Positions 1 through 64,000 of a DNA stretch of 64,000 nt are shown here, piece by piece. Under the pieces are notes generated by a model that saw only the letters and a program-made list of their open reading frames with translations, was not told the origin of the DNA and searched no databases. Positions within the stretch are counted from its first letter, which is position 1, and each line of letters opens with the position of its first letter. Source of the DNA: Acidimicrobiales bacterium (GTDB lineage: Bacteria; Actinomycetota; Acidimicrobiia; Acidimicrobiales; SZUA-35); assembly GCA_050330635.1 (NCBI GenBank), contig JBHJNQ010000046.1:2808-66807 (forward strand), read 5' to 3'. The position numbers were made by a program, and so were the translations under genes.

Positions 1-526
1 TGTCGGGCGACGGTACCTGCACGCCACCGGCCCGATCAGAGTCAAAGGACCCGGAGCGGCCGCAGGCCGTATCGAGCCAGCCATTTCTCACCCGCTGCTG
101 GCCAACCGGGAGGTCGGTGCTGGGCCGGCGGTTGAGCTCGTCGAGGACGGCCGGGTCGAACCATTTCTCCACCAGTTCCCGGCTGTCGGTCTGGAGGCAC
201 AGGTTGTCGTACTGGAGGGCGACGTCCGCCGGCGTCGGCAGGCCGGCCGCCACGGTAGGCCCGGTGGTCGTGGCGGTGGTGGCGGACGTGGCGACCGTCG
301 ACGAGGCGATCGTGGTGGTCGCCCCCGTCGTCGGGGTCGTGGCCGACGAGGCGGGTATGGCCTCGCCAGTCGTGGTCGACGCCGAGGTCGACGACGCAGC
401 CGGGTCCGTCGTCGACCCGACGGTCGACGACGTGGTGACCACGGCGGCGGTGGCACGACCAAAGTCGTCGTCCCCACCCCCGCACGCCGTGGCCAGGACG
501 GTGACGACGAGGACCCGGCGTCGCGT
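1..526 (-). CDS. putative secreted lipoprotein, partial (3' end runs off the window start); start codon unresolved
   Basis: The minus frame reads RRRVLVVTVLATAC-GGGDDDFG (lipobox LATAC), then a Thr/Ser-rich linker, then ...ALQYDNLCLQTDSRELVEKWFDPAVLDELN. An in-frame TGA lies at 544..542. The only codon at the expected Met position is ACG (526..524). The ATG at 545 is in another frame. Confidence 0.35.
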
Positions 527-667
527 ACCGGTGCCAGCTCCTCATCTCGCTCCTTCATTCGCTCGGGCGCCGAGACCGTACCCCCGACACCGGGGGATTC
601 GACGACCACCGGATGGTTCGCCCAGGGACACGGAATGTGACGCTTTCGAACGACGTAGGATCTGGCC

Positions 668-1441
668 ATGGCTGACCCGTCGTCCTCGTCCCCGCTGCCC
701 CTGCCCCGGACCGTCGTGCTCGTCCACGGCGCCTTCCACGGGGCGTGGTGCTGGGCCGGGTTGCAGGCCGCGCTCGACCGGCGCGGTGTCCCGTCGTTCG
801 CCGTCGACCTCCCGGGCCACGGGGTGTCGACCGAGCCGCTGGCCGACCTCCACGGCGACGCCGAGGCCGTGTCGGCGGTGGTGGCCCGATTGGCCGACGA
901 GGGGGCAGACGAGCTCGTCCTCGTCGGCCACTCCTACGGCGGGGCGGTGATCAGCCAGGCCGAGCTGGGGGGCCGGGTGAACCATCTCGTCTACCTGTCG
1001 GCCCTGGTGCCGGACGAGGGTCAGGACCCGTCGTCGGTCATGGCCGGCTTCCCCCCGCCGCCCACGGGGACGGCGTCGGGTGGGGCGTCGCAGGGAAGCG
1101 GGCTGTTCGTGCGCAACTCCGATGGCACCATGGGCGCCGATCCGGCGCTGGGTCGACCGGTGTTCTACAACACGTGCACGGCGGAGCAGGCGGCGGCGGC
1201 CGTGGCCCGGCTGGGCCCGCAGCGGGCCGCCACGTTCAAGCAGCCCTCGACGAGGGCCAACTGGCGGACGGTACCGTCGACCTACATCCGCTGCCTCCAG
1301 GACAAGGCGGTGCCCCTGGGTGGTCAGGACGCCATGGCCGAGCGGTGCAACGACGTGGTCGACATCGACACCGATCACTCACCGTTCCTGTGCGCCCCCG
1401 ACCGGCTGGCCGATCTGCTGGTGCCCCTGGCGGGCCGATAG
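668..1441 (+). CDS. alpha/beta-fold hydrolase (esterase-like)
   Basis: 257-aa ORF starting at ATG. The N-terminal VVLVHGAFHGAWCW and the nucleophile elbow VGHSYGG are typical of alpha/beta hydrolases. Confidence 0.85.
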   Translation: MADPSSSSPLPLPRTVVLVHGAFHGAWCWAGLQAALDRRGVPSFAVDLPGHGVSTEPLADLHGDAEAVSAVVARLADEGADELVLVGHSYGGAVISQAELGGRVNHLVYLSALVPDEGQDPSSVMAGFPPPPTGTASGGASQGSGLFVRNSDGTMGADPALGRPVFYNTCTAEQAAAAVARLGPQRAATFKQPSTRANWRTVPSTYIRCLQDKAVPLGGQDAMAERCNDVVDIDTDHSPFLCAPDRLADLLVPLAGR

Positions 1442-1463
1442 GCCCGGCCAGGGCCGGGGCCGA

Positions 1464-2357
1464 TCAGGTCGTGGCCACGGGAGCGGTGGCCTCCACCTCG
1501 CAGGCGGTGCTGAGCTGGCGCATGAGGCGACGCTGGCCCGGGTCCCAGGAGTCGCGGCGGTGCATGGTGCCGAGGGTGTCGAACATGACGAGGTCGCCGA
1601 CCTCCCAGTCGTGGGCGTAGACCCGCTCGGGGCGGGTGGCGTGGAGGTGGAGCTCCTTGAGTAGGGCGCTGCTCTCGGGCCGGTCCATGCCGACGATGCG
1701 GCGGGTGATGCCGCGCGAGACGTAGAGGAGCTCGTCGCCAGTGTCGGGGTGGCGGACCACCACGGGGTGCTCGGCCTCGGGGATGGCGGGGCGCTCGATG
1801 CCCTGGGCGGTGTCGCGCTCGACCTTGGCCTCGAAGCCCTTGTCGGGCTCGGCCATGTAGTCGGCGATGCTGTGGGTGGCCCGCAGGCCCCGGAGGCGGT
1901 CCTGGAGCTTCGGGTCGAGGGTCTCGAACGCCCGGTACATGTCGGTGAAGTAGGTGCGGGGCGGCTCGGCCGGCAGCTCGACGGCGTTGAGGAAGCTCGT
2001 CTTGCCCGGCGTGGCGACGTAGGAGTAATCGGCGTGCCATTCGAGGTCGGTGGCTCCCTCCACCCCGAGGCGGGTGCCGTCCCGGCCCCGGATGTTGGTG
2101 ACGGGCAGGATCTCCGGCAGGGCACCGGCGTTGCGGAACCACTCCGAGCCCTTGATCGGCTGACCGAAGCGCTCGACGAAGCCGACCAGCTCGTCGTCGG
2201 TCGGTTGGGGCTGGCCCCGGAACACGAGCACCCGGTGGCGGTGGAGAGCGGCCAGGATCTCGTCGCGCTCGGCGTCGTCGAGCGGCTCCGACGGCTCCCA
2301 GCCGCCGACCAGGGCTCCCAGCGGCGCATCGGGCAGGGGCGTGATCTCGAGCTGCAT
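1464..2357 (-). CDS. TauD/TfdA-family Fe(II)/2-oxoglutarate-dependent dioxygenase
   Basis: The start was trimmed to ATG at 2357 (MQLEITPL...). The motif LEWHADYSY carries the HxD iron ligands, followed by ...HRRD. The upstream 113 aa of the track ORF are low-complexity. Confidence 0.85.
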   Translation of the reverse strand: MQLEITPLPDAPLGALVGGWEPSEPLDDAERDEILAALHRHRVLVFRGQPQPTDDELVGFVERFGQPIKGSEWFRNAGALPEILPVTNIRGRDGTRLGVEGATDLEWHADYSYVATPGKTSFLNAVELPAEPPRTYFTDMYRAFETLDPKLQDRLRGLRATHSIADYMAEPDKGFEAKVERDTAQGIERPAIPEAEHPVVVRHPDTGDELLYVSRGITRRIVGMDRPESSALLKELHLHATRPERVYAHDWEVGDLVMFDTLGTMHRRDSWDPGQRRLMRQLSTACEVEATAPVATT

Positions 2358-2520
2358 GACGGGACCTCCCGGACCGGGGCAGCGCCGACCGACAGCCGAT
2401 CCGACGACGGCCCCCTCCGGCCCGACACTACCCCCGGTGGCCGGCGGCCTCCCAGACCGGGCCACCGCCGCCTCGGCGATCGGCGCCTCGCCGGCCCCGG
2501 CCGACTCCGGCTCCCTCGGG

Positions 2521-2610
2521 CGGTGGCGGGCCGAGGCCATCACGCTCATGAAACTGCTGTGGACCGGTGACCTCTCCACCTTCCGGGGCGAGTGGTACGA
2601 GGCCCAGCAC
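2521..2610 (+). pseudogene. orphan fragment resembling the mid-region of a luciferase-like (LLM) flavin/F420 oxidoreductase
   Basis: The peptide RWRAEAITLMKLLWTGDLSTFRGEWYEAQH resembles the 'LW-G-x-vsF-G-x-Y' segment of LLM enzymes. It also resembles the paralogous stretch at 3790..3880. No start and no remainder of the domain are present. Confidence 0.3.
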
Positions 2611-2823
2611 CAGCGATACCGGCACCGCCAGGCGACACCCGGCGCAGGCGATGACGGTAGACCCGGCTCACCATGGCCTCCGAGGTGCCAGCCCAATCGG
2701 CAACCCCAGCTTGACCGGCCGGCGTCGGCCTGTCACCGCTGCGACCGGTGTGAGCGGCTCGATGAATGGCTACCAGTGGCTACCAGGCTCCGGCGGGGTC
2801 TGGCACCCGCTATCGTGCCTGCC

Positions 2824-2919
2824 GGAGGTGTCCGAGCGCCTGGTGGGCTCCCCCGCCTTCAAAGCGGGTGTACGGTGCGAACCACCGTAGGCGGGTTCGA
2901 TTCCCGTCCACCTCCGCCA
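2824..2919 (+). tRNA. selC: tRNA-Sec (anticodon UCA)
   Basis: Cloverleaf read directly from the sequence. Acceptor GGAGGTG/CACCTCC followed by G-CCA. Anticodon stem CCCGC/GCGGG with loop CTTCAAA (TCA). Long 7-bp variable arm TACGGTG/CACCGTA. T-arm GCGGG-TTCGATT-CCCGT. Total length 96 nt. Confidence 0.9.
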
Positions 2920-3024
2920 AACGGTGTTCCTGCCGCCCGCCGAGCTGTCAGCCCTCCACTGCCAGGGCGCCATGCCCCCGAGGTGGCGGGACCCGGCCGG
3001 CACCGCCCGTGGTACCGTCCGGCC

Positions 3025-3522
3025 ATGGCGCTCGACCCGGTGCCCGGCGACGTCGAGGCGACGATCCCCTCCCCCGCCCAGATCGTGCTCGTCGGGCCCT
3101 CGGCGGCCGGCAAGTCGACGTGGGCCGAGGCCAACTTCCGGGTGGGGCAGGTGCTGTCGAGCGACCAGTTCCGGGCCTTCGTGGGTGCCGGACCCGACGA
3201 CCAGACGGCGGGGACCGAGGCCTTCGCCCTGCTCCATTAGCTGGTGGCGGTCCGGCTGGCCAAGGGCCTGACCACGGTCGTCGACACCCTCGGCCTCGAC
3301 GACGACCTCCGGGCCACCCTCCGCCGCCACGCCCGGGAAGCCGGGCTGGCCTGCGTGGCCGTCGGGTTCGACACTGAGGCCCGGCGGTGCCACGAGCGCT
3401 ACGCAGCGCGGGAGCGCCCGATCCCGAAGTCGGTCCTCGACCGCCAGCTCCGACGGTGGCGCCAAGTCCGGGACGGCCGGGCCGACGAGAGGTTCGACCT
3501 CGTGCTCATCGACCCCGGACCG
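3025..3522 (+). pseudogene. P-loop (AAA_33 / polynucleotide-kinase-like) ATP-binding protein interrupted by an in-frame TAG
   Basis: The first part reads MALDPV...IVLVGPSAAGKSTWAE...TEAFALLH. A TAG follows at 3238..3240. The same frame then continues LVAVRLAKGLTTVVDTLGL...CVAVGFDTEARRCHERYAARERPIPKSVLDRQLRRW. Together the two halves form one kinase-like domain. Confidence 0.6.
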
Positions 3523-3572
3523 GCCCGCCCGGTCACCGGGCCGCTGCGAGCCCCCCGCACACCGGCAAACGC

Positions 3573-4164
3573 CGGGTCGCCGCCCGCACCACCACCTTGC
3601 GGGTCGGCACGCTCGTCACTGGGGTCGAGCACCGCAACGTCGGCCTGCTGGCCAAGATCGTGGCCACCCTCGACGTGGTGTCGGGAGGCCGGGCCGAGTG
3701 CGGGGTGGGCGCCGGCTGGTTCGACGCCGAGCAGGCGGCGTACGGCTACCCGGTCAACCCCGACCGGGTGCGGCTCGACACGCTCGAGGAGGCGTTGCAA
3801 GCCCTGCCGGTGTTGTGGGGCCGGGGTCGAAGTCGTTCGAGGGGCGGTACGTGTCGATACCGGAGGCGCTGGCCTACCCCCGCCCGATCCAGGATCCGGT
3901 GCCGCGGCGATGACCGTGCTGTGGCCCCTCGTCCACGCCCGCACCGGGCGGGAGCTGACCGGCATCGTCGAGCGGCTCGGACCTGGCAACCGGTCGGCCG
4001 AGGCCTTCGCCGAGGCCAACCGGGCCGGCACCACCGACGAGCACGAGCAACGGTTCCGGGTCCTGGCGACCCTCGGCGTGTCCCGAGCCTGCGTCACTCT
4101 CACCGGCAACGACGGCCCGGAGCGGGTCGAGGCCTTCGGCGACGTGATCCGCCGCTTCGAATGA
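3573..4164 (+). pseudogene. LLM-class (F420/flavin) oxidoreductase, N-terminally truncated, frameshifted and internally deleted
   Basis: The homologous sequence hops between frames. Frame 3: LRVGTLVTGVEHRNVGLLAKIVATLDVVSGGRAECGVGAGWFDAEQ...ALPVLWG. Frame 2: GPGSKSFEGRYVSIPEALAYPRPIQDPVP. Frame 1: TVLWPLVHARTGRELTGIVERL...VEAFGDVIRRFE. Confidence 0.6.
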
Positions 4165-4387
4165 CGCGGGACGGCGGTGCAACCACGCCGCCGCAGGCAT
4201 CGGCCAACGCGTCCGCGGACACGTAAGGGTGACGCCACGGCTCGTTGATCAGGCTCGGCCGCTCGAGGCCGCCGTCGCCGGCATCGACACCCACCACCGG
4301 ACCGAGGCGGACGCGATACAGCCGCTTGCCCGCCGGGCATCCCTCCGCCATCGTGGTCGGATCCCGAAGCCCTTTGCAGGAGACGAC

Positions 4388-5074
4388 ATGCACCTTGGAC
4401 TGTCCGCCGACGACGTACTGACCACCACCCGATCGGTCCGCAAGCGCCTCGACTTCGACCGCCCGGTCGAGCGGTCGGTCGTGCTCGAGTGCATCGACAT
4501 CGCCCTCCAGGCCCCCACCGGGTCCAACTCCCAGGGCTGGCAGTGGATGGTCATCGAGGACGCCGACAAGAAGCGGGCCGTGGCCGACGCCTACGCCCGC
4601 AACTTCAACTGGTACGCCTCCCAACCCGGGCGCAGCTACCCCGACGGCGACACCCGGGCCGAACGCCAGGAGCTGGTGCGGTCGTCGGCCACCTACCTGG
4701 CCGAGAACTTCCACCGGGCCCCGTTCCTCGTCATCCCCCTCATCGAGGGCCGCCTCGATGAGGGCCTCGGCACCTTCGCCCAGGCCAGCCAGTGGGGCTC
4801 GATCCTGCCCGCAGTGTGGAGCTTCATGCTCGCTCTCCGGGAGCGGGGCCTCGGCTCGGCCTGGACCACCCTCCACCTGCCGGACGAGCGGGAGGTGGCC
4901 GACCTGCTCGGCATCCCCTTCGACCGCTACACCCAGGCCGGCCTGTTCCCCGTGGCCTACACCAAGGGCACCGACTTCGCCCTGGCCAATCGGCTACCGG
5001 CCGCCCAGCTGACCCACTGGGACACGTTCACCCCACCCGCCCCGAGCGCTCCGTCCGCCACGGCTGACGGCTGA
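4388..5074 (+). CDS. nitroreductase-family oxidoreductase
   Basis: Starts at ATG 4388. RSVRKRLDFDRPV...CIDIALQAPTGSNSQGWQWMVI is typical of the nitroreductase fold. Confidence 0.85.
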   Translation: MHLGLSADDVLTTTRSVRKRLDFDRPVERSVVLECIDIALQAPTGSNSQGWQWMVIEDADKKRAVADAYARNFNWYASQPGRSYPDGDTRAERQELVRSSATYLAENFHRAPFLVIPLIEGRLDEGLGTFAQASQWGSILPAVWSFMLALRERGLGSAWTTLHLPDEREVADLLGIPFDRYTQAGLFPVAYTKGTDFALANRLPAAQLTHWDTFTPPAPSAPSATADG

Positions 5075-5089
5075 CGGCTGACGGCTGAC
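5062..5089. repeat. 4 x 7-nt tandem repeat (GGCTGAC) spanning the nitroreductase stop codon
   Basis: Direct read of ggctgac ggctgac ggctgac ggctgac. The TGA used as the stop (5072..5074) lies inside repeat unit 2. Confidence 0.9.
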
Positions 5090-5097
5090 GGGCCTGC

Positions 5098-5390
5098 TCA
5101 GCGCACCCGGCCGGTCTCGTAGGCCCACATGGCGATCTCCACCCGGTTCCGGGCCCCGAGCTTGGCCATCAGGCTCGCCAGGTGCGACTCGACCGTGCTG
5201 AGGCTGATGTAGAGCTCGTCGGCGATCTCGGCGTTCGTCCGCCCCCGTGCCACCGTGCGCACGACCTCCTCCTCGCGCTCGGTGAGCGGCTCGACCGGTT
5301 CGGCCACCGGCCTCGGTGCCGCGTCGGCGAACGACGCCAGGAGGCGGGCGTGACGCTGGGAGCGATGAGGGCGGCGACGACCCGATCGTC
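5098..5390 (-). pseudogene. remnant of a NarL/LuxR-family response regulator (HTH output domain only)
   Basis: The LuxR HTH is intact: LTEREEEVVRTVARGRTNAEIADELYISLSTVESHLASLMAKLGARNRVE. Upstream, only a linker (RLLASFADAAPRP) and an out-of-frame AALIAPSVTP remain. No receiver domain is present. Confidence 0.6.
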
Positions 5391-5615
5391 AAGATGATGG
5401 GGCTCGGCCTGGCCACGGCCATCCTCGTCGACGCCACCATCGTGCGGGTCGTGCTCGTACCGGCCACCATGACCCTCGTGGGCAACGCCAACTGGTGGCT
5501 GCCCGGATGGCTCGACCGGGTGCTGCCGACCGTCGACATCGACGGGCACTCGGTCCTGCCGCCCGACGCCGGGCCCGGGATTGCCGAGCGGCCGGAACTG
5601 GTCGAGGCGGTCTAG
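5382..5615 (+). pseudogene. C-terminal remnant of an MMPL/RND-type membrane transporter
   Basis: PIVKMMGLGLATAILVDATIVRVVLVPATMTLVGNANWWLPGWLDRVLP matches the conserved MMPL C-terminus. The preceding ~900 aa of such a protein are absent. Confidence 0.6.
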
Positions 5616-5647
5616 CTGGGGTCTAGCTGGCACCAGGGTCGGGGTCG

Positions 5648-6823
5648 TCAGGTGCACGCCCCCGACGACGTCGACGGGTCGCGGGGATCGCCGAGCAGGT
5701 TGACCAGCTCGGCGACGTCGAGGGCGTAGGCGGTGGCCGGTCGGTCGGGGGCGAGGGCGAAGAGCACCCCGACCACCCGACCCGACGGGTCGACCACCGC
5801 GCTGCCCGAGTCGCCGCTGCGGACCTCGGCGGCCAGGATGAGAATCTCGCGGCTGGCCACGCTCCGATCGTAGATGTCACGCCCCACGGCGATCTGGTGA
5901 TCGGCGATCACGGCCGGTGCTATCCGCAGATGGTCCTGACCGCCGGGGAAACCGAACACCGCCGCCTCGGTGCCGTCCTCGGCCGGGCCGAGGGGTAGCG
6001 ACGGGCGGGTCAGCCCGGGAACCCGGAGAAGGGCCAGGTCGGTGCCGACGTCGATGGCCACCAGCTCGGCGTCGAGGCGACTCCCGCCGCCGTCGAGCAC
6101 CACCTCTATCGTCTCGCTCCCGGCCACGACGTGGGCATTGGTGGCCACCAGCTCGGTCTCGACGACGAACCCGCTTCCCTCCCGGATCCCGCCGCAACCG
6201 CGAGTCTCGATGTTCATCGTCGACGGCGCCACGCGGTCGACCACCTCGCGCGACAACCCCAGCTGCTCCGGGGGCGGACCGACCTGGGGGGCGGCCCGCA
6301 GATCGTCGAACACCTCGGGGAAGCCGAAGTCGGTGACCTGCTGGCCGAGATCCCGCACCGAGGCGGGCACCGGCGGAGAGTACTCGTCGATGGCCGACAC
6401 GATGGTGGAACCGCGGGCCAGCCGGGCCGGTGTGCCCGGCATCATGGTCAGGGTCGGCAGCGACAGCCACACCACGATGAGCACCACGGAGACACCGGCG
6501 ACGGCACCGGCAGCCCGGTCGGCGCTCTGCAGACCATCGGGCAGGGTTCGCCGCAACCGGTCGCCGATGCTCAGCCCGATCGTCTGACCGACGACGGCGC
6601 AGAAGGCGACGACCGCCACCGCCGCCAGCAGGCGGATGAACGCATCCTGGTTCTCCACGAGCTCCACGGCGGGCCCGGCCAGGCGGGTGGCGACGAACAG
6701 ACCGACACCCAGCCCGAGCCACGACCACGCCCGGGTCAGCAGGCCGAGCCGGGAGCCGCCGAGGGCGGCGGCGACGATCACCAGGAAGAGACCGACGTCG
6801 AGGAGGGTCACCGCGAGGCCCAC
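5648..6823 (-). CDS. marP: MarP-type membrane serine protease (CvpA-like membrane domain fused to a trypsin-like protease)
   Basis: Four N-terminal hydrophobic helices are followed by a chymotrypsin-fold domain (TNAHVV ... DLALLRV ... GDSGSAVV, the His/Asp/Ser triad). Confidence 0.8.
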   Translation of the reverse strand: MGLAVTLLDVGLFLVIVAAALGGSRLGLLTRAWSWLGLGVGLFVATRLAGPAVELVENQDAFIRLLAAVAVVAFCAVVGQTIGLSIGDRLRRTLPDGLQSADRAAGAVAGVSVVLIVVWLSLPTLTMMPGTPARLARGSTIVSAIDEYSPPVPASVRDLGQQVTDFGFPEVFDDLRAAPQVGPPPEQLGLSREVVDRVAPSTMNIETRGCGGIREGSGFVVETELVATNAHVVAGSETIEVVLDGGGSRLDAELVAIDVGTDLALLRVPGLTRPSLPLGPAEDGTEAAVFGFPGGQDHLRIAPAVIADHQIAVGRDIYDRSVASREILILAAEVRSGDSGSAVVDPSGRVVGVLFALAPDRPATAYALDVAELVNLLGDPRDPSTSSGACT

Positions 6824-7113
6824 CGGTCATCGTGGGCGGAGGCGGCCGAGGTCGTGCCCCCTGGGGCCAGCCCGCCGCCGGTTCTGTTCGTGAGCCCGCC
6901 TGTGCGCCCGTTCATGAGTCCGCCTCGAGTCCGCCGATGCCCCATCATGCCCGCCCCGACGGGAGGGGACGTCGCGGTACCGAGTCGACCCAACCGGCAG
7001 GTCCGACGTGGGGTGGACCCGGCGCGGTCGAGTGGGGTCGCCGCGTCGAGCGGTTGGACGGACGTCGACAGGGTAGACCGTTCGGACCACAACGCTTGGC
7101 GAAGGACTCCACC

Positions 7114-7350
7114 ATGACGACCAATGAACGACCAGCCGACGAAGCCACAAGCTCCGAGGTCGGCGACGACGACGGACACAACCCCGACAAGGCGAAGGGC
7201 GACGATCAGGGGGGCTCCTTCGAGATCAACGACGCTGCGCCCAACGAGTCCGATGAGGAGGAGAAGGACGGCGTGCACAGCCGCTCCGGTGATCGCCTAC
7301 AGGGAGGGTCGTGGCAGATCAACGAGAACACCAAGGAGCACGAGGGGTAG
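7114..7350 (+). CDS. small acidic hypothetical protein (78 aa)
   Basis: ATG preceded by GAAGGA. Coding-like, non-shadow composition. Carries an internal repeat, QGGSFEIND / QGGSWQINE. Confidence 0.45.
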   Translation: MTTNERPADEATSSEVGDDDGHNPDKAKGDDQGGSFEINDAAPNESDEEEKDGVHSRSGDRLQGGSWQINENTKEHEG

Positions 7351-7690
7351 CACGCCCGAGCCCGATCGGGCCGAGGCCGCCGGGATAGCGTCGGCTCGCT
7401 GGCGCCGACGGGCATGGAGAACGACCTGGAACCTGGGACGGGGTTGCGTCCCACCTCGATCCGGGCGTTGCGTTCCCTGTCCCCACGTCGCTCCCCTGCT
7501 GGCCGTCTACCTCGACGGCGGGCTCTACCAGCGGGTCCGGCCCCGGTTCCGGGAGATGGGGCGCCCGGTGGGGGCTAAACTCGAACGCCTGGCGTCGGGC
7601 CTGGTGGCGCAACCCCGAGCCGGGTGCCGACGACCGGCGGGCCGGCCCCGAGCCTGGCCGGGCAGGGACGCCCCACCGTAGGCTCCGGCC

Positions 7691-9253
7691 ATGAGCTGGC
7701 AGAGCGAGCTGGATGAACTGCACCGTCGACGGGCCCTGGCCGAGGCGATGGGTGGTCCCGACTCGGTCGCCTTCCACCACGGGCGGGGGAAGCTGACGAT
7801 CCGGGAGCGCATCGACCGCCTCGAGGACCCCGGCACCTTCCACGAGGTCGGGGCCCTCACCGGGGCCCCGACGTGGGACGGCGACGGCCAACTCGCCGCC
7901 CTCCAGCCGTCACCGGTGGTGATGGGCACGGTCCGCCTCGACGGCCGCAAGGTCACCGTCGCCGGCGGCGACTTCACCATTCGGGGCGGGGCGGGCGACG
8001 CCGGCGAGCGGACCCTGACGACGAAGTGGTCGTGGATCTACCGGCACTCGCTCGACCACCGCCTGCCCCACGTCCGCCTCCTCGACTCCGCCGGGGGAAG
8101 TGTCAAGACATTCGAGAAACTGGGCCGCACCTACGTCTCCCAGACCGACGACATGTATCTGTCGACCCGCCTCATGCAGCGGGTGCCGGTGGTGAGCGCC
8201 GTGCTGGGCTCGGTGGGGGGCCTGCCCGCCGTCGACGCCTGCTTCAGCCACTTCTCGGTCATGGTCAAGGGCATCAGCCAGCTCTTCGTCGGCGGCCCAC
8301 CGGTGGTCAAGGCCGCCCTCGGTCTCGACATCACCAAGGAAGACCTGGGGGACGAGCGGACCCAGATCCCCAACGGGGTCATCGACAACTTGGCCGACAG
8401 CGAGGAGGAGGCCTTCGACCAGATCCGCCGGTTCCTGTCCTACCTCCCGGCGAGCGTGTGGGATATGGCGCCCCGGACCGAGCCGGACGACCCGCCCGAC
8501 CGGCGGGAGCAACGCCTCCTCGAGGTCATCCCCCGCAACCGGCGCCGCATCTACGACCCCTACGAGATCCTCGACGCCGTCGTCGACCGCGGGTCGTTCT
8601 TCGAGATCTCACCCCACGCCGGACGGTCGCACATCACCGGCCTGGCCCGGGTCGACGGCTATCCCGTCGGGGTCATGATCAACGACCCCAAGGTGCTCGG
8701 TGGCGGCATGGACCTCGTGGCCGGGCAGAAGGCCATGCGCCTCGTCCAGCTGTGCGACACGTTCCACCTCCCGTACGCCTGGCTCGTCGACGCCCCCGGC
8801 CTGGCCGTCGGCCCCGAGCACGAGACGGCCGGGGCCGTGCGCTACGGGGCCCGGGTGGCGTCGGCCTTCGCCGCCTCGTCGATGCCGATGATCGCCTTCC
8901 TCATGCGCCAGTGCTACGGGGTGGGCGGCGCCCTCCACTGGCGGCCCTACGACATGTACCGCCGCTACGCCTGGCCGTCGGCCCACTGGGGCTCCATGCA
9001 CATCGAGGGCGGGGCCAACGCCGCCTACCGGCGGGAGATCGACGACGCCGACGACCCGGCGGCCAAGCGGGCCGAGATCGAGGCCCGCCTCCAGGAGCTG
9101 GCCTCGCCGCTGAGAACGGCGCACGCCTTCGACATCGAGGAGATCATCGATCCTCGCGACACGCGGCCACTGTTGGCCGAGTTCGTGGAGGACGCCCAAC
9201 CGGTGCTGCGAACCCAGCTCGGTCCGACAGCGGGGGCCAGCTACCTGCCCTGA
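7691..9253 (+). CDS. acyl-CoA carboxylase-type carboxyltransferase (two-domain beta-subunit family), paralog 1
   Basis: 520 aa. Family motifs include GKLTIRERIDRLEDPGTF, GGDFTIRGG, LLDSAGG and, in the C-terminal half, LCDTFHLPYAWLVDAPGLAVG. Confidence 0.9.
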   Translation: MSWQSELDELHRRRALAEAMGGPDSVAFHHGRGKLTIRERIDRLEDPGTFHEVGALTGAPTWDGDGQLAALQPSPVVMGTVRLDGRKVTVAGGDFTIRGGAGDAGERTLTTKWSWIYRHSLDHRLPHVRLLDSAGGSVKTFEKLGRTYVSQTDDMYLSTRLMQRVPVVSAVLGSVGGLPAVDACFSHFSVMVKGISQLFVGGPPVVKAALGLDITKEDLGDERTQIPNGVIDNLADSEEEAFDQIRRFLSYLPASVWDMAPRTEPDDPPDRREQRLLEVIPRNRRRIYDPYEILDAVVDRGSFFEISPHAGRSHITGLARVDGYPVGVMINDPKVLGGGMDLVAGQKAMRLVQLCDTFHLPYAWLVDAPGLAVGPEHETAGAVRYGARVASAFAASSMPMIAFLMRQCYGVGGALHWRPYDMYRRYAWPSAHWGSMHIEGGANAAYRREIDDADDPAAKRAEIEARLQELASPLRTAHAFDIEEIIDPRDTRPLLAEFVEDAQPVLRTQLGPTAGASYLP

Positions 9254-9417
9254 GTGGGGATTGGAGCGGCACCCGGTGCCTCATCCACCAACCGGCAACT
9301 GGGCTCACCACCGCTGTCACCACTACGCTGCGGCGCGAACGGGCCCGGGCCCGACCGACGATCCGGGGGAACAGAGCAGTGCCAATCGATCCGTCGCGCG
9401 AGAGCTGGAAGCCAGGA

Positions 9418-10980
9418 ATGGGCTGGGAGGAGGCGGTCGACGAGCTGGCCTATCTCCGCTCGCTGGCCAACGAGATGGGCGGCGCCGAACGGGTCAAACG
9501 TCAACACGACGGCGGCCGCTACACGGTGCGGGAGCGGATCGACAAGATGACCGACCCCGGCACCTTCGTCGAGATGGGTCAGCTCATGGGAGGCGCCACC
9601 TACGACCGGAACGGCAACCTCGTCGACTTCACCCCCGGTGGCTACGTGATGGGCCTGGCCGAGATCGACGGGCGCCCGATCGCCATCGGTGGTGACGACT
9701 TCACCCTCTCCGGCGGCAGCCCCCACAACGTCCACAAGATGCCGCATCAGTTCGTGCAGCCCCTCGCCCTGCAGTACGGCATCCCCTACGTCCAGCTGCG
9801 GGAGGGCGTTGGTCACAGCTCCAAGTCCGACGAGGAGTCGGGACGGATGGCCCTGCCCCAGGGCGATCTGTGGCACCAGGGCGTCGAACTGCTGGCCAGG
9901 GTACCGGTGGTGTCGGGGATCCTCGGCTCCACCGCCGGGTGGCCGGCGGCGGCCGCCCTGATGGCCCACTTCACCGTCATGGTCAAGGGCAACGCCCAGG
10001 TCTTCCCGTCCGGGCCCCCCGTCGTGGAGCGGGCCATCGGCGAGACCCTCGACAAGGAGGCACTGGGCGGCACCCGGATGCACGTCCACACCAGCGGCCA
10101 GGTCGACAACGAGGCCGAAGACGAGGACGACGCCTTCGACCAGATCCGGCGTTTCCTGTCGTTCGTGCCCGACACGACCAACGACGTGGCGGCCCGGGTC
10201 GAGACCGGCGACCCACCCGACCGACGGCCCGAGCAGCTCCTGAACATCATCCCCACCAACCGGCGCCGGGGCTACGACATGCGCACGCTGATCTCCCTCG
10301 TCGTCGACAACGGCGACTTCTTCGAGATGCGGCGCCACTACGCCGGGGCCGTCATCACCGCCTTCGCCCGCCTCGACGGCTACAGCGTCGGCGTCCTGGC
10401 CAGCGACCCGATGAAGCTGGCCGGGGCCATGGACGGCGACGGGGCCGACAAGTACGCCCACTTCGTCGACCTGTGCGACGCCTTCAACCTCCCCGTCGTG
10501 ATCTTCCTCGACATGCCGGGCTTCATGCTCGGCTCCGACGCCGAACGCAAGGCCACCATGCGCCGGGGGGTCCGGGCCCTGATCGCTTCGGCCGAGGCCA
10601 AGGTGCCGAAGGTCGAGTTCAACGTGCGCAAGGCCTACGGGGTGGCGGCCGACGCCCCCAACAGCCTCGGCCTCCCCGACGGCCTCAACCTCCGTTTCGG
10701 GTGGCCGGCCGGCGAGTGGGGCGGCATCCCCATCGAGGGTGGCGTGGCCGCCGCCTACCGCCGAGAGATCGCCGCCGCCCCCGACCCCGAGGCCCACCGC
10801 GAAGCGATCGAGCAACGCCTGCTGCGCATGCGCTCCCCCATCAAGGCGGCCCAGAGCGGCGACGTCGTCGACCTCATCGACCCCCGCGACACCCGCCGCC
10901 TGGCCTGCACCTTCGTCAGGCTGGCCCAGCCGATGCTGCACCGCCTGGCCCAGCGACCGAAGCGTGCGGTCCGGCCGTGA
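9418..10980 (+). CDS. acyl-CoA carboxylase-type carboxyltransferase, paralog 2
   Basis: MGWEEAVDELAYLRSLANEMGG aligns with the paralog 1 N-terminus. Other motifs are GRYTVRERIDKMTDPGTF, GGDDFTLSGGS and LCDAFNLPVVIFLDMPGFMLG. An alternative GTG start lies at 9379. The first ~515 aa of the 1035-aa track ORF are a shadow frame. Confidence 0.9.
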   Translation: MGWEEAVDELAYLRSLANEMGGAERVKRQHDGGRYTVRERIDKMTDPGTFVEMGQLMGGATYDRNGNLVDFTPGGYVMGLAEIDGRPIAIGGDDFTLSGGSPHNVHKMPHQFVQPLALQYGIPYVQLREGVGHSSKSDEESGRMALPQGDLWHQGVELLARVPVVSGILGSTAGWPAAAALMAHFTVMVKGNAQVFPSGPPVVERAIGETLDKEALGGTRMHVHTSGQVDNEAEDEDDAFDQIRRFLSFVPDTTNDVAARVETGDPPDRRPEQLLNIIPTNRRRGYDMRTLISLVVDNGDFFEMRRHYAGAVITAFARLDGYSVGVLASDPMKLAGAMDGDGADKYAHFVDLCDAFNLPVVIFLDMPGFMLGSDAERKATMRRGVRALIASAEAKVPKVEFNVRKAYGVAADAPNSLGLPDGLNLRFGWPAGEWGGIPIEGGVAAAYRREIAAAPDPEAHREAIEQRLLRMRSPIKAAQSGDVVDLIDPRDTRRLACTFVRLAQPMLHRLAQRPKRAVRP

Positions 10981-10990
10981 CCGGCCCTGG

Positions 10991-13378
10991 ATGAGGCCGT
11001 TCCACGCCCTCGAGGTCGTCGAGGTCGCCGGGTCGATCGCCGGCGCCTACTGTGGCAAGCTCTTCGCCGACCACGGCGCCACCGTCACCCTCGTCGGCCC
11101 CTCGGCCCTGAGCGAGGCGGAGGCCGGCTACCTCCACCAGGGCAAGGCCACGGCCCCCGACCTCGATCCCGCCCTCCTGGCCCGGGCCGACGTCGTCATC
11201 GAGAGCACCGCCGACCGGCCCCTCGAACCGTTGACCGGCCTGAGTGACACCGTGGTGCGGGTGCAGGTCTCACCGTTCGGGTCGACGGGCCCCTACGCCT
11301 CATGGCGGAGCAGTGACCTCATCGACTACGCCCTGAGCGGCCACCAGTACCTCTACGGGGACCCCGAACGTGAACCGCTCCGGGGACCCCCCAACCAGCC
11401 CCGCTACGCCAGCGCCCTCTTCGCCTTCATCGGGGCCATGGTCGCCCTCCTCGAACGAGAGCGCAGCGGCTCGGGCCAGACGGTAGAGGTCGACCATCTG
11501 GCGACCATGGCCGTCCTCCACCAGTTCACCCTCCTGCGCTACACGATCGGCGGCGACGTGCTGCGCCGCATGGGTAACCGCTTCACCGGCCAGGGACACC
11601 CCAACGGCATCTTTCCCTGCGCCGACGGATGGGTCTCGATCGCCGCCCCGGCCAGCGACCAGATCGAACGCCTGCTCGGCGTGAGCGGCCTCGACCACCT
11701 GCTGGAACGACCCGACATCTCGTCGCCCATGGACTTCCAGACCTCGCCCCACGTGCTCGACGAGGCGCTGCTTCCCTGGCTGGCTGCGCAGCCCGTGGCC
11801 GACGTCGTCGAGTTGCTGCAGGCGGTGCGGGTACCGGCCGCCCCGACCACCACCATGGAGCGCCTCCTCGACGATCCCCAGCTCGCGGCCCGCCACTACT
11901 GGACCACCACCGACGACGGGCACCGCGTACCCGGCCGTCCGTTCCGCCTGAGCGGTCATCCGTGGCGGGCGACGGGCGCCCGCACCGATCGCTCCGACCC
12001 CGGGTGGTTGCACTCGACGCCGAGCGACGACCGGTCCGAGGCGGGGCCCGACGCCGGCCCTCTCGCCGGGCTGCGAGTCCTCGACCTGGCCCGGGTGTGG
12101 GCCGGACCCCTGGCGGCCCGGCTGCTGGCCGAGCTGGGGGCCGATGTGATCTGGGTCGAGGCCCCGTGGTCACGAGGACCGCGCCTGATCCCCGAGTCGG
12201 TGGTCCGGACCGTGCGCTACTACCCGGACGACGACGCCGGAGCCTGCCCCTGGAATCGCAGCGGGCACCTGGTCAAGTACTCGATCGGCAAACGATCATC
12301 GGCCATCGACCTCGGCACCGGGGCCGGCGTCGCCGCCTTCGAGCGGCTCGTCCCCTGGGCCGATGTGGTGCTCGAGAACTACAGCCCCCGGGTCATGCCC
12401 CAGTTCGGGTTGGGTGAGGAGCGGCTCCACGAGCTGAACCCGGGCCTGGTCTACGTGACCATGCCGGGCTACGGACGATCGGGGCCGGCGGAGCAGTGGC
12501 TCGCCTACGGTTCATCGGTCGACTCCCACGCTGGCCTGTCCCACCTCATCGGCTATCCCGATCAGGTCCCGTGGAAGGGCGGGATCGCCTGGCCCGACCC
12601 GATCGCCGGTCTCCACGCCGTCGGCGCCCTCCTCATCGCCCTGTGGGATCGCGGCGCCGACGGCGGCGGCGGCCTCGGTCAGACGGTCGAAGTCGCCCAG
12701 TTCGAGGCCACCACCGCCGTCGTCGGCGACCAGCTCCTCGCCGCCCAGCTCGCAGCCTCCCCACGTCACGACGAGCCGATGGTGGCCCCGCCACCGGCAA
12801 GCGAGCGGCCGGCGTCGGGCGGAGACCCCGGCGGAAACGGGGGACCGGGCAACCGCGACGCGCTGCTGGCGCCACAGGGCACCTACCGATGCCGCGGCGA
12901 CGACCGCTGGCTGTCGCTGTCGGTACTCGACGACGAGGGGTGGCGGGCCCTGTGCCACCTGGCCGGGCTGCCCGCCGAGTGGGCGGCGTGGACGGTGACC
13001 GACCGGCGGGACCACCACGACCGAATCGACCACCGACTCGGCCGGTGGACCGCCTATCTCGATCAGGTCGAGACGGCGGAGCTCCTGCAGGAGCACGGCG
13101 TGGCCGCCGGCGCCGTCCACGACGCCGCCGGCGTCCGCAACGACCGCCACCTGCTGGCCCGGGGCGCCTTCGTCACGATCGACCAGCCCGAGTTCGGCCC
13201 CTTCGTCACGCCCGCTCTCCCCCCTCGCCTGTCCCGAACCCCGACTCGGATCCGCGGCCGGGCGCCCCTGCTCGGCGAGCACAACCGCCAGGTTCTGGCC
13301 GATCTGGGTGGCCTCGACGAGGAGGAGATCACGGCCCTGGAGTCGGCCGGCGTGATCGCCGATCGTCCGCCGGGGTAG
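10991..13378 (+). CDS. tandem-duplicated family III (CaiB/BaiF) CoA-transferase, about 795 aa
   Basis: There are two complete CoA_transf_3-like halves. The N-terminal half starts ALEVVEVAGSIAGAYCGKLFADHGATV. The C-terminal half starts LAGLRVLDLARVWAGPLAARLLAELGADVIWVE and contains WPDPIAGLHA. The halves are joined by a Ser/Asp/Pro linker. Confidence 0.85.
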   Translation: MRPFHALEVVEVAGSIAGAYCGKLFADHGATVTLVGPSALSEAEAGYLHQGKATAPDLDPALLARADVVIESTADRPLEPLTGLSDTVVRVQVSPFGSTGPYASWRSSDLIDYALSGHQYLYGDPEREPLRGPPNQPRYASALFAFIGAMVALLERERSGSGQTVEVDHLATMAVLHQFTLLRYTIGGDVLRRMGNRFTGQGHPNGIFPCADGWVSIAAPASDQIERLLGVSGLDHLLERPDISSPMDFQTSPHVLDEALLPWLAAQPVADVVELLQAVRVPAAPTTTMERLLDDPQLAARHYWTTTDDGHRVPGRPFRLSGHPWRATGARTDRSDPGWLHSTPSDDRSEAGPDAGPLAGLRVLDLARVWAGPLAARLLAELGADVIWVEAPWSRGPRLIPESVVRTVRYYPDDDAGACPWNRSGHLVKYSIGKRSSAIDLGTGAGVAAFERLVPWADVVLENYSPRVMPQFGLGEERLHELNPGLVYVTMPGYGRSGPAEQWLAYGSSVDSHAGLSHLIGYPDQVPWKGGIAWPDPIAGLHAVGALLIALWDRGADGGGGLGQTVEVAQFEATTAVVGDQLLAAQLAASPRHDEPMVAPPPASERPASGGDPGGNGGPGNRDALLAPQGTYRCRGDDRWLSLSVLDDEGWRALCHLAGLPAEWAAWTVTDRRDHHDRIDHRLGRWTAYLDQVETAELLQEHGVAAGAVHDAAGVRNDRHLLARGAFVTIDQPEFGPFVTPALPPRLSRTPTRIRGRAPLLGEHNRQVLADLGGLDEEEITALESAGVIADRPPG

Positions 13379-13418
13379 GCCGGGCGAGGCCTACGTGGCA
13401 AGGCCGGGCGAGGCCTAC
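13375..13418. terminator. twin GC-rich hairpins between convergent CoA-transferase genes
   Basis: GTAGGCC-GGGCGA-GGCCTAC (13375..13394) is repeated as AGGCC-GGGCGA-GGCCT (13401..13416). Both genes' stop codons (TAG 13376..13378 and CTA 13415..13417) lie inside the repeats. Confidence 0.45.
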
Positions 13419-14623
13419 CGGTCGGCCGAGTGGAGCACCCCGGCGGCCTCGAGGGCGTCGATCGTGGCGTCGTCGTAGCCGAGCACCTCGGCCAGGACCT
13501 CCCGGTTGTGCTGGCCGAGTGTCGGGGCGTGGATGTCGGGTAGGTCGGGCTGGGCGGAGAACTTGAACGGATACCCGGCCACCACCACCTCGCCCAGTAC
13601 CGGGTCGGGTACCCGTCGCACCATCTCCCTCGCCTCGAAGTGGGGGTGGCCCACGGCGTCGGTGGGGTCGAACACCTCGCCCAGTGGCACCCGGTGCTCC
13701 AGGCAGGCCGCCACCAGCGACCCGTTGTCGGGGAACGACAGCAGCCACCCCTGCACGATCGGGATCAGCTCACCCTGGTTGTCGGCCCGATCGGGGCCGG
13801 TGGCGAAGCGGGGGTCGTCGATCAGCTCCGGCCGGCCCATGGCCCGACAGAGGTTGGGCCATTGGCGTTCCAGCACCAGGAGGTACCCGAAACCCTGAGG
13901 GAGCTCGTAGGTACCGACCGGGCAGTACAGGCCGTGGTGGCGGCCGTAGCGACCGGGCCGCACCGACCGGTCCGACATCTCGTACTGGGCCATCTGATCC
14001 TGCAGCCCGAACACGACGTCGGCCATGGCCAGGTCGATGTGCTGACCCTCCCCCGTTCGCTCCCGGTGCAGTAGGGCGTAGCCGAGGGCGGCGAAGCCGT
14101 GCACGGCGGTGGAGTTGTCGGCGACGGCGAACCCCACGGGCGTCGGCGGCCCCTGGGGATCGCCCGTCAGCGCCATCACCCCGGCGGTGGCCTGGATGAT
14201 CCCGTCGAATCCGGGCCGATCCCACCACGGGCTCGTCCGCCCGTAGGCCGACACCGACACCATGACCAGCGACGGGTTGAGCTTGCGCAGGGCGTCGTAG
14301 TCGAGGCCCCGTCGCTCCAGCACCCCGGCGGCGAAGTTCTCCACCACCACGTCGCAGTGGGGTACCAGGTCCAACAGCGTCCGCATGCCTTCCGGGGTGT
14401 TCCAGTCGAGGCACAGGCTCCGCTTTCCCCGGTTGTTCTGGATGAACACGCTGCTGCGGCCATCCTTCACCCACCGCAGGAGCCGGCTCGGGTCGCCGTC
14501 GGGAGCGAGCTCGATCTTGATGATCTCCGGGCCCAGTTCGGCCAGCAGGCGCGTGATTCCCGCCCCCGCCAGGTACTGCGAGAGGTCGAGGACGCGGTAG
14601 CCCTCCAACATCGGTCTGGTCAA
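13415..14623 (-). CDS. family III (CaiB/BaiF) CoA-transferase
   Basis: 402 aa with LEGYRVLDLSQYLAGAGITRLLAELGPEIIKIE and ...FAVADNSTAVHG. The start could be Met5 (14611). Confidence 0.9.
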   Translation of the reverse strand: MTRPMLEGYRVLDLSQYLAGAGITRLLAELGPEIIKIELAPDGDPSRLLRWVKDGRSSVFIQNNRGKRSLCLDWNTPEGMRTLLDLVPHCDVVVENFAAGVLERRGLDYDALRKLNPSLVMVSVSAYGRTSPWWDRPGFDGIIQATAGVMALTGDPQGPPTPVGFAVADNSTAVHGFAALGYALLHRERTGEGQHIDLAMADVVFGLQDQMAQYEMSDRSVRPGRYGRHHGLYCPVGTYELPQGFGYLLVLERQWPNLCRAMGRPELIDDPRFATGPDRADNQGELIPIVQGWLLSFPDNGSLVAACLEHRVPLGEVFDPTDAVGHPHFEAREMVRRVPDPVLGEVVVAGYPFKFSAQPDLPDIHAPTLGQHNREVLAEVLGYDDATIDALEAAGVLHSADR

Positions 14624-14768
14624 CGATCAGCCCCCCGTTCACGGCCCACCTGGCACCACTGCCCCCATCATCGCACGATCGGCTCGACGGACCCGAAAGC
14701 GCCCGGCCGCCGGTATCGGCCCGTGCCGCTCCGAGGGGCGGCCGGACGGTCGGACCTGCAAGGCTGGG

Positions 14769-15203
14769 GTGATGAGCGATGACACCGCCGCCGACGCCGA
14801 TACCGCCACCGTCACAGAGCGCAATCGGCACGCCGTCACCGTCGCCTTCGAGCGATTCGTTGCCGGCGACGCCGCCCCCTTCTTCGCCCTCGTGGCCGAC
14901 GACGTCCGCTGGGTCGTGATCGGCACCACCGACATCAGCGGCACCTACACCTCGAAACGGTCGTTCATCGCCGAGGCGACGTCCAAGCTGTTCGGCGCGT
15001 TCGCCGGACCCCTCGTCGGCTCGATCCGCAACGTGCTGGCCGACCGCGATCACGTCGTCGTCCAGTGGGACGGCCACGCCGACCTCACCGCCGGTGGCCG
15101 CTACGACCAGTCGTACTGCTGGGTTCTGCGCCTCGGCGACGGGCTCGTGGTAGAGGCCACCGCCTATCTCGACACCGAAGCGGTGACCGCCGCCCTGCCC
15201 TGA
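14769..15203 (+). CDS. SnoaL-like / NTF2-fold protein
   Basis: 144 aa. The pattern RNRHAVTVAFERFVAGD...VRWVVIG...YCWVLRLGDGLVVEATAYLD is typical of the NTF2-like fold. Confidence 0.7.
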   Translation: MMSDDTAADADTATVTERNRHAVTVAFERFVAGDAAPFFALVADDVRWVVIGTTDISGTYTSKRSFIAEATSKLFGAFAGPLVGSIRNVLADRDHVVVQWDGHADLTAGGRYDQSYCWVLRLGDGLVVEATAYLDTEAVTAALP

Positions 15204-15229
15204 GGCCGCCGGGCCGGGGGCTCAGCGGC

Positions 15230-16204
15230 TCACCGGTCGAACTCGAGCGGCTCGGCCGAGGCCGGGGCCTCGATGGCCTCGCCCCCGCCCAGTGACTCGA
15301 AGTCCACCACCAGGTCGGCCGAAATCGTGGCGCCGGCCTCGTCGGTCAGGTCGTCGGCGGTGAAGGTGACAACGTCGATGTTCCCGTCGGCGTCGAGCAC
15401 GAGGTCGACGGCCACTCGCTGTGCGGCCACCTTGGGCGGCAGCTCCTCGCCGACCGCAGCGTCGACCCCGGCCATGGGGACGGTGGGGATGAGGGTCCGG
15501 AGCCGACCCACGGTGGTGGTGGCGGTGAAGTGCCCGGGCGCCACCTCCCGGGCGTTCTCGGCCGTGGTGGCGATCTCGATCAGCGCCTCCGATACCTGGG
15601 TCTTCACGTCCAGGGGCGACCCGACCATCGTCAGGACCGAGTCGATCTTCGGGTCGTCGATCCGATACCAGTCGTCGTCGGCCCGGGTGTAGAGCACCCC
15701 GTCGACCACCCGGGCCTCGTAGGCACCATCGGCGATGCCGGCAGGGCCCGAGGTCAGCGCCAGCGAGACGTCGTCGCCGTCGTACCGGCCGATGAGATCG
15801 ACCCGCTCGTCGACACCGTCCATCCCCAGATGCCCGCTGATCAGGACCGTCCCCGAGTTCGCCATCCCGGTCTGCTCGGCCGCCTGCACCATGGCCGCCG
15901 CCGCCGGGGGCGTCGACGTCGGCCACACCAGCGCCGCCCCGGCGGCGACCACGAGAGCGGCCGCCGCCGCAGTGACGGTGCGGACGGCCCAGCGACGTTC
16001 CCGACCGCGCCGCCGCTCCGAGGCCCGGAGTGCGTCGAGGGTGATGGGCGCAGCGTCTCGATCGGCCCCCGATACGGGCTGGTGCATGATGATCTCCTGG
16101 AAGCGTCGGTTGGCACCGGGCGAGGTGCCCGGCTCGGTGTGTTCGAGCGGTACCGGGTTGGCCCGTCCCAGCAGTTCGATCGGATCGAGTTGGTGTCCGT
16201 TCAT
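15230..16204 (-). CDS. membrane-anchored protein encoded downstream of an ECF sigma factor (candidate anti-sigma/sensor)
   Basis: Its start overlaps the sigma stop (ATGA, 16201..16204). It has a cytoplasmic N-terminus, one TM helix (AVRTVTAAAAALVVAAGAALVW) and a ~220-aa extracytoplasmic domain of unknown fold. Confidence 0.6.
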   Translation of the reverse strand: MNGHQLDPIELLGRANPVPLEHTEPGTSPGANRRFQEIIMHQPVSGADRDAAPITLDALRASERRRGRERRWAVRTVTAAAAALVVAAGAALVWPTSTPPAAAAMVQAAEQTGMANSGTVLISGHLGMDGVDERVDLIGRYDGDDVSLALTSGPAGIADGAYEARVVDGVLYTRADDDWYRIDDPKIDSVLTMVGSPLDVKTQVSEALIEIATTAENAREVAPGHFTATTTVGRLRTLIPTVPMAGVDAAVGEELPPKVAAQRVAVDLVLDADGNIDVVTFTADDLTDEAGATISADLVVDFESLGGGEAIEAPASAEPLEFDR

Positions 16205-16839
16205 GGCGTCGGGTCCTGTTCGTCGCTCAGGTTGATGGCTCGTCGGGTGTGCTCGTGGGCGACGCCCTCGGCGTCGAGGGCGTCGCCCAAGCGGCGGCGG
16301 GCCCGGTGCAGGCGGATGGTGGCGGCGTTGACCGTGCAGTCGAGCACGGCCGCCACCTCCGCCATCGGCAGGCCCTCCCAGGCCACCAGACGCAGCAGCT
16401 CACGGTCGGGTTCGTCGAGACGCTGTAGCGCCGCCAGGACGGCATCGACGCTCTGCTCGTCGGCCCCGGCGGTGGCGACCACGGCGTGACCATGGCCGGG
16501 GAGGATGGTCAGACGCTCCTCCAGCCGCCGCCGGCTCCGGTCGGCCCGGCTCTGGTTGGCCACCACGTTGCGGGCCACGCCGAACAACCATGGCCGGGTC
16601 CCGAGACCATCGGGTACCTCATCGAGCCGACGCCAGGCCACGAGGAACACCTCGCTTATCGCTTCGGCTGCGGCCTCCGGGGAAAGCCGGCGTCGGCAGT
16701 AGCCATCGATCGGTCCGTGGTTGGTCTCGTACAAACGGCGGAAACGCTCGACCCGGTCATCATCGTCGACGGGCGACGGTCGATCGCCCCACGACGTCGT
16801 CATGGTCGATCCGTTGCTGGTCGTACCGGCCGGTCGCAC
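16201..16839 (-). CDS. ECF-type RNA polymerase sigma-70 family factor
   Basis: Region 2 reads ISEVFLVAWRRLDEV...RPWLFGVARNVV. Region 4 reads DRELLRLVAWEGLPMAEVAAVLDCTVNAATIRLHRARRRL. An alternative start lies at 16803. Confidence 0.85.
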   Translation of the reverse strand: MRPAGTTSNGSTMTTSWGDRPSPVDDDDRVERFRRLYETNHGPIDGYCRRRLSPEAAAEAISEVFLVAWRRLDEVPDGLGTRPWLFGVARNVVANQSRADRSRRRLEERLTILPGHGHAVVATAGADEQSVDAVLAALQRLDEPDRELLRLVAWEGLPMAEVAAVLDCTVNAATIRLHRARRRLGDALDAEGVAHEHTRRAINLSDEQDPTP

Positions 16840-16957
16840 ATCATGTACCTGTCACCACGATGCCGAATCTTTCGCCCGGCACCATGTTCGTGACATCGGG
16901 CCGTCCGCCCGACCCGTCGCAGGCCGGTCGACGGGCCCGATGGGAGACGACGATCGG

Positions 16958-17995
16958 TCAGCCCCCGGTGGGGTCGACCATGATCTTGACGGCCTTGACG
17001 CGACGGTTGGCCAGGTCGTCGATCATCGACGGCAACTCGTCGAGCGTGACCGTGCCGCTCACCATCCCGTCGGTCGAGATGCGCCCGGTGGCGATCAGAT
17101 CGGCGCAGATGGCCATCTCGTCGAGGGTGGAACGGATCGAGGTGTCGACCGATACCTCCTTCATCATCCACCGCATGGGCTGGATCGTCGCAGCCTCGCC
17201 GGTGACGCCCACCATGCACACCGACCCGCCCCGACGGACCATGTCGACCGACTGCTGCAACGTCGCCGGAATTCCGGCGCAGTCGTAGGCGATGTCGGCC
17301 CGCAGGCCGCCGGTCAGCTCGTCGACCGCCGCCTCCAGCTCCTTGCCGGGGGCGACCGCCACGTCGGCTCCGAGGGCCAGGGCCGTCAGGCGGCGCTCCT
17401 CCGACGGTTCGACCGCCACCACCCGGCCGGCGCCGCCGATCCGGGCGCACTGAATGGCCATCAGTCCGATGGGTCCGCAGCCCACCACGCAGGCCACATC
17501 CCCGATCCGTAGCCTCGACCGTCGGACGGCGTGGAGGGCGACCGACGCCGGCTCGGCCAGCGCCATCTGCTCGTCGCTCGCCCCCTCGGGCACGACGACG
17601 AGGCGCTCGGCGTTGAGGGTCATGTAGGGGGCGAAGCCGCCCGAGCTGGGGGCGTTGCGACCGCCGTACTGGCTCGCCGCCACCCGACAGAAGTGGGGGA
17701 TGTCGGCCCGGCACTCCTGGCACGACCCGCAGCCTGGCGCCTGACCGCCGATGACCCGCATGCCCTCCGCCATCAGGTCGGGCGACACGGCACCGTCGAT
17801 GTCGACCACCGTGCCCACCCACTCGTGGCCGCAGATCCCGGGGGCGTACGACCAGCCATCCTGGTAGGCGTGCACGTCGCTGCCGCAGATACCACAGCGG
17901 GCGATCTCGACGACGACCTGACCCGGGCCGGCGGCGGGATCGCCGACCTCGACCAGTTCGAACTGCTCCTTGCCCAACACCAACCCGGCGCGCAT
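16958..17995 (-). CDS. zinc-dependent alcohol/threonine dehydrogenase-family oxidoreductase (MDR)
   Basis: Starts at ATG 17995 (MRAGLVLG). Shows the catalytic-zinc motif CGICGSDVH, GHEWVG, the structural-zinc cysteines CGSCQECR..C and the Rossmann motif VVGCGPIG. Confidence 0.9.
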   Translation of the reverse strand: MRAGLVLGKEQFELVEVGDPAAGPGQVVVEIARCGICGSDVHAYQDGWSYAPGICGHEWVGTVVDIDGAVSPDLMAEGMRVIGGQAPGCGSCQECRADIPHFCRVAASQYGGRNAPSSGGFAPYMTLNAERLVVVPEGASDEQMALAEPASVALHAVRRSRLRIGDVACVVGCGPIGLMAIQCARIGGAGRVVAVEPSEERRLTALALGADVAVAPGKELEAAVDELTGGLRADIAYDCAGIPATLQQSVDMVRRGGSVCMVGVTGEAATIQPMRWMMKEVSVDTSIRSTLDEMAICADLIATGRISTDGMVSGTVTLDELPSMIDDLANRRVKAVKIMVDPTGG

Positions 17996-18129
17996 CGGCG
18001 GCCTCCTTCGCTCACCGGCGAGTCTGACAGCTCGCAGCGGTCGGGAGCGAGGCGGATGAACGAGCGCGGACGCCGCCGGCCCCCGGCGCGCGTTCTGGCC
18101 CCGGCCCACCGGGCCCAGGGTCGCTGGGC

Positions 18130-19065
18130 TCAGACGGCCAGCAGGTCTCGGGCGCCGGTGTCGGACGAGGGGTGCCGGAGCTTCGACATCGCCCGGGCCT
18201 CGATCTGGCGGATCCGCTCCCGGGTGAGGTTGAAGTACTCCCCCACCTCTTCGAGCGTGCGGGGCTCGCCCCGGTCGAGCCCGAAGCGCAGCTTCAGGAT
18301 CTCCCGCTCCCGCTCGTCGAGCGGGGCCAGCAGCCGAGCGATCTCCTCCGGCAGCAGGGCGGTGGCTGCCACCTCGAACGGGGAGTCAGCCGAGCGGTCC
18401 TCGACGACATCGCCCAGCTCGGCGTCGCCGTCCTCGCGGAGCGGCTCCGACAGCGAGAGGGGCTCGGCGGCGAAGCGGAGCGCCTCGGTCACCTTGTCTT
18501 CGGGCATCTCGACCTCGAGCGCCAGCTCGGTGAGCGTGGCCGGCCGGCCGTACTTCAGCTCGAGCCGGGCCCGGGCTTTCTGCAGGCGAGCCAACGTGTC
18601 GCCGGCGTGCACGGGCAGCCGGATCGTGCGACCGGTGTTGGCGATGCCCCTGGTGATGGCCTGCCGGATCCACCAGGTGGCGTAGGTGGAGAACTTGAAA
18701 CCCTTCCGCCAGTCGAACTTCTCTACGGCGTGCATCAAACCGAGATTGCCCTCCTGTATGAGGTCGAGGAGGGGCAGACCGGAAGCCTGGTACTTCTTGG
18801 CGATGGAGACGACGAGACGGAGGTTGGACTGGACGAACGTGCGCTCGGCTTCCCGCCCCTTGCGGGCCACACGACGGAGCTCGCGCTTGCGTGCGGGTGA
18901 AACGTCGGCGTCGACTTCGAGTTCTTCGGCTGCTTCCTTGCCCTGCTCGATGGCTTGGGCCAGCCGGACCTCATCTTCCTTGGTGAGCAGCGGATACTGA
19001 CCTATATCGGTGAGGTACAGTCTGACGAGATCTTCCTCGTCTCGCTCGACGCGCTCCTTGGCCAA
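18130..19065 (-). CDS. housekeeping-type (group 1/2) RNA polymerase sigma-70 factor
   Basis: Conserved regions include LVRLYLTDIGQYPLLTKEDE, NLRLVVSIAKKY, DLIQEGNLGLMHAVEKFDWRKGFKFSTYATWWIRQAI and LEEVGEYFNLTRERIRQIE. The start is placed at TTG 19065, behind a GAGAGG Shine-Dalgarno. No long region 1.1 is present. Confidence 0.9.
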   Translation of the reverse strand: MAKERVERDEEDLVRLYLTDIGQYPLLTKEDEVRLAQAIEQGKEAAEELEVDADVSPARKRELRRVARKGREAERTFVQSNLRLVVSIAKKYQASGLPLLDLIQEGNLGLMHAVEKFDWRKGFKFSTYATWWIRQAITRGIANTGRTIRLPVHAGDTLARLQKARARLELKYGRPATLTELALEVEMPEDKVTEALRFAAEPLSLSEPLREDGDAELGDVVEDRSADSPFEVAATALLPEEIARLLAPLDEREREILKLRFGLDRGEPRTLEEVGEYFNLTRERIRQIEARAMSKLRHPSSDTGARDLLAV

Positions 19066-19341
19066 GGATCCAACCTCTCGTCTACCGACGGAGCCGGTGG
19101 CCCCATCGCGGCACCAAGCTGGGCTTCCTGCAAAGGGTAGCCAGGTCGCTGCCGTTCTGTGCTGTCGAAGTCTACATTGCAAGGTGAACGTTGCAGCGCC
19201 GATCACCTTTGACCAGCACCGCAACTACACCATGTTCTCGGCAGCGGTGGCAATCCGCTTGAGGTGACGGGGGAGCCGACGGTGTTCGACCAGCATCGCC
19301 AGGAGGCGGATGAGCGGGGCGCCGACCAGGGGGAACCGGTG

Positions 19342-19632
19342 ATGGTGGTCCTCCAGTTCACCACCGACCGACCCGACGCCCTGTTCGAGGTCCTGTCACA
19401 CTACGTGGTCGCCAGCCGCGGAGCGGAGGGGGCACGCAACATCGACCTGGTGGCGTCGGCCACGACCCCGGGGCGGGTTCTTGTGGTCGAGAAGTGGGAT
19501 TCGGCCCGGGCCCAGCGGGCCCACTTCGACAGCGCCGAGATGGTCGAGATGGCCCGGGCCTGCGCCGACGTGCTCACGACCGCCCCCGACATCGATCTCT
19601 TCCACAACGTCTCCATGCACGACCTGGCCTGA
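19342..19632 (+). CDS. ABM-domain (antibiotic-biosynthesis-monooxygenase-like) protein
   Basis: ATG 19342 sits behind AGGGGGA. The 96-aa ferredoxin-like dimeric alpha/beta pattern reads MVVLQFTT...LVVEKWDSARAQRAHFDS. Confidence 0.65.
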   Translation: MVVLQFTTDRPDALFEVLSHYVVASRGAEGARNIDLVASATTPGRVLVVEKWDSARAQRAHFDSAEMVEMARACADVLTTAPDIDLFHNVSMHDLA

Positions 19633-19700
19633 CGGAACGAGCCAACCAGCCACAGCGGAGGAGTTCGCCTGCGAACTCCGGCAGCCCGGCCCCCCCGGGA

Positions 19701-20261
19701 TCAGTTGTCGACGACCAGGTGGTCGATCGCCTCGTCGGACAGGGCCACGATCTGGGCCCAGGTCAGGCCGTCGGCCTCCCACAACCGGTCGAAGACCCGG
19801 TCGGCCAGGTCGCTGAACCCGTGGCGGTTGCGGAAGTTGTAGCGGAAGCGGGGCGTGTGGAGCCGCAGGCCCAGCCGGCCCACACGGCCGTAGAGGTTGA
19901 CGTCCCACGCCATACGGTGGGCGTGCGACACGTCGGCGCCGAGGGCGGGTGCCCCGAAGGCGTCGGACCACCGGTCGGTCAGCTCGAGGAACAGACGGCT
20001 GAAGGCCACCTCGGCCTCGAGGTGCCCCAGCCGGCGGGGGTCGCGGAGGTTCTCCACCGCTCCGCTGTCGAGCTCGAACACCAACGGGTCGAGCGACACG
20101 ATCCACAGCCGGGTGGTGGCCTGCATCTCGTCGATCCGGATCTCAACGTCGAGACCGTCGGCCAACGACGGGATGCGGCCGAGCGCCCGCTCGGCGCACT
20201 CCCTGAGCTCGCCGACGTCGTACTCGACCTTCGTGTACGTCTCGGGGACGACGGTGATCAT
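19701..20261 (-). CDS. conserved-looking hypothetical protein (186 aa)
   Basis: Balanced, non-shadow composition. Its ATG lies 1 nt after the stop of the upstream gene (GGGGTGAGATG). I recognise no motif. Confidence 0.6.
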   Translation of the reverse strand: MITVVPETYTKVEYDVGELRECAERALGRIPSLADGLDVEIRIDEMQATTRLWIVSLDPLVFELDSGAVENLRDPRRLGHLEAEVAFSRLFLELTDRWSDAFGAPALGADVSHAHRMAWDVNLYGRVGRLGLRLHTPRFRYNFRNRHGFSDLADRVFDRLWEADGLTWAQIVALSDEAIDHLVVDN

Positions 20262-20262
20262 C

Positions 20263-20931
20263 TCACCCCACCTGCGATCCGGCCTCGTCGCCTGCCGGTT
20301 CGAACGACCCGATCGACCCCGGCCCCACCACCCCTCCGGCCGCCACCATCAGCTTGGTCAGCTCCGCCTGGCGGGCGGCGGCCCGGTCGACCTCGTCGTC
20401 GGTCTCGATCAACGACTGGAGGATCATCTCCCCCTCCCGCCACTCCTCCATGTCGTCGAGGAGGCAGAAGTTGAGCGACCGGATCGTGGGGGCGTCGGTG
20501 ATCTGGCTCGTGTTGTTCAGGTGGTACGTGTAGGCGGCGATGAGATGAGGCAGCAGCACCCGGTACAGGCCGACCAGTTTCTCGATCGTTTCACCGGGGG
20601 TCTCCGGGGCTCCGAGCGCCTCGACGAACGCCTCCATCTCCCGGTTCGGGGCGACGGTCAACCGCTCGGGGTTCATCTCCCGCAGCTCGGGGAGCCGCTT
20701 GTGCCACAGCTCCGAGTGGAAGGCGTGGTGATAGCAGTGGGTTCCGAGCCGGAGCTTGATGTCGAGCTCGGGCACCGTGGCCACCCACCCTCCCATCAGC
20801 TCGAAGATCCGCATCTCGATCCACTTGTAGTGACCCACCCGCGTCGCCGTCTCCTCCACGGTGAACGAACCGGGCAGCTCACGCCGATCCCACGGCGCAA
20901 ACGCGGCCCTCGGTTTCTGCGGATCGGCCAT
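20263..20931 (-). CDS. hypothetical helical protein with a His-rich candidate metal-binding motif (222 aa)
   Basis: Starts at ATG 20931 (MADPQKP). Contains THCYHHAFHSELWH and a later E-rich helix (LLDDMEEWREGEM). This suggests a helical-bundle metalloprotein, but I could not assign a family. Confidence 0.6.
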   Translation of the reverse strand: MADPQKPRAAFAPWDRRELPGSFTVEETATRVGHYKWIEMRIFELMGGWVATVPELDIKLRLGTHCYHHAFHSELWHKRLPELREMNPERLTVAPNREMEAFVEALGAPETPGETIEKLVGLYRVLLPHLIAAYTYHLNNTSQITDAPTIRSLNFCLLDDMEEWREGEMILQSLIETDDEVDRAAARQAELTKLMVAAGGVVGPGSIGSFEPAGDEAGSQVG

Positions 20932-21170
20932 CGCCGCCCCCTTGCGTCTGGCCCCGGGGCGTACCGATCGGCGCCGCCCCCGAGCGGTCACATCGATCCG
21001 GGACCATAGTGCAACGGGAGGTCTCCCACGAGTCGGCGGCCGGGTTGGAGGAGACGGCGACCGACCGGACGAAGTAGGGTCCGGGGCACGGCTCGGCGAC
21101 TCGGGGCCCGTACCGACCACCACCGCCCACCACCGCCGGCCGCTGCGCACGAGACGAGGGAGCCGAGGCC

Positions 21171-22223
21171 GTGGCCGAACTGCTTTTGGCGGGGGTGACC
21201 CACTACCCGCCGCTGGCCGGAATCGACGACGAGATGGCCGGGATCCACCGCCGTATGCTGGCCGATCCCGACGTGCCGGAGCACGAGAAGAACCCGGCGA
21301 ACTGGCCCGCGGCCCAACGGGCCGAGTGGGGCGACGACGAGGCCCGGTCCGCCGCCGCCGATCACCGCCGGCTCCTGCGCGCGGGGTTCGCCACCGTGCG
21401 GGCCGAGATCGAGCGGTTCGATCCCGACGCCATCCTCATCTGGGGCGACGACCAGTACGAGAACTTCACCGAGGACCTCATCCCCCCGTATGCCCTCCTG
21501 GCCTACGACGACCTGGTGGCCCGGCCCTGGATCAAGCGTCTCGCGCCCAACGCCTGGGGCGAGCCGGCCGACGCCGAGTTCGAGGTCAGGGGCCACCCCG
21601 AGCTGGCCCGGTGGCTTGCCGGAAACCTCCTCGACAACGGGATCGACGTCTCCTACGCCTACCGGCCCCGGAACCACCCCGACCTGGCCCACGCCTTCCT
21701 CAACGCCATCCTGTTCCTCGACTACGACCGTGAGGGGTTCCCGTGGCCGGTGGTGGCCATGCCGGTCAACTGCTACGGACGCCGGGTCATCTCGGCCCGG
21801 GGCACCTGGAAGCCGCTGGGTGAGGAGCTCGTGCTCGACCCCCCGTCGCCGTCACCGAGCCGGCTGATGGACGTCGGCGGAGCGGTGGCCCGGGCCCTGC
21901 AGGCCAGCCCGTGGCGGGTCGTGCTGCTGGCCTCCTCATCGTGGTCGCACGCCTTCCTCGTCGACCACAACTACCGCCTCCGGCCCGACATCCCCGCCGA
22001 TCGTCGTCTCTACGACGCCCTGGTGGCCGGCGAGTTCGGGACGTGGGCGGAAACCCCCCTGTCGTCGGTCGAGCACGCCGGCCAGCAGGAGGTCCTCAAC
22101 TGGTGGTGCCTGGCGGGGGCGGCCCGCCAGCTCGACCTCGGGGGCCCCGCCTGGTCGACGTTCATCGAGACCCAGTGCTTCAACTCCAACAAGGTGTTCG
22201 CCACCTGGGAACCCGTCGGATGA
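21171..22223 (+). CDS. class III (LigB-type) extradiol ring-cleavage dioxygenase family protein
   Basis: GTG start behind GAGGGAG. The N-terminal GVTHYPPL, then ILIWGDDQYENF, ...HAF... and ...SSSWSHAF are typical LigB-superfamily features. Confidence 0.75.
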   Translation: MAELLLAGVTHYPPLAGIDDEMAGIHRRMLADPDVPEHEKNPANWPAAQRAEWGDDEARSAAADHRRLLRAGFATVRAEIERFDPDAILIWGDDQYENFTEDLIPPYALLAYDDLVARPWIKRLAPNAWGEPADAEFEVRGHPELARWLAGNLLDNGIDVSYAYRPRNHPDLAHAFLNAILFLDYDREGFPWPVVAMPVNCYGRRVISARGTWKPLGEELVLDPPSPSPSRLMDVGGAVARALQASPWRVVLLASSSWSHAFLVDHNYRLRPDIPADRRLYDALVAGEFGTWAETPLSSVEHAGQQEVLNWWCLAGAARQLDLGGPAWSTFIETQCFNSNKVFATWEPVG

Positions 22224-23041
22224 CGGCCGACGGCACCGGCCGCCTGGCCGGCAAGGTCGCCCTCGTCACCGGCACCAGCCCCAACATCGGCGGGGTGGCC
22301 GCCTCCGGGTTCGCCGCCGAGGGGGCCCGGGTGGCGTGCAACGACCTCGACCCGGCGGTCGCCGCCGACCGGGCCGAGCGGATCACCGCCGGCGGTGGGG
22401 AGGCCATGGCCGTGCCGTGCGACGTGACCGACGAGGCCGCCGTCGACGCCATGGTGGCGGCCGTGGTCGAGCGGTGGGGCGGCGTCGACATCGTGCTCAA
22501 CAACGCCGTGCAGTTCAACGCCCGGGGCCTGCTCGACATGCCCGTAGATCAGTACCGCCGCCAGCTCGACATCATCTGCGGCGGCGCCTTCCTCGTGACC
22601 AGGGCTGCGGCCCGGGCCATGATCGAGCGGGGCCGGGGGGGCTCGATCATCAACGTGTTGTCGACGGCGGCGTGGCAGGGTCAGGCCGGCAACGTCGGGT
22701 ACTGCACCGGCAAGTCGGGCCTTATCAACTTCACCCGGTCGGTGGCGATGGAGCTCGCCCCTCACGGGATCCGGGTCAACGGGTTCACCCCCACCGCCAC
22801 CCGGCCCGACGATCCCGACCTGCGGGAGCGGTTCGACGGTCGGGCGGTGACGGCCGCCGAGGCCGGCATGGACTTCTGGAACCAGGTTCCCCTCCGCCTG
22901 CCGGCCCCGTCGGACTACGTGGCCCCCCTCGTGTTCCTGGCCTCCGACGACTCGGCCCTCATGACCGGGGGCTCGATCACCGTCGACGGGGGCGCCCTGT
23001 CGAAGTACTGGCCCCAACGCCCGGCCCGCCACGCGGGCTGA
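22220..23041 (+). CDS. short-chain dehydrogenase/reductase (SDR)
   Basis: ATGA overlap with the upstream gene. Shows LAGKVALVTGTSPNIGG and NNAV, and the catalytic YCTGK. Confidence 0.9.
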   Translation: MTADGTGRLAGKVALVTGTSPNIGGVAASGFAAEGARVACNDLDPAVAADRAERITAGGGEAMAVPCDVTDEAAVDAMVAAVVERWGGVDIVLNNAVQFNARGLLDMPVDQYRRQLDIICGGAFLVTRAAARAMIERGRGGSIINVLSTAAWQGQAGNVGYCTGKSGLINFTRSVAMELAPHGIRVNGFTPTATRPDDPDLRERFDGRAVTAAEAGMDFWNQVPLRLPAPSDYVAPLVFLASDDSALMTGGSITVDGGALSKYWPQRPARHAG

Positions 23042-23052
23042 GAGGAGGACCC

Positions 23053-24411
23053 ATGGAAGGCCGGCTGTTCATCGCCGAGGACCGCGAGGCCGAGACCTTC
23101 CGGGTCCATCGCTCCGCCATGGTCGACCCCGACGTGCTCGAGGCGGAGCGCACCGCCATCTTCGAGCGGTGCTGGCTCTACGTCGGCCACGAGTCGGAGG
23201 TGGCCGAACCCCACGACTTCCGCACCCGCGACGTGGGGGGCAGGCCGATCATCATGACCCGCGACGCCGGCGGCGAGCTCCACGTCATGCTCAACACCTG
23301 CCCCCACCGGGGTATGGAGGTGGAGGGCAGGGCCGAGGGCAACGGCCGGTTCCTCAAGTGCTTCTACCACGGGTGGAGCTTCGACTCGGCCGGCCAGCTC
23401 GTTGCCCTACGGGACGAGGGGGGCTACGGACGGTCGTGGGACCGGGCCGCCATGTGCCTGCCCCGACCCCCGAAAGTCGACTCCTACCGGGGCTTCGTGT
23501 TCCTCAACTGGGATCCCGACGCCCTCGCCCTCGGCGACTATCTGGGCCACTCCCGCACCATCCTCGACCTGGTGGCCGACCAATCGGAGCACGGGATGGC
23601 CGTCGTCGGCGGCTCCCACCTCTACTCGATGCGGGCCAACTGGAAACTGCTGGTCGAGAACAGCTTCGACCAGTACCACGCCATGACCACCCACCAGCGC
23701 TACGTCGAGATGTTGAAGGCGTCGGGCCGCCAGTTCAACACCGCCATCGACCAGCCGGCCGCATCGGGGGTCGACCGGCGCCTCCCCCTCGATCTGGGCA
23801 ACGGCCACGCCGTCAGCTGGAGCGTCGACGCCAGCAAGGGCAACGTGTTGGGTGGGCTCGGTCGCTCGTTCCCCGACGACGAGGCCAGAGCCAAGCACCT
23901 GGCCCGCCGTGACCGGTTGGTCGAGCTGTACGGCGAGCCCTGGGTCGACCGGATGCTGGGCGGTCGCAACCACCTCATCTTCCCCAACCTGTTCGTCATC
24001 GACCTGGTCATGGGCTGCACCATCCGCACGTTCTTCCCCGCCGCCCCCGACTACATGGAAGTGTCGGCCTGGCAGCTCGTGCCCCGGGGCGAGGACGACC
24101 AGCTCCGGGCCATGCGAATGGCCAACTTCCTCACCTTCTGGGGACCGGCCGGGCTCGCCACCCCCGACGACGTCGAGGCCCTCGAACGGTGCCAGCAGGG
24201 CTTCCGGGCCCACCGGGCCGCGCCGTGGAACGACCTGTCCCGGGGCATGAACGGGCACCCCGACAACAACGAGGGACAGATGCGAGTCTTCTGGCGGCGG
24301 TGGAACCGGTTGCTCACGGGCCAGGACCTTCCGCCCGAACCCCACTATGCCTTCGATCCCGAGATCCATGGCCGCCACGTCGCCGGCCTGGCCGGCGGGG
24401 GTGACCGGTGA
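23053..24411 (+). CDS. Rieske-type aromatic ring-hydroxylating oxygenase, alpha subunit
   Basis: Strong Shine-Dalgarno AGAGGAGGA. The Rieske motif is CPHRG...CFYHGW. The mononuclear-iron motif is ENSFDQYHAMTTHQ. Confidence 0.9.
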   Translation: MEGRLFIAEDREAETFRVHRSAMVDPDVLEAERTAIFERCWLYVGHESEVAEPHDFRTRDVGGRPIIMTRDAGGELHVMLNTCPHRGMEVEGRAEGNGRFLKCFYHGWSFDSAGQLVALRDEGGYGRSWDRAAMCLPRPPKVDSYRGFVFLNWDPDALALGDYLGHSRTILDLVADQSEHGMAVVGGSHLYSMRANWKLLVENSFDQYHAMTTHQRYVEMLKASGRQFNTAIDQPAASGVDRRLPLDLGNGHAVSWSVDASKGNVLGGLGRSFPDDEARAKHLARRDRLVELYGEPWVDRMLGGRNHLIFPNLFVIDLVMGCTIRTFFPAAPDYMEVSAWQLVPRGEDDQLRAMRMANFLTFWGPAGLATPDDVEALERCQQGFRAHRAAPWNDLSRGMNGHPDNNEGQMRVFWRRWNRLLTGQDLPPEPHYAFDPEIHGRHVAGLAGGGDR

Positions 24412-24938
24412 TGGCGAGCCCAGACCCCGTCGTCCTCGGCCCGGCCGGCTCCACGTCGCCCGAGCTGCGCTACGCCGTCGAGGAGTTCCTCTACCACGAG
24501 GCCGATCTGCTCGACCGGTGGCGACTCGACGACTGGCTGGCGCTGTTCACCGACGAGTGCCTATTCCTCGTGCCCTCCACCGACCGGCCCGAGGGCGACC
24601 CGTTCACCGAGATGTTCCTCGTCCAGGACGACCGGTTCCTCCTCGAGCAGCGGGTCGACTCCCTCATGACGAAGACGGCGTGGGCCGAGTCGCCCCACTC
24701 CACCACCCGCCACCTGGTGACCAACGTGCGGGCCGCTCACCTCGGCGACGGGGCGGTGGAGGCCACCGCCAACTTCATCGTCACCCGGGCCCGGCGCGAC
24801 ACGGTCGACACGTACCCCGGCCGCTACGAGTTCCTGCTCGAGGCCGGCGGCCCGGCCGGGTTCCGTATCCGGACCCGCAAGGCCATCCTGGCCCTGGAGG
24901 AGCTCCGCCCCCACGGCCGGGTCAGCTTCATCCTCTGA
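24408..24938 (+). CDS. aromatic ring-hydroxylating oxygenase, beta subunit (NTF2-like)
   Basis: GTGA overlap with the alpha subunit. EEFLYHEADLLDRWRLDDWLALFTDE is typical of beta subunits. Confidence 0.85.
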   Translation: MMASPDPVVLGPAGSTSPELRYAVEEFLYHEADLLDRWRLDDWLALFTDECLFLVPSTDRPEGDPFTEMFLVQDDRFLLEQRVDSLMTKTAWAESPHSTTRHLVTNVRAAHLGDGAVEATANFIVTRARRDTVDTYPGRYEFLLEAGGPAGFRIRTRKAILALEELRPHGRVSFIL

Positions 24939-24980
24939 GTCACCGCCGTCCAGCGCCTCCGTCCTCCAGCGCTGCGCCGG

Positions 24981-26225
24981 CTACTTGCCGTTGACCGACC
25001 AGTGCCAGGGTTCGCTCGGCAGGTTGTACAGCCCGTACTTGGCGGCGTTGGCCTTGAGCCACTGGTAGCCGGCATTGGACCGACTGGAGATCGTGCTGCC
25101 GTTGTAGCGGAAGTCGATGGCCTTGCCCTGCTCGTGCTGCGACGCCCCGGGGCGGGCCGTCGGCGGCCGGCACTGCGACGATCGCATCTGGTAGACGGCG
25201 TAGTCGCTCGTGCCGCAGTGGGCCCGTCGCAACCGGATCTGCGACTGGGAGTCGCGGTAGCCGCCACCGGTGAACGAGTGGCCCTCCGACTCGGCCTGGT
25301 TGAGCAGCGCCTCCAGGTTCCCGGCGATGTCGGTGTGCACCCAGATGCCCCTCACGTTCACGATGTCGGCCGCCGAGGGGAACCCGACGGTACTCGTTCT
25401 CGACACCGGCGCCGGGCTCGACCGCTGGCGGGCCAGCGCGGCCTGGGCCGCCAGCTCCTCGTTCTTCTTCACGATCTCGTCGGACAGCTCCTTGTCGAGC
25501 TCCGACAGGGCCCACGCCTCGGCCAGCTCTCGTTCGAGCCGGTCCTCGGCCTCCTCGACCAGGGCGGCCTGTTCCCCCCGCCGGCGTTCCAGCTCGGCCA
25601 GGTCCTCGGCCAGTTGGATCTTGATTCGCTCGGCCTCCGCCGCCGCCGAGCTGGCCTCCAGCCGCTCGAGCTCCAGGTCTTCCTTGGCCACCTTGAGCTC
25701 GTCGGCCACCGATACGCCGTCCTCGGTCACCGATTCCACCAGCGACTGCATCCGCACCGCCTTGTTGGGATCGGCCTCTTCGAGGATGGGCGACCGTGGG
25801 TTGTTCTGCGACTTGAACGACGAGATGGCGCTCGTCGACAGCCTCCCCTCCAGCACCTCGATCTCGGCCGACTTCTCGACGACGGCCTGCACGGCGGCGT
25901 CGTAGCGGGCCTCGGCCGCCACCAGGGCCTGCTCGGCGGCCGACACCTTGGCCGCCTGCTCGTTCACCTCGGCGTTGAGGGCCTCGAGGGCGGCACTCAG
26001 CTCGGTGGCCTCCGCCGTGGCGACGTCGACCTCCTGGGCCTTCGCCTGCTTGTCCTGTTGGATCGCCGCCTGTTGCTGACGGAGCTCCTCGAGGTCTTCC
26101 TTGAGGCCGGCGCCGCCCGGGAGGGCGGTCGAGGCGATGAGGACGACGAGGACGACCGCAACGGGGGCTCGGACGCTGAGCGCAATGTGCGGAGTGGCCT
26201 TGAGTCTGGATGGGGAAAAACGCAT
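24981..26225 (-). CDS. secreted coiled-coil protein with a C-terminal VanY/M15B D-Ala-D-Ala carboxypeptidase domain
   Basis: Starts at ATG 26225 (MRFSPSRL) with a signal/anchor. About 250 aa of Ala/Glu/Leu-rich coiled coil follow, then the metal motifs GASQHEQGKAIDF and EPWHW. Confidence 0.8.
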   Translation of the reverse strand: MRFSPSRLKATPHIALSVRAPVAVVLVVLIASTALPGGAGLKEDLEELRQQQAAIQQDKQAKAQEVDVATAEATELSAALEALNAEVNEQAAKVSAAEQALVAAEARYDAAVQAVVEKSAEIEVLEGRLSTSAISSFKSQNNPRSPILEEADPNKAVRMQSLVESVTEDGVSVADELKVAKEDLELERLEASSAAAEAERIKIQLAEDLAELERRRGEQAALVEEAEDRLERELAEAWALSELDKELSDEIVKKNEELAAQAALARQRSSPAPVSRTSTVGFPSAADIVNVRGIWVHTDIAGNLEALLNQAESEGHSFTGGGYRDSQSQIRLRRAHCGTSDYAVYQMRSSQCRPPTARPGASQHEQGKAIDFRYNGSTISSRSNAGYQWLKANAAKYGLYNLPSEPWHWSVNGK

Positions 26226-26317
26226 GACAAAATCACCGGCCACCCGCCGACGAGGAGCGTACCCGAGCCGCCGGCCGAGGTGGTGCATGGTCGCTCGCCT
26301 TCGCCGATGGGCCGCCC

Positions 26318-28039
26318 TCACGGGCGGTAGCGGTTCGTGATGGGGACCCTGCGGTCCCGGCCGAAGGCCTTGTCGGTGATGCGGATGCCGGGCGGGTTCT
26401 GGCGTCGCTTGTACTCGGCGATGTCGACGAGGTGCACGATGCGGCGCACGATGTCCGGGTCGTGACCGGCGGCGATCAGCTCGGGACCGGTCAGGTCGTC
26501 CTCGACGTAGCCCTCGAGGATCGGATCGAGGATCTCGTAGGGCGGCAGACTCTGGTCGTCGCGCTGGTCGGGCCGTAGCTCGGCCGACGGGGCCTTCTCG
26601 ATGACGGCGATGGGGATGATCTCCCGGCCCTCGGCGGCGTTCTTCCAGCGACACAGCTCATAGACGAGCACCTTGGGGACGTCCTTGATGACGGCGAACC
26701 CTCCGGCCGTGTCACCGTAGAGGGTAGAGTAGCCAACGGACGTCTCCGACTTGTTGCCGGTGGTGAGGATGAGCCAGCCCAGCTTGTTGGACAGCGCCAT
26801 CATCGTCACCCCCCGGATCCGAGACTGGAGGTTCTCCTCGGTCGTGTCGGGTTCGAGACCGTCGAAGCTGGGCTCCAGCAGCTCCCCGAAGGCGACGTGG
26901 GCCGGCTCGATGGGGATCGTTCGGTGTTCGACGTCGAGGGTCTTGCACAGGGCCTCGGCGTCGGTGATCGAGTGCTCGGACGAGTACCGGGACGGCATGA
27001 GGACGGCGTGGACCCGGTCGGCCCCGAGGGCGTCGACGGCGATGGCGACAACGATGGACGAGTCGATCCCCCCCGACAGGGCGATTCCCACGTCGGTGAA
27101 GCCGTTCTTGGTCACGTAGTCGTGGGTGCCGAGGACCAGGGCCCGCCAGATCTGCTCCAACTCGTCGGGGATGGGCGCCGGGTCGGGGATGACGGCCGGC
27201 GTGGTGACCTCCCGGTCGGGGGTCAGCTGCCGGCTGGGTAGAGCGATCAGGGGGGCGTACTGGCCCCGGGGATCGATGCGGCGCTTGCGGTACAGGGCAG
27301 GCACGTCGACGTCGCAGATCAGGAGATCCTCGTCGAACAATGGGGCCCGGGTGACCACGTGGCCCTGGGCGTCGAGGATGACCGAGCCTCCGTCGAACAC
27401 CAGCTCGTCCTGGCCGCCGACCTGGTTGACATAGACGAGGTGCACCGACGCGTCGGCCGCCCTCGTGGCCAGCATCGTCTCCCGGTCGAGCTGCTTGTCG
27501 ACCTGGAACGGACTCCCGTTGATGTTGAGCACCACCTCGGCCCCGCCCCGGGCCAGCTCGGCGATGGGGCCCGTCGGGCTCCAGGCGTCCTCGCAGATCG
27601 AAACGCCGACCTTGACCCCGTGCAGTTCGACCAGCTCCAGGGGGGCGTTGCCGACGGAGAAGTAGCGCTGTTCGTCGAACACCGAGTAGTTGGGCAGGAG
27701 GCGCTTGTGGTAGCGGAGCGCCACCCGACCCCGGTGGCAGAGGGCGGCGGCGTTGTACAGGTCGCGGTCGAGGTCGACGAAACCGACGACGGCGGCGCAG
27801 TCGCCGGTGCGGGCCGCCAGGTAGGCGAGGGCTTCGAGGTTGTCCTCCACGAACCCGGGCTTCAGCACCAGGTCCTCGGGGGGATAGCCGGTGATCGACA
27901 GCTCACCGAAGACGGCGATGTCGGCACCGGCCCGCTCGGCCTCCTCGAGGAGGTTGACCATGCGGGCCACGTTGCCGTCGAGGTCACCAACCGTGGGGTT
28001 GAATTGGCAGGCCGCCACACGGAGTCGTCGCATCGGCAA
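26318..28039 (-). CDS. nadE: glutamine-dependent NAD+ synthetase
   Basis: An N-terminal nitrilase-type domain (RVAACQFNP...ICED) is followed by the synthetase PP-loop GIALSGGIDSS. Confidence 0.95.
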   Translation of the reverse strand: MPMRRLRVAACQFNPTVGDLDGNVARMVNLLEEAERAGADIAVFGELSITGYPPEDLVLKPGFVEDNLEALAYLAARTGDCAAVVGFVDLDRDLYNAAALCHRGRVALRYHKRLLPNYSVFDEQRYFSVGNAPLELVELHGVKVGVSICEDAWSPTGPIAELARGGAEVVLNINGSPFQVDKQLDRETMLATRAADASVHLVYVNQVGGQDELVFDGGSVILDAQGHVVTRAPLFDEDLLICDVDVPALYRKRRIDPRGQYAPLIALPSRQLTPDREVTTPAVIPDPAPIPDELEQIWRALVLGTHDYVTKNGFTDVGIALSGGIDSSIVVAIAVDALGADRVHAVLMPSRYSSEHSITDAEALCKTLDVEHRTIPIEPAHVAFGELLEPSFDGLEPDTTEENLQSRIRGVTMMALSNKLGWLILTTGNKSETSVGYSTLYGDTAGGFAVIKDVPKVLVYELCRWKNAAEGREIIPIAVIEKAPSAELRPDQRDDQSLPPYEILDPILEGYVEDDLTGPELIAAGHDPDIVRRIVHLVDIAEYKRRQNPPGIRITDKAFGRDRRVPITNRYRP

Positions 28040-28572
28040 GAAGTGTAGGGCAGCCGCGCTGCGGCCCCGGATGGTGGCGGCCCAGAAGGTCCCCGGGCGG
28101 GGTCGTGATCATCTCGCTCACCCGGTCGGCGATCTCGGCCTTCAGCTCGGCGTCGACGCCGTTGCCGGCCGCCAGCTCGGCGATCGTCCTGCCATCGGCC
28201 AGCCCGGAGCGTATCGCGTCGACGCTGAGGCCGCGGATGTCGCTCAGTTCGGTCAGCCGGGCCCGGTCGCGGCGTTGGTGATGATGCCCGGGGGCGTCGG
28301 TCGTCTCGTCCGTGGTGTCGTCGGCACTGCCCTCGACCGGTGCGTCTCCGGCCGTGTCGGTCGACGAGTCGTCGGTGACCGCAACGGTGCCCGCCCCGAC
28401 CAGGCCGATGGGGCTGACCAGAGCGCCGACGGCCACGCTGCCGGACACGACGGCGGCCGCCACCAGGTAGCGCCGGGCCCCTCCCGTCGTCAGTCGCTCG
28501 GTGGTCGCCGTTTCGACCGACTCGGGGCTGAGCTCCGGATCGCTGTCGGCTGGGGGGGATCGGGTCGTACAT
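27984..28572 (-). CDS. membrane-anchored acidic protein; the reading frame changes at a C7 run near the 5' end
   Basis: ATG 28572 (Shine-Dalgarno GAGGAG) reads MYDPIPP and then hits a 7-C run (28552..28558). The sensible ORF continues in another frame: ADSDPELSPE...RRYLVAAAVVSGSVAVGALV (TM helix), a T/D-rich linker, then a helical domain. That frame has no ATG/GTG/TTG start of its own downstream of the preceding gene (end 28717). The length is not a multiple of 3. Confidence 0.4.
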
Positions 28573-28716
28573 CGGGATGCGGCTCCTCGTGCAGCTCGGT
28601 GATGGATCCAGCGTCGACCCCGCGTGTTAGGGGCGGATGATGACCAGACCAGGACTCGGCGTGGAAAGGGGAGCGAAAGGTGCCGGACTCCGACGACGGG
28701 GAGCGGCGTCCGGTGG

Positions 28717-29385
28717 TCACCCGGCGGGGGTCCACCGTGGGTCGCGGCCGGCGAAACCGAGCAGCCGGTCGAGCGGCGGGGCGTCGTCGGCAACGGGGAC
28801 CTCGGCGTCGAAGAAGCCGGTGTCGGGACCGCGGTACTCGGGGGCCACCATGCCCCGGAGGAACTCGAGGGCCGCCTCGACCGCGTCGTCGGGGGCGGCA
28901 TAGGGCTGTCCGGTGGCGGTGGCCAGGTCCCAGGCGTGGATGATGTACTCGCCCAACGCCATGCCCAGCACCCCGTCGCCGGCCATGCGCGCCGACGACA
29001 TGGTCACCGTCCACCCCGCCACATCGGCGGCGATGGCGCGGCGGAAGTCGTCGAGCGCGCCGCCCACCACCTCGCTCGCCCGCTCACCGTCGGCTGCGGA
29101 GACGGCGGCGGCGACGGCGTCGGGATCGGGACGGGGGGAACGGGCCGACGGATCCGTCAGGGCGGCGGCGAAGAACCGGAGCCAGCCCAGTACATGGGCC
29201 AGGAGCTCACCAACCGTGAACCCCGCGCAGGGGGTGGGGCACGGCAGCTGGTCGGCATCCACATCGACCACGGCGGCCAACCCGCCGAGCACATCGCCAA
29301 ACAGGCGGGCGGCGGCATCCGGGTCGCGGAACACGGCCGGGGCGGAGGTGGGGAAGAGGGGGAGCTCGCTCGTCTCGTTGCTCAT
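28717..29385 (-). CDS. DinB-like / TIGR03086-type metal-binding protein (mycothiol maleylpyruvate-isomerase N-terminal-domain family)
   Basis: Starts at ATG 29385 (MSNETSEL). Shows TVGELLAHVL and ...EYIIHAWDLATA, with the C-terminal DRLLGFAGRDP. Confidence 0.7.
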   Translation of the reverse strand: MSNETSELPLFPTSAPAVFRDPDAAARLFGDVLGGLAAVVDVDADQLPCPTPCAGFTVGELLAHVLGWLRFFAAALTDPSARSPRPDPDAVAAAVSAADGERASEVVGGALDDFRRAIAADVAGWTVTMSSARMAGDGVLGMALGEYIIHAWDLATATGQPYAAPDDAVEAALEFLRGMVAPEYRGPDTGFFDAEVPVADDAPPLDRLLGFAGRDPRWTPAG

Positions 29386-29473
29386 GGGGGTGAAGCTAGA
29401 GCGGCGGCCCGATCGAGTCTTGAACATTCACGACACACCATCCACGACGACCTCGGACGCTACCCTCGGGCCG

Positions 29474-30352
29474 ATGGGCGGTCCCCTCCCCGACGACACC
29501 CGGGGCATCGTCGACCCGGTGGCCATGATGCGCCACGTCGACTTCGCCCGCTCCCCCGCCGGCGACGCCCTCGACGGCCTCGTCGAGTGGTTCTGGTCGG
29601 TGGCCTGGGATCTCCCCCACGATGAGGTTCACGACCAGCAAGTCCTCAACCATCCGGCAGGAAACATCAGCATCGGCACCCTCGACGACGCCGGGATCCC
29701 GCTGGATCCACCCCAGGGCCGGGTCTACGGCGTGATGACGGCGCTCAGCCACCGTCACCTCACGGGGGCCGGTTGGACGGTGGCGGCCCGCACTGCGGTC
29801 GGTGGGCTCGGCGTCTTCCTCGATGGCCCGGCCCGGGCCGGCGCCGACACCCAACTCACGCTGGCCGATGCCGTTCCCGGCCTCGACGGTCCCGCCGTGG
29901 TCGCCGCCGTCTGCGCCGAGACCGACAACCGGTCCCGGATCGCCGTGCTGCGCACGGCCCTCGGGGAGCTGGTGTCGCGGCGTGACCCGGCCCTGCTGGC
30001 CGAGGCCCGGGAGGTGACCAGGGTGGCGGCGATCGCCGAGCGCGACCGTTCGGTGTGCCGGGTCGAGGAGCTGGCCGACGCCGCCGGCACCAGCGTCCGC
30101 ACCCTCCAACGGCTGTTCGACGTCCACGTCGGCGTGGGCCCGTCGTTCGTGATCCGGCGGTGGAGGATCATCGAGGCCGCCGAAGCGGCCCGGGAGGCCG
30201 TCGATCTCGGGGCGCAGTGGCGGGGTTGGGCCGCCGTCGCCGCCGAGCTGGGCTACGCCGACCAGGCCCACCTCACCCGGGACTTCCGCCGCCACCTGGG
30301 CATCTCGCCGTCGGCCTACCTGGCTCGAACGGCACGAGGGGAGACCGGATGA
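29474..30352 (+). CDS. AraC-family transcriptional regulator
   Basis: C-terminal double HTH: VEELADAAGTSVRTLQRLF ... AAELGYADQAHLTRDFRRHLGISPSAY. Confidence 0.85.
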   Translation: MGGPLPDDTRGIVDPVAMMRHVDFARSPAGDALDGLVEWFWSVAWDLPHDEVHDQQVLNHPAGNISIGTLDDAGIPLDPPQGRVYGVMTALSHRHLTGAGWTVAARTAVGGLGVFLDGPARAGADTQLTLADAVPGLDGPAVVAAVCAETDNRSRIAVLRTALGELVSRRDPALLAEAREVTRVAAIAERDRSVCRVEELADAAGTSVRTLQRLFDVHVGVGPSFVIRRWRIIEAAEAAREAVDLGAQWRGWAAVAAELGYADQAHLTRDFRRHLGISPSAYLARTARGETG

Positions 30353-30465
30353 ACCGATCTCCCCTCTCGTGTCACGGGAGCAGGCTCAGGAGCGATCGCC
30401 GGGATCGACGTTCGGGGGGACCCGACCCCCGGGACCGGGCGGTGCTGCTCAGGCGGCGGACGGCG

Positions 30466-31479
30466 TCAGCTCAGGGCCCCGCAACACGTGTTGGTCATGA
30501 GGGTGGTCACGACGTAGGGGTCGGCGTTGGCGTTGGGCCGCCGGTCCTCGATGTAGCCCTTCTTGTCCTTGGCCACCTGCCACGGGATGCGGACCGAGGC
30601 CCCCCGGTCGGAGACCCCGTAGCTGAACTGATCGAAGCGCTGGGTCTCGTGGGCACCGGTGAGCCGATCCTCGATACCGAAGCCGTAGCCGATCAGGTGC
30701 TCCTCCGGCTTGCCGGGAGCGCCCAGGGCCTCGCAGGCCGTGATCACGTCGTCGTAGCTTTCGCGCATGCCCTTGGTGGAGAAGTTGGTGTGCATCCCGG
30801 CGCCGTTCCAGTCGCCCTTCATGGGCTTGGCCTCCATCGAGATCTCGACGTTGTGTTCCTCCCCGATGCGGTACAGGAGGTAACGGGCCACCCAGAGGTG
30901 GTCGGCGACGGTGACGGTGTCGAGCGGGCCGATCTGGAACTCCCACTGGCCGGGCATGACCTCGGCGTTGGTGCCCGAGATCCCGAGTCCGGCTTCGATG
31001 CAGAGGGTGGTGTGCTCTTCGACGAGCTCCCGGCCGGCGATCTTCACCGCCCCCACACCGCAGTAGTACGGGCCCTGGGGGCCGGGATAGCCGTGCGACG
31101 GGAAGCCGAAGGGCCAGCTGCTGACCGGATCGAGCATGGTGTACTCCTGCTCGAGACCGAACAGCGGTTCCTGCTCGCCGTACTTCTCGAGCGCCGCCAC
31201 CGCCGCCGCCCGGGTGTTGGTGGGGTGGGGCGAGAGGTCCTCGGTCAGGAGGGTCTCGCACAGCACGAGGACGTTGTCATCACCGCGGACCGGATCGGGG
31301 CACTCGAACACGGGGTTCAGGACCACGTCGGAGTTGTCGCCGGTGGCCTGGTTGGTGCTCGAACCGTCGAAACCCCAGATGCCCGGCTCGTCGCCGTCGG
31401 CCAGGATCTTGGTCTTGGATCGCACCTCGGCCGTCGGCAGGGTGCCGTCGATCCAGATGTATTCAGCCCTGTACGTCAC
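30466..31479 (-). CDS. glnII: glutamine synthetase, type II
   Basis: GTG 31479 sits behind GGAG. VTYRAEYIWIDG matches the canonical GSII N-terminus, followed by GWPxGGFP-like PFGFPSHGYPGPQGPYYCGVG and NGAGMHTNFS. Confidence 0.9.
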   Translation of the reverse strand: MTYRAEYIWIDGTLPTAEVRSKTKILADGDEPGIWGFDGSSTNQATGDNSDVVLNPVFECPDPVRGDDNVLVLCETLLTEDLSPHPTNTRAAAVAALEKYGEQEPLFGLEQEYTMLDPVSSWPFGFPSHGYPGPQGPYYCGVGAVKIAGRELVEEHTTLCIEAGLGISGTNAEVMPGQWEFQIGPLDTVTVADHLWVARYLLYRIGEEHNVEISMEAKPMKGDWNGAGMHTNFSTKGMRESYDDVITACEALGAPGKPEEHLIGYGFGIEDRLTGAHETQRFDQFSYGVSDRGASVRIPWQVAKDKKGYIEDRRPNANADPYVVTTLMTNTCCGALS

Positions 31480-31567
31480 GTTGTGTCTCCAACTCCTCAG
31501 TGAACCTTGTCTCGGGTCGGACAATCTCACTTAACCGGCTGCTCCGAGAGGTGGCAATGCTCCGAGT

Positions 31568-31597
31568 GTTAACGCAATGTGAATCGCGACCGTAAGA
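31568..31597. promoter_or_regulatory. three GTnAA-type hexamers at about 11-nt spacing in the glnII/glnA divergent intergenic region (candidate GlnR-type operator)
   Basis: GTTAAC (31568), GTGAAT (31579) and GTAAGA (31592) lie in the locally AT-richer 177-nt spacer. They are reminiscent of actinobacterial GlnR boxes (gTnAc-n6-GaAAc) but not an exact match. Confidence 0.25.
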
Positions 31598-31656
31598 TTC
31601 CCCGATTCGGCGCCCGTCCCGTGCCGACCGGTCGAGACCCTGGTATCACTCGAAGG

Positions 31657-32988
31657 GTGGAACGACGCCAGGAATACGCACTGCGGGCGGTGGAGGAGCG
31701 CAACGTCAAGCTCATCCGCCTCTGGTTCACCGACGTGTTGGGCCAGCTCAAGTCCGTCGCCATCTCCCCGGTCGAGCTGGAGACGGCGTTCGAGGAGGGT
31801 GTCCACTTCGACGGATCGGCCATCGACGGCTTCAGCCGGGTCCAGGAGTCGGACGTGTTGGCCAAGCCCGATCCGTCGACGTTCGAGCTCATGCCCTGGG
31901 CCGACCGGGGATCGACGGCCCGCATGTTCTGCGACATCCTCGACCACGCCGGTCATCCGTTCGAGGGCGATCCCCGTCACGTCCTGCGACGGAACCTGGA
32001 GCGGGCCCTGGGCGACGGTTTCTCGTTCTTCATCGCCCCCGAGATGGAGTTCTTCTACTTCGCCGACGGCGAGCCGTCGCACGCTCCCACCCTGCTCGAT
32101 TCCGGCTCCTACTTCGACCTGACCACCAGCGACGTCGCCTCCGACCTGAGACGGGAGACGATCTCGGTGCTGGAGACGATGGGAATCCCCGTCGAGTACT
32201 CCTTCCACGAGGACTCACCGTCCCAGCACGAGATCGACCTCCGCTACACCGACGCCATGTCGATGGCCGACCAGGTGATGACGTTCCGCCTGGTGGTGAG
32301 GGAGCTGGCCCTCGAGCGGGGCCGCTTCGCCTCGTTCATGCCGAAACCCCTGGCCGGGATGCAGGGTTCCGGCATGCACCTCCACCTCTCGCTCTTCGAC
32401 GCCGAGACCAATGCCTTCCACGACGCCACGGCCGAGTCGCAGCTGTCGGAGGTGGGGCAACGGTTCATGGCCGGGCTCCTCGTCCACGCCCGCGAGATCA
32501 CCGCCGTGACCAACCAGCTGGTCAACTCCTACAAGCGCCTCGTCGTCGGCTACGAGGCCCCCGTGTGGGTCACGTGGGCCAAGAACAACCGGTCGGCCCT
32601 GATCAGGGTGCCGATCACCCGGGCCGACAAGCCGTCGTCGACCCGGATCGAGTTCCGCTCGCCCGACCCCGCCTGCAACCCCTACCTGGCGTTCTCCGTC
32701 ATCCTCGCCGCTGGGATGGAGGGCATCCGCAAGGGCTACGACCTCCCACCGGAGGCCACCCAGAACATCTTCGAGCTCACCGCCGACGAAGCCAGGAACC
32801 TGGGCGTCGAGAGCCTCCCCCAGTCGCTGGCCGAGGCCCTCGACGTCATGGAGGGCTCCCAGCTCGTCCACGACGCCCTCGGCGAGCACATCTTCGAGTG
32901 GTTCCTCCGCAACAAGCGGCGGGAGTGGCAGAGCTACAAGACCCACGTCAGCCAGTGGGAGCTCGAGCGCTACCTTCCGTCATGGTGA
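31657..32988 (+). CDS. glnA: glutamine synthetase, type I
   Basis: GTG 31657 sits behind GAAGGG. Motifs: IRLWFTDVLGQLKS, FDGSAIDGF, the MHLHLSL region and NSYKRLV. The position of the usual adenylylation Tyr reads NIFEL (Phe). Confidence 0.9.
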   Translation: MERRQEYALRAVEERNVKLIRLWFTDVLGQLKSVAISPVELETAFEEGVHFDGSAIDGFSRVQESDVLAKPDPSTFELMPWADRGSTARMFCDILDHAGHPFEGDPRHVLRRNLERALGDGFSFFIAPEMEFFYFADGEPSHAPTLLDSGSYFDLTTSDVASDLRRETISVLETMGIPVEYSFHEDSPSQHEIDLRYTDAMSMADQVMTFRLVVRELALERGRFASFMPKPLAGMQGSGMHLHLSLFDAETNAFHDATAESQLSEVGQRFMAGLLVHAREITAVTNQLVNSYKRLVVGYEAPVWVTWAKNNRSALIRVPITRADKPSSTRIEFRSPDPACNPYLAFSVILAAGMEGIRKGYDLPPEATQNIFELTADEARNLGVESLPQSLAEALDVMEGSQLVHDALGEHIFEWFLRNKRREWQSYKTHVSQWELERYLPSW

Positions 32989-33050
32989 CCGAACCCCGGT
33001 CGTCCCGCCCCTCCGACGCGCTCCACCCCTCGCCGGTGGGAGGCTGAGCG

Positions 33051-33767
33051 GTGGGTGACGACGAACGATTCCTGGTGTATCCCGATCCGGCGCCGACCGA
33101 ACTGGCCCGCTGCCTCGATCTCGGAGGCTACGCCTGGATCTCGACCCCCGACGCCGGCGCCGCCGACGAGGACGATCGACCGTCGTGGACCGGTGCCATC
33201 GTGGCGGCCGACGTCGACCCCGAGGGGGCGTGGGCCCTGTGCCGTGAACTCCGCCGGGGGGATGTGCCGATCGAGCCCCTCCTCCTGCTCGTCTCCGGGG
33301 CGCAACTCGACGAGCTCGAGGCCCGCAGCGAGCTGTTCGACGACTTCATCATCACCCCGTTCCACCCCCGGGAGCTCGAGACGAGGATCAAGCACCTGCT
33401 GTGGCGGGCCGGGCGGGGGGTACGACCCGAGCTCGTCAGCTACGGGCCGATCGAGCTGAACCTGGAGACCTACCAGGCCGTGGTCGATGGGCGGCCCCTC
33501 GATCTGACCTACATGGAGTACGAGCTGCTGCGGTTCCTGACCTCCAACCCGGGACGGGTGTTCACCCGGGAGACGCTGCTGAACCGAGTGTGGGGCTACG
33601 AGTACTACGGCGGCGCCCGCACGGTCGACGTCCACGTCCGCCGGTTGCGGGCCAAGCTGGGTGAGGAACACTCCAACCTCATCCAGACCGTGCGCAGCGT
33701 CGGCTACAAGCTCGGCCAGTCGCGCTGGAGGGAGTCGTTGAGCGACCGGGAGCTGGACGAGTCCTGA
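33051..33767 (+). CDS. OmpR-family winged-helix regulator with an atypical receiver domain (GlnR-like orphan response regulator)
   Basis: The C-terminal wHTH reads LDLTYMEYELLRFLTSNPGRVFTRETLLNRVWGYEYYGGARTVDVHVRRLRAKL. In the receiver, the acidic pocket and conserved Lys are degenerate (FLVYPDP; DDFIITPF). No cognate kinase is present. The gene sits directly after glnA. Confidence 0.7.
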   Translation: MGDDERFLVYPDPAPTELARCLDLGGYAWISTPDAGAADEDDRPSWTGAIVAADVDPEGAWALCRELRRGDVPIEPLLLLVSGAQLDELEARSELFDDFIITPFHPRELETRIKHLLWRAGRGVRPELVSYGPIELNLETYQAVVDGRPLDLTYMEYELLRFLTSNPGRVFTRETLLNRVWGYEYYGGARTVDVHVRRLRAKLGEEHSNLIQTVRSVGYKLGQSRWRESLSDRELDES

Positions 33768-33845
33768 CCCGCCTCCCCTCGGCGGGCGGCCGACGCCCCG
33801 CGCCGCCCGGGGAGGGCGGGCGGTCGGGCGGTCGGGCCGTGGCAC

Positions 33846-35114
33846 TCAGGGAAAGATGGCCCGCCGATCGTAGACCTCGGCCAGGCGTCGCAGGGCCACC
33901 ACGTAGGCGGCGTCGCGGCGGCTGCAGCCGAGGCTGTTGCGGACGCCCACCACCGCGTCGTGGGCCTTCCACACCAGCTGGCGGAACCGGTCGTCGACGT
34001 CGTCGAACGTCCACGCCCTCGACGACTTGTTCTGGAGCCACTCGAAGTAGGAGACGATGACGCCGCCCGAGTTGGCCAGGATGTCGGGGACGATCTCGAT
34101 GCCGTGCTCGGCCAGTACGTCCTCGCCGTCCATCGTGGTCGGGCCGTTGGCGGCCTCGACGACGAGCCTGCAGTCGAGGAGCTTGGCCCGCTGGGCCGTC
34201 AGCTGGTTCTCCAGCGCCGCCGGCACGAACACGTCGACCTTCTCCCGGAACAGGTCCTCGCTGTCGACCGACTCACCTCCGGGGAAGTCGGCCACGCCGC
34301 CGCAGTCGCGCACCCACTGGCGCAACTTGACCACGTCGAGGCCGCCGTCGGCCCGGACGGTGCCGGTGTGGTCGGAGACGGCCATCACGGTGCAGCCGGC
34401 GTCGCTGGCCAGCTCGGCGAAGTTGCCGCCGACATTGCCGAAGCCCTGGACGCTCACGCGGAGCGAGTCGAGCCGCTCGCCCACTTCGCCGCACCAGTGG
34501 CGGAGGGCGTAGAGGACGCCGCGACCGGTGGCCTCCTCACGGCCGAGCGAGCCGCCGCACGACAGCGACTTGCCGGTCACGACGCCCTTGACGCTCTGGC
34601 GGTTGCTGGGCGGCGTGATGTTGGCATAGGTGTCCATCACCCAGTCCATCGTCTGACTGGTGGTGCCGACGTCGGGGGCCGGGATGTCGTGGTCGGGGCC
34701 GATGTTGGCCCCGAGGGCGTGGGTGAAGCGGCGCACGATCCGCTTCATCTCGTCCTCGCTGTAGTCGGCCGGTTCGATCGTGACCCCACCCTTGGCCCCC
34801 CCGAAGGGAATGTCGGCCAGCGCGGTCTTGAAGGTCATCCACGCCGCCAGCGCCTTGACCTCGTCGAGGTCGACCTGGGGGTGGAACCGGAGCCCGCCCT
34901 TGTAGGGGCCCAGGATGTTGTTGTGCTGGATCCGGTACCCGGTGAACACCTTGGTCGATCCGTCGTCGAGATGCACCGGGAAGTTCACGATGATCTCGTT
35001 CTTCGGGTGGGACAAGATCTCCCGGTAGGAGTCCTTGAGCTCGATCAGATCGGCTGCGCGCTGAAACTGCTCGACAGCGACCTGATGGAGGCTCCGTTGC
35101 CTCTCGTCACTCAT
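33846..35114 (-). CDS. gdhA: glutamate dehydrogenase (Glu/Leu/Phe/Val dehydrogenase family)
   Basis: Shows the catalytic-Lys region GPYKGGLRFHP and ...FGGAKGGV, and the Rossmann motif VQGFGNVGG. Confidence 0.9.
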   Translation of the reverse strand: MSDERQRSLHQVAVEQFQRAADLIELKDSYREILSHPKNEIIVNFPVHLDDGSTKVFTGYRIQHNNILGPYKGGLRFHPQVDLDEVKALAAWMTFKTALADIPFGGAKGGVTIEPADYSEDEMKRIVRRFTHALGANIGPDHDIPAPDVGTTSQTMDWVMDTYANITPPSNRQSVKGVVTGKSLSCGGSLGREEATGRGVLYALRHWCGEVGERLDSLRVSVQGFGNVGGNFAELASDAGCTVMAVSDHTGTVRADGGLDVVKLRQWVRDCGGVADFPGGESVDSEDLFREKVDVFVPAALENQLTAQRAKLLDCRLVVEAANGPTTMDGEDVLAEHGIEIVPDILANSGGVIVSYFEWLQNKSSRAWTFDDVDDRFRQLVWKAHDAVVGVRNSLGCSRRDAAYVVALRRLAEVYDRRAIFP

Positions 35115-35150
35115 GCTGTTCCTGTCGTCAGGTTGGGGGGTTTGTGAAAG

Positions 35151-36410
35151 CTAATCGCCCGGCGGCCCGATCACGTCGAGGCCGCCGGAGTACGGGCGCA
35201 ATACCTCAGGCACGATGAGCGACCCGTCGGACTGCTGATGGTTCTCCATCAGGTACAGGAGGGTCCTACCCACGGCACACGCCGTTCCATTCAGGGTATG
35301 GGCCAGAAGTGTCCCTGACCCGCTCCGGATCCTGGTCGACATCCGGCGGGCCGAGTAGTCGGTGTAGTTCGAGCACGACGTGATCTCGCGGTAGCGCTGT
35401 TCCGATGGGAGCCACACCTCGAGGTCGTACTTCTTGGCCGCCGACGCCCCCAGATCGCCACTGGCAACGGTGATCACCCGGTAGGGCAGGCCCAGCTCAC
35501 CGACGATCTCCTCCTGCAGCGACCGCAGCAGCTCCAGCTCGTCCCATGACCGGTCGGGGTCGCTGTAGACGAACATCTCGACCTTGTCGAACTGGTGGAG
35601 CCGGAACAGGCCGCTGCTGTCCTTGCCGTAGGTGCCGGCCTCCCGCCGGAAGCAGCTCGAGTAGCCGACGTAGCGCAACGGCAGGTCGTCGGCGTCGAGG
35701 CGTTCCTCGCGGTGGAGGCCGGCGAGGCCGACCTCGGCCGTCCCGATGAGGAACAACCCGTCGACCTCCAGCTCGTAGACCTGGTTGCGATCGGTGGGGA
35801 AGAAGCCGGCGAGCTCCATCATCTCCTCCCTCACCAGGACGGGGGTGATGACGGGGACGAACCCGTGGCCGGCCAGCTTGTCGAGGGTCCACTGGATGAG
35901 GGCGAACTGGAGACGGACGGCGTCGCCCATCACGTAGGCGAACCGGCTGCCCGACATCCGCACCGCCCGCCCGGTGTCGACCAGGCCCAGCTTCTCGCCC
36001 AGGGTGCCGTGGTCGTAGCGGGGTGGCGGTGGGGTGTCGCCGACGACGACCTCGACCCGGTAGTCGTCCTCGCCGCCGTGGGGCACGGACGGGTGGGCCG
36101 GATTGGGGATCAGGAGCGACAGCTCACGGACGGCCGCCTCGGCTCGGGCCAACGCCTCCTCGGCGTCCGACAGGCGGACCTTGAGCTCGCCGGCGGCCTC
36201 GATCTTGGCCTGGCGTTGCTCGGGGGCGGCCCGTCCGATCTCCTTCGACGCGACGTTTGACTCGGCCCGGAGGGCCTCGGCCGCGGCCAGGGCGTCGCGC
36301 CGGGTGGCCTCGGCGGCCAGCAGCTCGTCGATGCGCTCCGGGGACGCTCCCTTGGCGATCGCTCCCGTTCGGTACCGGTCGTCGTCTCGAAGCAGGCGGA
36401 GGTCGATCAC
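35151..36410 (-). CDS. serS: seryl-tRNA synthetase
   Basis: GTG 36410 (VIDLRLLRDD). An N-terminal coiled-coil arm precedes the class II motifs (FRREAG..., GSGLAVGRT-like TACAVGRTL). Confidence 0.95.
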   Translation of the reverse strand: MIDLRLLRDDDRYRTGAIAKGASPERIDELLAAEATRRDALAAAEALRAESNVASKEIGRAAPEQRQAKIEAAGELKVRLSDAEEALARAEAAVRELSLLIPNPAHPSVPHGGEDDYRVEVVVGDTPPPPRYDHGTLGEKLGLVDTGRAVRMSGSRFAYVMGDAVRLQFALIQWTLDKLAGHGFVPVITPVLVREEMMELAGFFPTDRNQVYELEVDGLFLIGTAEVGLAGLHREERLDADDLPLRYVGYSSCFRREAGTYGKDSSGLFRLHQFDKVEMFVYSDPDRSWDELELLRSLQEEIVGELGLPYRVITVASGDLGASAAKKYDLEVWLPSEQRYREITSCSNYTDYSARRMSTRIRSGSGTLLAHTLNGTACAVGRTLLYLMENHQQSDGSLIVPEVLRPYSGGLDVIGPPGD

Positions 36411-36753
36411 GTGGGCGTACGGTACTCGCTGGCGGAACCGGCCCCGACCGGATATCGGACCGGTTCGCGGCCGTGGATCACCCCGAGCAGCGAGTCGAGC
36501 TCGGCGTGGTCGTGGTCGTGGTCGACGATGCCGGTCCCGAGGCGCACCGGCACCACGTGGCCGTGGTCGAGGCCTGCGGCCCGGCGACCTCGACCCGGCG
36601 GGTCTTCGGCCACGACCACAAGACCGAAGCCGTGGTCGGCGAACTGCCGTGCCAACTCCAGGCCGATTCGAGCGGGGAACCCGGAGGGTTGCCCCGGAGC
36701 AGAGGATGGTGGGCGGGAGGCCGAGCTCGGGACCGGCCGCCTCAGGGCGACGA

Positions 36754-36912
36754 TCAGTAGTTGGTTTCGAGCAGCTCGCTGTCGGCGTGCTCGGCCTCGG
36801 CGTTGGCCCGCAGGAGGGCACCGAGAGCGCCGGCGGCGACGGCCGTGCTCATCAGGAACCCGACCGGGATGACCACGACGATGATGACGGCGACGATGAT
36901 GGCGCCGATCAC
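36754..36912 (-). CDS. unannotated small membrane protein (52 aa), translationally coupled to ridA
   Basis: Below the track's size cut-off. GTG 36912 overlaps the ridA stop (GTGA) behind GAGG. It reads VIGAIIVAVIIVVVIPVGFLMSTAVAAGALGALLRANAEAEHADSELLETNY. Confidence 0.5.
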   Translation of the reverse strand: MIGAIIVAVIIVVVIPVGFLMSTAVAAGALGALLRANAEAEHADSELLETNY

Positions 36913-37262
36913 GAGGCACCTCGATGAGCCCATGCCTCGACCTCGATGCGGGCCCCTACGGGCAGGGCGGCGACGGCGACGGCCGAGCGGGCCGGGCGGT
37001 GGTCGCCGAACACCTCCACATACACCCGGTTCATCTCACCGTAGTCGTCCATGTCGGTCAGGAACACGGTGGTCTTGACCACGTCGGACAGGGAAGCGCC
37101 GGCGCCCTCGAGCAGGGACGCCAGGTTGGCCAGGGCCTGACGTAGCTCGGCTTCGAGGCCGCCGTCGACGATCGCACCGTCGGCGATGCCGACCTGACCC
37201 GAGCAGACGAGCCAGTCGCCGACCTCGACGAGCGGCGTGTAGGGACCAACGGGTTTGCTCAC
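36909..37262 (-). CDS. ridA: RidA/YjgF-family reactive-intermediate deaminase
   Basis: GTG 37262 (VSKPVGPYTPLV). SGQVGI...VKTTVFLTDMDDY...RSAVAVAALPVGARIEVEA is typical of the family. Confidence 0.85.
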   Translation of the reverse strand: MSKPVGPYTPLVEVGDWLVCSGQVGIADGAIVDGGLEAELRQALANLASLLEGAGASLSDVVKTTVFLTDMDDYGEMNRVYVEVFGDHRPARSAVAVAALPVGARIEVEAWAHRGAS

Positions 37263-37303
37263 GGTGGAGCATGGTAGCCGAGCCCCGGGCCGCCGGGCCA
37301 GGC

Positions 37304-38935
37304 TCAGCGAGGGGGGGCGCCGACCGGCCAGTCGGGAGTCCGCCCGAGCGCCAACCAGCCGGCGGCGGCCACGGCGGCGAACACCGCATCGGACCCGTTG
37401 ACCGGCTCGCCATCGTCGTCGAGGTCGACCGCGATCTCGATCGGCGGGGTGTCGACGGCCCGGGTCACCCCGAAGCTGCGGATCGTCAGGTCGTGGACGA
37501 CCCCAGCCTCGTCGACCGTCAGGGCCTCGCTCGTGAGCCACGACCACGCCATGTGGGCGGCGCCGACGCAGTACGAGCGCAACACCACCTCGTCGAGGAC
37601 CCGTCCGCAGCGGACCGAGGCCCGGATCGTCCCGTCGACGACCTCGGCCGTGGCCACCGCACCCGAGGGGGCCACCACCGGTGCGGCGGCGCCCGACGCC
37701 CCGGCCAGGAGTACGACCGCCTCCGCCCAGCCGGCGGCCCTCGTGGAGGCCGACGTCGGCGGTCCGGCCACGTCGACCTCCTCCACCACCAGGCCCGGGG
37801 CGACGGCGGCCACCGCCCGGGCGATGCCGGGGGTGCGGACCACCCGGAGGACACCGGTGCCGTCGGCCCTGGCCCCGCCGGCAACGGGGGGACGCTTCGG
37901 CCCGAACCGGGTGGCGTCCTCCCGTGACGTCAATACCAGCACCGCACGGCCGTGCTCGTCGGCCAACCGGCGGGCCGCGCTCGAGGCGAACGACGGCTGC
38001 TTGGCCCCGAACGCCCCTCCGTTGGCCGTCGCCGAGGCCGGCTCACCTCCGGGTCGGCACCAGGAGGCGTCGGTCTCGAGGTAGGCCGGCTCGACCCACG
38101 TGGTCCGCAGGGTGGCCGCCCACACGCCGGCAGGCACCTCGAGCGGCCACCGGTGGCCGGCCGTGGTCCGCCGCCCCTGGACCTTCGCCACCGCGGCCCG
38201 GGCCTCCTCGGCCGTCTCCCCCACGACCCAGCCCCCCGTGCCGTCGCTCACGGCCACCAGGGCCCTGGGCGGGGCGGTGTCGGCGGCGAACCCGCCGCGC
38301 CCGAGGGCCACGTCGGGCCCGACCCGCTGTGCGACCCCGCCCTCGATCCCGGCCCGCCGGGACGCCGCTTCCAGGTTGCGATCGTCGTCGCCGCCGGACC
38401 CGCCCGCCAACTCGTCCGGGAACCGGTCCCAGGCGTCGTGGATGGTGCGCCACCCGGTGCAGCGGCACAGGTGGGCCAGGAGGGCCTGGTCGACGGCGTC
38501 GTGGTCGACGGCGGGGGTCGGGGCGGTGCCCCCGGTGCGGGGCCCGTCGGAGCCGGGCCCGCAAGCCTTGCGGTCGAGGGCGTCGAGGCGGACGATGATT
38601 CCCGGGGTGCAGAAGCCACACTGGCTGGCCCCGGTTGCGCAGAAGGCATCAGCCCAGGCCCGCCGCCGCTCCACACCGATGCCGTCGACGGTGGTGACCG
38701 TCCGCCCCGCCACCCGTCGAGCCGGCGTCACGCACGCCACCCGGGGCTGGCCGTCGACCAGGACCGTGCAACAGCCACACTGGCCCTGGGGGCTGCACCC
38801 GTCCTTCACGCCGACGAGCCCCAGCTGGTCCCGCAGGACCGACAGCAGGGAACGGTGGCCGGCGTCGACGGTGACCTCGACGCCGTCGACGGTGAGGGTC
38901 AGGGGCGGCTCGGATCGGGGCACACCGCCGAGCAT
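37304..38935 (-). CDS. single-chain xanthine-dehydrogenase/CO-dehydrogenase-family protein: [2Fe-2S] domain fused to a shortened molybdopterin-subunit-like region
   Basis: Starts at ATG 38935. The two Fe-S motifs are GCSPQGQCGCCTV and QCGFCTPG...CRCTGW. An a/b-hammerhead-like segment and GGAFGAK follow, but the Mo-domain region is only ~370 aa. No FAD subunit is nearby. Confidence 0.7.
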   Translation of the reverse strand: MLGGVPRSEPPLTLTVDGVEVTVDAGHRSLLSVLRDQLGLVGVKDGCSPQGQCGCCTVLVDGQPRVACVTPARRVAGRTVTTVDGIGVERRRAWADAFCATGASQCGFCTPGIIVRLDALDRKACGPGSDGPRTGGTAPTPAVDHDAVDQALLAHLCRCTGWRTIHDAWDRFPDELAGGSGGDDDRNLEAASRRAGIEGGVAQRVGPDVALGRGGFAADTAPPRALVAVSDGTGGWVVGETAEEARAAVAKVQGRRTTAGHRWPLEVPAGVWAATLRTTWVEPAYLETDASWCRPGGEPASATANGGAFGAKQPSFASSAARRLADEHGRAVLVLTSREDATRFGPKRPPVAGGARADGTGVLRVVRTPGIARAVAAVAPGLVVEEVDVAGPPTSASTRAAGWAEAVVLLAGASGAAAPVVAPSGAVATAEVVDGTIRASVRCGRVLDEVVLRSYCVGAAHMAWSWLTSEALTVDEAGVVHDLTIRSFGVTRAVDTPPIEIAVDLDDDGEPVNGSDAVFAAVAAAGWLALGRTPDWPVGAPPR

Positions 38936-39037
38936 ACGGACCGGGGCCGTGACCGGGAATGGGGGGCACGGGATGGTGGCTGGACGACCAGCCGGGGGGC
39001 GAGCCCGATCCCACCACCCTCCGGTAGCGTCGATCCG

Positions 39038-39994
39038 GTGAGTCCGTCCCCCCACCAGGCGAGGCCGGCGACGGCCCTCGGGCGCCGGCGGTTCCTCGGT
39101 GCCGTCGGCCTCGGTCTCGCCGCCCGGCTGGTCGCCGGCTGTGGCGACGGGCCGACGACGGGGACGGCCGCCCCGGAGATCGTCGGGCTGTTCAGCACCG
39201 ACCGCGTCGTCGTGGCCGGCCGGCCCCAACGGCTCCCCTTCGCCCTCGTCGAGCCCGACGGCCCCGATCGGGGGGATTTGGCGGAGCTGGCGGTGACCGT
39301 GCGGTCCGGTGACGAGATCGTCGACCGCCTGACCGTGACCGGACGGGTCGTGGAGCACGACCACGTCGGCACGCCGGAGCCGGGCCATTCCCACAGCGAC
39401 TTCCTCCGCTACTACCCGCTGCGGGCCGAATTTCCCCGCCCCGGCGTGTTCGACCTGGAGGTCGACCTCGGCGACGGCGCAGTCGGGCGGCTACCCGTCC
39501 AGGCCTTCGCCACCGACGACGTGACCGTGCTCGGGCCGGGTCAGCCGATGCCCGCCATCGTTTCGGCCACCACCGGTCGCCCCGCCGGCGTCGACACCCT
39601 CTGCACCAGGGCCCCGACCCCCTGCCCGTTCCACGAGCTCGGCATCGACGAGGCCGTGACGGCCGGCCGGCCGCTGGCGGTACTGGTCACGAGCCCGGCC
39701 CTGTGCGCCACCGCCTACTGCGGAGCGGTGCTGGAGACCCTGATCGTCGCCGCCCCGGCCCGTCCCGGTCTGGCGGTCGTCCACCTCGAGGTCTACGTCA
39801 ACGCCGACGAGATCGCCGGGAACCTCGCCGACCCCCGCCTGGAGCGGGCCCCGGCCGTGGTCGAACTGGGCCTCGACTTCGAGCCGGCGCTGTTCGTCGT
39901 CGACGGTGAGGCCACCGTGGTCGACCGTCTCGATGCGATCTACGACCGTCGGGAGCTCGACGCCGTCCTGGACGCCGTGGTCGGTCGGCGCTGA
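39038..39994 (+). CDS. Tat-signal lipoprotein with Cys-containing (thioredoxin-like?) C-terminal domain
   Basis: GTG 39038. The twin-arginine motif plus lipobox reads RRRFLGAVGLGLAARLVAGC. Later cysteines occur at LCTRAPTPCPFHE and SPALCATAYCG. Confidence 0.65.
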   Translation: MSPSPHQARPATALGRRRFLGAVGLGLAARLVAGCGDGPTTGTAAPEIVGLFSTDRVVVAGRPQRLPFALVEPDGPDRGDLAELAVTVRSGDEIVDRLTVTGRVVEHDHVGTPEPGHSHSDFLRYYPLRAEFPRPGVFDLEVDLGDGAVGRLPVQAFATDDVTVLGPGQPMPAIVSATTGRPAGVDTLCTRAPTPCPFHELGIDEAVTAGRPLAVLVTSPALCATAYCGAVLETLIVAAPARPGLAVVHLEVYVNADEIAGNLADPRLERAPAVVELGLDFEPALFVVDGEATVVDRLDAIYDRRELDAVLDAVVGRR

Positions 39995-40133
39995 GTCCGA
40001 CCGACCACGGGGTCGCCCACACCGGCGGCCGGTCGCCCGCAGCCGCTCCGACAGGGAAGGGAGCTGCGTCGCCCGACGGCGCCGTTCCGCTGTCCGGTGG
40101 TCCCCTCCCGGCACGAGCCTGGATGGGTCTGGA

Positions 40134-40169
40134 GAGGGTGGGACCGGATCGCCCGCCGGTCCCACCCTC
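40134..40169. terminator. perfect 14-bp stem hairpin downstream of the lipoprotein gene
   Basis: GAGGGTGGGACCGG-ATCGCCCG-CCGGTCCCACCCTC. It lies 140 nt after the stop at 39994 and has no clear U-tract. Confidence 0.4.
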
Positions 40170-40393
40170 CGATCACGGGGCGGCTCCCGCCGCCCGGGCA
40201 CCCGGTAGCTCCGGTGCGCATCTACGCCATCTGACGTTCCGCACGGCGGAGTAGTCGCGAAGTCGTCGCGATTTCCCGTCACGACATCGCGCAACGTCGC
40301 GGCCGCTCTAAGGTGCTGGGCGTCGATGAGACATCCAGCGTCCGCATCCCGTTCCGTCCCGTCGGTGGAACCGTTGCGTCGGCCGGCCCGCCG

Positions 40394-40936
40394 ATGATGT
40401 GCCCCGACGCGACCGGGGTCACGGTCGACGACACCACCGATCCCGATGACCTGCGCCGTCTCGTCGTCGATCACGGCGACGCCGTCTACCGGTTGGCCGT
40501 GTCGGTGGTGCGCGACCGGGCCCTGGCCGAGGACGTCGCCCAGGAGGCGCTGGTCAAGGCATGGCTGGCGCTGCCCAGTCTGCGAGACCCGTCAGCCGCC
40601 AGGAGCTGGCTGCTGCGCATCACCCACAACACCGCGGTGTCCACGCTCCGGGCCCGACGGGCCATCGTGGTCGACCCCCACGAGCTGCCGGACGAGCCGT
40701 CGGGAGCGGACGCCTCCGTCGAGAGCCGCGTCCAGGGCGGCGCCGTCATGGCCGACTTCGTGGCCGCGCTCGACACCCTCGACGAGCTGTCGCGCAGCAT
40801 CGTCGTGCTGCGGGAGCTGGAGGGCCTCTCCTACGACGAGATCGCCGACGTGTTGAACGTGCCGTTGCCCACGGTCAAGACACGGTTGCTGCGATCGCGT
40901 CGCCGACTCGGCTCGTCGTTGCGGGAGTGGGCGTGA
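40394..40936 (+). CDS. ECF-type RNA polymerase sigma factor
   Basis: Region 2 reads AEDVAQEALVKAWLAL...WLLRITHNTAV. Region 4 reads SIVVLRELEGLSYDEIADVLNVPLPTVKTRLLRSRRRL. An alternative GTG start lies at 40313. Confidence 0.85.
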   Translation: MMCPDATGVTVDDTTDPDDLRRLVVDHGDAVYRLAVSVVRDRALAEDVAQEALVKAWLALPSLRDPSAARSWLLRITHNTAVSTLRARRAIVVDPHELPDEPSGADASVESRVQGGAVMADFVAALDTLDELSRSIVVLRELEGLSYDEIADVLNVPLPTVKTRLLRSRRRLGSSLREWA

Positions 40937-41256
40937 TGTTGGCCCGTCACCCGTCCCACGACACCCTCCGACATTGGCTGTCAGGCGACGCCGACGACGA
41001 GCTCGACGATCACCTCGACAACTGCCCGCGGTGCGCCGCCGTGCTCGAGCAGCTCGACACCTCGCCCGATCTCGATCTCGTCCAGCCCCTGGCCCAGGTC
41101 CTGGCGTCGCCCGAGGGGCTCACCCAACGGCTGGAGACGGGCGTCGCCGCCCGCCTCTCGTCGCGCGATGTTCTGAACGTCGTCGGCGATCTCTTCGCCG
41201 CCGGCTTCGAGACCACCCGACTACTGCTGACCGAGGAACCCGATGTCGACCGCTGA
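40936..41256 (+). CDS. zf-HC2 (ZAS-type) anti-sigma factor, short and without a transmembrane segment
   Basis: The start overlaps the sigma stop (GTGATG). The motif H-x3-C-x2-C appears in DDHLDNCPRCAAVLE. The protein is 106 aa with no hydrophobic helix. Confidence 0.7.
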   Translation: MLARHPSHDTLRHWLSGDADDELDDHLDNCPRCAAVLEQLDTSPDLDLVQPLAQVLASPEGLTQRLETGVAARLSSRDVLNVVGDLFAAGFETTRLLLTEEPDVDR

Positions 41257-41995
41257 CTGGATCATCATCGCCGCCGCCATCTTCGGCGGCGTCGTGGCCG
41301 GGGTCATCGCCTCACGGGTGGTGGTCGCCGTCGTCGGCGCCCCGTCGCGCCCGGAGCCCCTCCGCGCCGCGGCCAAGCCACTGGCCAGCCTTGCCACCTC
41401 CGTCTTCGTGGTCGTCGGCCTCATCGTGGCCCTGGGTGTGGTATCGCCATCCGCCCTCGATCAGCTGCCCCGGGACGTGATCGAGTACCTACCCCGACTG
41501 CTCTCGGCCGCCATCCTCATGATCGTGGCCAATGTGCTTTCGTCGTTCGCGGTGACGGCGATCGGTCCGGCCCTGGCCCGCCTCCCCACGACGGCCCAAC
41601 GTCAGACGCTCGCCCTCGTGCGCGGGGTGATCCTCGGTCTCGGCATCCTCCTCGGCATCCGCCAGCTCGGCATCGACACCACGGTGATCAACCTGGCCCT
41701 GGCCGCTGTGTTCTTCGGCCTGTCGGGAGCGCTGATGCTGCTGGTGGCGCTCGGCGGCCGCCACGTCGCCACCGAGGTGGCGTCGACCAGGGTCCTGCGC
41801 CGTCTCCTGCGCGAGGGCGACCGGATCCGGACGGGGACGACGGAGGGCACCGTGGTCTCGGTGCACCCGACCGCCATCGAGCTCGCCACTCCCGGAGGCG
41901 AGACCATCCTCGTGCCGTCATCGCAGCTCATCGAGGGCACCGTGACGATCGAACGGGTCGACCGGGCCGACCCCGGCGGGGAGGGCGGCGGCTGA
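41243..41995 (+). CDS. MscS-family mechanosensitive-channel-like membrane protein
   Basis: Overlaps the anti-sigma 3' end by 14 nt. Several TM helices are followed by the beta-domain signature GDRIRTGTTEGTVVSVHPTAIELATPGGETILVPSS. Confidence 0.8.
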   Translation: MSTADWIIIAAAIFGGVVAGVIASRVVVAVVGAPSRPEPLRAAAKPLASLATSVFVVVGLIVALGVVSPSALDQLPRDVIEYLPRLLSAAILMIVANVLSSFAVTAIGPALARLPTTAQRQTLALVRGVILGLGILLGIRQLGIDTTVINLALAAVFFGLSGALMLLVALGGRHVATEVASTRVLRRLLREGDRIRTGTTEGTVVSVHPTAIELATPGGETILVPSSQLIEGTVTIERVDRADPGGEGGG

Positions 41996-42119
41996 GCTCA
42001 GGCCGGTTCGCCGGGCCGAGGGAACCAGCGGGGCCGGCGAGCTGCCAGGGTCGAAGGGCCCGAATGTGTCCAGGTTCGACGGCCAGCGGTACAGTGGACC
42101 GGACGACCAGGAGGTACTC

Positions 42120-42440
42120 GTGATCACAGTCACTGAATCGGCGGCAACCAAGGTCAAGGAGCTTCTCGACCAGGAGAACGACGAGAGCCTCGCCCTCCGT
42201 GTGGCCGTGCGACCGGGTGGTTGCTCGGGCTTCAGCTACGAGATGTTCTTCGACGGTGAGGCCACCGCCGACGACATCGCCAACGAGGTCGGCGGCGTTC
42301 GGGTCATCGTCGACCCCACCAGCGCCCAGCTGCTCGTCGGCGCCACCCTCGACTACAAGGACGGGCTCCAGCAGACCGGGTTCTCGATCGACAACCCCAA
42401 CGCCCAGCGGACCTGCGGCTGCGGTCAGTCGTTCTCATAG
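42120..42440 (+). CDS. HesB/IscA/ErpA-type iron-sulfur cluster insertion protein
   Basis: GTG 42120 sits behind CAGGAGG. Shows RVAVRPGGCSGFSY and the C-terminal CGCGQSF. Confidence 0.9.
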   Translation: MITVTESAATKVKELLDQENDESLALRVAVRPGGCSGFSYEMFFDGEATADDIANEVGGVRVIVDPTSAQLLVGATLDYKDGLQQTGFSIDNPNAQRTCGCGQSFS

Positions 42441-42480
42441 GCCGACACCTCCACGACACCTCGACGACGAGACCCGAACC

Positions 42481-42513
42481 GAACGGGCCACCCCTTTCCG
42501 GGGTGGCCCGTTC
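42481..42513. terminator. bidirectional intrinsic-terminator-like hairpin between convergent genes
   Basis: Perfect 14-bp stem GAACGGGCCACCCC-TTTCC-GGGGTGGCCCGTTC. It lies between the Fe-S protein gene (end 42440) and the MBL-fold gene (end 42572). Confidence 0.6.
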
Positions 42514-42571
42514 TCGTGTCCTGCGCTCCGTTCCCGGCAAAACCGTCCCCGGTGAACCGGGGACGGGGCCC

Positions 42572-43144
42572 TCAGCTCGACAGGAGGGGCTTGGCGTCGT
42601 CGATGTACTGGCCGTGGCCGGGTGCGATCGACCTGATCCGGTACGACTTGACCTTCTCCGGAAGCTGCATCGGCATGCCGGAATGGCAGTGGTCGCCGGT
42701 GATGAGCGTCCGCTCCTGCTCGAGCACGAACGAGTAGCGACCGTCCGACCCGTCGTTGATGGCGACGGCGGTGATCCGGAACTCGGTGGCATCGATCTTG
42801 TAGCCGTCGCCCATGACCTGATCGGCGCCGTCGAAACCGGCCGGCGCCACCAGTTCGGCGCCGGTGCGCTCCTTGAGCGGCATGGCACCGGCCGAGTAGC
42901 GCTCGTCGACATCGGTCAGGACGATCCACCGGATCCGGTCGCCTCCGCAGCCGCACAGGACGTCGAGATGACCGTCGTCGAGCGGCCCCGGATCGATGAT
43001 CACTATCTCGTCGATGCCGATGAGATAGGTGTTCAGACCCGGACCGTCTCCCTCACCGGGGCAGGCGATCCGCCGCACCAGAGGGCTCAGGGCGCGGGCG
43101 ACGCCAGGCGTGATCGGTGGGAGTGGTGCTGGTTCTTCGACCAT
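42572..43144 (-). CDS. metallo-beta-lactamase-fold protein with a degenerate metal-binding motif
   Basis: The MBL-fold pattern is present (LNTYLIGIDEIVIIDPGP...TGAELVAP...LITGDH). The canonical THxHxDH position reads TDVDERY, and the later His positions are also missing. Confidence 0.7.
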   Translation of the reverse strand: MVEEPAPLPPITPGVARALSPLVRRIACPGEGDGPGLNTYLIGIDEIVIIDPGPLDDGHLDVLCGCGGDRIRWIVLTDVDERYSAGAMPLKERTGAELVAPAGFDGADQVMGDGYKIDATEFRITAVAINDGSDGRYSFVLEQERTLITGDHCHSGMPMQLPEKVKSYRIRSIAPGHGQYIDDAKPLLSS

Positions 43145-43170
43145 CGGATGCAGGTCTCCTGATCAGGTAG

Positions 43171-43671
43171 TCAGTTCAGCTCGGGGGGAGCCGAGGTCGT
43201 TGGTTCTTCTCTGACAACGTCCACATCGACGACGTCGGCGGCCCAGAACCGGCTGCGGGAACCGGTACGTGACCAGCCGTTCGGGACGAACGGCAGACCG
43301 AGGTCCGACGGGATGAAACGAGCCAGCCGGCGGCGCGCCTGCGCCCCGACGAGAGCCCGAACTGGCGGGAGAAGCAGTACGGCCCCGGTGAGACCGGTGA
43401 GCAGGCCGGGCACGATCAGCAGGAGTCCGGCGAGCGCTCGCAGGAGGCGGTCGCCGGCGACGCTCGCCGACGTATCGCCCTCGAGCAGCGGGCCGATGCC
43501 ACCGGTGACCAGCCGGCCGACATTCCGTCGGATGAGCACCATCCCGACCACGGCGGCGGCCATACTGACCACCACCACGGGGATGACCCCCACGACACGA
43601 GCCATCGCGCCGAAAAGCACGATCTCAGTGACCACCACCACGAAAACGGCCAGCGCGGCTCGCGAAAACAT
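43171..43671 (-). CDS. fxsA: FxsA-family membrane protein
   Basis: Three N-terminal TM helices, including PGLLTGLTGAVLLLPPVRALV, are characteristic of FxsA. Confidence 0.8.
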   Translation of the reverse strand: MFSRAALAVFVVVVTEIVLFGAMARVVGVIPVVVVSMAAAVVGMVLIRRNVGRLVTGGIGPLLEGDTSASVAGDRLLRALAGLLLIVPGLLTGLTGAVLLLPPVRALVGAQARRRLARFIPSDLGLPFVPNGWSRTGSRSRFWAADVVDVDVVREEPTTSAPPELN

Positions 43672-43743
43672 CTCACCGCCAGTCTACCGGAATGGTCCCC
43701 GGGGCGGACCAGACCCACTCCGGGAGTCGCCTCCTGGCCGCAG

Positions 43744-43802
43744 CCGGGAACTCCCGGTGCCCGGAGGGCACACCGGGAATCACGGGTGCCCGGAGGGCAC
43801 AC
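43744..43802. promoter_or_regulatory. repeated palindromes in the fxsA/selA divergent region (candidate operator or leader hairpins)
   Basis: An exact 18-bp direct repeat GGTGCCCGGAGGGCACAC occurs at 43756..43773 and 43785..43802. Each copy is an inverted repeat (GTGCCC-GGA-GGGCAC). A further palindrome, CCGGGAACTCCCGG, lies at 43744..43757. Confidence 0.4.
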
Positions 43803-43812
43803 TAGGGTCCCG

Positions 43813-45147
43813 ATGGTGAGCGCCTCATCCTCAACTGCGTCCTCGGGCCTCAGTGGTCGTCCGGCTGCGGACCGGCCCCCGTCGGTCGACGCCCTGGCCC
43901 AGCGGCTGGCCACCACATCCGACCTGCCCCACCCCATTCTCGTCGAGGTGGCCCGGGCCGCCATCGCCGCCGGTCGGGTCGACGAGGCCGAGACCATGGC
44001 CCGCGAGCGCGCCCGTCGGCTCCTCGCGCCGGTCATCAACGCCACCGGCGTCCTCCTCCACACCAACCTCGGCCGAGCGCCGATGGCGCACCGGGTGGAG
44101 GCCCGCTACGGCAACCTCGAGCTCGACCTCGACACCGGTCAACGGGGGAGCCGTCAACGGCCCGTGGGTGAGTTGCTGGCCACGGCCTCGGGAGCCGAGA
44201 CGGCCATGGTGGTCAACAACTGCGCCAGCGCCGTCCTACTGGTGCTCGCCGCGCTCGGGGCGGGCAGCGCCGTGGCGGTGAGCCGGGGGGAGCTGGTGGA
44301 GATCGGCGGCGCCTTCCGGGTACCCGATGTGATGGCCCAGTCGGGCACCCGGCTGATCGAGGTCGGCACCACCAACCGGACCCGGCTGGCCGACTACCGG
44401 CGGGCCGTTGACGACGGGGCCACCGCCGTGCTCAAGGTCCACCAGTCGAACTACCGCATCGTCGGCTTCACCGAGGAGACGACGGTGGCCCAGCTGGCCA
44501 CGGTCGGGGTGCCCGTCATCGTCGACATCGGCTCCGGCCTGCTCGACGCCGCCTGCCCCTGGCTCCCGGGACCGCCGCCGGCGTGGTTGGAGCAGGAACC
44601 GGCGGCCCGCCAGACCCTGGCCGCCGGGGCCGACATCGTGACCTTCAGTGGCGACAAGCTGTTCGGCGGCCCACAGGCCGGGATCATCGCCGGCCGGGCC
44701 GACCTGGTCGAGGCCTGCGGTCGTCATCCCCTGGCCCGGGCCCTCCGCCCCGGCGGCCTCGTCCTGTCGGCTCTGCAGGCCACCACCCTCGCCTACCTGC
44801 GGCGCGACGGTCGGGCGATACCGTTCTGGCGTATGGCGGCGCTCACCGTCGACGAACTCCGAGGACGGGCCGGTCGTCTCGCCTCCGCCGTTCCCGGCGC
44901 CACCACCGTCGACACCGAGGCCACCACCGGCGGCGGCACGCTGCCGACGGTGACCCTGCCCAGCGCCGGGATCCGGTTCCCCGGCGACCACACGGTCGCA
45001 CTGCGGGAGTACGACGTACCGATCATCGCCCGGGTGGTCGAGGGGGCCACCGTCCTCGACCTGCGAACCGTCGACGAGGCCGACGACCCCGTCGTCGCCG
45101 CCGCCCTCGCCCCCCACGGGGACCCGGCCCCCGAGGCCCGGCCGTGA
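43813..45147 (+). CDS. selA: L-seryl-tRNA(Sec) selenium transferase
   Basis: [15 protein letters not shown] and ...[15 protein letters not shown] (the PLP-Lys region) are typical of SelA. An alternative GTG start lies at 43786. Confidence 0.9.
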
Positions 45148-46868
45148 CCGTCGTCGCCACTGCGGGCCACGTCGACCACGGCAAGTCGACGCTCGTCCTC
45201 CGGCTCACCGGCACCGACCCCGATCGCTGGGACGAGGAGAAGGCCCGCGGCCTGACGATCGATCTCGGCTTCGCCGCCCTGGCCCTGCCGTCGGGCCGCG
45301 AGCTGTCGTTCATCGACGTGCCGGGTCACGTCCGATTCCTGCGCAACATGCTGGCCGGGGTGGGGGCGGTGGATGCCTGCGTGTTCGTGGTTGCCGCCAC
45401 CGAGGGATGGAAGCCCCAATCGGAGGAGCACCTCAGGATCCTGTCCCTGCTCGGCATCGAGCGAGGGGTGGTCGTGCTGACCAAGATCGACCTCGTCGAT
45501 GACGACCTCTACGCGCTGGCCCAGCTCGACGTCGAGGAGCATGTCGAGGGCACGTTCCTGGAGGGGGCGCCCGTGATCGGGGTGTCGGGGGTGACGGGCG
45601 CCGGGTTCGACGAGCTGCGTACCGCCCTCGATGAGCTGATGGACGCCCTGGCCGACCGCGACCCGACCGCCAGCCCTCGCCTCTGGGTCGACCGCTCGTT
45701 CTCCCCCGCCGGGGCGGGCACGGTGGTCACCGGCACGTTGGTCGGGGGCACGTTGGCCGTGGGTGACGAGGTCGGCGTCGTCCCCGGGCTACGCACGGCC
45801 CGCATCCGAGGCCTCCAGTCGCATCACCGGGGGGTGGACCGGCTCGGCCCCGGCAACCGGGTGGCCGTCAACCTGTCGGGCGTCGATCATCATGAGCTGG
45901 CCCGGGGCCATGTGCTGGTCAGGACGAGCGAGTGGCACCACACCACCACCGTCGACGCCGAGCTGACCGTGCTGGCCAGCCTCGACCATCCGGTCAGCCG
46001 GCGCGGCGCCTACCTTGCCTACGTCGGATCGGCCGAGCTGCCGTCGAAGGTCCGAATCATCGGCGGCCGGACCGAGATCGCCCCCGGGGCCACCGGGCCG
46101 GTGCGCCTCCACCTGAGCCACCGGCTGCCGCTGCTGCCTGGCGACCGGTTCATCCTGCGCGAGAGCGGCCGCGACGAGACGGTCGGTGGGGGCCGGATCC
46201 TCGACGTCGACCCGGTGCTCCCGGCCGCGGCGGCGGCCCCCGACCTGTCGGTGGAGCGGGTGGTGGCCGAGCGGGGGTGGGTCGACGTCGACCACCTGCG
46301 TCGCCTGACGGGGCGGGTCGTCCCTGCCGTGGTCGGCCGGTGGGTCGTGGCCGACGACGCCCTGGCCGCCACCAGCGAGGCCGTGGCGGCCCGAATCGGG
46401 GAGGCCGGTCCGCTCGGGCTCGATCTGGCCCTCCTCGACGAGCGGGAGCGGGCCGTCGTCGAGCTACTCGACGACGTGTCGGTCGAGGCCGGGCGGGCCG
46501 TCGTCGGCGCACCGGTCGACCCCCTGGCCGACCACCCGTGGGTGGCGGCGCTGGAAGCCGAACCCTTCAACCCGCCGGGACCCGACGGCGTCGACCGGGG
46601 CGAGGTCCGGGAGCTCGTGCGCCGGGGCACCGTCGTGGAGCAGGACGGTGTCCACTTCGCCAGATCGGCCGTGGAGCGGGCGGCCGTGATGTTGGCCCGG
46701 GTCCTGGCCGATCAGCCAGCCGGCTTCACCGTGGCCGAGGCCCGCGACATCCTGGGCACGACGCGCAAGTACGTACTGCCGTTGCTGGCCCATCTCGACG
46801 CCACGGGGGTGACCCGACGACGCGACGATCTACGGATCGCAGGGCCCCGTCTCCCCGACCCGGGGTGA
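45144..46868 (+). CDS. selB: selenocysteine-specific translation elongation factor
   Basis: GTGA overlap with selA. The GTPase motifs are [18 protein letters not shown] and TKID. C-terminal winged-helix-like repeats follow (..[20 protein letters not shown]). Confidence 0.9.
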
Positions 46869-46931
46869 CCTCCCGCGACCTCCCGGAGTCGATGCCGGAG
46901 GCCGATGCCGCGGTCGACGGCCGGTGCCCGC

Positions 46932-47186
46932 CTACCAGCCCCCGAGGGTGCGGCGCTCACCCTCGGTCATGCCGCCCCAGATCCCGTGCTGCTCCCGTAT
47001 CTGCAGGGCGTAGTTGCGGCAGTCGAGCTGCACCGGGCACTCGGCACAGATCTCCTTGGCCCGACGCTCCCTGAGTCGCTTCTCCGACCGGCGCTCCAAC
47101 TGCGACGGCGGGAAGAAAATCGCCTGGTTCGGGCCCCGACATGCCGCTCGATGCTGCCAGAGCACATCAATTGCTTGGGCACTCAT
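46932..47186 (-). CDS. whiB: WhiB-family Fe-S transcriptional regulator
   Basis: 84 aa. Four Cys (C..C-x2-C-x5-C: AACRG...CAECPVQLDC) are followed by GIWGG. Confidence 0.9.
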   Translation of the reverse strand: MSAQAIDVLWQHRAACRGPNQAIFFPPSQLERRSEKRLRERRAKEICAECPVQLDCRNYALQIREQHGIWGGMTEGERRTLGGW

Positions 47187-47252
47187 GTACGTCGCTTCCC
47201 CCTCTGCTCGCTGCGACCTTAGGTCGGTCGACCAGGGGAGACAAGTGGTTGC

Positions 47253-48617
47253 TCATCGTCGTTCCCGATAGTCTTTCGCCCCACCTTCTTCGGGCTCGAT
47301 CTCGAGCAGGAGGCGGTCGAGACCGACGACCCGGACCGGATCCCCGGCCTTGACCGGGGTGGCCCGGTTGGTGACGGCGCGCCAGCTGGCGTCGCCGATC
47401 CGGACCGTCCCCTCGGGGGCGACGTCGGTGACGGCCTCCCCCGTCTGGCCGATCATCCACCGGCGCCCGATGGTGGGCGTGGAGAAGCGGGTCCGCACCA
47501 TCGAGGGCATCCCGGCGTAGGCGTAGAGGATCACACCGACGATCCCGGAGATGATCGTCACCCACGACATGGAGACACCGTCGTACAGCAGGAAGGTCCC
47601 GGCCACGAACACGGCGATCCCGGCCGCGGTGTAGAGGCGGGGCACGTTGGTCTGGACATCGACGGCGATGAAGACCATCGCCACCAGGAGCAGCCCGATC
47701 GCCCACCAGCGGGTGGGCAGCGAGGCCAGGCCGTAGCTGCCGAGGGCGAGGAAGCCGGCCCCGAGCACCCCGGCGATGCCCACACCGGCCGTGAACAGCT
47801 CGAACACCAGCAGCCCGAGCCCGATGGCGAACAGCAGGTAGGCCACCTCGGGGCTGGCCACGGTGTGGAACAACTGGGCGGTGATCGGCAGACCCGAGAG
47901 CTCGGTCCGGGTGATCGGGATGGTACGGGGGGTCTCGGTCTCGGCATCGAGGCAGCGGAACGTCTCGTAGCCGGGAACCTGGGTCAGGAACGGACCGATG
48001 GTGGCCACGTCGGCCAAGGGGCCGACGGAGATGCCGAGCCGGACCGCCTCCTCGGCCCCGATGGTGGCGGTCTCGAGCCGCTCGGTGGCGTCACCGAAGG
48101 CCGGGGGGAACCGGTCGGGGAGCCGGGCCTCCCCCGTCGACCCGATCGTCGAGCCGGGCGAGACGCCGACGATGTCGACCATGCCCAACAGCTCGGCCGC
48201 ACCCCCCAGGGCGGTCGACCCGCTCTGGCCGACCCACGCCGCCGTGGTCAGGGGCGACTCGGCCAGTGCGGTGGCCAACTCCAGGTACTCCGGGCCGTCG
48301 AGCACCGAGCCGTTACTGTTCAGCCAGATCACGAGGGCGTTGGCGTCGTCCTCCTCGGCCGTCGCCAGCTCTGCCAGGAGGTGGTTGGCGACCACCGAGT
48401 CGATGAGACCGGCGACCTTGACCACCCGGACCACGGAATCGCCGGCGGCGACGTCGTCCAGGTCGGCGGGACAGGCCGTGAGCCCGTCGTCCTGGGCCCC
48501 CGCCGGTTCCGGCGACAGCGGGACGGTGGCCGCTACGGCCAGCAACAACGTGACGAGGCCGAGCCAGGAGCGGGCTAGCCTCCGGTTCGGTGTCAGCTGT
48601 CGAATTCTTCGCTTCAT
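47253..48617 (-). CDS. NfeD-family membrane-bound ClpP-class serine protease
   Basis: Starts at ATG 48617 (MKRRIRQ) with a signal peptide. A ClpP-like domain, a multi-TM region and a C-terminal OB-fold NfeD domain (IGQTGEAVTDVAPEGTVRIGDASWRAV) follow. Confidence 0.85.
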   Translation of the reverse strand: MKRRIRQLTPNRRLARSWLGLVTLLLAVAATVPLSPEPAGAQDDGLTACPADLDDVAAGDSVVRVVKVAGLIDSVVANHLLAELATAEEDDANALVIWLNSNGSVLDGPEYLELATALAESPLTTAAWVGQSGSTALGGAAELLGMVDIVGVSPGSTIGSTGEARLPDRFPPAFGDATERLETATIGAEEAVRLGISVGPLADVATIGPFLTQVPGYETFRCLDAETETPRTIPITRTELSGLPITAQLFHTVASPEVAYLLFAIGLGLLVFELFTAGVGIAGVLGAGFLALGSYGLASLPTRWWAIGLLLVAMVFIAVDVQTNVPRLYTAAGIAVFVAGTFLLYDGVSMSWVTIISGIVGVILYAYAGMPSMVRTRFSTPTIGRRWMIGQTGEAVTDVAPEGTVRIGDASWRAVTNRATPVKAGDPVRVVGLDRLLLEIEPEEGGAKDYRERR

Positions 48618-49537
48618 CGCGCGTCCTCGTCGTCGCCGGGAAGGGCGGGGTCGGGAAGACAACGGTAGGGGCAACGATCGGCGTCGCGGCAGCTCGCACC
48701 GGGGCCGACGTGCTACTGGTGGAACTCGAGGGGCGGAGCAACCTGGCCGCCCCCTTCGGCGTCGCCGCTCTCCGCTACGACGAGGTCGAGCTCGGCCGCT
48801 GGCCCGGCGGGGGCCGGCTGCGGGCCCGCCAGATCACCCCGGAATGGGCGCTGGAGGACTACCTCGACTCGAGTGGCCTGTCGATGATCACCAATCGGCT
48901 GGCCCGCACGGGGGCCGTCGACGTGGTCGCCACCGCCGCCCCCGGGATCCGCGACCTGCTGGCCCTGGGCAAGATCCGCCAGCTGGAGCAGTCCGGTGTG
49001 GCCGAGCTGATCGTGGTCGACGCCCCCGCCGCCGGTCACGCCGTGTCGTTCCTCCGAGCCCCGGCCGGGCTGGCCGCCTCGGCCGCCTCCGGCCCGGTAC
49101 GCCGCCAGGCCGACGAGGTACTCGCCATGTTCGCCGACGAGCGACGCTGCCGGGTACAACTCGTCACCACGCCCGAGGAGGCCCCGGTGACCGAGGTGAT
49201 CGAGACCGCCTTCGACCTCGAGGACACGGTGGGCATCAGCCTCGGACCGGTGGTGGTCAACGGTCGGTGGGCCCCCGTGCCCGGCCTGGTCGAGGCCGTG
49301 GCCAACGCCCCGCAGTCGCAGTCGCAGGGGCCAGCGGTGGCCGCCGCCCGCTACCGGCTGGGCCGGGTGGCCGCCGACACCGCCGAGATCGAACGGCTCA
49401 GAGCCGAGTTGCCCCTGGCCCAGGTGGTGCTCCCGTTCCTGTTCACCACCGACGTGGGGCGGAGCCACATCGACGACCTGGCGGCGGTCCTGACGGCCGA
49501 GCTCGACGCCCTCGATATGGCCGGTGAGGCCCGATGA
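48590..49537 (+). CDS. ArsA/Get3-like P-loop ATPase, subunit 1
   Basis: Deviant Walker A VVAGKGGVGKTTV, then ...IVVDAPAAGH. Its 5' end overlaps the divergent nfeD start by 28 nt if both starts are correct. Confidence 0.85.
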   Translation: MSAVEFFASSRVLVVAGKGGVGKTTVGATIGVAAARTGADVLLVELEGRSNLAAPFGVAALRYDEVELGRWPGGGRLRARQITPEWALEDYLDSSGLSMITNRLARTGAVDVVATAAPGIRDLLALGKIRQLEQSGVAELIVVDAPAAGHAVSFLRAPAGLAASAASGPVRRQADEVLAMFADERRCRVQLVTTPEEAPVTEVIETAFDLEDTVGISLGPVVVNGRWAPVPGLVEAVANAPQSQSQGPAVAAARYRLGRVAADTAEIERLRAELPLAQVVLPFLFTTDVGRSHIDDLAAVLTAELDALDMAGEAR

Positions 49538-50703
49538 GCGGCCTCCAACCGGGAGACCCCGACCGTCGCCACTCCGACCTTCGGGACCCCGACCGGCGCC
49601 ACCCTGACCTTCGGGACCCCGACCGTCGAGTCCTCGTGTGGCTGGGGGCGGGTGGGGTGGGCAAGACGACGATGGCGGCCGCCGGCGCCGTCGCCTCGGC
49701 CCGCGCCGGAGAGCGGGTGGTGGTGTTGACCATCGATCCGGCCCGTCGGCTCGGTGACGCCCTGGGCCTCGGCGGCGGGGCGGCACGACGCCTCGGCGGG
49801 GGCGCGGCCCTGGCCAACGAGCCCCGACTGGTCGAGGGACCGTGGCCGGGCGAACTGTGGGCCGCGGTACTCGATCCCGCCGAGACCCTGCAACGGCTGG
49901 TCAAGACCCACGGTGAGGCCGATCAGGTTGCCCGACTTCTCGACAACCGGCTCTTCGCCGCCATCACCAACACCCTCGGCGGGACCAGCGAGTACATGGC
50001 GGCCGAACGGCTCCATCAGCTCCACCGCGATCCACGATTCGACCGGGTGGTGATCGACACGCCGCCGTCCCGTCACGCCATCGACTTCCTCGACAGCCCG
50101 ACCAGACTCGCCAACTTCGTCGACAACCGCTTCTACCAGGCCATCTTCACCCCCCGGCGGGGCGTGCTGCGTTCGGTGAACGCCGCCGCCCAGGTGGTGC
50201 TGCGGCTGGTGGGGCGGGTGGTGGGGAGCGACCTGGTCGACGACGTCACCGGCCTGTTCCGGGATCTCGAGGGCCTCGACCGGGGTTTCAGGGACCGTGC
50301 GGTGGAGACGGCGGAGCTCCTGGCCGGCCCCGACTGCCGCTACGTGATCGTGACGTCGCCCCGGCGGCAGCCGATCCGGGAGGCGGGATGGATCGCCGAC
50401 AACCTCGAGCGACGGCACCGGCTCGTCGACGCCGTGGTCGTCAACCGGTTGACACCGTACGGCCGGGACCCGTCGATTCGACCCAGCGGTGCTCGGGGAA
50501 CCGACCGCGACGCCCTCGACGCCAACCTGGCGGAGCTCAGGCAGCTGGCGGTCGCCGAGGACGAACTGATCGAAGCGTCGGTGCGCCCCCTGGTGAACGG
50601 CCGCCTGATGGTCACGGTCGAGGACCGAGGCCATGCCGTGGCCAGCATAGACGAGCTGCTGGTGCTGGCCGATGCCCTCCGTCGCCTGATGGCAACGGTC
50701 TGA
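49534..50703 (+). CDS. ArsA/Get3-like P-loop ATPase, subunit 2, with an N-terminal decapeptide repeat
   Basis: ATGA overlap with subunit 1. Shows LGAGGVGKTTM and ...VVIDTPPSRHAIDFL. The N-terminus reads DPDRRHSDLR-DPDRRHPDLR-DPDRR. Confidence 0.85.
   Translation: MSGLQPGDPDRRHSDLRDPDRRHPDLRDPDRRVLVWLGAGGVGKTTMAAAGAVASARAGERVVVLTIDPARRLGDALGLGGGAARRLGGGAALANEPRLVEGPWPGELWAAVLDPAETLQRLVKTHGEADQVARLLDNRLFAAITNTLGGTSEYMAAERLHQLHRDPRFDRVVIDTPPSRHAIDFLDSPTRLANFVDNRFYQAIFTPRRGVLRSVNAAAQVVLRLVGRVVGSDLVDDVTGLFRDLEGLDRGFRDRAVETAELLAGPDCRYVIVTSPRRQPIREAGWIADNLERRHRLVDAVVVNRLTPYGRDPSIRPSGARGTDRDALDANLAELRQLAVAEDELIEASVRPLVNGRLMVTVEDRGHAVASIDELLVLADALRRLMATV
49555..49630 (+). repeat. 2.5 copies of a 30-bp tandem repeat inside the ATPase 5' end
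   Basis: gaccccgaccgtcgccactccgaccttcgg / gaccccgaccggcgccaccctgaccttcgg / gaccccgaccgtcgag. The repeat is in frame and encodes DPDRRH(S/P)DLR. Confidence 0.9.
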
Positions 50704-50719
50704 CCGGGCAGGGCAGGGC

Positions 50720-51070
50720 TCAGTCGCCGACGCCGTCGCCGGCCAGGGCGTCCTCGGCGTCCTCGATCGACTCGGTGACGGGAACGATGCGGTCGAAGCC
50801 GGTGGTGTGGAGGAGGCGGGTGAGGGCCGGGCGGGAGCAGGCGACGGCGACGGCCCCGTCGGCCTCACGGGCCCGGCGGATTCCCCCGATCAGGGCCCCC
50901 AGACCGGCGGAGTCCATGAACGGGACCTCGGAGAGGTCGATGAGGAGGTGGCTCTTTCCCGCCAGTTTGGCCAGCGCTTCGCGGAACGTGCCCACCGTGT
51001 AGGCGTCGAGCTCGCCCGACGGCCGACACAGCGTGTAGGCGTCGAACTCTTCGATGTGGATCTCGAGCAC
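50720..51070 (-). CDS. STAS-domain anti-sigma-factor antagonist (SpoIIAA/RsfB-like)
   Basis: GTG 51070 sits behind GGAAGGA. LLIDLSEVPFMDSAGLGALIG is the canonical STAS phospho-Ser region. The upstream 230 aa of the track ORF are a shadow frame. Confidence 0.8.
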   Translation of the reverse strand: MLEIHIEEFDAYTLCRPSGELDAYTVGTFREALAKLAGKSHLLIDLSEVPFMDSAGLGALIGGIRRAREADGAVAVACSRPALTRLLHTTGFDRIVPVTESIEDAEDALAGDGVGD

Positions 51071-51131
51071 GTGGACAGTCCTTCCCTCGTCCCGGGGGAA
51101 CGATACCGACGGTGGTGCCCGAGTGCTCGCC

Positions 51132-51563
51132 ATGGCGACGGCCGGAGTCGGGGACGGTAGCATTGGCGCCGTGACCACTGTGCTCCTGGCGACCGACTCC
51201 GACGAGCTGTTCGATGATGTCGACGCGGCCCTGGCCAGCGAGGATACCGACGTGCTGCGGGTCCGGGCCGGGGCCGACGTGGTTCCGGCGTGCCTGGCCC
51301 GCAAACCCGACGTGGTGATCCTCGATCTCCAGATCGGCAACATGGGCGGTTTCGCCACCTGCCTGGCCCTGAAGCAGGACCAGGAGGCGGGTCGGCTCGA
51401 CGCATGCCCGGTGGGGCTCCTGCTCGACCGCTCGGTCGACGTGTGGCTGGCCGGCGAGTCGCGGGCCGACGGCTGGCTGGTCAAGCCCATCGACTCCCTA
51501 CGGCTGCGCCGCCTCACCACCGAGCTGCTGGCGGCCGAGCCGCCGGCCCGCACCCCCGCCTGA
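51132..51563 (+). CDS. single-domain response regulator (CheY-like receiver)
   Basis: VLLATDSDE (acidic pocket), VVILDLQIGNMGG (phospho-Asp) and GWLVKP (conserved Lys). No output domain is present. Confidence 0.8.
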   Translation: MATAGVGDGSIGAVTTVLLATDSDELFDDVDAALASEDTDVLRVRAGADVVPACLARKPDVVILDLQIGNMGGFATCLALKQDQEAGRLDACPVGLLLDRSVDVWLAGESRADGWLVKPIDSLRLRRLTTELLAAEPPARTPA

Positions 51564-51644
51564 CGCCAGCGCCCCCGCCGGGGCGCACGAGGGCACGGGG
51601 TGGCGGCGTCGGCCGGCCACCGGCACCGCTCCCTGGCGGGGTCG

Positions 51645-51905
51645 TCACGTGCCGGTGGTGAGCAGGTACCCGCAGAACACGGCGCCCACGGCGGCGAGGA
51701 AACCCACCGCTCCACCGGCGGCGAGCGCCAGCCGTGACCGACCGACCTGGTGGACGGCGGCGGCAGCTCCACCGACGATCGCCGCCGTGATCTTGACGAG
51801 GAGGGTCACCTGATACTGGACCGAGGTGTCGCCGACCCGGATCTCGGCCAGACTCACAGTCCCGTCACCACGACGACGGCGAAGGCAGGCCACGCCACCC
51901 CTCAA
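51645..51905 (-). CDS. small hydrophobic ORF next to tRNA-Pro (possible remnant of a membrane protein)
   Basis: YQVTLLVKITAAIVGGAAAAVH...AVGFLAAVGAVFCGYLL forms two hydrophobic helices. The N-terminal 15 aa are Arg-rich and probably not real. No recognised family. Confidence 0.3.
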   Translation of the reverse strand: MRGGVACLRRRRGDGTVSLAEIRVGDTSVQYQVTLLVKITAAIVGGAAAAVHQVGRSRLALAAGGAVGFLAAVGAVFCGYLLTTGT

Positions 51906-51945
51906 CCGTTAGCCCACCCGTTCGCACGCCTCCGGCGTGTCTACG

Positions 51946-52019
51946 TCGGGTTGGGGAGATTTGAACTCCCGACCTCCTCGTCCCGAACGAGGCGCGCTAC
52001 CAACCTGCGCCACAACCCG
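51946..52019 (-). tRNA. tRNA-Pro (anticodon CGG)
   Basis: The minus strand reads CGGGTTGTGGCGCAGGTTGGTAGCGCGCCTCGTTCGGGACGAGGAGGTCGGGAGTTCAAATCTCCCCAACCCGA. The anticodon loop is TTCGGGA. CCA is not encoded. Confidence 0.9.
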
Positions 52020-52160
52020 TGTTGCTGTGGGCCCGAGCGTAGCCGATGTCGGCACCGTTCGGACCCGGAAACCGGTGGCCGTCCACCCGTCCGGTGGGTC
52101 GCCCGCCCGGCCCGCCACTAACGTCGCCATCGTCGGGGACCACCGAGGAGATCCACTGCC

Positions 52161-52940
52161 ATGGGCAACACCGTCACCTACGAACGCGAGGGCCACACGG
52201 CCGTCATCACCTACAACCGGCCCGAGGCCATGAACGCCGTCAACGGTGAGCTGCGGCGGGACCTGAACGCGGCGTGGGAGCAGCTGCGGACCGACGACGA
52301 GGCCTGGGTCGCCATCGTGACGGGCACGGGGCGGGCGTTCTGCGCCGGGGCCGACCTCAAGGACCCGGGCTCCGCCGTCGGCAACGACGAGCACTCGTTC
52401 TGGGAGGTGCCCAGCTTCACCTCCCTCGAGAGCGGCAAGGAGATCTGGAAGCCGATCATCGCCGCCGTCAACGGCCACTGCCTCGGCTTCGGCCTCACCC
52501 TGGTCTCGGCGTGCGACTTCGTGGTGGCCAGCGAGCAGGCCCAGTTCGGTTTCCCCGAGGTGCAGCTCGGCGTCCCCACGGTGCAGGGCGCCGTGCGCAT
52601 GCCCCGCATGATCGGCTGGCAGAACGCCATGGAGCTCCTCCTGCTCGGCGACCGGGTCGACGCCCACCGGGCCAAGGAGATGGGGCTCGTGATGAAGGTG
52701 GTCGCCCATGACGAGCTGATGGACCAGGCCCGGGCCCTGGCCCAGCGGCTCGTCGACAACGCTGCGCCGCTGGCGGTGCGGGCCACCAAGGAGATCGCCA
52801 GGCGGGGCCAGGAGATGCCGTTCCCCGACGCCATCCGTTTCGGGGAGACGATGCGGAAGGTGGCGGCCGCCACCGACGACGCCCGGGCGTTCAGGGCGGC
52901 GTCGGCCAAGGGCGACAGGCCCGCCTGGACCGGTCGCTGA
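52161..52940 (+). CDS. enoyl-CoA hydratase/isomerase (crotonase) family protein
   Basis: TYNRPEAMNAV and ...TGTGRAFCAGADLK (oxyanion hole) with ...IAAVNGHCLGFGL. Confidence 0.9.
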   Translation: MGNTVTYEREGHTAVITYNRPEAMNAVNGELRRDLNAAWEQLRTDDEAWVAIVTGTGRAFCAGADLKDPGSAVGNDEHSFWEVPSFTSLESGKEIWKPIIAAVNGHCLGFGLTLVSACDFVVASEQAQFGFPEVQLGVPTVQGAVRMPRMIGWQNAMELLLLGDRVDAHRAKEMGLVMKVVAHDELMDQARALAQRLVDNAAPLAVRATKEIARRGQEMPFPDAIRFGETMRKVAAATDDARAFRAASAKGDRPAWTGR

Positions 52941-53015
52941 GGGCCCGTTGTGACACACCCTCCGCCGACCTGGGAGTTCACCCCGATTTCTTGACACGGT
53001 CCGTGACATCATGGC

Positions 53016-53672
53016 ATGAGTCGTGCCATGAAAGATCTTCGGCAACGGCTACGGGACACCACCCGCCGGGCCATCGTGGGGGCATATCTCGACCTGTCGC
53101 ACCGTGACGGCCAGGGCCAGGTCTCGATACCGGCCGTGGCGGATCGGGCCGGGGTCTCGGTGCGGACCGTCTACCGCTACTTCGCCACCAAGGACGACCT
53201 CCAGACCGAGGCCGCCTACCACTACGCCCGCCGGGCCGAGCGGGCCATGGCCGACCGCCAGCTCGACGCCGCCTCCTTCGACGACTACCTCCGCCACCTG
53301 TGGCGTGACTTCGCCACCCAGCTGCCGGCGGTCATCGCCGAGCACGCCACCCCGGCGGGCCGGGAGCTGCGATCGACCCGCCTGGCCCACTCCCGGGCCC
53401 TGGTGCGCCACGCCGTTCCCGGCGCCGACGACGACCAGGTCGACCTGATGATCGCCATCACATCATCGTCGATGTTCCTCGAGTTGGTCGACCGCATGGG
53501 CCACGAACCCGACAAGGCGGTGGAGCTCGTGACCGGCGTGATCCGGCTCATCCTGGCCGATGCCGACGCCGACGCCGACGCCGGCCTCGAGCCCGCCCCG
53601 TCGGACGACACCGGCCGCACCGACGAACCCCATGACACCGAACCCTCCTTTCCCCTTCGACCGACGAGGTGA
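53016..53672 (+). CDS. TetR-family transcriptional regulator
   Basis: The N-terminal HTH reads SIPAVADRAGVSVRTVYRYFATKDDL. The acidic C-terminal tail is encoded by a (GCCGAC)n hexamer run at about 53555..53584. Confidence 0.85.
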   Translation: MSRAMKDLRQRLRDTTRRAIVGAYLDLSHRDGQGQVSIPAVADRAGVSVRTVYRYFATKDDLQTEAAYHYARRAERAMADRQLDAASFDDYLRHLWRDFATQLPAVIAEHATPAGRELRSTRLAHSRALVRHAVPGADDDQVDLMIAITSSSMFLELVDRMGHEPDKAVELVTGVIRLILADADADADAGLEPAPSDDTGRTDEPHDTEPSFPLRPTR

Positions 53673-53676
53673 CCCC

Positions 53677-55347
53677 ATGATCCCCACCGAACCCACGTGG
53701 ACCCCGCCCGGGCCCGGCTCCTGGGTCTGCGACCGCTCCCACGCCGCCGCCGCCCCCACCCCCCTCTACCGCCGGATCGTGAGCGAGCACACCGAGCCCG
53801 TCTACCGGCGGGTGATGGAACGCTTCGGCGGGGCCATCGGTGCCCTCGACATGCAGTTCGTCAACGGGGCCCTCTATCGTCGCCTCGTCCCGCTCGTCGC
53901 CCCCGACCGCGACAACGGCACGGTCCCCCCGGCGCCGGTGCTGTGGCTCGTCACCCGGCTCCACCCGGAGTTCCGCCGGCGGGAACGGACGGCCCGCCAC
54001 GTCTTCGCCACCCGGTCGTTCGAGGACGACATCGACCACTGGGTCGCCACCGAACGATTCGAGTGGATCGACGCCAACGCCGCCCTCCAGGCGATCGACG
54101 TCGCCGCCCTCGACGACGCCGCGCTGGCCGGCCACCTCCGCCACCTCGACGAACGTCTGGTGGCCGGCTGGCACCGCCACCACGAGCTCCACGCCAACGA
54201 TCTGGGACCCATCGGCGATCTCCTGGTCCACACCCGGCGGTGGGGCTTCGACGACGTCGAGGTCATGTCCCTGCTCCGGGGGTCGTCGCCGGCGACGGTC
54301 GACGCCGCCCGCCACGGCGCCGTCATCGCCGCCGCCCTCCTCCGGGCCGGCGTCGACCCGGCCACGATCTCCGACATCGCTCAGATCCGGGCCGTCCCCG
54401 AGGCGTCGGCCGCCGCCGACGACTACCTCGCCGGCTTCGGATGGCGGCTCGTCTCCGACTACGACATCGGGGGCCTCACCCTGAACGAGCTGCCGTCGGC
54501 CGTCGTCGCCCTCGTCCGTCGGGTCGACAGCGGCGAGACCCGCAGTGGGCCCGACGCACCGGGCGCCGACCCCGACCTCGACCGGATGCGGTCGGGGAGC
54601 GGTGACCCGGCGCTGTTCGACCAGCTGCTGGCGTCGGCCCGCACCGCCTATGGCGTGCGCGACGACAACGGACCGCTGACCTGGGCCTGGCCCGCCGGCC
54701 TCACCCGTCGGGCCTATCTCGAGGCCGGTCGCCGCCTCGCCGCCACGGGCCGGCTGGACGACGCCGCCCACGCCTTCGAGCTCGACATCGACGAGCTGGC
54801 GGCGGCGCTGGAGGGAGCGGCCACCCCGGCGGCGGGCGAGGTGGGCGAACGAGCCGCCACCCGCCGCTGGGAAGCGACGCTCGACGCCCCCGACGTCCTC
54901 GGACCCACCACGCCGAAGCCGGACACCACCCCCCTGCCACCCTCGATCCGCCGCATGATGGACATCATCCTCGCCACCGTCGGCCTCCTCGATCCCGATC
55001 TCGAGCGGCCGCCGGCCCCCCTGGCGGGCCTGGGCATCGGGGCCCGAACCCACCTGGGGACGGCCCGCGTCGTCGACGACGCCGGCGAGGCCATCAGGAC
55101 CATGGAGCCGGGCGACGTGCTCGTGGCGCCGTGGACGAGTCCGTCGTTCAACGCCGTCCTCTCGATCGCCGGGGGCGTCGTGGTGCAGGAGGGCGGCCTG
55201 TTGTGTCACGCCGCTGTCATGGCCCGCGAGCTCGACATCCCCGCCGTCATCGGGTGCCGGGAGGCGATGCGTTCGATCAGGACCGGCGATCTGGTCGAGG
55301 TCGATCCCGCAGCCGGCACGGTCCGGATAGTGGCCACCGTGGCCTGA
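53677..55347 (+). CDS. PEP-utilising-enzyme mobile (swivelling His) domain protein lacking an ATP-grasp domain
   Basis: The C-terminus GDVLVAPWTSPSFNAVLSIAGGVVVQEGGLLCHAAVMARELDIPAV is the phospho-His swivel domain. The ~450-aa N-terminal region is helical, with no ATP-grasp motifs recognised. The start lies 4 nt after the TetR gene. Confidence 0.75.
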   Translation: MIPTEPTWTPPGPGSWVCDRSHAAAAPTPLYRRIVSEHTEPVYRRVMERFGGAIGALDMQFVNGALYRRLVPLVAPDRDNGTVPPAPVLWLVTRLHPEFRRRERTARHVFATRSFEDDIDHWVATERFEWIDANAALQAIDVAALDDAALAGHLRHLDERLVAGWHRHHELHANDLGPIGDLLVHTRRWGFDDVEVMSLLRGSSPATVDAARHGAVIAAALLRAGVDPATISDIAQIRAVPEASAAADDYLAGFGWRLVSDYDIGGLTLNELPSAVVALVRRVDSGETRSGPDAPGADPDLDRMRSGSGDPALFDQLLASARTAYGVRDDNGPLTWAWPAGLTRRAYLEAGRRLAATGRLDDAAHAFELDIDELAAALEGAATPAAGEVGERAATRRWEATLDAPDVLGPTTPKPDTTPLPPSIRRMMDIILATVGLLDPDLERPPAPLAGLGIGARTHLGTARVVDDAGEAIRTMEPGDVLVAPWTSPSFNAVLSIAGGVVVQEGGLLCHAAVMARELDIPAVIGCREAMRSIRTGDLVEVDPAAGTVRIVATVA

Positions 55348-55353
55348 ACGGCC

Positions 55354-56634
55354 CTACGCCTGGTACCACTCGGCCACGGCCTCGGCCAACGGCCGGCCGG
55401 CCCGGAGCGTCGACCACGCCGCCACGCCGGCGTCGGTCGGGACCTCGCCCCGCCGCAGCAGTTCGAGAGCGACGAGTTCGTTGCGGTGGTCGGTGATCCC
55501 CCGCATCTCGTCGCTCTCGGTGAAGTAGACGACGATCGTGCCCCGAGTGACCGTCCCCCGCTCGAGGAGCTGCAGCCAGTAGGCCTTGCCCCCGGGGTCG
55601 GGTGTCCGCCCCAGCACCTCGAGGTAGAGACGATCGAGGAACTGGCCGAACGGCAGGCCCCCGTAGCGAGCCGTGAACTCGTCGGACTCGGCGAACCACT
55701 CGGCGATGGCCTCGGTCGGATGACCCGCCCCGCGCCGACCGATCCAGTACTGGATGCCGGCGGCGTCGGGGTAGCGCTGGAAGAAGGCGAGGTAGAGCCG
55801 GTCGATGGTGGCGGCGGTCGAGGAGTCGTCGACCTGGTCGCCGACGGCGGTCCACACGCCGTTGGCCCCAGCCTCGCTGTCGAAGGCGGAGCGCTCGGCC
55901 ACCGTCGGATACCGGCCGTGGATCGTGAACCACAGGTAGTCGGCGAAACCGGTCTGGCCCGGAGCGGCGAAGGCCGGGGCGCTGCCGGCACTCGTCGGTG
56001 AGGCCCGGAGGCGGGCCAGGGCGGCGTCGACGATCGGCGTCGGGTTGACCGCCACCAGTCCGGCGGGGGTCGGCTCGTAGACCTCGAAATGGAGGTGGGG
56101 GGCGGTCGACTCGGCGTTGCCCGAGTCGCCCAGGAAGGCGATGACCTCGCCCTCGGTGATCCGGGTCCCGGGGCGCAACCGTCCGTCGCTCCCGACCGTG
56201 GCACAGATCCGGGCCGAGAACGCCTGAGCGCACGTGGCCTGGCCGTCGTCGGTGCCGGGCGTGTCGTTGTTGATGTGGATGTACTGGTACTCCCACCCGT
56301 CGTCGTCGCGGAAACGGAGGAGGCTGCCGCCCCCGTTGTCGTAGCGGCCCCACGTGACGGTGCCGGTGCGGGCCGCCACCAGCGGGATCATCTTGTCGCC
56401 CATCATGTCGACCCCGATGTGGCTTCGACCGCCGCTGCGGGCCGCCCCCCAGGTGTCGGTCCAGTGGACGTCGTCCACCCGGTCACGGTGGACCGGGAGG
56501 GTGATCAGCCGCACCTCCGCCGCAGTGGCGACCTCGGCCGTCGGCACGACGGCGGCCACGGCGAGGGCCGCCACCACGACGGTGGTGGCCGCGTTGAACA
56601 GTCGACGCAGGGGCGACGGTGAGGCAAAGAGCAT
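55354..56634 (-). CDS. secreted M23-family metallopeptidase with C-terminal DUF4214-like repeats
   Basis: A signal peptide is followed by HIGVDM and ...GDSGNAESTAPHLHFEV (M23 zinc ligands). The C-terminal repeats read IDRLYLAFFQRYPDAAGIQYW / LDRLYLEVLGRTPDPGGKAYW. Confidence 0.85.
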   Translation of the reverse strand: MLFASPSPLRRLFNAATTVVVAALAVAAVVPTAEVATAAEVRLITLPVHRDRVDDVHWTDTWGAARSGGRSHIGVDMMGDKMIPLVAARTGTVTWGRYDNGGGSLLRFRDDDGWEYQYIHINNDTPGTDDGQATCAQAFSARICATVGSDGRLRPGTRITEGEVIAFLGDSGNAESTAPHLHFEVYEPTPAGLVAVNPTPIVDAALARLRASPTSAGSAPAFAAPGQTGFADYLWFTIHGRYPTVAERSAFDSEAGANGVWTAVGDQVDDSSTAATIDRLYLAFFQRYPDAAGIQYWIGRRGAGHPTEAIAEWFAESDEFTARYGGLPFGQFLDRLYLEVLGRTPDPGGKAYWLQLLERGTVTRGTIVVYFTESDEMRGITDHRNELVALELLRRGEVPTDAGVAAWSTLRAGRPLAEAVAEWYQA

Positions 56635-56744
56635 CGGCGAACTCCCGGGGAGCGGCGGCGGGAAGACGAACCTTGGTGATCGACCGACAGTGTCGGGAAC
56701 TTGAGTCCCTCCGGGTGCGGGCCCCGGTCACGATCCGGGTGGGC

Positions 56745-56885
56745 GTACCACGGCCGCCGAGTCTACGGGATCGGGGCCCGACTCTTCGTCGATGCCCGAT
56801 CGTCCCTACCATCGGAGGGGTCACCGGCGGCAACCACCCGCACCGTGGCCACCGACAGCCCCGTGGGGCGACGTAGGAGCGAGGA
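56745..56885 (-). ncRNA. structured 5' leader of the M23 peptidase gene; candidate ydaO-type (cyclic-di-AMP) riboswitch
   Basis: The gap upstream of the start at 56634 is 270 nt. It contains nested stems (GCCGCCG...CGGCGGC; GAUCGGG...CCCGAUC). It also contains the strings GGUGACCCC, GGUAGGGACGA and CCGAUCCCGUAGACUCGG, which resemble my recollection of the ydaO consensus. No covariance search was run. Confidence 0.25.
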
Positions 56886-56903
56886 ACGATCGATGGGACG
56901 GGT

Positions 56904-57818
56904 ATGACGTTGCCAGGACCGGCGCTGATCAATGACGTGATCTCGATCGTCCGCCGGGAGGGCGGAAACAGGCTCCGCAACGCCATCAGTGGCGACGAGG
57001 GCCTCCGTCCCCACGAGGTGGCCCGGGCCGACGACCCCGGGCTGTTCGGCCCCTCCAGCGTGGCCTGGCGGGTCCATGGCGACGCGGCCATGCTCATCGG
57101 CGGCCTCCGGGCCCTGCTGTTCCAGACGCTCCATCCCCTGGCCATGGCGGGAGTGGCCGAGCATTCCGACTACCGCCGAGACCCGTGGGGGCGACTGCAC
57201 CGCACCGGACGATTCATCGGGGGCACCACCTTCGGCACCACGGCGACGGCCGAGTCGATCATCGCCACCGTGCGGGCCGTGCACGACCGGGTGGTGGGCA
57301 CCGCCCCCGACGGCCGTCCCTACGCCGCCAACGACCCCCACCTCCTGTTGTGGGTTCACGCCACCGAGGTCGACAGCTTCCTCGCCGCCTACGACCGCTA
57401 CGGCCAGGGTCAGCTGACCGACGCCGAACGCGACCGCTACGTGGCCGAGATGGCCGAGATCGCCCGCCGCCTCGGCGTCGGGGCCGCCGAGGTACCCACC
57501 ACCGTGGCCGAGCTGCGGGCCACCCTCGACGCCTTCCGGGCCGAGTGTTCCCACGGGCCCCAGGTGCGGGAGGCCGTGCGGTTCCTGCTGACCCCGCCGG
57601 TGCCGCTCGCCCTTCGGGGCGTCTACGGGCTGATCACGGCGGCCGCCCTCGGACTCCTACCCCGGTGGGCCCGGCTCCAGCTCCGCCTACCCCTTCCGCC
57701 GCTGGCCGATCCGTTGGGGATCCGCCTCCCCGCCACCGTGCTCACCCGCTCGATCGGGTGGCTGATGAGCGAGCGCCGGGAGATGGATCTCGACGACCGC
57801 CTCCTGACCCCGTCGTGA
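56904..57818 (+). CDS. MpaB/DUF2236-family oxygenase-like protein
   Basis: WRVHGDAAMLIGGLRALLFQTLHPLAMAGVAEHSDY...RLHRTGRF is the family signature. Confidence 0.75.
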   Translation: MTLPGPALINDVISIVRREGGNRLRNAISGDEGLRPHEVARADDPGLFGPSSVAWRVHGDAAMLIGGLRALLFQTLHPLAMAGVAEHSDYRRDPWGRLHRTGRFIGGTTFGTTATAESIIATVRAVHDRVVGTAPDGRPYAANDPHLLLWVHATEVDSFLAAYDRYGQGQLTDAERDRYVAEMAEIARRLGVGAAEVPTTVAELRATLDAFRAECSHGPQVREAVRFLLTPPVPLALRGVYGLITAAALGLLPRWARLQLRLPLPPLADPLGIRLPATVLTRSIGWLMSERREMDLDDRLLTPS

Positions 57819-57855
57819 GACGACCGCCCCTCACGGCCCCGTAGCCTTCGGGCCC

Positions 57856-58107
57856 ATGGAGCTGAACGCCTTCCAGGCCCTCATGGACGAGCTGTACGGG
57901 GAGGCCGACCGGGCCCGGGGGGTGCCAGCCACCGTGGCGTGGCTGTGTGAGGAGCTGGGCGAGCTGGCCCAGGCCGTACGCAAGGGCACCACCGACCAGC
58001 AGCTGCACGAGCTGGGTGACGTGTTGGCGTGGCTGGCGTCGCTGGCCAACCAGCTCGGCCTCACCCTGGAGGAGGCCGCCGAGCGCTATGTCGTCGATCC
58101 GCCCTGA
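57856..58107 (+). CDS. small MazG-like nucleotide pyrophosphohydrolase-domain protein
   Basis: 83 aa. WLCEELGELAQAV...ELGDVLAWLASLANQLGLTLEEA forms the EExx(E/D) helical pair. Confidence 0.7.
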   Translation: MELNAFQALMDELYGEADRARGVPATVAWLCEELGELAQAVRKGTTDQQLHELGDVLAWLASLANQLGLTLEEAAERYVVDPP

Positions 58108-58162
58108 CCGGGCGGCCCACCCGGTTCGGGAGGGCGACCATCCACGGGCCGGACCCCCTGCG

Positions 58163-59239
<1,077 letters not shown>

Positions 59240-59387
59240 TCACCAGCGGAGGGTCTGTCCCGCCCCCGCCGGGCCCGACCGGCCGATCACGCCCCGCCGT
59301 GGAGCTCCAGGTCGCCGTCGATGACGGGGCGCCGCCCCACCGCCGCCGACCGGCGCCCCGGCGGCGTGCTGGGGTAGACATGCCGTC

Positions 59388-60410
59388 ATGGCTGCACCGG
59401 ATCCGGCAGACGAGCTGTTCCACCCTGTGGGCGACCATCGGGCCTGGAGCGAGAGCTACTACTTCAACTTCGTCGATCCCGATCAGGAGATCGGGGCCTT
59501 CACCCGCATGGGGTTCCGAGCCAACGACGGGTGGGCCGATGCCCTCCACGCCGTGTACCTCCCCGGCGGTCGGGTGGCGTTCACCTACGGGCGCCGCACC
59601 GACCTGACCCCGGAGCTGGTCGGCTCGATGGGCGATGCCGACCCGGTGGTGGGCGACCTGGTCCTCCGTCGGGGCGAGCCGTTCGAGCGGTGGTCGATCG
59701 TCTACGTCGGCGAGGCGGCGGTGATGGACGACCCCACGGCGATGCTGCTCCCCACCCGCGACCGGCCCGAGGGGTGGTCGACCGTCACCCCGCTCACCAT
59801 GGACGTCGGCTTCGAGGCCCTCGGCCCGCCCCACTCCGCCACGGGCGGAACGCAGGGCCATTTCGAGCAGACCGGCCGGGTCCGGGGCACCATCCATCTC
59901 GGCGACGACGAGTGGACCGTCGACGGCCACGGAGTGCGGGACAAGTCGTGGGGGCCCCGCACCTGGCAGGCCCCGAGCGGCGCCACCACCCAGGGGTCCG
60001 AGCCCCGGCCCGGGTTGGCCGGCGTGACCAGCGGGCTGTTCCTCAACTGGTTCTCGATGAACTTCGGCCCCGACCTCGCCCTCGGTGGGGCCTGCGGGCG
60101 GGCCCCCGACGGCTCGTTCACCGGCAAGGGCTGGATCCAACGGAACGGCGACACCCTGGACCTCGACCGGGTGATGATGACGACCGAGCTCGACCCCGAG
60201 AACCCCCTCCTCCACCGCTCGGTCCACCTGCAGGCCGTCGACGCCGACGGGACCGCCATCGCCGTCGACGGCACCGTCCTGACGATCTGCCCGACCAAGA
60301 TCCCCCGCCGTGACGGGGTCACCTTCGTCAACGAGGGCCTGGCCCGCTTCGAGACCGACGGCCGCACCGGCTACGGCATCGCCGAGCACTGGTTCTCCAT
60401 CCCCCGCTGA
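59388..60410 (+). CDS. hypothetical protein (beta-rich; AttH/CrtC-like lipocalin fold suspected)
   Basis: 340 aa with good coding composition. WSESYYFNFVDPDQEIGAFTRMGF...GVRDKSWGPRTW resembles hydroxyneurosporene-synthase/AttH-type domains. The assignment is tentative. Confidence 0.6.
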   Translation: MAAPDPADELFHPVGDHRAWSESYYFNFVDPDQEIGAFTRMGFRANDGWADALHAVYLPGGRVAFTYGRRTDLTPELVGSMGDADPVVGDLVLRRGEPFERWSIVYVGEAAVMDDPTAMLLPTRDRPEGWSTVTPLTMDVGFEALGPPHSATGGTQGHFEQTGRVRGTIHLGDDEWTVDGHGVRDKSWGPRTWQAPSGATTQGSEPRPGLAGVTSGLFLNWFSMNFGPDLALGGACGRAPDGSFTGKGWIQRNGDTLDLDRVMMTTELDPENPLLHRSVHLQAVDADGTAIAVDGTVLTICPTKIPRRDGVTFVNEGLARFETDGRTGYGIAEHWFSIPR

Positions 60411-60443
60411 CCGATCGGTCGTGTCGACCGCTACCCCTCGGTC

Positions 60444-61652
60444 CTAGCGGTCGGTGGAGCGGGCGGCGGCGATGCCGTCGACGAAGGCGCTCATCAGCGG
60501 CGGCGGCTCGGGTGAGGTGAAGGCGTCGGTCGACAGGACGACGGCGCAGAGATCGTCGGAGGGGTCGACGAGCCAGCGGCTGCCGAGCCCTCCGTCCCAG
60601 CCGTAGGACCCACCGCCGGGCCAGCCCGCAGGCCCGGTATGGTGACGCACCCCGACCCCGAACCCCCAGCCCAGGGCCACGCCACCCTCGTCGATGCCCG
60701 CCGCCGACCGCTGCTCGTCGGTGAGCTGATCGGTGGTCAGCTCCTCGACCAGCCCGGGAGCCAGGACCGGCCCGGACGGCCCCTCACCGCCCGCCAGCAG
60801 CATCCGCCCGAAGGCCAGCAGATCCGCCGTGGTCGACACCAGACCGGCGGCACCCGACCGGAACGACGGCGGCGACGACCAGCGACCGTCCGGCTCGTCC
60901 CACACGGTGAGGTCGCCGTCGTCGTCGACCATCCGGCAGGCGCCGAAGCGTCCGAGCTGATCGGGCCGCACCCAGAAGCCGGTGTCGTCCATGCCCAGCG
61001 GAGCGAACACGTCGCGCTCGAGGACGACGTCGAGGGTCTCCCCCCGCAGCCGCTCGATGTACACGCTGACGATGTCCGACCCCGTGTGGTACCGCCACCG
61101 GGTCCCCGGTTGGTCGGCGAGCGGGAGCTGCCCGAGGCGGGCCATGAACTCGTCGGGGTCGCACGCCGGCGGGGTGGGGCCGGGCCCGATGCCCCACTCC
61201 CACAGCCGCTCGAGCACCGGTTGGGGGGTGTCGAAGTCGAAGTCCATGCCCAGCCCGCACCGGAACGTCAGCAGATCCCGCAGGGTGAGGGGGCGCTCGG
61301 CCGGCACGGTGCGCTGATCGAGCGGGCCCGCGGCATCGGCGAGGACCCGACGGTCGGCCAGCTCGGGGAGCACACCGTCGACCGGTTCGTCGAGGCCCGC
61401 CAGACCCGCCTCGACCAGCTGCAGGGCGGCGACGGCCACGACCGGCTTCGACACCGAGGCGATCCGGAACAACCCGTCGGCCGGCATCGGTCGCTGACGC
61501 CGATCGGGATCGAGCCATCCGGCGGAACCGGACACGACCCGATCACCGAGGCCGATGGCCCACGCGATGCCTCCCACGCCGCCGGCATCCACGTGGGTGG
61601 CCATCAGGTCTTCCAGATGATCGAACGGCTCGCCACCAGGCTCCTGCGCCAT
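60444..61652 (-). CDS. serine hydrolase of the beta-lactamase (class C / esterase) family
   Basis: The SxxK motif appears as FRIASVSKPV, with a later YxN-like region and C-terminal W/GG motifs. Confidence 0.85.
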   Translation of the reverse strand: MAQEPGGEPFDHLEDLMATHVDAGGVGGIAWAIGLGDRVVSGSAGWLDPDRRQRPMPADGLFRIASVSKPVVAVAALQLVEAGLAGLDEPVDGVLPELADRRVLADAAGPLDQRTVPAERPLTLRDLLTFRCGLGMDFDFDTPQPVLERLWEWGIGPGPTPPACDPDEFMARLGQLPLADQPGTRWRYHTGSDIVSVYIERLRGETLDVVLERDVFAPLGMDDTGFWVRPDQLGRFGACRMVDDDGDLTVWDEPDGRWSSPPSFRSGAAGLVSTTADLLAFGRMLLAGGEGPSGPVLAPGLVEELTTDQLTDEQRSAAGIDEGGVALGWGFGVGVRHHTGPAGWPGGGSYGWDGGLGSRWLVDPSDDLCAVVLSTDAFTSPEPPPLMSAFVDGIAAARSTDR

Positions 61653-61732
61653 GACCCGACCCTACCGGGGCCCTCCGCCGGTCCGGCCGGCCGGTTGGAC
61701 CCGTATGCCCGGGCCGTCGGGGGCTCGACCGT

Positions 61733-62203
61733 TCAGCGCTCGACGAGGGCGGCCAGACGCTCGATGGAGGCGACGAGTCGCTCGCTGGTGGTCGCCCGGG
61801 CCCGCTCGTGGCGGGCCTCGTCGTGGAGCTCGGTCCAGTCGTAGGTGTGCACGACCAGCGACCGCTCGTCGTCGATCGCCTCCAGCTCCCAACGCCAGAG
61901 GTGACCGACGGCGGGCCGGCCAGGTTCCGCCGGCTTCCAGGCGATGCGTCGGCCCTCGACGAACTCGACGACGTGATTCTCACGAACCGCTCCCCTGGTG
62001 AGGGTCATGGCGAACACGTCGCCGACCGAACGCACCCGTTGGCTGGGGACGGCCGACGCCAGGTTGTCGTTGGCGTCCCACTCCGGTTGGCGGGTGGGGT
62101 CGGCGATCAGCGCGAAGATCCGCTCGGGAGTGGCCAGCACCTGGCGGGAGGCGGAGACGATCCGGGCCTCGCCGGGAGACGGGAGGTCGAGCTGGTCAGC
62201 CAT
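61733..62203 (-). CDS. SRPBCC-superfamily (polyketide-cyclase/START-like) protein
   Basis: 156 aa. The start overlaps the ask stop by 8 nt (ATGGCTGA). PERIFALIADPTRQPEWD is typical of the fold. Confidence 0.75.
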   Translation of the reverse strand: MADQLDLPSPGEARIVSASRQVLATPERIFALIADPTRQPEWDANDNLASAVPSQRVRSVGDVFAMTLTRGAVRENHVVEFVEGRRIAWKPAEPGRPAVGHLWRWELEAIDDERSLVVHTYDWTELHDEARHERARATTSERLVASIERLAALVER

Positions 62204-63431
62204 CGAGGCCGAAGGCGGCGTGGAGGTGCAGCACGGCCTCCTCCACCTCCTCGGCCGTCACGACACACGAGATGCGGATGGCCGACGTGGAGATCATCTC
62301 GATGTTGATGTCGTTGCGGGCCAGGGTCTCGAACATGGTGGCCGCAACCCCGGGGTTCGACTTCATCCCGGCCCCGATGACCGACACCCGACCGATCGAG
62401 TCGTCGGTCGTGAGTCCGGTTGCGCCCAGGCTGGCCAGGACGCCGTCGCTCAGGATGTCGGAGGCGAGCTGGAGATCGTCGGTCGGCACGGTGAAGGAGA
62501 TGTCGGTCATCCCCTTGTCGGACACGTTCTGCACGATCATGTCGACGTTGACGCCGGCGTCGGCCAGGGCCCGGAACAGGGTGGCCGAGACCCCCGGCTT
62601 GTCGGGCACGTCGACGACGGTGATCTTCGATTCCGACACGTCATGGGTGACGGCGCGGATGATCGGGGCTTCCATCTCCACCTCCTGGGCGAGCGGGCTG
62701 TCGCTGTCGATGACGAGGGTGCCCGGCTCCCAGGTGAAGGCCGAGCGGACGTGGAGCGGCACGCCATGGTTGTGGGCCACCTCGACCGAGCGCATGGCCG
62801 GTTTGGGGCAGCCGGTCGCCGTCATCTCCAACAGTTCGTCGAACGTGATCGAGCTCATCTTGCGGGCGGTCGGCACCACCCGGGGGTCGGCGCTGAACAC
62901 GCCGGACACGTCGGTGTAGAGCTCGCAGATGTCGGCCCCGAGGGCCTTGGTGAGGGCCACCGCCGTCGTGTCGCTACCACCCCGCCCCAGGAACGTCACG
63001 TCGCGGGTCGTCGACACCCCCTGGGAACCGGCGACGACCGGGACGACCCCGGCCCCGAGGCACTCGATGATGCGGTCGGGGGTGATCTGGAGGATCTTGG
63101 CGTTGCGGTGGTTGGTGTCGGTCAGGAAGCCGGCCTGGCTCCCGGTGAAGGACTGGGCCGGCACCCCGAGATCGGCCAGCGCCATGCACAGCAGGGCCAC
63201 GGCCTTGCGCTCGCCAGCGGTGACCAGCATGTCCATCTCGCGACCGGGCTGCGTCTTGGCCACCCGATCGGCCAGCAGGAGGAGCTCGTCGGTCTCCTTG
63301 CCCATGGCCGACACGACCATCGTCACCTGATCGCCACGACGACGGCAGCGGGCGACGTGGTCGGCGACGGCACGCATCCGCTCCGGATCGCCGACCGACG
63401 TGCCGCCGAATTTCTGAACGACTGAGGCCAC
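62196..63431 (-). CDS. ask: aspartate kinase
   Basis: GTG 63431. Shows VVQKFGGTSVGD and a C-terminal pair of ACT domains. An internal in-frame ATG at 62675 behind AGGAGG may start a beta subunit (see findings). Confidence 0.95.
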   Translation of the reverse strand: MASVVQKFGGTSVGDPERMRAVADHVARCRRRGDQVTMVVSAMGKETDELLLLADRVAKTQPGREMDMLVTAGERKAVALLCMALADLGVPAQSFTGSQAGFLTDTNHRNAKILQITPDRIIECLGAGVVPVVAGSQGVSTTRDVTFLGRGGSDTTAVALTKALGADICELYTDVSGVFSADPRVVPTARKMSSITFDELLEMTATGCPKPAMRSVEVAHNHGVPLHVRSAFTWEPGTLVIDSDSPLAQEVEMEAPIIRAVTHDVSESKITVVDVPDKPGVSATLFRALADAGVNVDMIVQNVSDKGMTDISFTVPTDDLQLASDILSDGVLASLGATGLTTDDSIGRVSVIGAGMKSNPGVAATMFETLARNDINIEMISTSAIRISCVVTAEEVEEAVLHLHAAFGLDG

Positions 63432-63522
63432 GGGGCTTCACGGTACTGCCCACCGGCCGGGATCGACATCGGATTACCGACCGAACGGGCAACGCCCTGC
63501 AACCCCGGTACCTTGTCCTGCC

Positions 63523-64000
63523 GTGGGTACCGACAAACGTGCACGGCAGAAGGCCAACCGAGCCAGCAAGCAGGAAGCGTCGCAGCGGGTCGCCACCCGC
63601 CGGCAGTGGCGCCGGTACGCCATCACCGGCGTGATCGCCGCCGTGGCCCTGGCCGCCGTTCTGTTCGTGCTGTCGCTGGGCGGTGACGACGACGGCGACG
63701 ACACGGCAACCGACGCCGGGTCGGCAACCGAGACCACCACCGGAAACGACGCCGGGACCGGAGACGCAGACAGCGCAACCACCGATCCCACCCTCACCGA
63801 GGCGGCGGTGGAACCCCCCGGCCCGGGGGCCGCCATCGAGGGCACCCCCGACTGCCCGGCCGAGGACGGGTCGTCGGAGCGGACCACGTCGTTCACCGAG
63901 CCTCCACCACTGTGCATCGACCCGACGGCCAGCTACACGGCCGAGATGGTGACCACCGAGGGCACGATCGTCGCCGAGCTCTACCCCGACCGGGCCCCGG
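63523..64000 (+). CDS. membrane-anchored cyclophilin-type peptidyl-prolyl isomerase, partial (runs off the window end)
   Basis: Not in the track because the ORF is open at the window edge. GTG 63523 opens a basic N-terminus, a TM helix (YAITGVIAAVALAAVLFVL), an acidic T/D linker, then YTAEMVTTEGTIVAELYPDRAP, which is the start of a cyclophilin domain. Confidence 0.65.
   Translation, partial: MGTDKRARQKANRASKQEASQRVATRRQWRRYAITGVIAAVALAAVLFVLSLGGDDDGDDTATDAGSATETTTGNDAGTGDADSATTDPTLTEAAVEPPGPGAAIEGTPDCPAEDGSSERTTSFTEPPPLCIDPTASYTAEMVTTEGTIVAELYPDRAP

What the first reader, a model, noticed from the sequence alone, without database searches (positions are those of the whole stretch)
7691..14623. 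Orphan carboxyltransferase pair wired to three family III CoA-transferase domains
Seen: two tandem, mutually diverged PccB-like carboxyltransferases (520 and 520 aa) are followed 10 nt later by a double-length CaiB/BaiF CoA-transferase. A convergent third CoA-transferase completes the set. Nowhere in the 64 kb did I see a biotin carboxylase (ATP-grasp) or a biotin carrier (AMKM) gene. Established: such carboxyltransferases normally work with BC/BCCP partners or act as the decarboxylase subunit of biotin-dependent decarboxylases. Family III transferases activate organic acids, often dicarboxylates, as CoA thioesters. Inference: this could be a self-contained module that activates an acid and then carboxylates, decarboxylates or transcarboxylates its CoA ester. 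The two paralogs could form a hetero-hexamer. The substrate is not predictable from the sequence.
Basis: partly seen in the sequence, partly recalled or inferred. Interest (0 to 1): 0.6.

Follow-up and report, generated by a model that had tools for sequence, protein, structure and literature searches.

The report
Carboxyltransferase plus CoA-transferase catabolic module
Two unusual carboxyl-transfer enzymes sit next to CoA-transfer enzymes in a gene set that recurs across marine and sponge-associated bacteria, usually with a small biotin-carrier gene that this genome lacks at that spot; I found no studied member and the substrate is unknown.

Summary
The window holds CT1 (7691-9253), CT2 (probably 9379-10980, 533 aa), a fused double family III CoA-transferase (10991-13378) and a convergent single one (13415-14611). 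No biotin carboxylase (BC) or biotin carrier (BCCP) lies anywhere in the 64 kb.

The two carboxyltransferases (CTs) are 43% identical to each other. They are only 31-37% identical to solved PCC/12S-type enzymes, which share 53-62% among themselves. They belong to two sister families with invariant but non-canonical active-site loops.

Linkage to CoA-transferases is conserved. 33 of 84 CT2 loci and 13 of 81 CT1 loci have a CoA-transferase within 300 nt.

The "self-contained, biotin-free" reading is not supported. 15 of 84 CT2 loci carry a ~70-aa biotinyl-carrier gene beside CT2. In a close relative that gene lies between CT1 and CT2, where the window has only a 125-nt spacer. No CT2 locus has a BC within 10 kb. 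One CT1 locus has BC, BCCP and BioB.

CT1 and CT2 mostly occur apart, so a hetero-hexamer is not required. Only two of the three CoA-transferase domains keep the catalytic Asp.

Best reading: a CoA-transferase-fed, biotin-dependent carboxyl-transfer module whose carrier and BC act in trans. Direction and substrate are unresolved.

The parts
7691..9253 (+). CT1: 520-aa carboxyltransferase (PF01039) of a distinct 'CT1' family. Active-site loops are GSVGGLPA (aa 173-180, nt 8207-8230) and RQCYGVGGA (aa 406-414, nt 8906-8932).
   Evidence: Pfam 2.5e-79. Exact match to an Acidimicrobiales MAG protein. 31-34% identical to PccB/12S and 58-61% to family members in other phyla. Keeps 150/150 near-invariant family columns. 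Loops mapped.
9254..9378 (.). CT1-CT2 spacer (125 nt). In relative L096 the equivalent spacer is about 350 nt and holds a 70-aa biotinyl-carrier (BCCP/BLAP-type) gene on the minus strand. Here that gene is absent with no recognisable remnant.
   Evidence: blastn and six-frame comparison of the window with L096. No BCCP hit anywhere in the window.
9379..10980 (+). It belongs to a highly conserved 'CT2' family. Loops are GSTAGWPA (nt 9925-9948) and RKAYGVAAD (nt 10627-10653).
   Evidence: Pfam 1.2e-96. Homologues are 72-89% identical and mostly 533 aa, in Acidimicrobiales, SAR202/Dehalococcoidia and Ca. Poriferisodalis. Conserved N-terminal extension. Keeps 255/258 near-invariant family columns.
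10991..11968 (+). Fused CoA-transferase, N-half (aa 1-326). It is a family III fold but a pseudo-subunit: Arg138 (nt 11402-11404) replaces the catalytic Asp.
   Evidence: Alignment with E. coli Frc (Asp169) and YfdE. The position is never Asp in 120 homologues: A 83, S 11, R 7 and others. AF2 pLDDT is mostly above 90.
11969..12043 (+). Disordered linker (aa 327-351) between the two CoA-transferase halves.
   Evidence: AF2 pLDDT below 50 for residues 327-351.
12044..13378 (+). Fused CoA-transferase, C-half (aa 352-795). This is the catalytic family III domain, with Asp536 (nt 12596-12598) in 'AWPDP'. It is BbsF-like.
   Evidence: Asp536 is invariant in 120/120 homologues. Best sequence hit in the PDB is BbsEF 9fn0_B. 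Best Foldseek hit is 9fn0_D, TM 0.92 on the target, rmsd 2.5 Å.
13376..13418 (.). Two copies of an 18-19-nt palindromic unit (TAGGCCGGGCGAGGCCTAC). Each overlaps the stop codon of one of the convergent genes. Possibly a bidirectional terminator hairpin pair.
   Evidence: Read directly from the sequence. The consensus terminator scan did not flag it because there is no T-tract.
13415..14611 (-). Single family III CoA-transferase (398 aa from ATG 14611, or 402 aa from TTG 14623). The catalytic Asp165 is present (nt 14117-14119).
   Evidence: Pfam 1.7e-102. Asp aligned with Frc Asp169. Orthologues at 45-47% identity lie about 3 kb from CT2 in about 21 metagenomic loci.

Best explanation
The four genes are one lineage's version of a widespread, apparently uncharacterised, biotin-dependent carboxyl-transfer module fed by family III CoA-transferases.

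Proposed steps:
(1) Inferred from family chemistry. The CoA-transferases use Asp536 of the fused protein's C-half and Asp165 of the single enzyme. The fused N-half is a catalytically dead partner that completes the obligate interlocked dimer. They move CoA from a donor thioester, typically succinyl-CoA for the closest solved relatives BbsEF and SUGCT, onto a (di)carboxylic acid, or release the pathway's end product.
(2) Inferred. CT1 and CT2 are separate PccB-like enzymes with family-specific active-site loops. Each moves a carboxyl group between the alpha-carbon of such a thioester and N1 of biotin.
(3) Shown by context in relatives. The biotin sits on a free-standing ~70-aa BLAP/BCCP-type carrier, normally encoded beside CT2.
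(4) Inferred, and my committed choice. The carrier is charged by an ATP-dependent biotin carboxylase encoded elsewhere. The module would then be the beta (CT) part of one or two acyl-CoA carboxylases of unknown specificity, as in actinobacteria where many CT subunits share one alpha subunit.

In this window the carrier gene is absent from the CT1-CT2 spacer, so both carrier and BC must come in trans.

My confidence that the module is biotin-dependent and functionally tied to the CoA-transferases is about 0.8. My confidence in the specific ATP-dependent carboxylase direction is about 0.45, and that is the figure given in the confidence field.
For: Both CTs are intact and under constraint (150/150 and 255/258 near-invariant family columns kept).

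CoA-transferase linkage:
- Within 300 nt in 33/84 CT2 loci and 13/81 CT1 loci, about 9-fold and 3-fold above the local background.
- The same order, CT2 then two CoA-transferase units, is seen fused in GC 0.65-0.71 Acidimicrobiia-type loci and split in SAR202-type and GC 0.44 loci.
- Fused CoA-transferases also sit next to CT1 in Ca. Multivorans, Thermoanaerobaculia, Holophagales, Ca. Entotheonella and Hyphomonadaceae.

Biotin dependence:
- A ~70-aa PF00364 protein with an ESMKM or EAMKM motif lies beside CT2 in 15/84 loci. These fall in two compositional groups and three gene orders.
- It lies between CT1 and CT2 in L096.
- Its best solved relative is B. subtilis BLAP (1z6h, 3e-13).

ATP-dependent direction:
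- L067 encodes a stand-alone BC (528 aa) and BCCP, divergent from fused CoA-transferase, CT1 and Amidohydro_2, with BioB adjacent.
- CT1 lies beside, or within a few kb of, single-chain BC-BCCP-CT proteins in L034, L035 (22 nt) and L062.
- A 51%-identical fused CoA-transferase lies 2.4 kb from such a protein.
- Sharing of BC subunits among many CT genes is described for mycobacteria (PMC4347857 abstract).
Against: No BC lies within 10 kb of any of 84 CT2 loci, although 15 of them carry the carrier. My understanding is that in canonical split carboxylases the BC and BCCP genes are usually adjacent or fused, so this pattern fits a BC-independent enzyme (transcarboxylase or decarboxylase) at least as well.

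The window has neither carrier nor BC, and I could not search the rest of the genome.

The active-site loops depart from the canonical motifs: AGG->AG[LWA]P, YGGAY->YGVA[GA], DSGGAR->xxxG[GH]S. Altered chemistry therefore cannot be excluded.

About half of the CT1 loci, and about a third of the CT2 loci, show no CoA-transferase within 10 kb, so the coupling is frequent but not obligatory.

No substrate-defining neighbour is conserved.
Confidence: 0.45

Rival explanations
1. ATP-independent acyl-CoA:acyl-CoA transcarboxylase. CT2 strips the carboxyl from one malonyl-type thioester, made by a CoA-transferase from a free dicarboxylate, onto the small biotin carrier. CT1, or a housekeeping CT, passes it to a second acyl-CoA. 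The energy of the carboxyl bond is conserved without ATP.
For: BCCP is present without BC in 15/84 CT2 loci, and none of the 84 has a BC within 10 kb. In the window's closest lineage two unlike CTs flank or adjoin one carrier: L096 has CT1-BCCP-CT2, and L091/L095 have BCCP-CT2-CoA-transferase plus a CT1-like gene. Tandem unlike CT pairs without BC recur (L005, L077, L183). There is a precedent in principle: the P. shermanii transcarboxylase uses a PF01039 12S subunit plus a 1.3S carrier, and both appear among the PDB hits.
Against: Most CT2 loci, including those with the carrier, have only one CT. I know of no described enzyme with two PF01039 CTs sharing a carrier. The window lacks the carrier. 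L067 has a BC next to the same type of carrier.
Confidence: 0.2
2. CoA-transferase/decarboxylase cycle with the logic of Frc/Oxc or the succinate-to-propionate route. A dicarboxylate is activated by CoA transfer from the product thioester. The CT with biotin removes the carboxyl as CO2. The product thioester then primes the next round, so nothing is carboxylated overall.
For: Family III transferases paired with a decarboxylase are established for oxalate (E. coli frc-oxc are adjacent). The CT fold works in the decarboxylating direction in Mmd/Gcd enzymes (PDB hits 1x0u and 3gf3). No BC is nearby.
Against: From general knowledge, known biotin decarboxylases need a membrane beta subunit to discharge carboxybiotin. 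No recurrent membrane-protein neighbour emerged from the neighbour clustering. Uncatalysed decay of carboxybiotin is slow.
Confidence: 0.12
3. One reading: a self-contained, biotin-independent module in which the CTs have become biotin-free (de)carboxylases like MdcD/MdcE.
For: There is no carrier or BC in 64 kb. The active-site loops are non-canonical. CT1 gives a weak hit to the biotin-independent malonate decarboxylase beta model (27.5 bits, E 1.5e-6).
Against: That hit is far below the cutoff of 228 bits. A dedicated biotinyl carrier is encoded beside orthologues that are 75-86% identical. BioB, BC and BCCP lie beside a CT1 orthologue. G182, G418, A420 and R414 equivalents are retained.
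Confidence: 0.05
4. Ordinary housekeeping PccB/AccD beta subunits that merely happen to lie near members of an expanded CoA-transferase family, with no functional coupling.
For: Family III CoA-transferases are heavily expanded in SAR202 and similar genomes (PMC5395668). About half of the CT1 loci have no CoA-transferase nearby. Public annotations call these proteins 'acyl-CoA carboxylase subunit beta'.
Against: Identity to characterised PCC/12S/ACC subunits is only 31-37%, while those share 53-62% across bacteria and archaea. Immediate adjacency is 3- to 9-fold above the local background. The gene order is conserved in lineages with GC from 0.43 to 0.71. Gaps of 10-15 nt, or overlaps, indicate operons.
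Confidence: 0.05
5. A decaying remnant. After loss of the carrier gene the cluster is non-functional in this organism.
For: The BCCP gene present in relatives is missing from the spacer.
Against: All four ORFs are full length. CT1 and CT2 keep essentially all family-invariant residues, and the fused CoA-transferase keeps Asp536. Codon usage is typical of the genome. Many CT2 loci also lack an adjacent carrier.
Confidence: 0.05

Closest known systems
Propionyl-CoA carboxylase beta subunit / transcarboxylase 12S (S. coelicolor PccB 1XNV, P. shermanii 12S 1ON3, T. maritima 1VRG)
   Same: Same PF01039 two-lobed ~520-aa architecture over the full length. Equivalents of G182, G418, A420, R414 and Y417 are retained. 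CT2 even keeps the Asp at the PccB D422 specificity position. The families are associated with a biotinyl carrier in relatives.
   Different: Only 31-37% identical, while the reference set shares 53-62%. The canonical loops are replaced by family-invariant variants: GPCAGGAVYSP becomes GSVAG[L/W/A]PA, YGGAY becomes YGVA[G/A], and DSGGARIQEG becomes D[AS]xGGSV[KR]TG or EGVGHSSKxG. There is no adjacent alpha subunit, and the genes are coupled to CoA-transferases.
Methylmalonyl-CoA:pyruvate transcarboxylase (12S + 5S + 1.3S)
   Same: A PF01039 CT encoded with a small free-standing biotin carrier and no BC. The carrier of relatives also matches the 1.3S subunit (1dcz, 4e-6).
   Different: No 5S (pyruvate carboxyltransferase) partner was seen among recurrent neighbours. 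Any second CT here would be another PF01039 enzyme. The carrier is absent from this window.
Bacillus subtilis BLAP (1Z6H). From memory, it is encoded as yngHB in the yng cluster with YngE (CT) and YngH (BC).
   Same: The small carrier of relatives is most similar to BLAP. L067 shows the same split layout of BC, small carrier and CT.
   Different: From memory, the yng cluster uses an acyl-CoA synthetase rather than family III CoA-transferases and has its BC adjacent. That was not tested here.
Mycobacterial acyl-CoA carboxylases with shared alpha subunits and mixed AccD4/AccD5 CT assemblies (PDB 9t97; PMC4347857)
   Same: Multiple PccB-like CT genes encoded away from the BC-BCCP alpha subunit. 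Two unlike CTs are deposited in one PDB entry (9t97 chains D4a and D5a).
   Different: CT1 and CT2 score only 190-240 bits against AccD4/AccD5. The carrier here is a free 70-aa protein rather than a domain of the alpha subunit. CoA-transferase coupling is not a feature of the mycobacterial systems.
[quoted passage not shown]
   Same: Best sequence and structure match of the fused protein. BbsEF is built from two different family III subunits, which is the arrangement that the fusion hard-wires. It acts on a substituted dicarboxylate with succinyl-CoA as donor (PMC10818641).
   Different: 29% identity. The two subunits are fused here. The N-half lacks the catalytic Asp in the whole fused family. 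There are no bbs beta-oxidation genes in the window.
DddD, DMSP CoA-transferase/lyase
   Same: Also a single polypeptide with two tandem CaiB-like domains (PMC7174347). It is found in marine bacteria, and SAR202 CaiB paralogues have been compared with it (PMC5395668).
   Different: No sequence comparison could be made because no DddD sequence was available. None of the loci examined showed ddd-type neighbours, that is a BCCT transporter or DddB/DddC-type genes. CT linkage is not described for dddD.
Formyl-CoA transferase / oxalyl-CoA decarboxylase (frc-oxc)
   Same: A family III CoA-transferase encoded next to the enzyme that removes or adds a carboxyl on its thioester product. The pathway logic is comparable.
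   Different: Oxc is a ThDP enzyme, not a biotin-linked CT. Identity to Frc is 25-33%.

Membership tests
Carboxyltransferase domain family (PF01039) of biotin-dependent enzymes | Full-length match to the Carboxyl_trans profile, with N and C lobes in one ~520-aa chain | tested here: met
   CT1 covers profile positions 2-471 of 493 (2.5e-79). CT2 covers 1-477 of 493 (1.2e-96).
Carboxyltransferase domain family (PF01039) of biotin-dependent enzymes | Two backbone oxyanion holes (PccB G182-G183 and G419-A420, residue roles recalled from the PccB structural literature) | tested here: inconclusive
   G182 and A420 equivalents are kept. G183 becomes L (CT1) or W/A (CT2), followed by an invariant Pro. 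G419 becomes Val in both families. Backbone NH groups could still serve, but sequence alone cannot decide.
Carboxyltransferase domain family (PF01039) of biotin-dependent enzymes | Works with a biotinylated carrier | tested here: inconclusive
   No carrier in the window. A carrier gene is adjacent to orthologues in 15/84 CT2 loci and in L067, L091 and L096 for CT1. This is genomic context only, with no biochemistry.
Characterised PCC-beta / AccD5 / 12S / MmdA clade | Sequence placement inside the clade (curated model cutoff, or identity comparable with that among members) | tested here: not met
   TIGR01117 scores 293 and 357 bits against a cutoff of 998.8. Identity is 31-37% against 53-62% among members.
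Characterised PCC-beta / AccD5 / 12S / MmdA clade | Encoded with, or known to use, a BC-BCCP alpha subunit | tested here: not met
   No BC or BCCP in 64 kb. BC lies within 10 kb in 0/84 CT2 loci and 6/81 CT1 loci, mostly as part of another complete carboxylase. Use of a distant alpha subunit cannot be tested here.
MCC/GCC beta subunits (gamma-carboxylating) | Closer similarity to MCC/GCC beta than to PCC beta | tested here: not met
   MCC and GCC structures score 112-167 bits, against 250-300 bits for the PCC/12S type.
Biotin-independent malonate decarboxylase MdcD/MdcE | Match to the curated MdcD (beta) model | tested here: not met
   NF005530 scores 27.5 bits against a cutoff of 228 for CT1. 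CT2 gives no hit.
Transcarboxylase (EC 2.1.3.1 type) | 12S-like CT plus small free biotin carrier plus 5S pyruvate-side CT, with no BC | tested here: inconclusive
   The CT is present. The carrier is present in relatives only. No BC is nearby. No 5S-like partner appeared among recurrent neighbours, but 5S was not searched for with a dedicated query.
Na+-translocating biotin decarboxylases (Mmd/Gcd/Oad) | Membrane beta subunit encoded with the CT and carrier | tested here: inconclusive
   No recurrent membrane-protein cluster was found next to CT1 or CT2 in 165 loci. No dedicated OadB/MmdB query was available.
Family III (CaiB/BaiF/Frc) CoA-transferases | PF02515 fold | tested here: met
   Fused protein 2.3e-137 in two stretches. 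Single enzyme 1.7e-102. AF2 model pLDDT 88.9 and pTM 0.92. Foldseek TM 0.92 to BbsF and 0.81-0.89 to SUGCT, Frc and YfdW.
Family III (CaiB/BaiF/Frc) CoA-transferases | Catalytic Asp (Frc Asp169) that forms the acyl-aspartyl and CoA-thioester intermediates | tested here: met
   Present in the C-half (Asp536, 120/120 homologues) and in the single enzyme (Asp165). Absent from the N-half (Arg138, never Asp in 120 homologues). Two of three domains therefore qualify.
Family III (CaiB/BaiF/Frc) CoA-transferases | Interlocked dimer of two chains | tested here: inconclusive
   A pTM of 0.92 for the whole 795-aa chain with a disordered linker suggests a fixed intramolecular pseudo-dimer. Coordinates could not be inspected for interlocking.
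DddD (DMSP CoA-transferase/lyase) | Orthology to characterised DddD, and ddd gene neighbourhood | not tested
Only the two-CaiB-domain architecture is shared. The best plasmid-borne fused homologues are at most 31% identical and are annotated only as 'CoA transferase'.

The most novel reading that the evidence does not exclude
The window's lineage encodes a new kind of biotin enzyme: an ATP-independent acyl-CoA:acyl-CoA transcarboxylase. Two different PF01039 carboxyltransferases (CT1 and CT2) would share one free 70-aa biotin carrier, and family III CoA-transferases would load and unload the free acids. Oligotrophic marine bacteria could then strip carboxyl groups from carboxyl-rich organic acids and reuse them without spending ATP.
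Probability: 0.2. Interest if true: 0.8.

Novelty: new variant of a known kind. Interest (0 to 1): 0.55.

Why it matters
CT1 and CT2 represent two large families for which I found no characterised member. The genome collection alone returned 578 confirmed relatives from a capped candidate list. CT2 is 72-89% identical between Acidimicrobiia-type and SAR202-type loci. These families are currently auto-annotated as 'acyl-CoA carboxylase beta' or 'methylmalonyl-CoA decarboxylase alpha', yet they lie well outside the characterised clades and have their own invariant active-site loops.

Their recurrent wiring to heteromeric or fused family III CoA-transferases and to a free biotin carrier, without an adjacent biotin carboxylase, defines a testable module. 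The host organisms (SAR202, marine Acidimicrobiia, sponge symbionts) are thought to degrade recalcitrant, carboxyl-rich dissolved organic matter.

Working out the substrate and the direction of the reaction would fill a gap in marine carbon-cycle biochemistry. If the reaction proves BC-independent, it would add a new architecture to the biotin enzyme repertoire.

Tried and rejected
- BC/BCCP in the window: motif scans, tblastn with E. coli AccB/AccC and with a relative's BCCP, and Pfam on 40 genes all found nothing.
- Small epsilon-like subunit next to the CTs: clustering of 45-130-aa ORFs within 500 nt of CT1/CT2 in about 165 loci found only the BCCP and shadow ORFs. The 78-84-aa ORF upstream of CT1 is not conserved.
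- Riboswitch or other RNA element upstream of the cluster: Rfam at gathering thresholds found only two tRNAs, far from the cluster. No sigma-70-like promoter was found.
- Substrate inference from neighbours: recurrent neighbours are generic catabolic families, namely crotonase, SDR, NMO-like, DsbA/HCCA-isomerase-like, MR/MLE enolase, Amidohydro_2/3, BVMO, hydantoinase/oxoprolinase and Thr aldolase. They differ between lineages and give no coherent pathway.
- Other biotin genes: BioB appears only in L067, and no BirA lies near any locus.
- Cultured or annotated examples: plasmid-borne fused CoA-transferases are at most 31% identical and have no CT neighbour.
- Literature: eight full-text searches found no paper describing a CT plus family III CoA-transferase plus BCCP module.
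- Rejected readings: the pair as an ordinary PccB, membership of MdcD/E or MCC/GCC, and three active CoA-transferase sites.

Full report
**Source and gene calls.** The window has about 71% G+C. It matches, protein for protein, a 172-kb contig of an Acidimicrobiales MAG from a stromatolite metagenome. A codon-usage gene caller trained on the window, and the public gene calls on the same contig, agree on four genes in the flagged interval:
- CT1, 7691-9253 (+, 520 aa).
- CT2, ending at 10980 (+).
- A 795-aa protein, 10991-13378 (+).
- A convergent gene of about 400 aa, 13415-14611/14623 (-).

**Domain content.** Pfam gives PF01039 for CT1 (2.5e-79) and CT2 (1.2e-96). It gives two PF02515 stretches in the 795-aa protein (2.3e-137) and one in the convergent gene (1.7e-102). 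CT1 and CT2 are 43% identical.

**CT2 start.** CT2 very probably starts at GTG 9379, giving 533 aa. Most homologues have that length and share the N-terminal 'VPxDPxRxxWKPGM', which the window also encodes.

**No BC or BCCP in the window.** This absence holds up to every test I could run:
- tblastn with E. coli AccB/AccC.
- tblastn with a relative's carrier.
- Motif scans in six frames.
- Pfam on 40 window genes.

The flanking genes are unrelated: MarP-type protease, nitroreductase, SnoaL, sigma factors, a Rieske dioxygenase set, GlnA, GDH, SerRS and SelA/SelB. The four genes therefore form a compact island.

**What the carboxyltransferases are.**
- Against solved structures, both score only 258-301 bits to the best hits (T. 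maritima PCC beta, 12S, archaeal CT). They score less to AccD5, AccD4, LCC, MCC, GCC and GcdA.
- In an all-against-all comparison, the PCC/12S/archaeal references share 53-62% identity among themselves. CT1 and CT2 share 31-37% with them, 41-44% with each other, 58-61% within the CT1 family and 74-79% within the CT2 family.
- The curated mmdA model scores 293 and 357 bits against a cutoff of 998.8.

They are thus two sister families outside every characterised clade. Mapping onto PccB numbering shows that each family has its own invariant versions of the three active-site loops:

| PccB loop | CT1 family | CT2 family |
|---|---|---|
| GPCAGGAVYSP | GSVAGLPAV | GSVAG(A/W)PAA |
| RKAFGGAYD | RQxYGVAGG | RK(S/A)YGVAAD |
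| DSGGARIQEG | D(A/S)xGGSV(K/R)TG | EGVGHSSKxG |

Equivalents of G182, G418, A420, R414 and Y417 are kept. The window's copies retain 150/150 (CT1) and 255/258 (CT2) near-invariant family columns. They look functional rather than decaying.

**Distribution.** CT1 relatives are very common. The best 80 are 57-80% identical. They come from Acidimicrobiia, Dehalococcoidia/Tepidiformales, Pseudomonadales (including cultured Kineobactrum sediminis), Thermoanaerobaculia, Holophagales, Ca. Multivorans and Ca. Entotheonella. CT2 relatives are 72-89% identical and were found in Acidimicrobiales, SAR202/Dehalococcoidia, Ca. Poriferisodalis and many marine metagenome contigs.

**Linkage to CoA-transferases.** I annotated 81 CT1 loci and 84 CT2 loci by tblastn with the window's proteins plus E. 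coli AccB/AccC and a relative's carrier.

| Feature | CT2 loci (n=84) | CT1 loci (n=81) |
|---|---|---|
| CoA_transf_3 gene within 300 nt | 33 | 13 |
| CoA_transf_3 gene within 10 kb | 56 | 29 |
| Small BCCP within 10 kb | 15 | 4 |
| BC within 10 kb | 0 | 6 |

- Relative to the density of such genes 4-10 kb away, the adjacent slot is enriched about 9-fold for CT2 and about 3-fold for CT1. The loci are phylogenetically related, so this is indicative only.
- The gene order is what convinces. In SAR202-type loci, CT2 is followed after 15 nt by two overlapping CoA-transferase genes of 397 and 401 aa. That is the split form of the window's fused gene.
- In GC 0.44 loci the order is CoAT-CoAT-BCCP-CT2-CoAT-CoAT.
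- In GC 0.65-0.68 loci it is BCCP (divergent), CT2, then the fused CoA-transferase.
- Fused 780-800-aa CoA-transferases also sit next to lone CT1 genes in several phyla.
- Orthologues of the window's single CoA-transferase (45-47% identical) lie about 3 kb from CT2 in about 21 loci. That region also holds housekeeping genes such as infA, so I give this less weight.

**The biotin carrier, the main new finding.**
- A ~70-aa protein with an ESMKM or EAMKM motif lies directly beside CT2 in 15 of 84 loci. Pfam confirms it as Biotin_lipoyl (2.6e-19; 2.6e-17).
- These loci fall in two compositional groups and three different gene orders.
- Its best solved relative is the B. subtilis biotin/lipoyl attachment protein (1z6h, 3e-13). 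PCC alpha carrier domains and the transcarboxylase 1.3S subunit follow.
- In L096, whose CT1 and CT2 are 81% and 83% identical to the window's, the carrier gene lies on the opposite strand between CT1 and CT2. The window aligns with L096 up to the CT1 stop and again from the CT2 start. Its spacer is 125 nt instead of about 350 nt, with no remnant of the carrier.
- The three independent assemblies of the source sample agree on this layout.
- The chemistry of these families is therefore almost certainly biotin-dependent. This genome has lost, or relocated, the carrier gene.

**Biotin carboxylase.**
- None of the 84 CT2 loci has an AccC-like gene within 10 kb. The same query readily found BCs at 37-45% identity in six CT1 loci.
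- Of those six, three are single-chain BC-BCCP-CT proteins of about 1130 aa, resembling the LCC type. They lie next to or within a few kb of CT1, including one 22 nt downstream in L035.
- One locus (L067, Hyphomonadaceae) has a stand-alone 528-aa BC and a 67-aa carrier. These are divergent from fused CoA-transferase, CT1 and Amidohydro_2, with biotin synthase BioB next door.
- At least one CT1 orthologue is therefore encoded with everything an ATP-dependent carboxylase needs.
- The CT2-plus-carrier sets consistently lack a BC. That is the layout of transcarboxylases and biotin decarboxylases.
- I could not search whole genomes, so BC in trans can be neither shown nor excluded. Sharing of BC subunits among many CT genes is established in mycobacteria (PMC4347857).

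**Do CT1 and CT2 belong together?**
- Only the window and three related loci (L091, L095, L096) carry both. About 96% of loci have one family without the other. Each enzyme must therefore be able to work alone, and a CT1/CT2 hetero-hexamer is not required.
- On the other hand, tandem pairs of unlike CTs recur around CT1 in this Acidimicrobiales group. L005 and L183/184 have a third type, CT3, 27 nt upstream of CT1 in a Rieske-BVMO-CT3-CT1 operon. L077 has two CT1-like genes.
- A two-CT complex or relay therefore remains possible in this lineage.

**The CoA-transferases.**
- Alignment with E. coli Frc (catalytic Asp169) and YfdE shows the Asp in the C-half of the fused protein (Asp536), in the single enzyme (Asp165), and in both members of the split pairs. 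The fused N-half has Arg138 instead.
- Across 120 fused homologues (46-100% identical), Asp536 is invariant and the N-half position is never Asp.
- The fusion therefore carries one active site, plus a dead partner that presumably completes the obligate family III dimer.
- An AlphaFold2 model is confident (pLDDT 88.9, pTM 0.92) and has a disordered linker at residues 327-351.
[quoted passage not shown] Human succinyl-CoA:glutarate CoA-transferase and the formyl-CoA transferases follow. All of these act on dicarboxylates.
- DddD is another known two-CaiB-domain protein, but I had no sequence to compare.
- Fused homologues below about 52% identity are no longer consistently next to CTs. Plasmid-borne ones at about 30% identity have no CT neighbour.

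**Mechanism.**
- What is shown: intact genes; family placement; conserved adjacency of CT to CoA-transferase and of CT2 to the carrier; loss of the carrier gene here; one active site per fused CoA-transferase.
- What is inferred: the CoA-transferases make or consume the thioester on which the CTs act, and the CTs move CO2 between its alpha-carbon and biotin on the small carrier.
- For direction I commit, at about 0.45, to ATP-dependent carboxylation with BC and, in this genome, the carrier supplied in trans. This rests on L067, on the LCC-type neighbours and on the actinobacterial precedent.
- The main rival, at about 0.2, is an ATP-independent transcarboxylase in which two PF01039 CTs share the carrier. 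It fits the BC-less carrier-plus-CT loci and the CT1-BCCP-CT2 arrangement.
- A CoA-transferase/decarboxylase cycle (about 0.12) is a further option.
- Three other readings are unlikely, at about 0.05 each: a biotin-independent module, chance juxtaposition of ordinary PccB genes, and a decaying remnant.
- No neighbour set is conserved enough to name a substrate.

**Novelty and literature.** Eight full-text searches found no description of a CT plus family III CoA-transferase plus small-carrier module. The SAR202 literature notes the expansion of CaiB paralogues but does not connect them with carboxyltransferases. All components belong to known superfamilies, so this is not categorically new. 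It is a new variant: two uncharacterised CT families with altered invariant active-site loops, recurrently wired to heteromeric or fused CoA-transferases and to a free carrier, usually without a BC.

**Verdict.** Interest is moderate at 0.55. It would be higher if the BC-independent reading proves right.

Noticed in passing
window 76-2919: An integrated mobile element lies next to a selenocysteine tRNA. It comprises Rep-like (REP_ORF2-G2P/Integrase_N_phage), HTH_17 (Xis-like) and a tyrosine integrase (about 1612-2742 in the public gene calls). The tRNA-Sec is at 2824-2919. My codon-usage caller mis-called this region, which suggests atypical composition.
   Followed up: partly
window 43948-46868 and 2824-2919: selA and selB (selenocysteine synthase and elongation factor) lie about 41 kb from the tRNA-Sec gene, which is itself the apparent integration site of the element above.
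   Followed up: no
window 13376-13418: A palindromic 18-19-nt unit (TAGGCCGGGCGAGGCCTAC) occurs twice in tandem. Each copy supplies the stop codon of one of the two convergent CoA-transferase genes.
   Followed up: no
window 21195-24938: An aromatic-ring oxidation set: a LigB-like extradiol dioxygenase, an SDR, and Rieske ring-hydroxylating alpha and beta subunits. A MDMPI_N protein (28717-29385) and an AraC regulator (29474-30352) lie about 4 kb downstream.
   Followed up: no
window 30466-32988: Two divergently transcribed glutamine synthetase paralogues. One (337 aa, minus strand) matches only part of the catalytic-domain profile.
   Followed up: no
L067 2533-13265 (Hyphomonadaceae MAG): The only locus with a complete set: NMO-like gene, LacI regulator, stand-alone BC (528 aa) and 67-aa carrier, divergent from fused CoA-transferase, CT1 and Amidohydro_2. 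Biotin synthase BioB (56% identical to E. coli BioB) follows directly.
   Followed up: yes
L183/L184 5458-11560: In an 80%-identical CT1 relative the operon is Rieske (LigXa-like), Baeyer-Villiger-type monooxygenase, a third CT type (521 aa), then CT1. No CoA-transferase, carrier or BC lies within 10 kb.
   Followed up: partly
L095 15217-20741; also L092 and L089: A fused hydantoinase A/B (oxoprolinase/acetone-carboxylase family, 1288 aa) lies directly downstream of a CT1-like gene. Hydantoinase A/B genes also occur near a fused CoA-transferase with CT gene fragments in L092, and near CT2 in L089.
   Followed up: no
L034, L035, L062, L178/L179: Single-chain BC-BCCP-CT proteins of about 1130 aa, resembling the LCC type, sit next to or within a few kb of CT1 orthologues or a fused CoA-transferase. 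These genomes therefore combine stand-alone CTs with complete single-chain carboxylases.
   Followed up: partly
CT1 loci of Pseudomonadales (e.g. L021 8749-9969; L050 7973-8659): In gammaproteobacteria CT1 has no CoA-transferase nearby. Instead it recurs with an NMO-like 409-aa gene about 20 nt upstream (12 loci) and a DsbA/HCCA-isomerase-like 228-aa gene (16 loci). Both names are by eye from the sequences; only the separate 332-aa gene in L067 was confirmed as NMO by Pfam.
   Followed up: no
About 28 CT2 metagenome loci (e.g. L144, L154): A second conserved CT2 context has an Amidohydro_3-like 557-aa gene directly upstream and a threonine-aldolase-like gene downstream, with a BVMO, a crotonase and acyl-CoA dehydrogenases nearby. 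No adjacent CoA-transferase pair or carrier is present. The names are by eye from the sequences and were not confirmed by Pfam.
   Followed up: no
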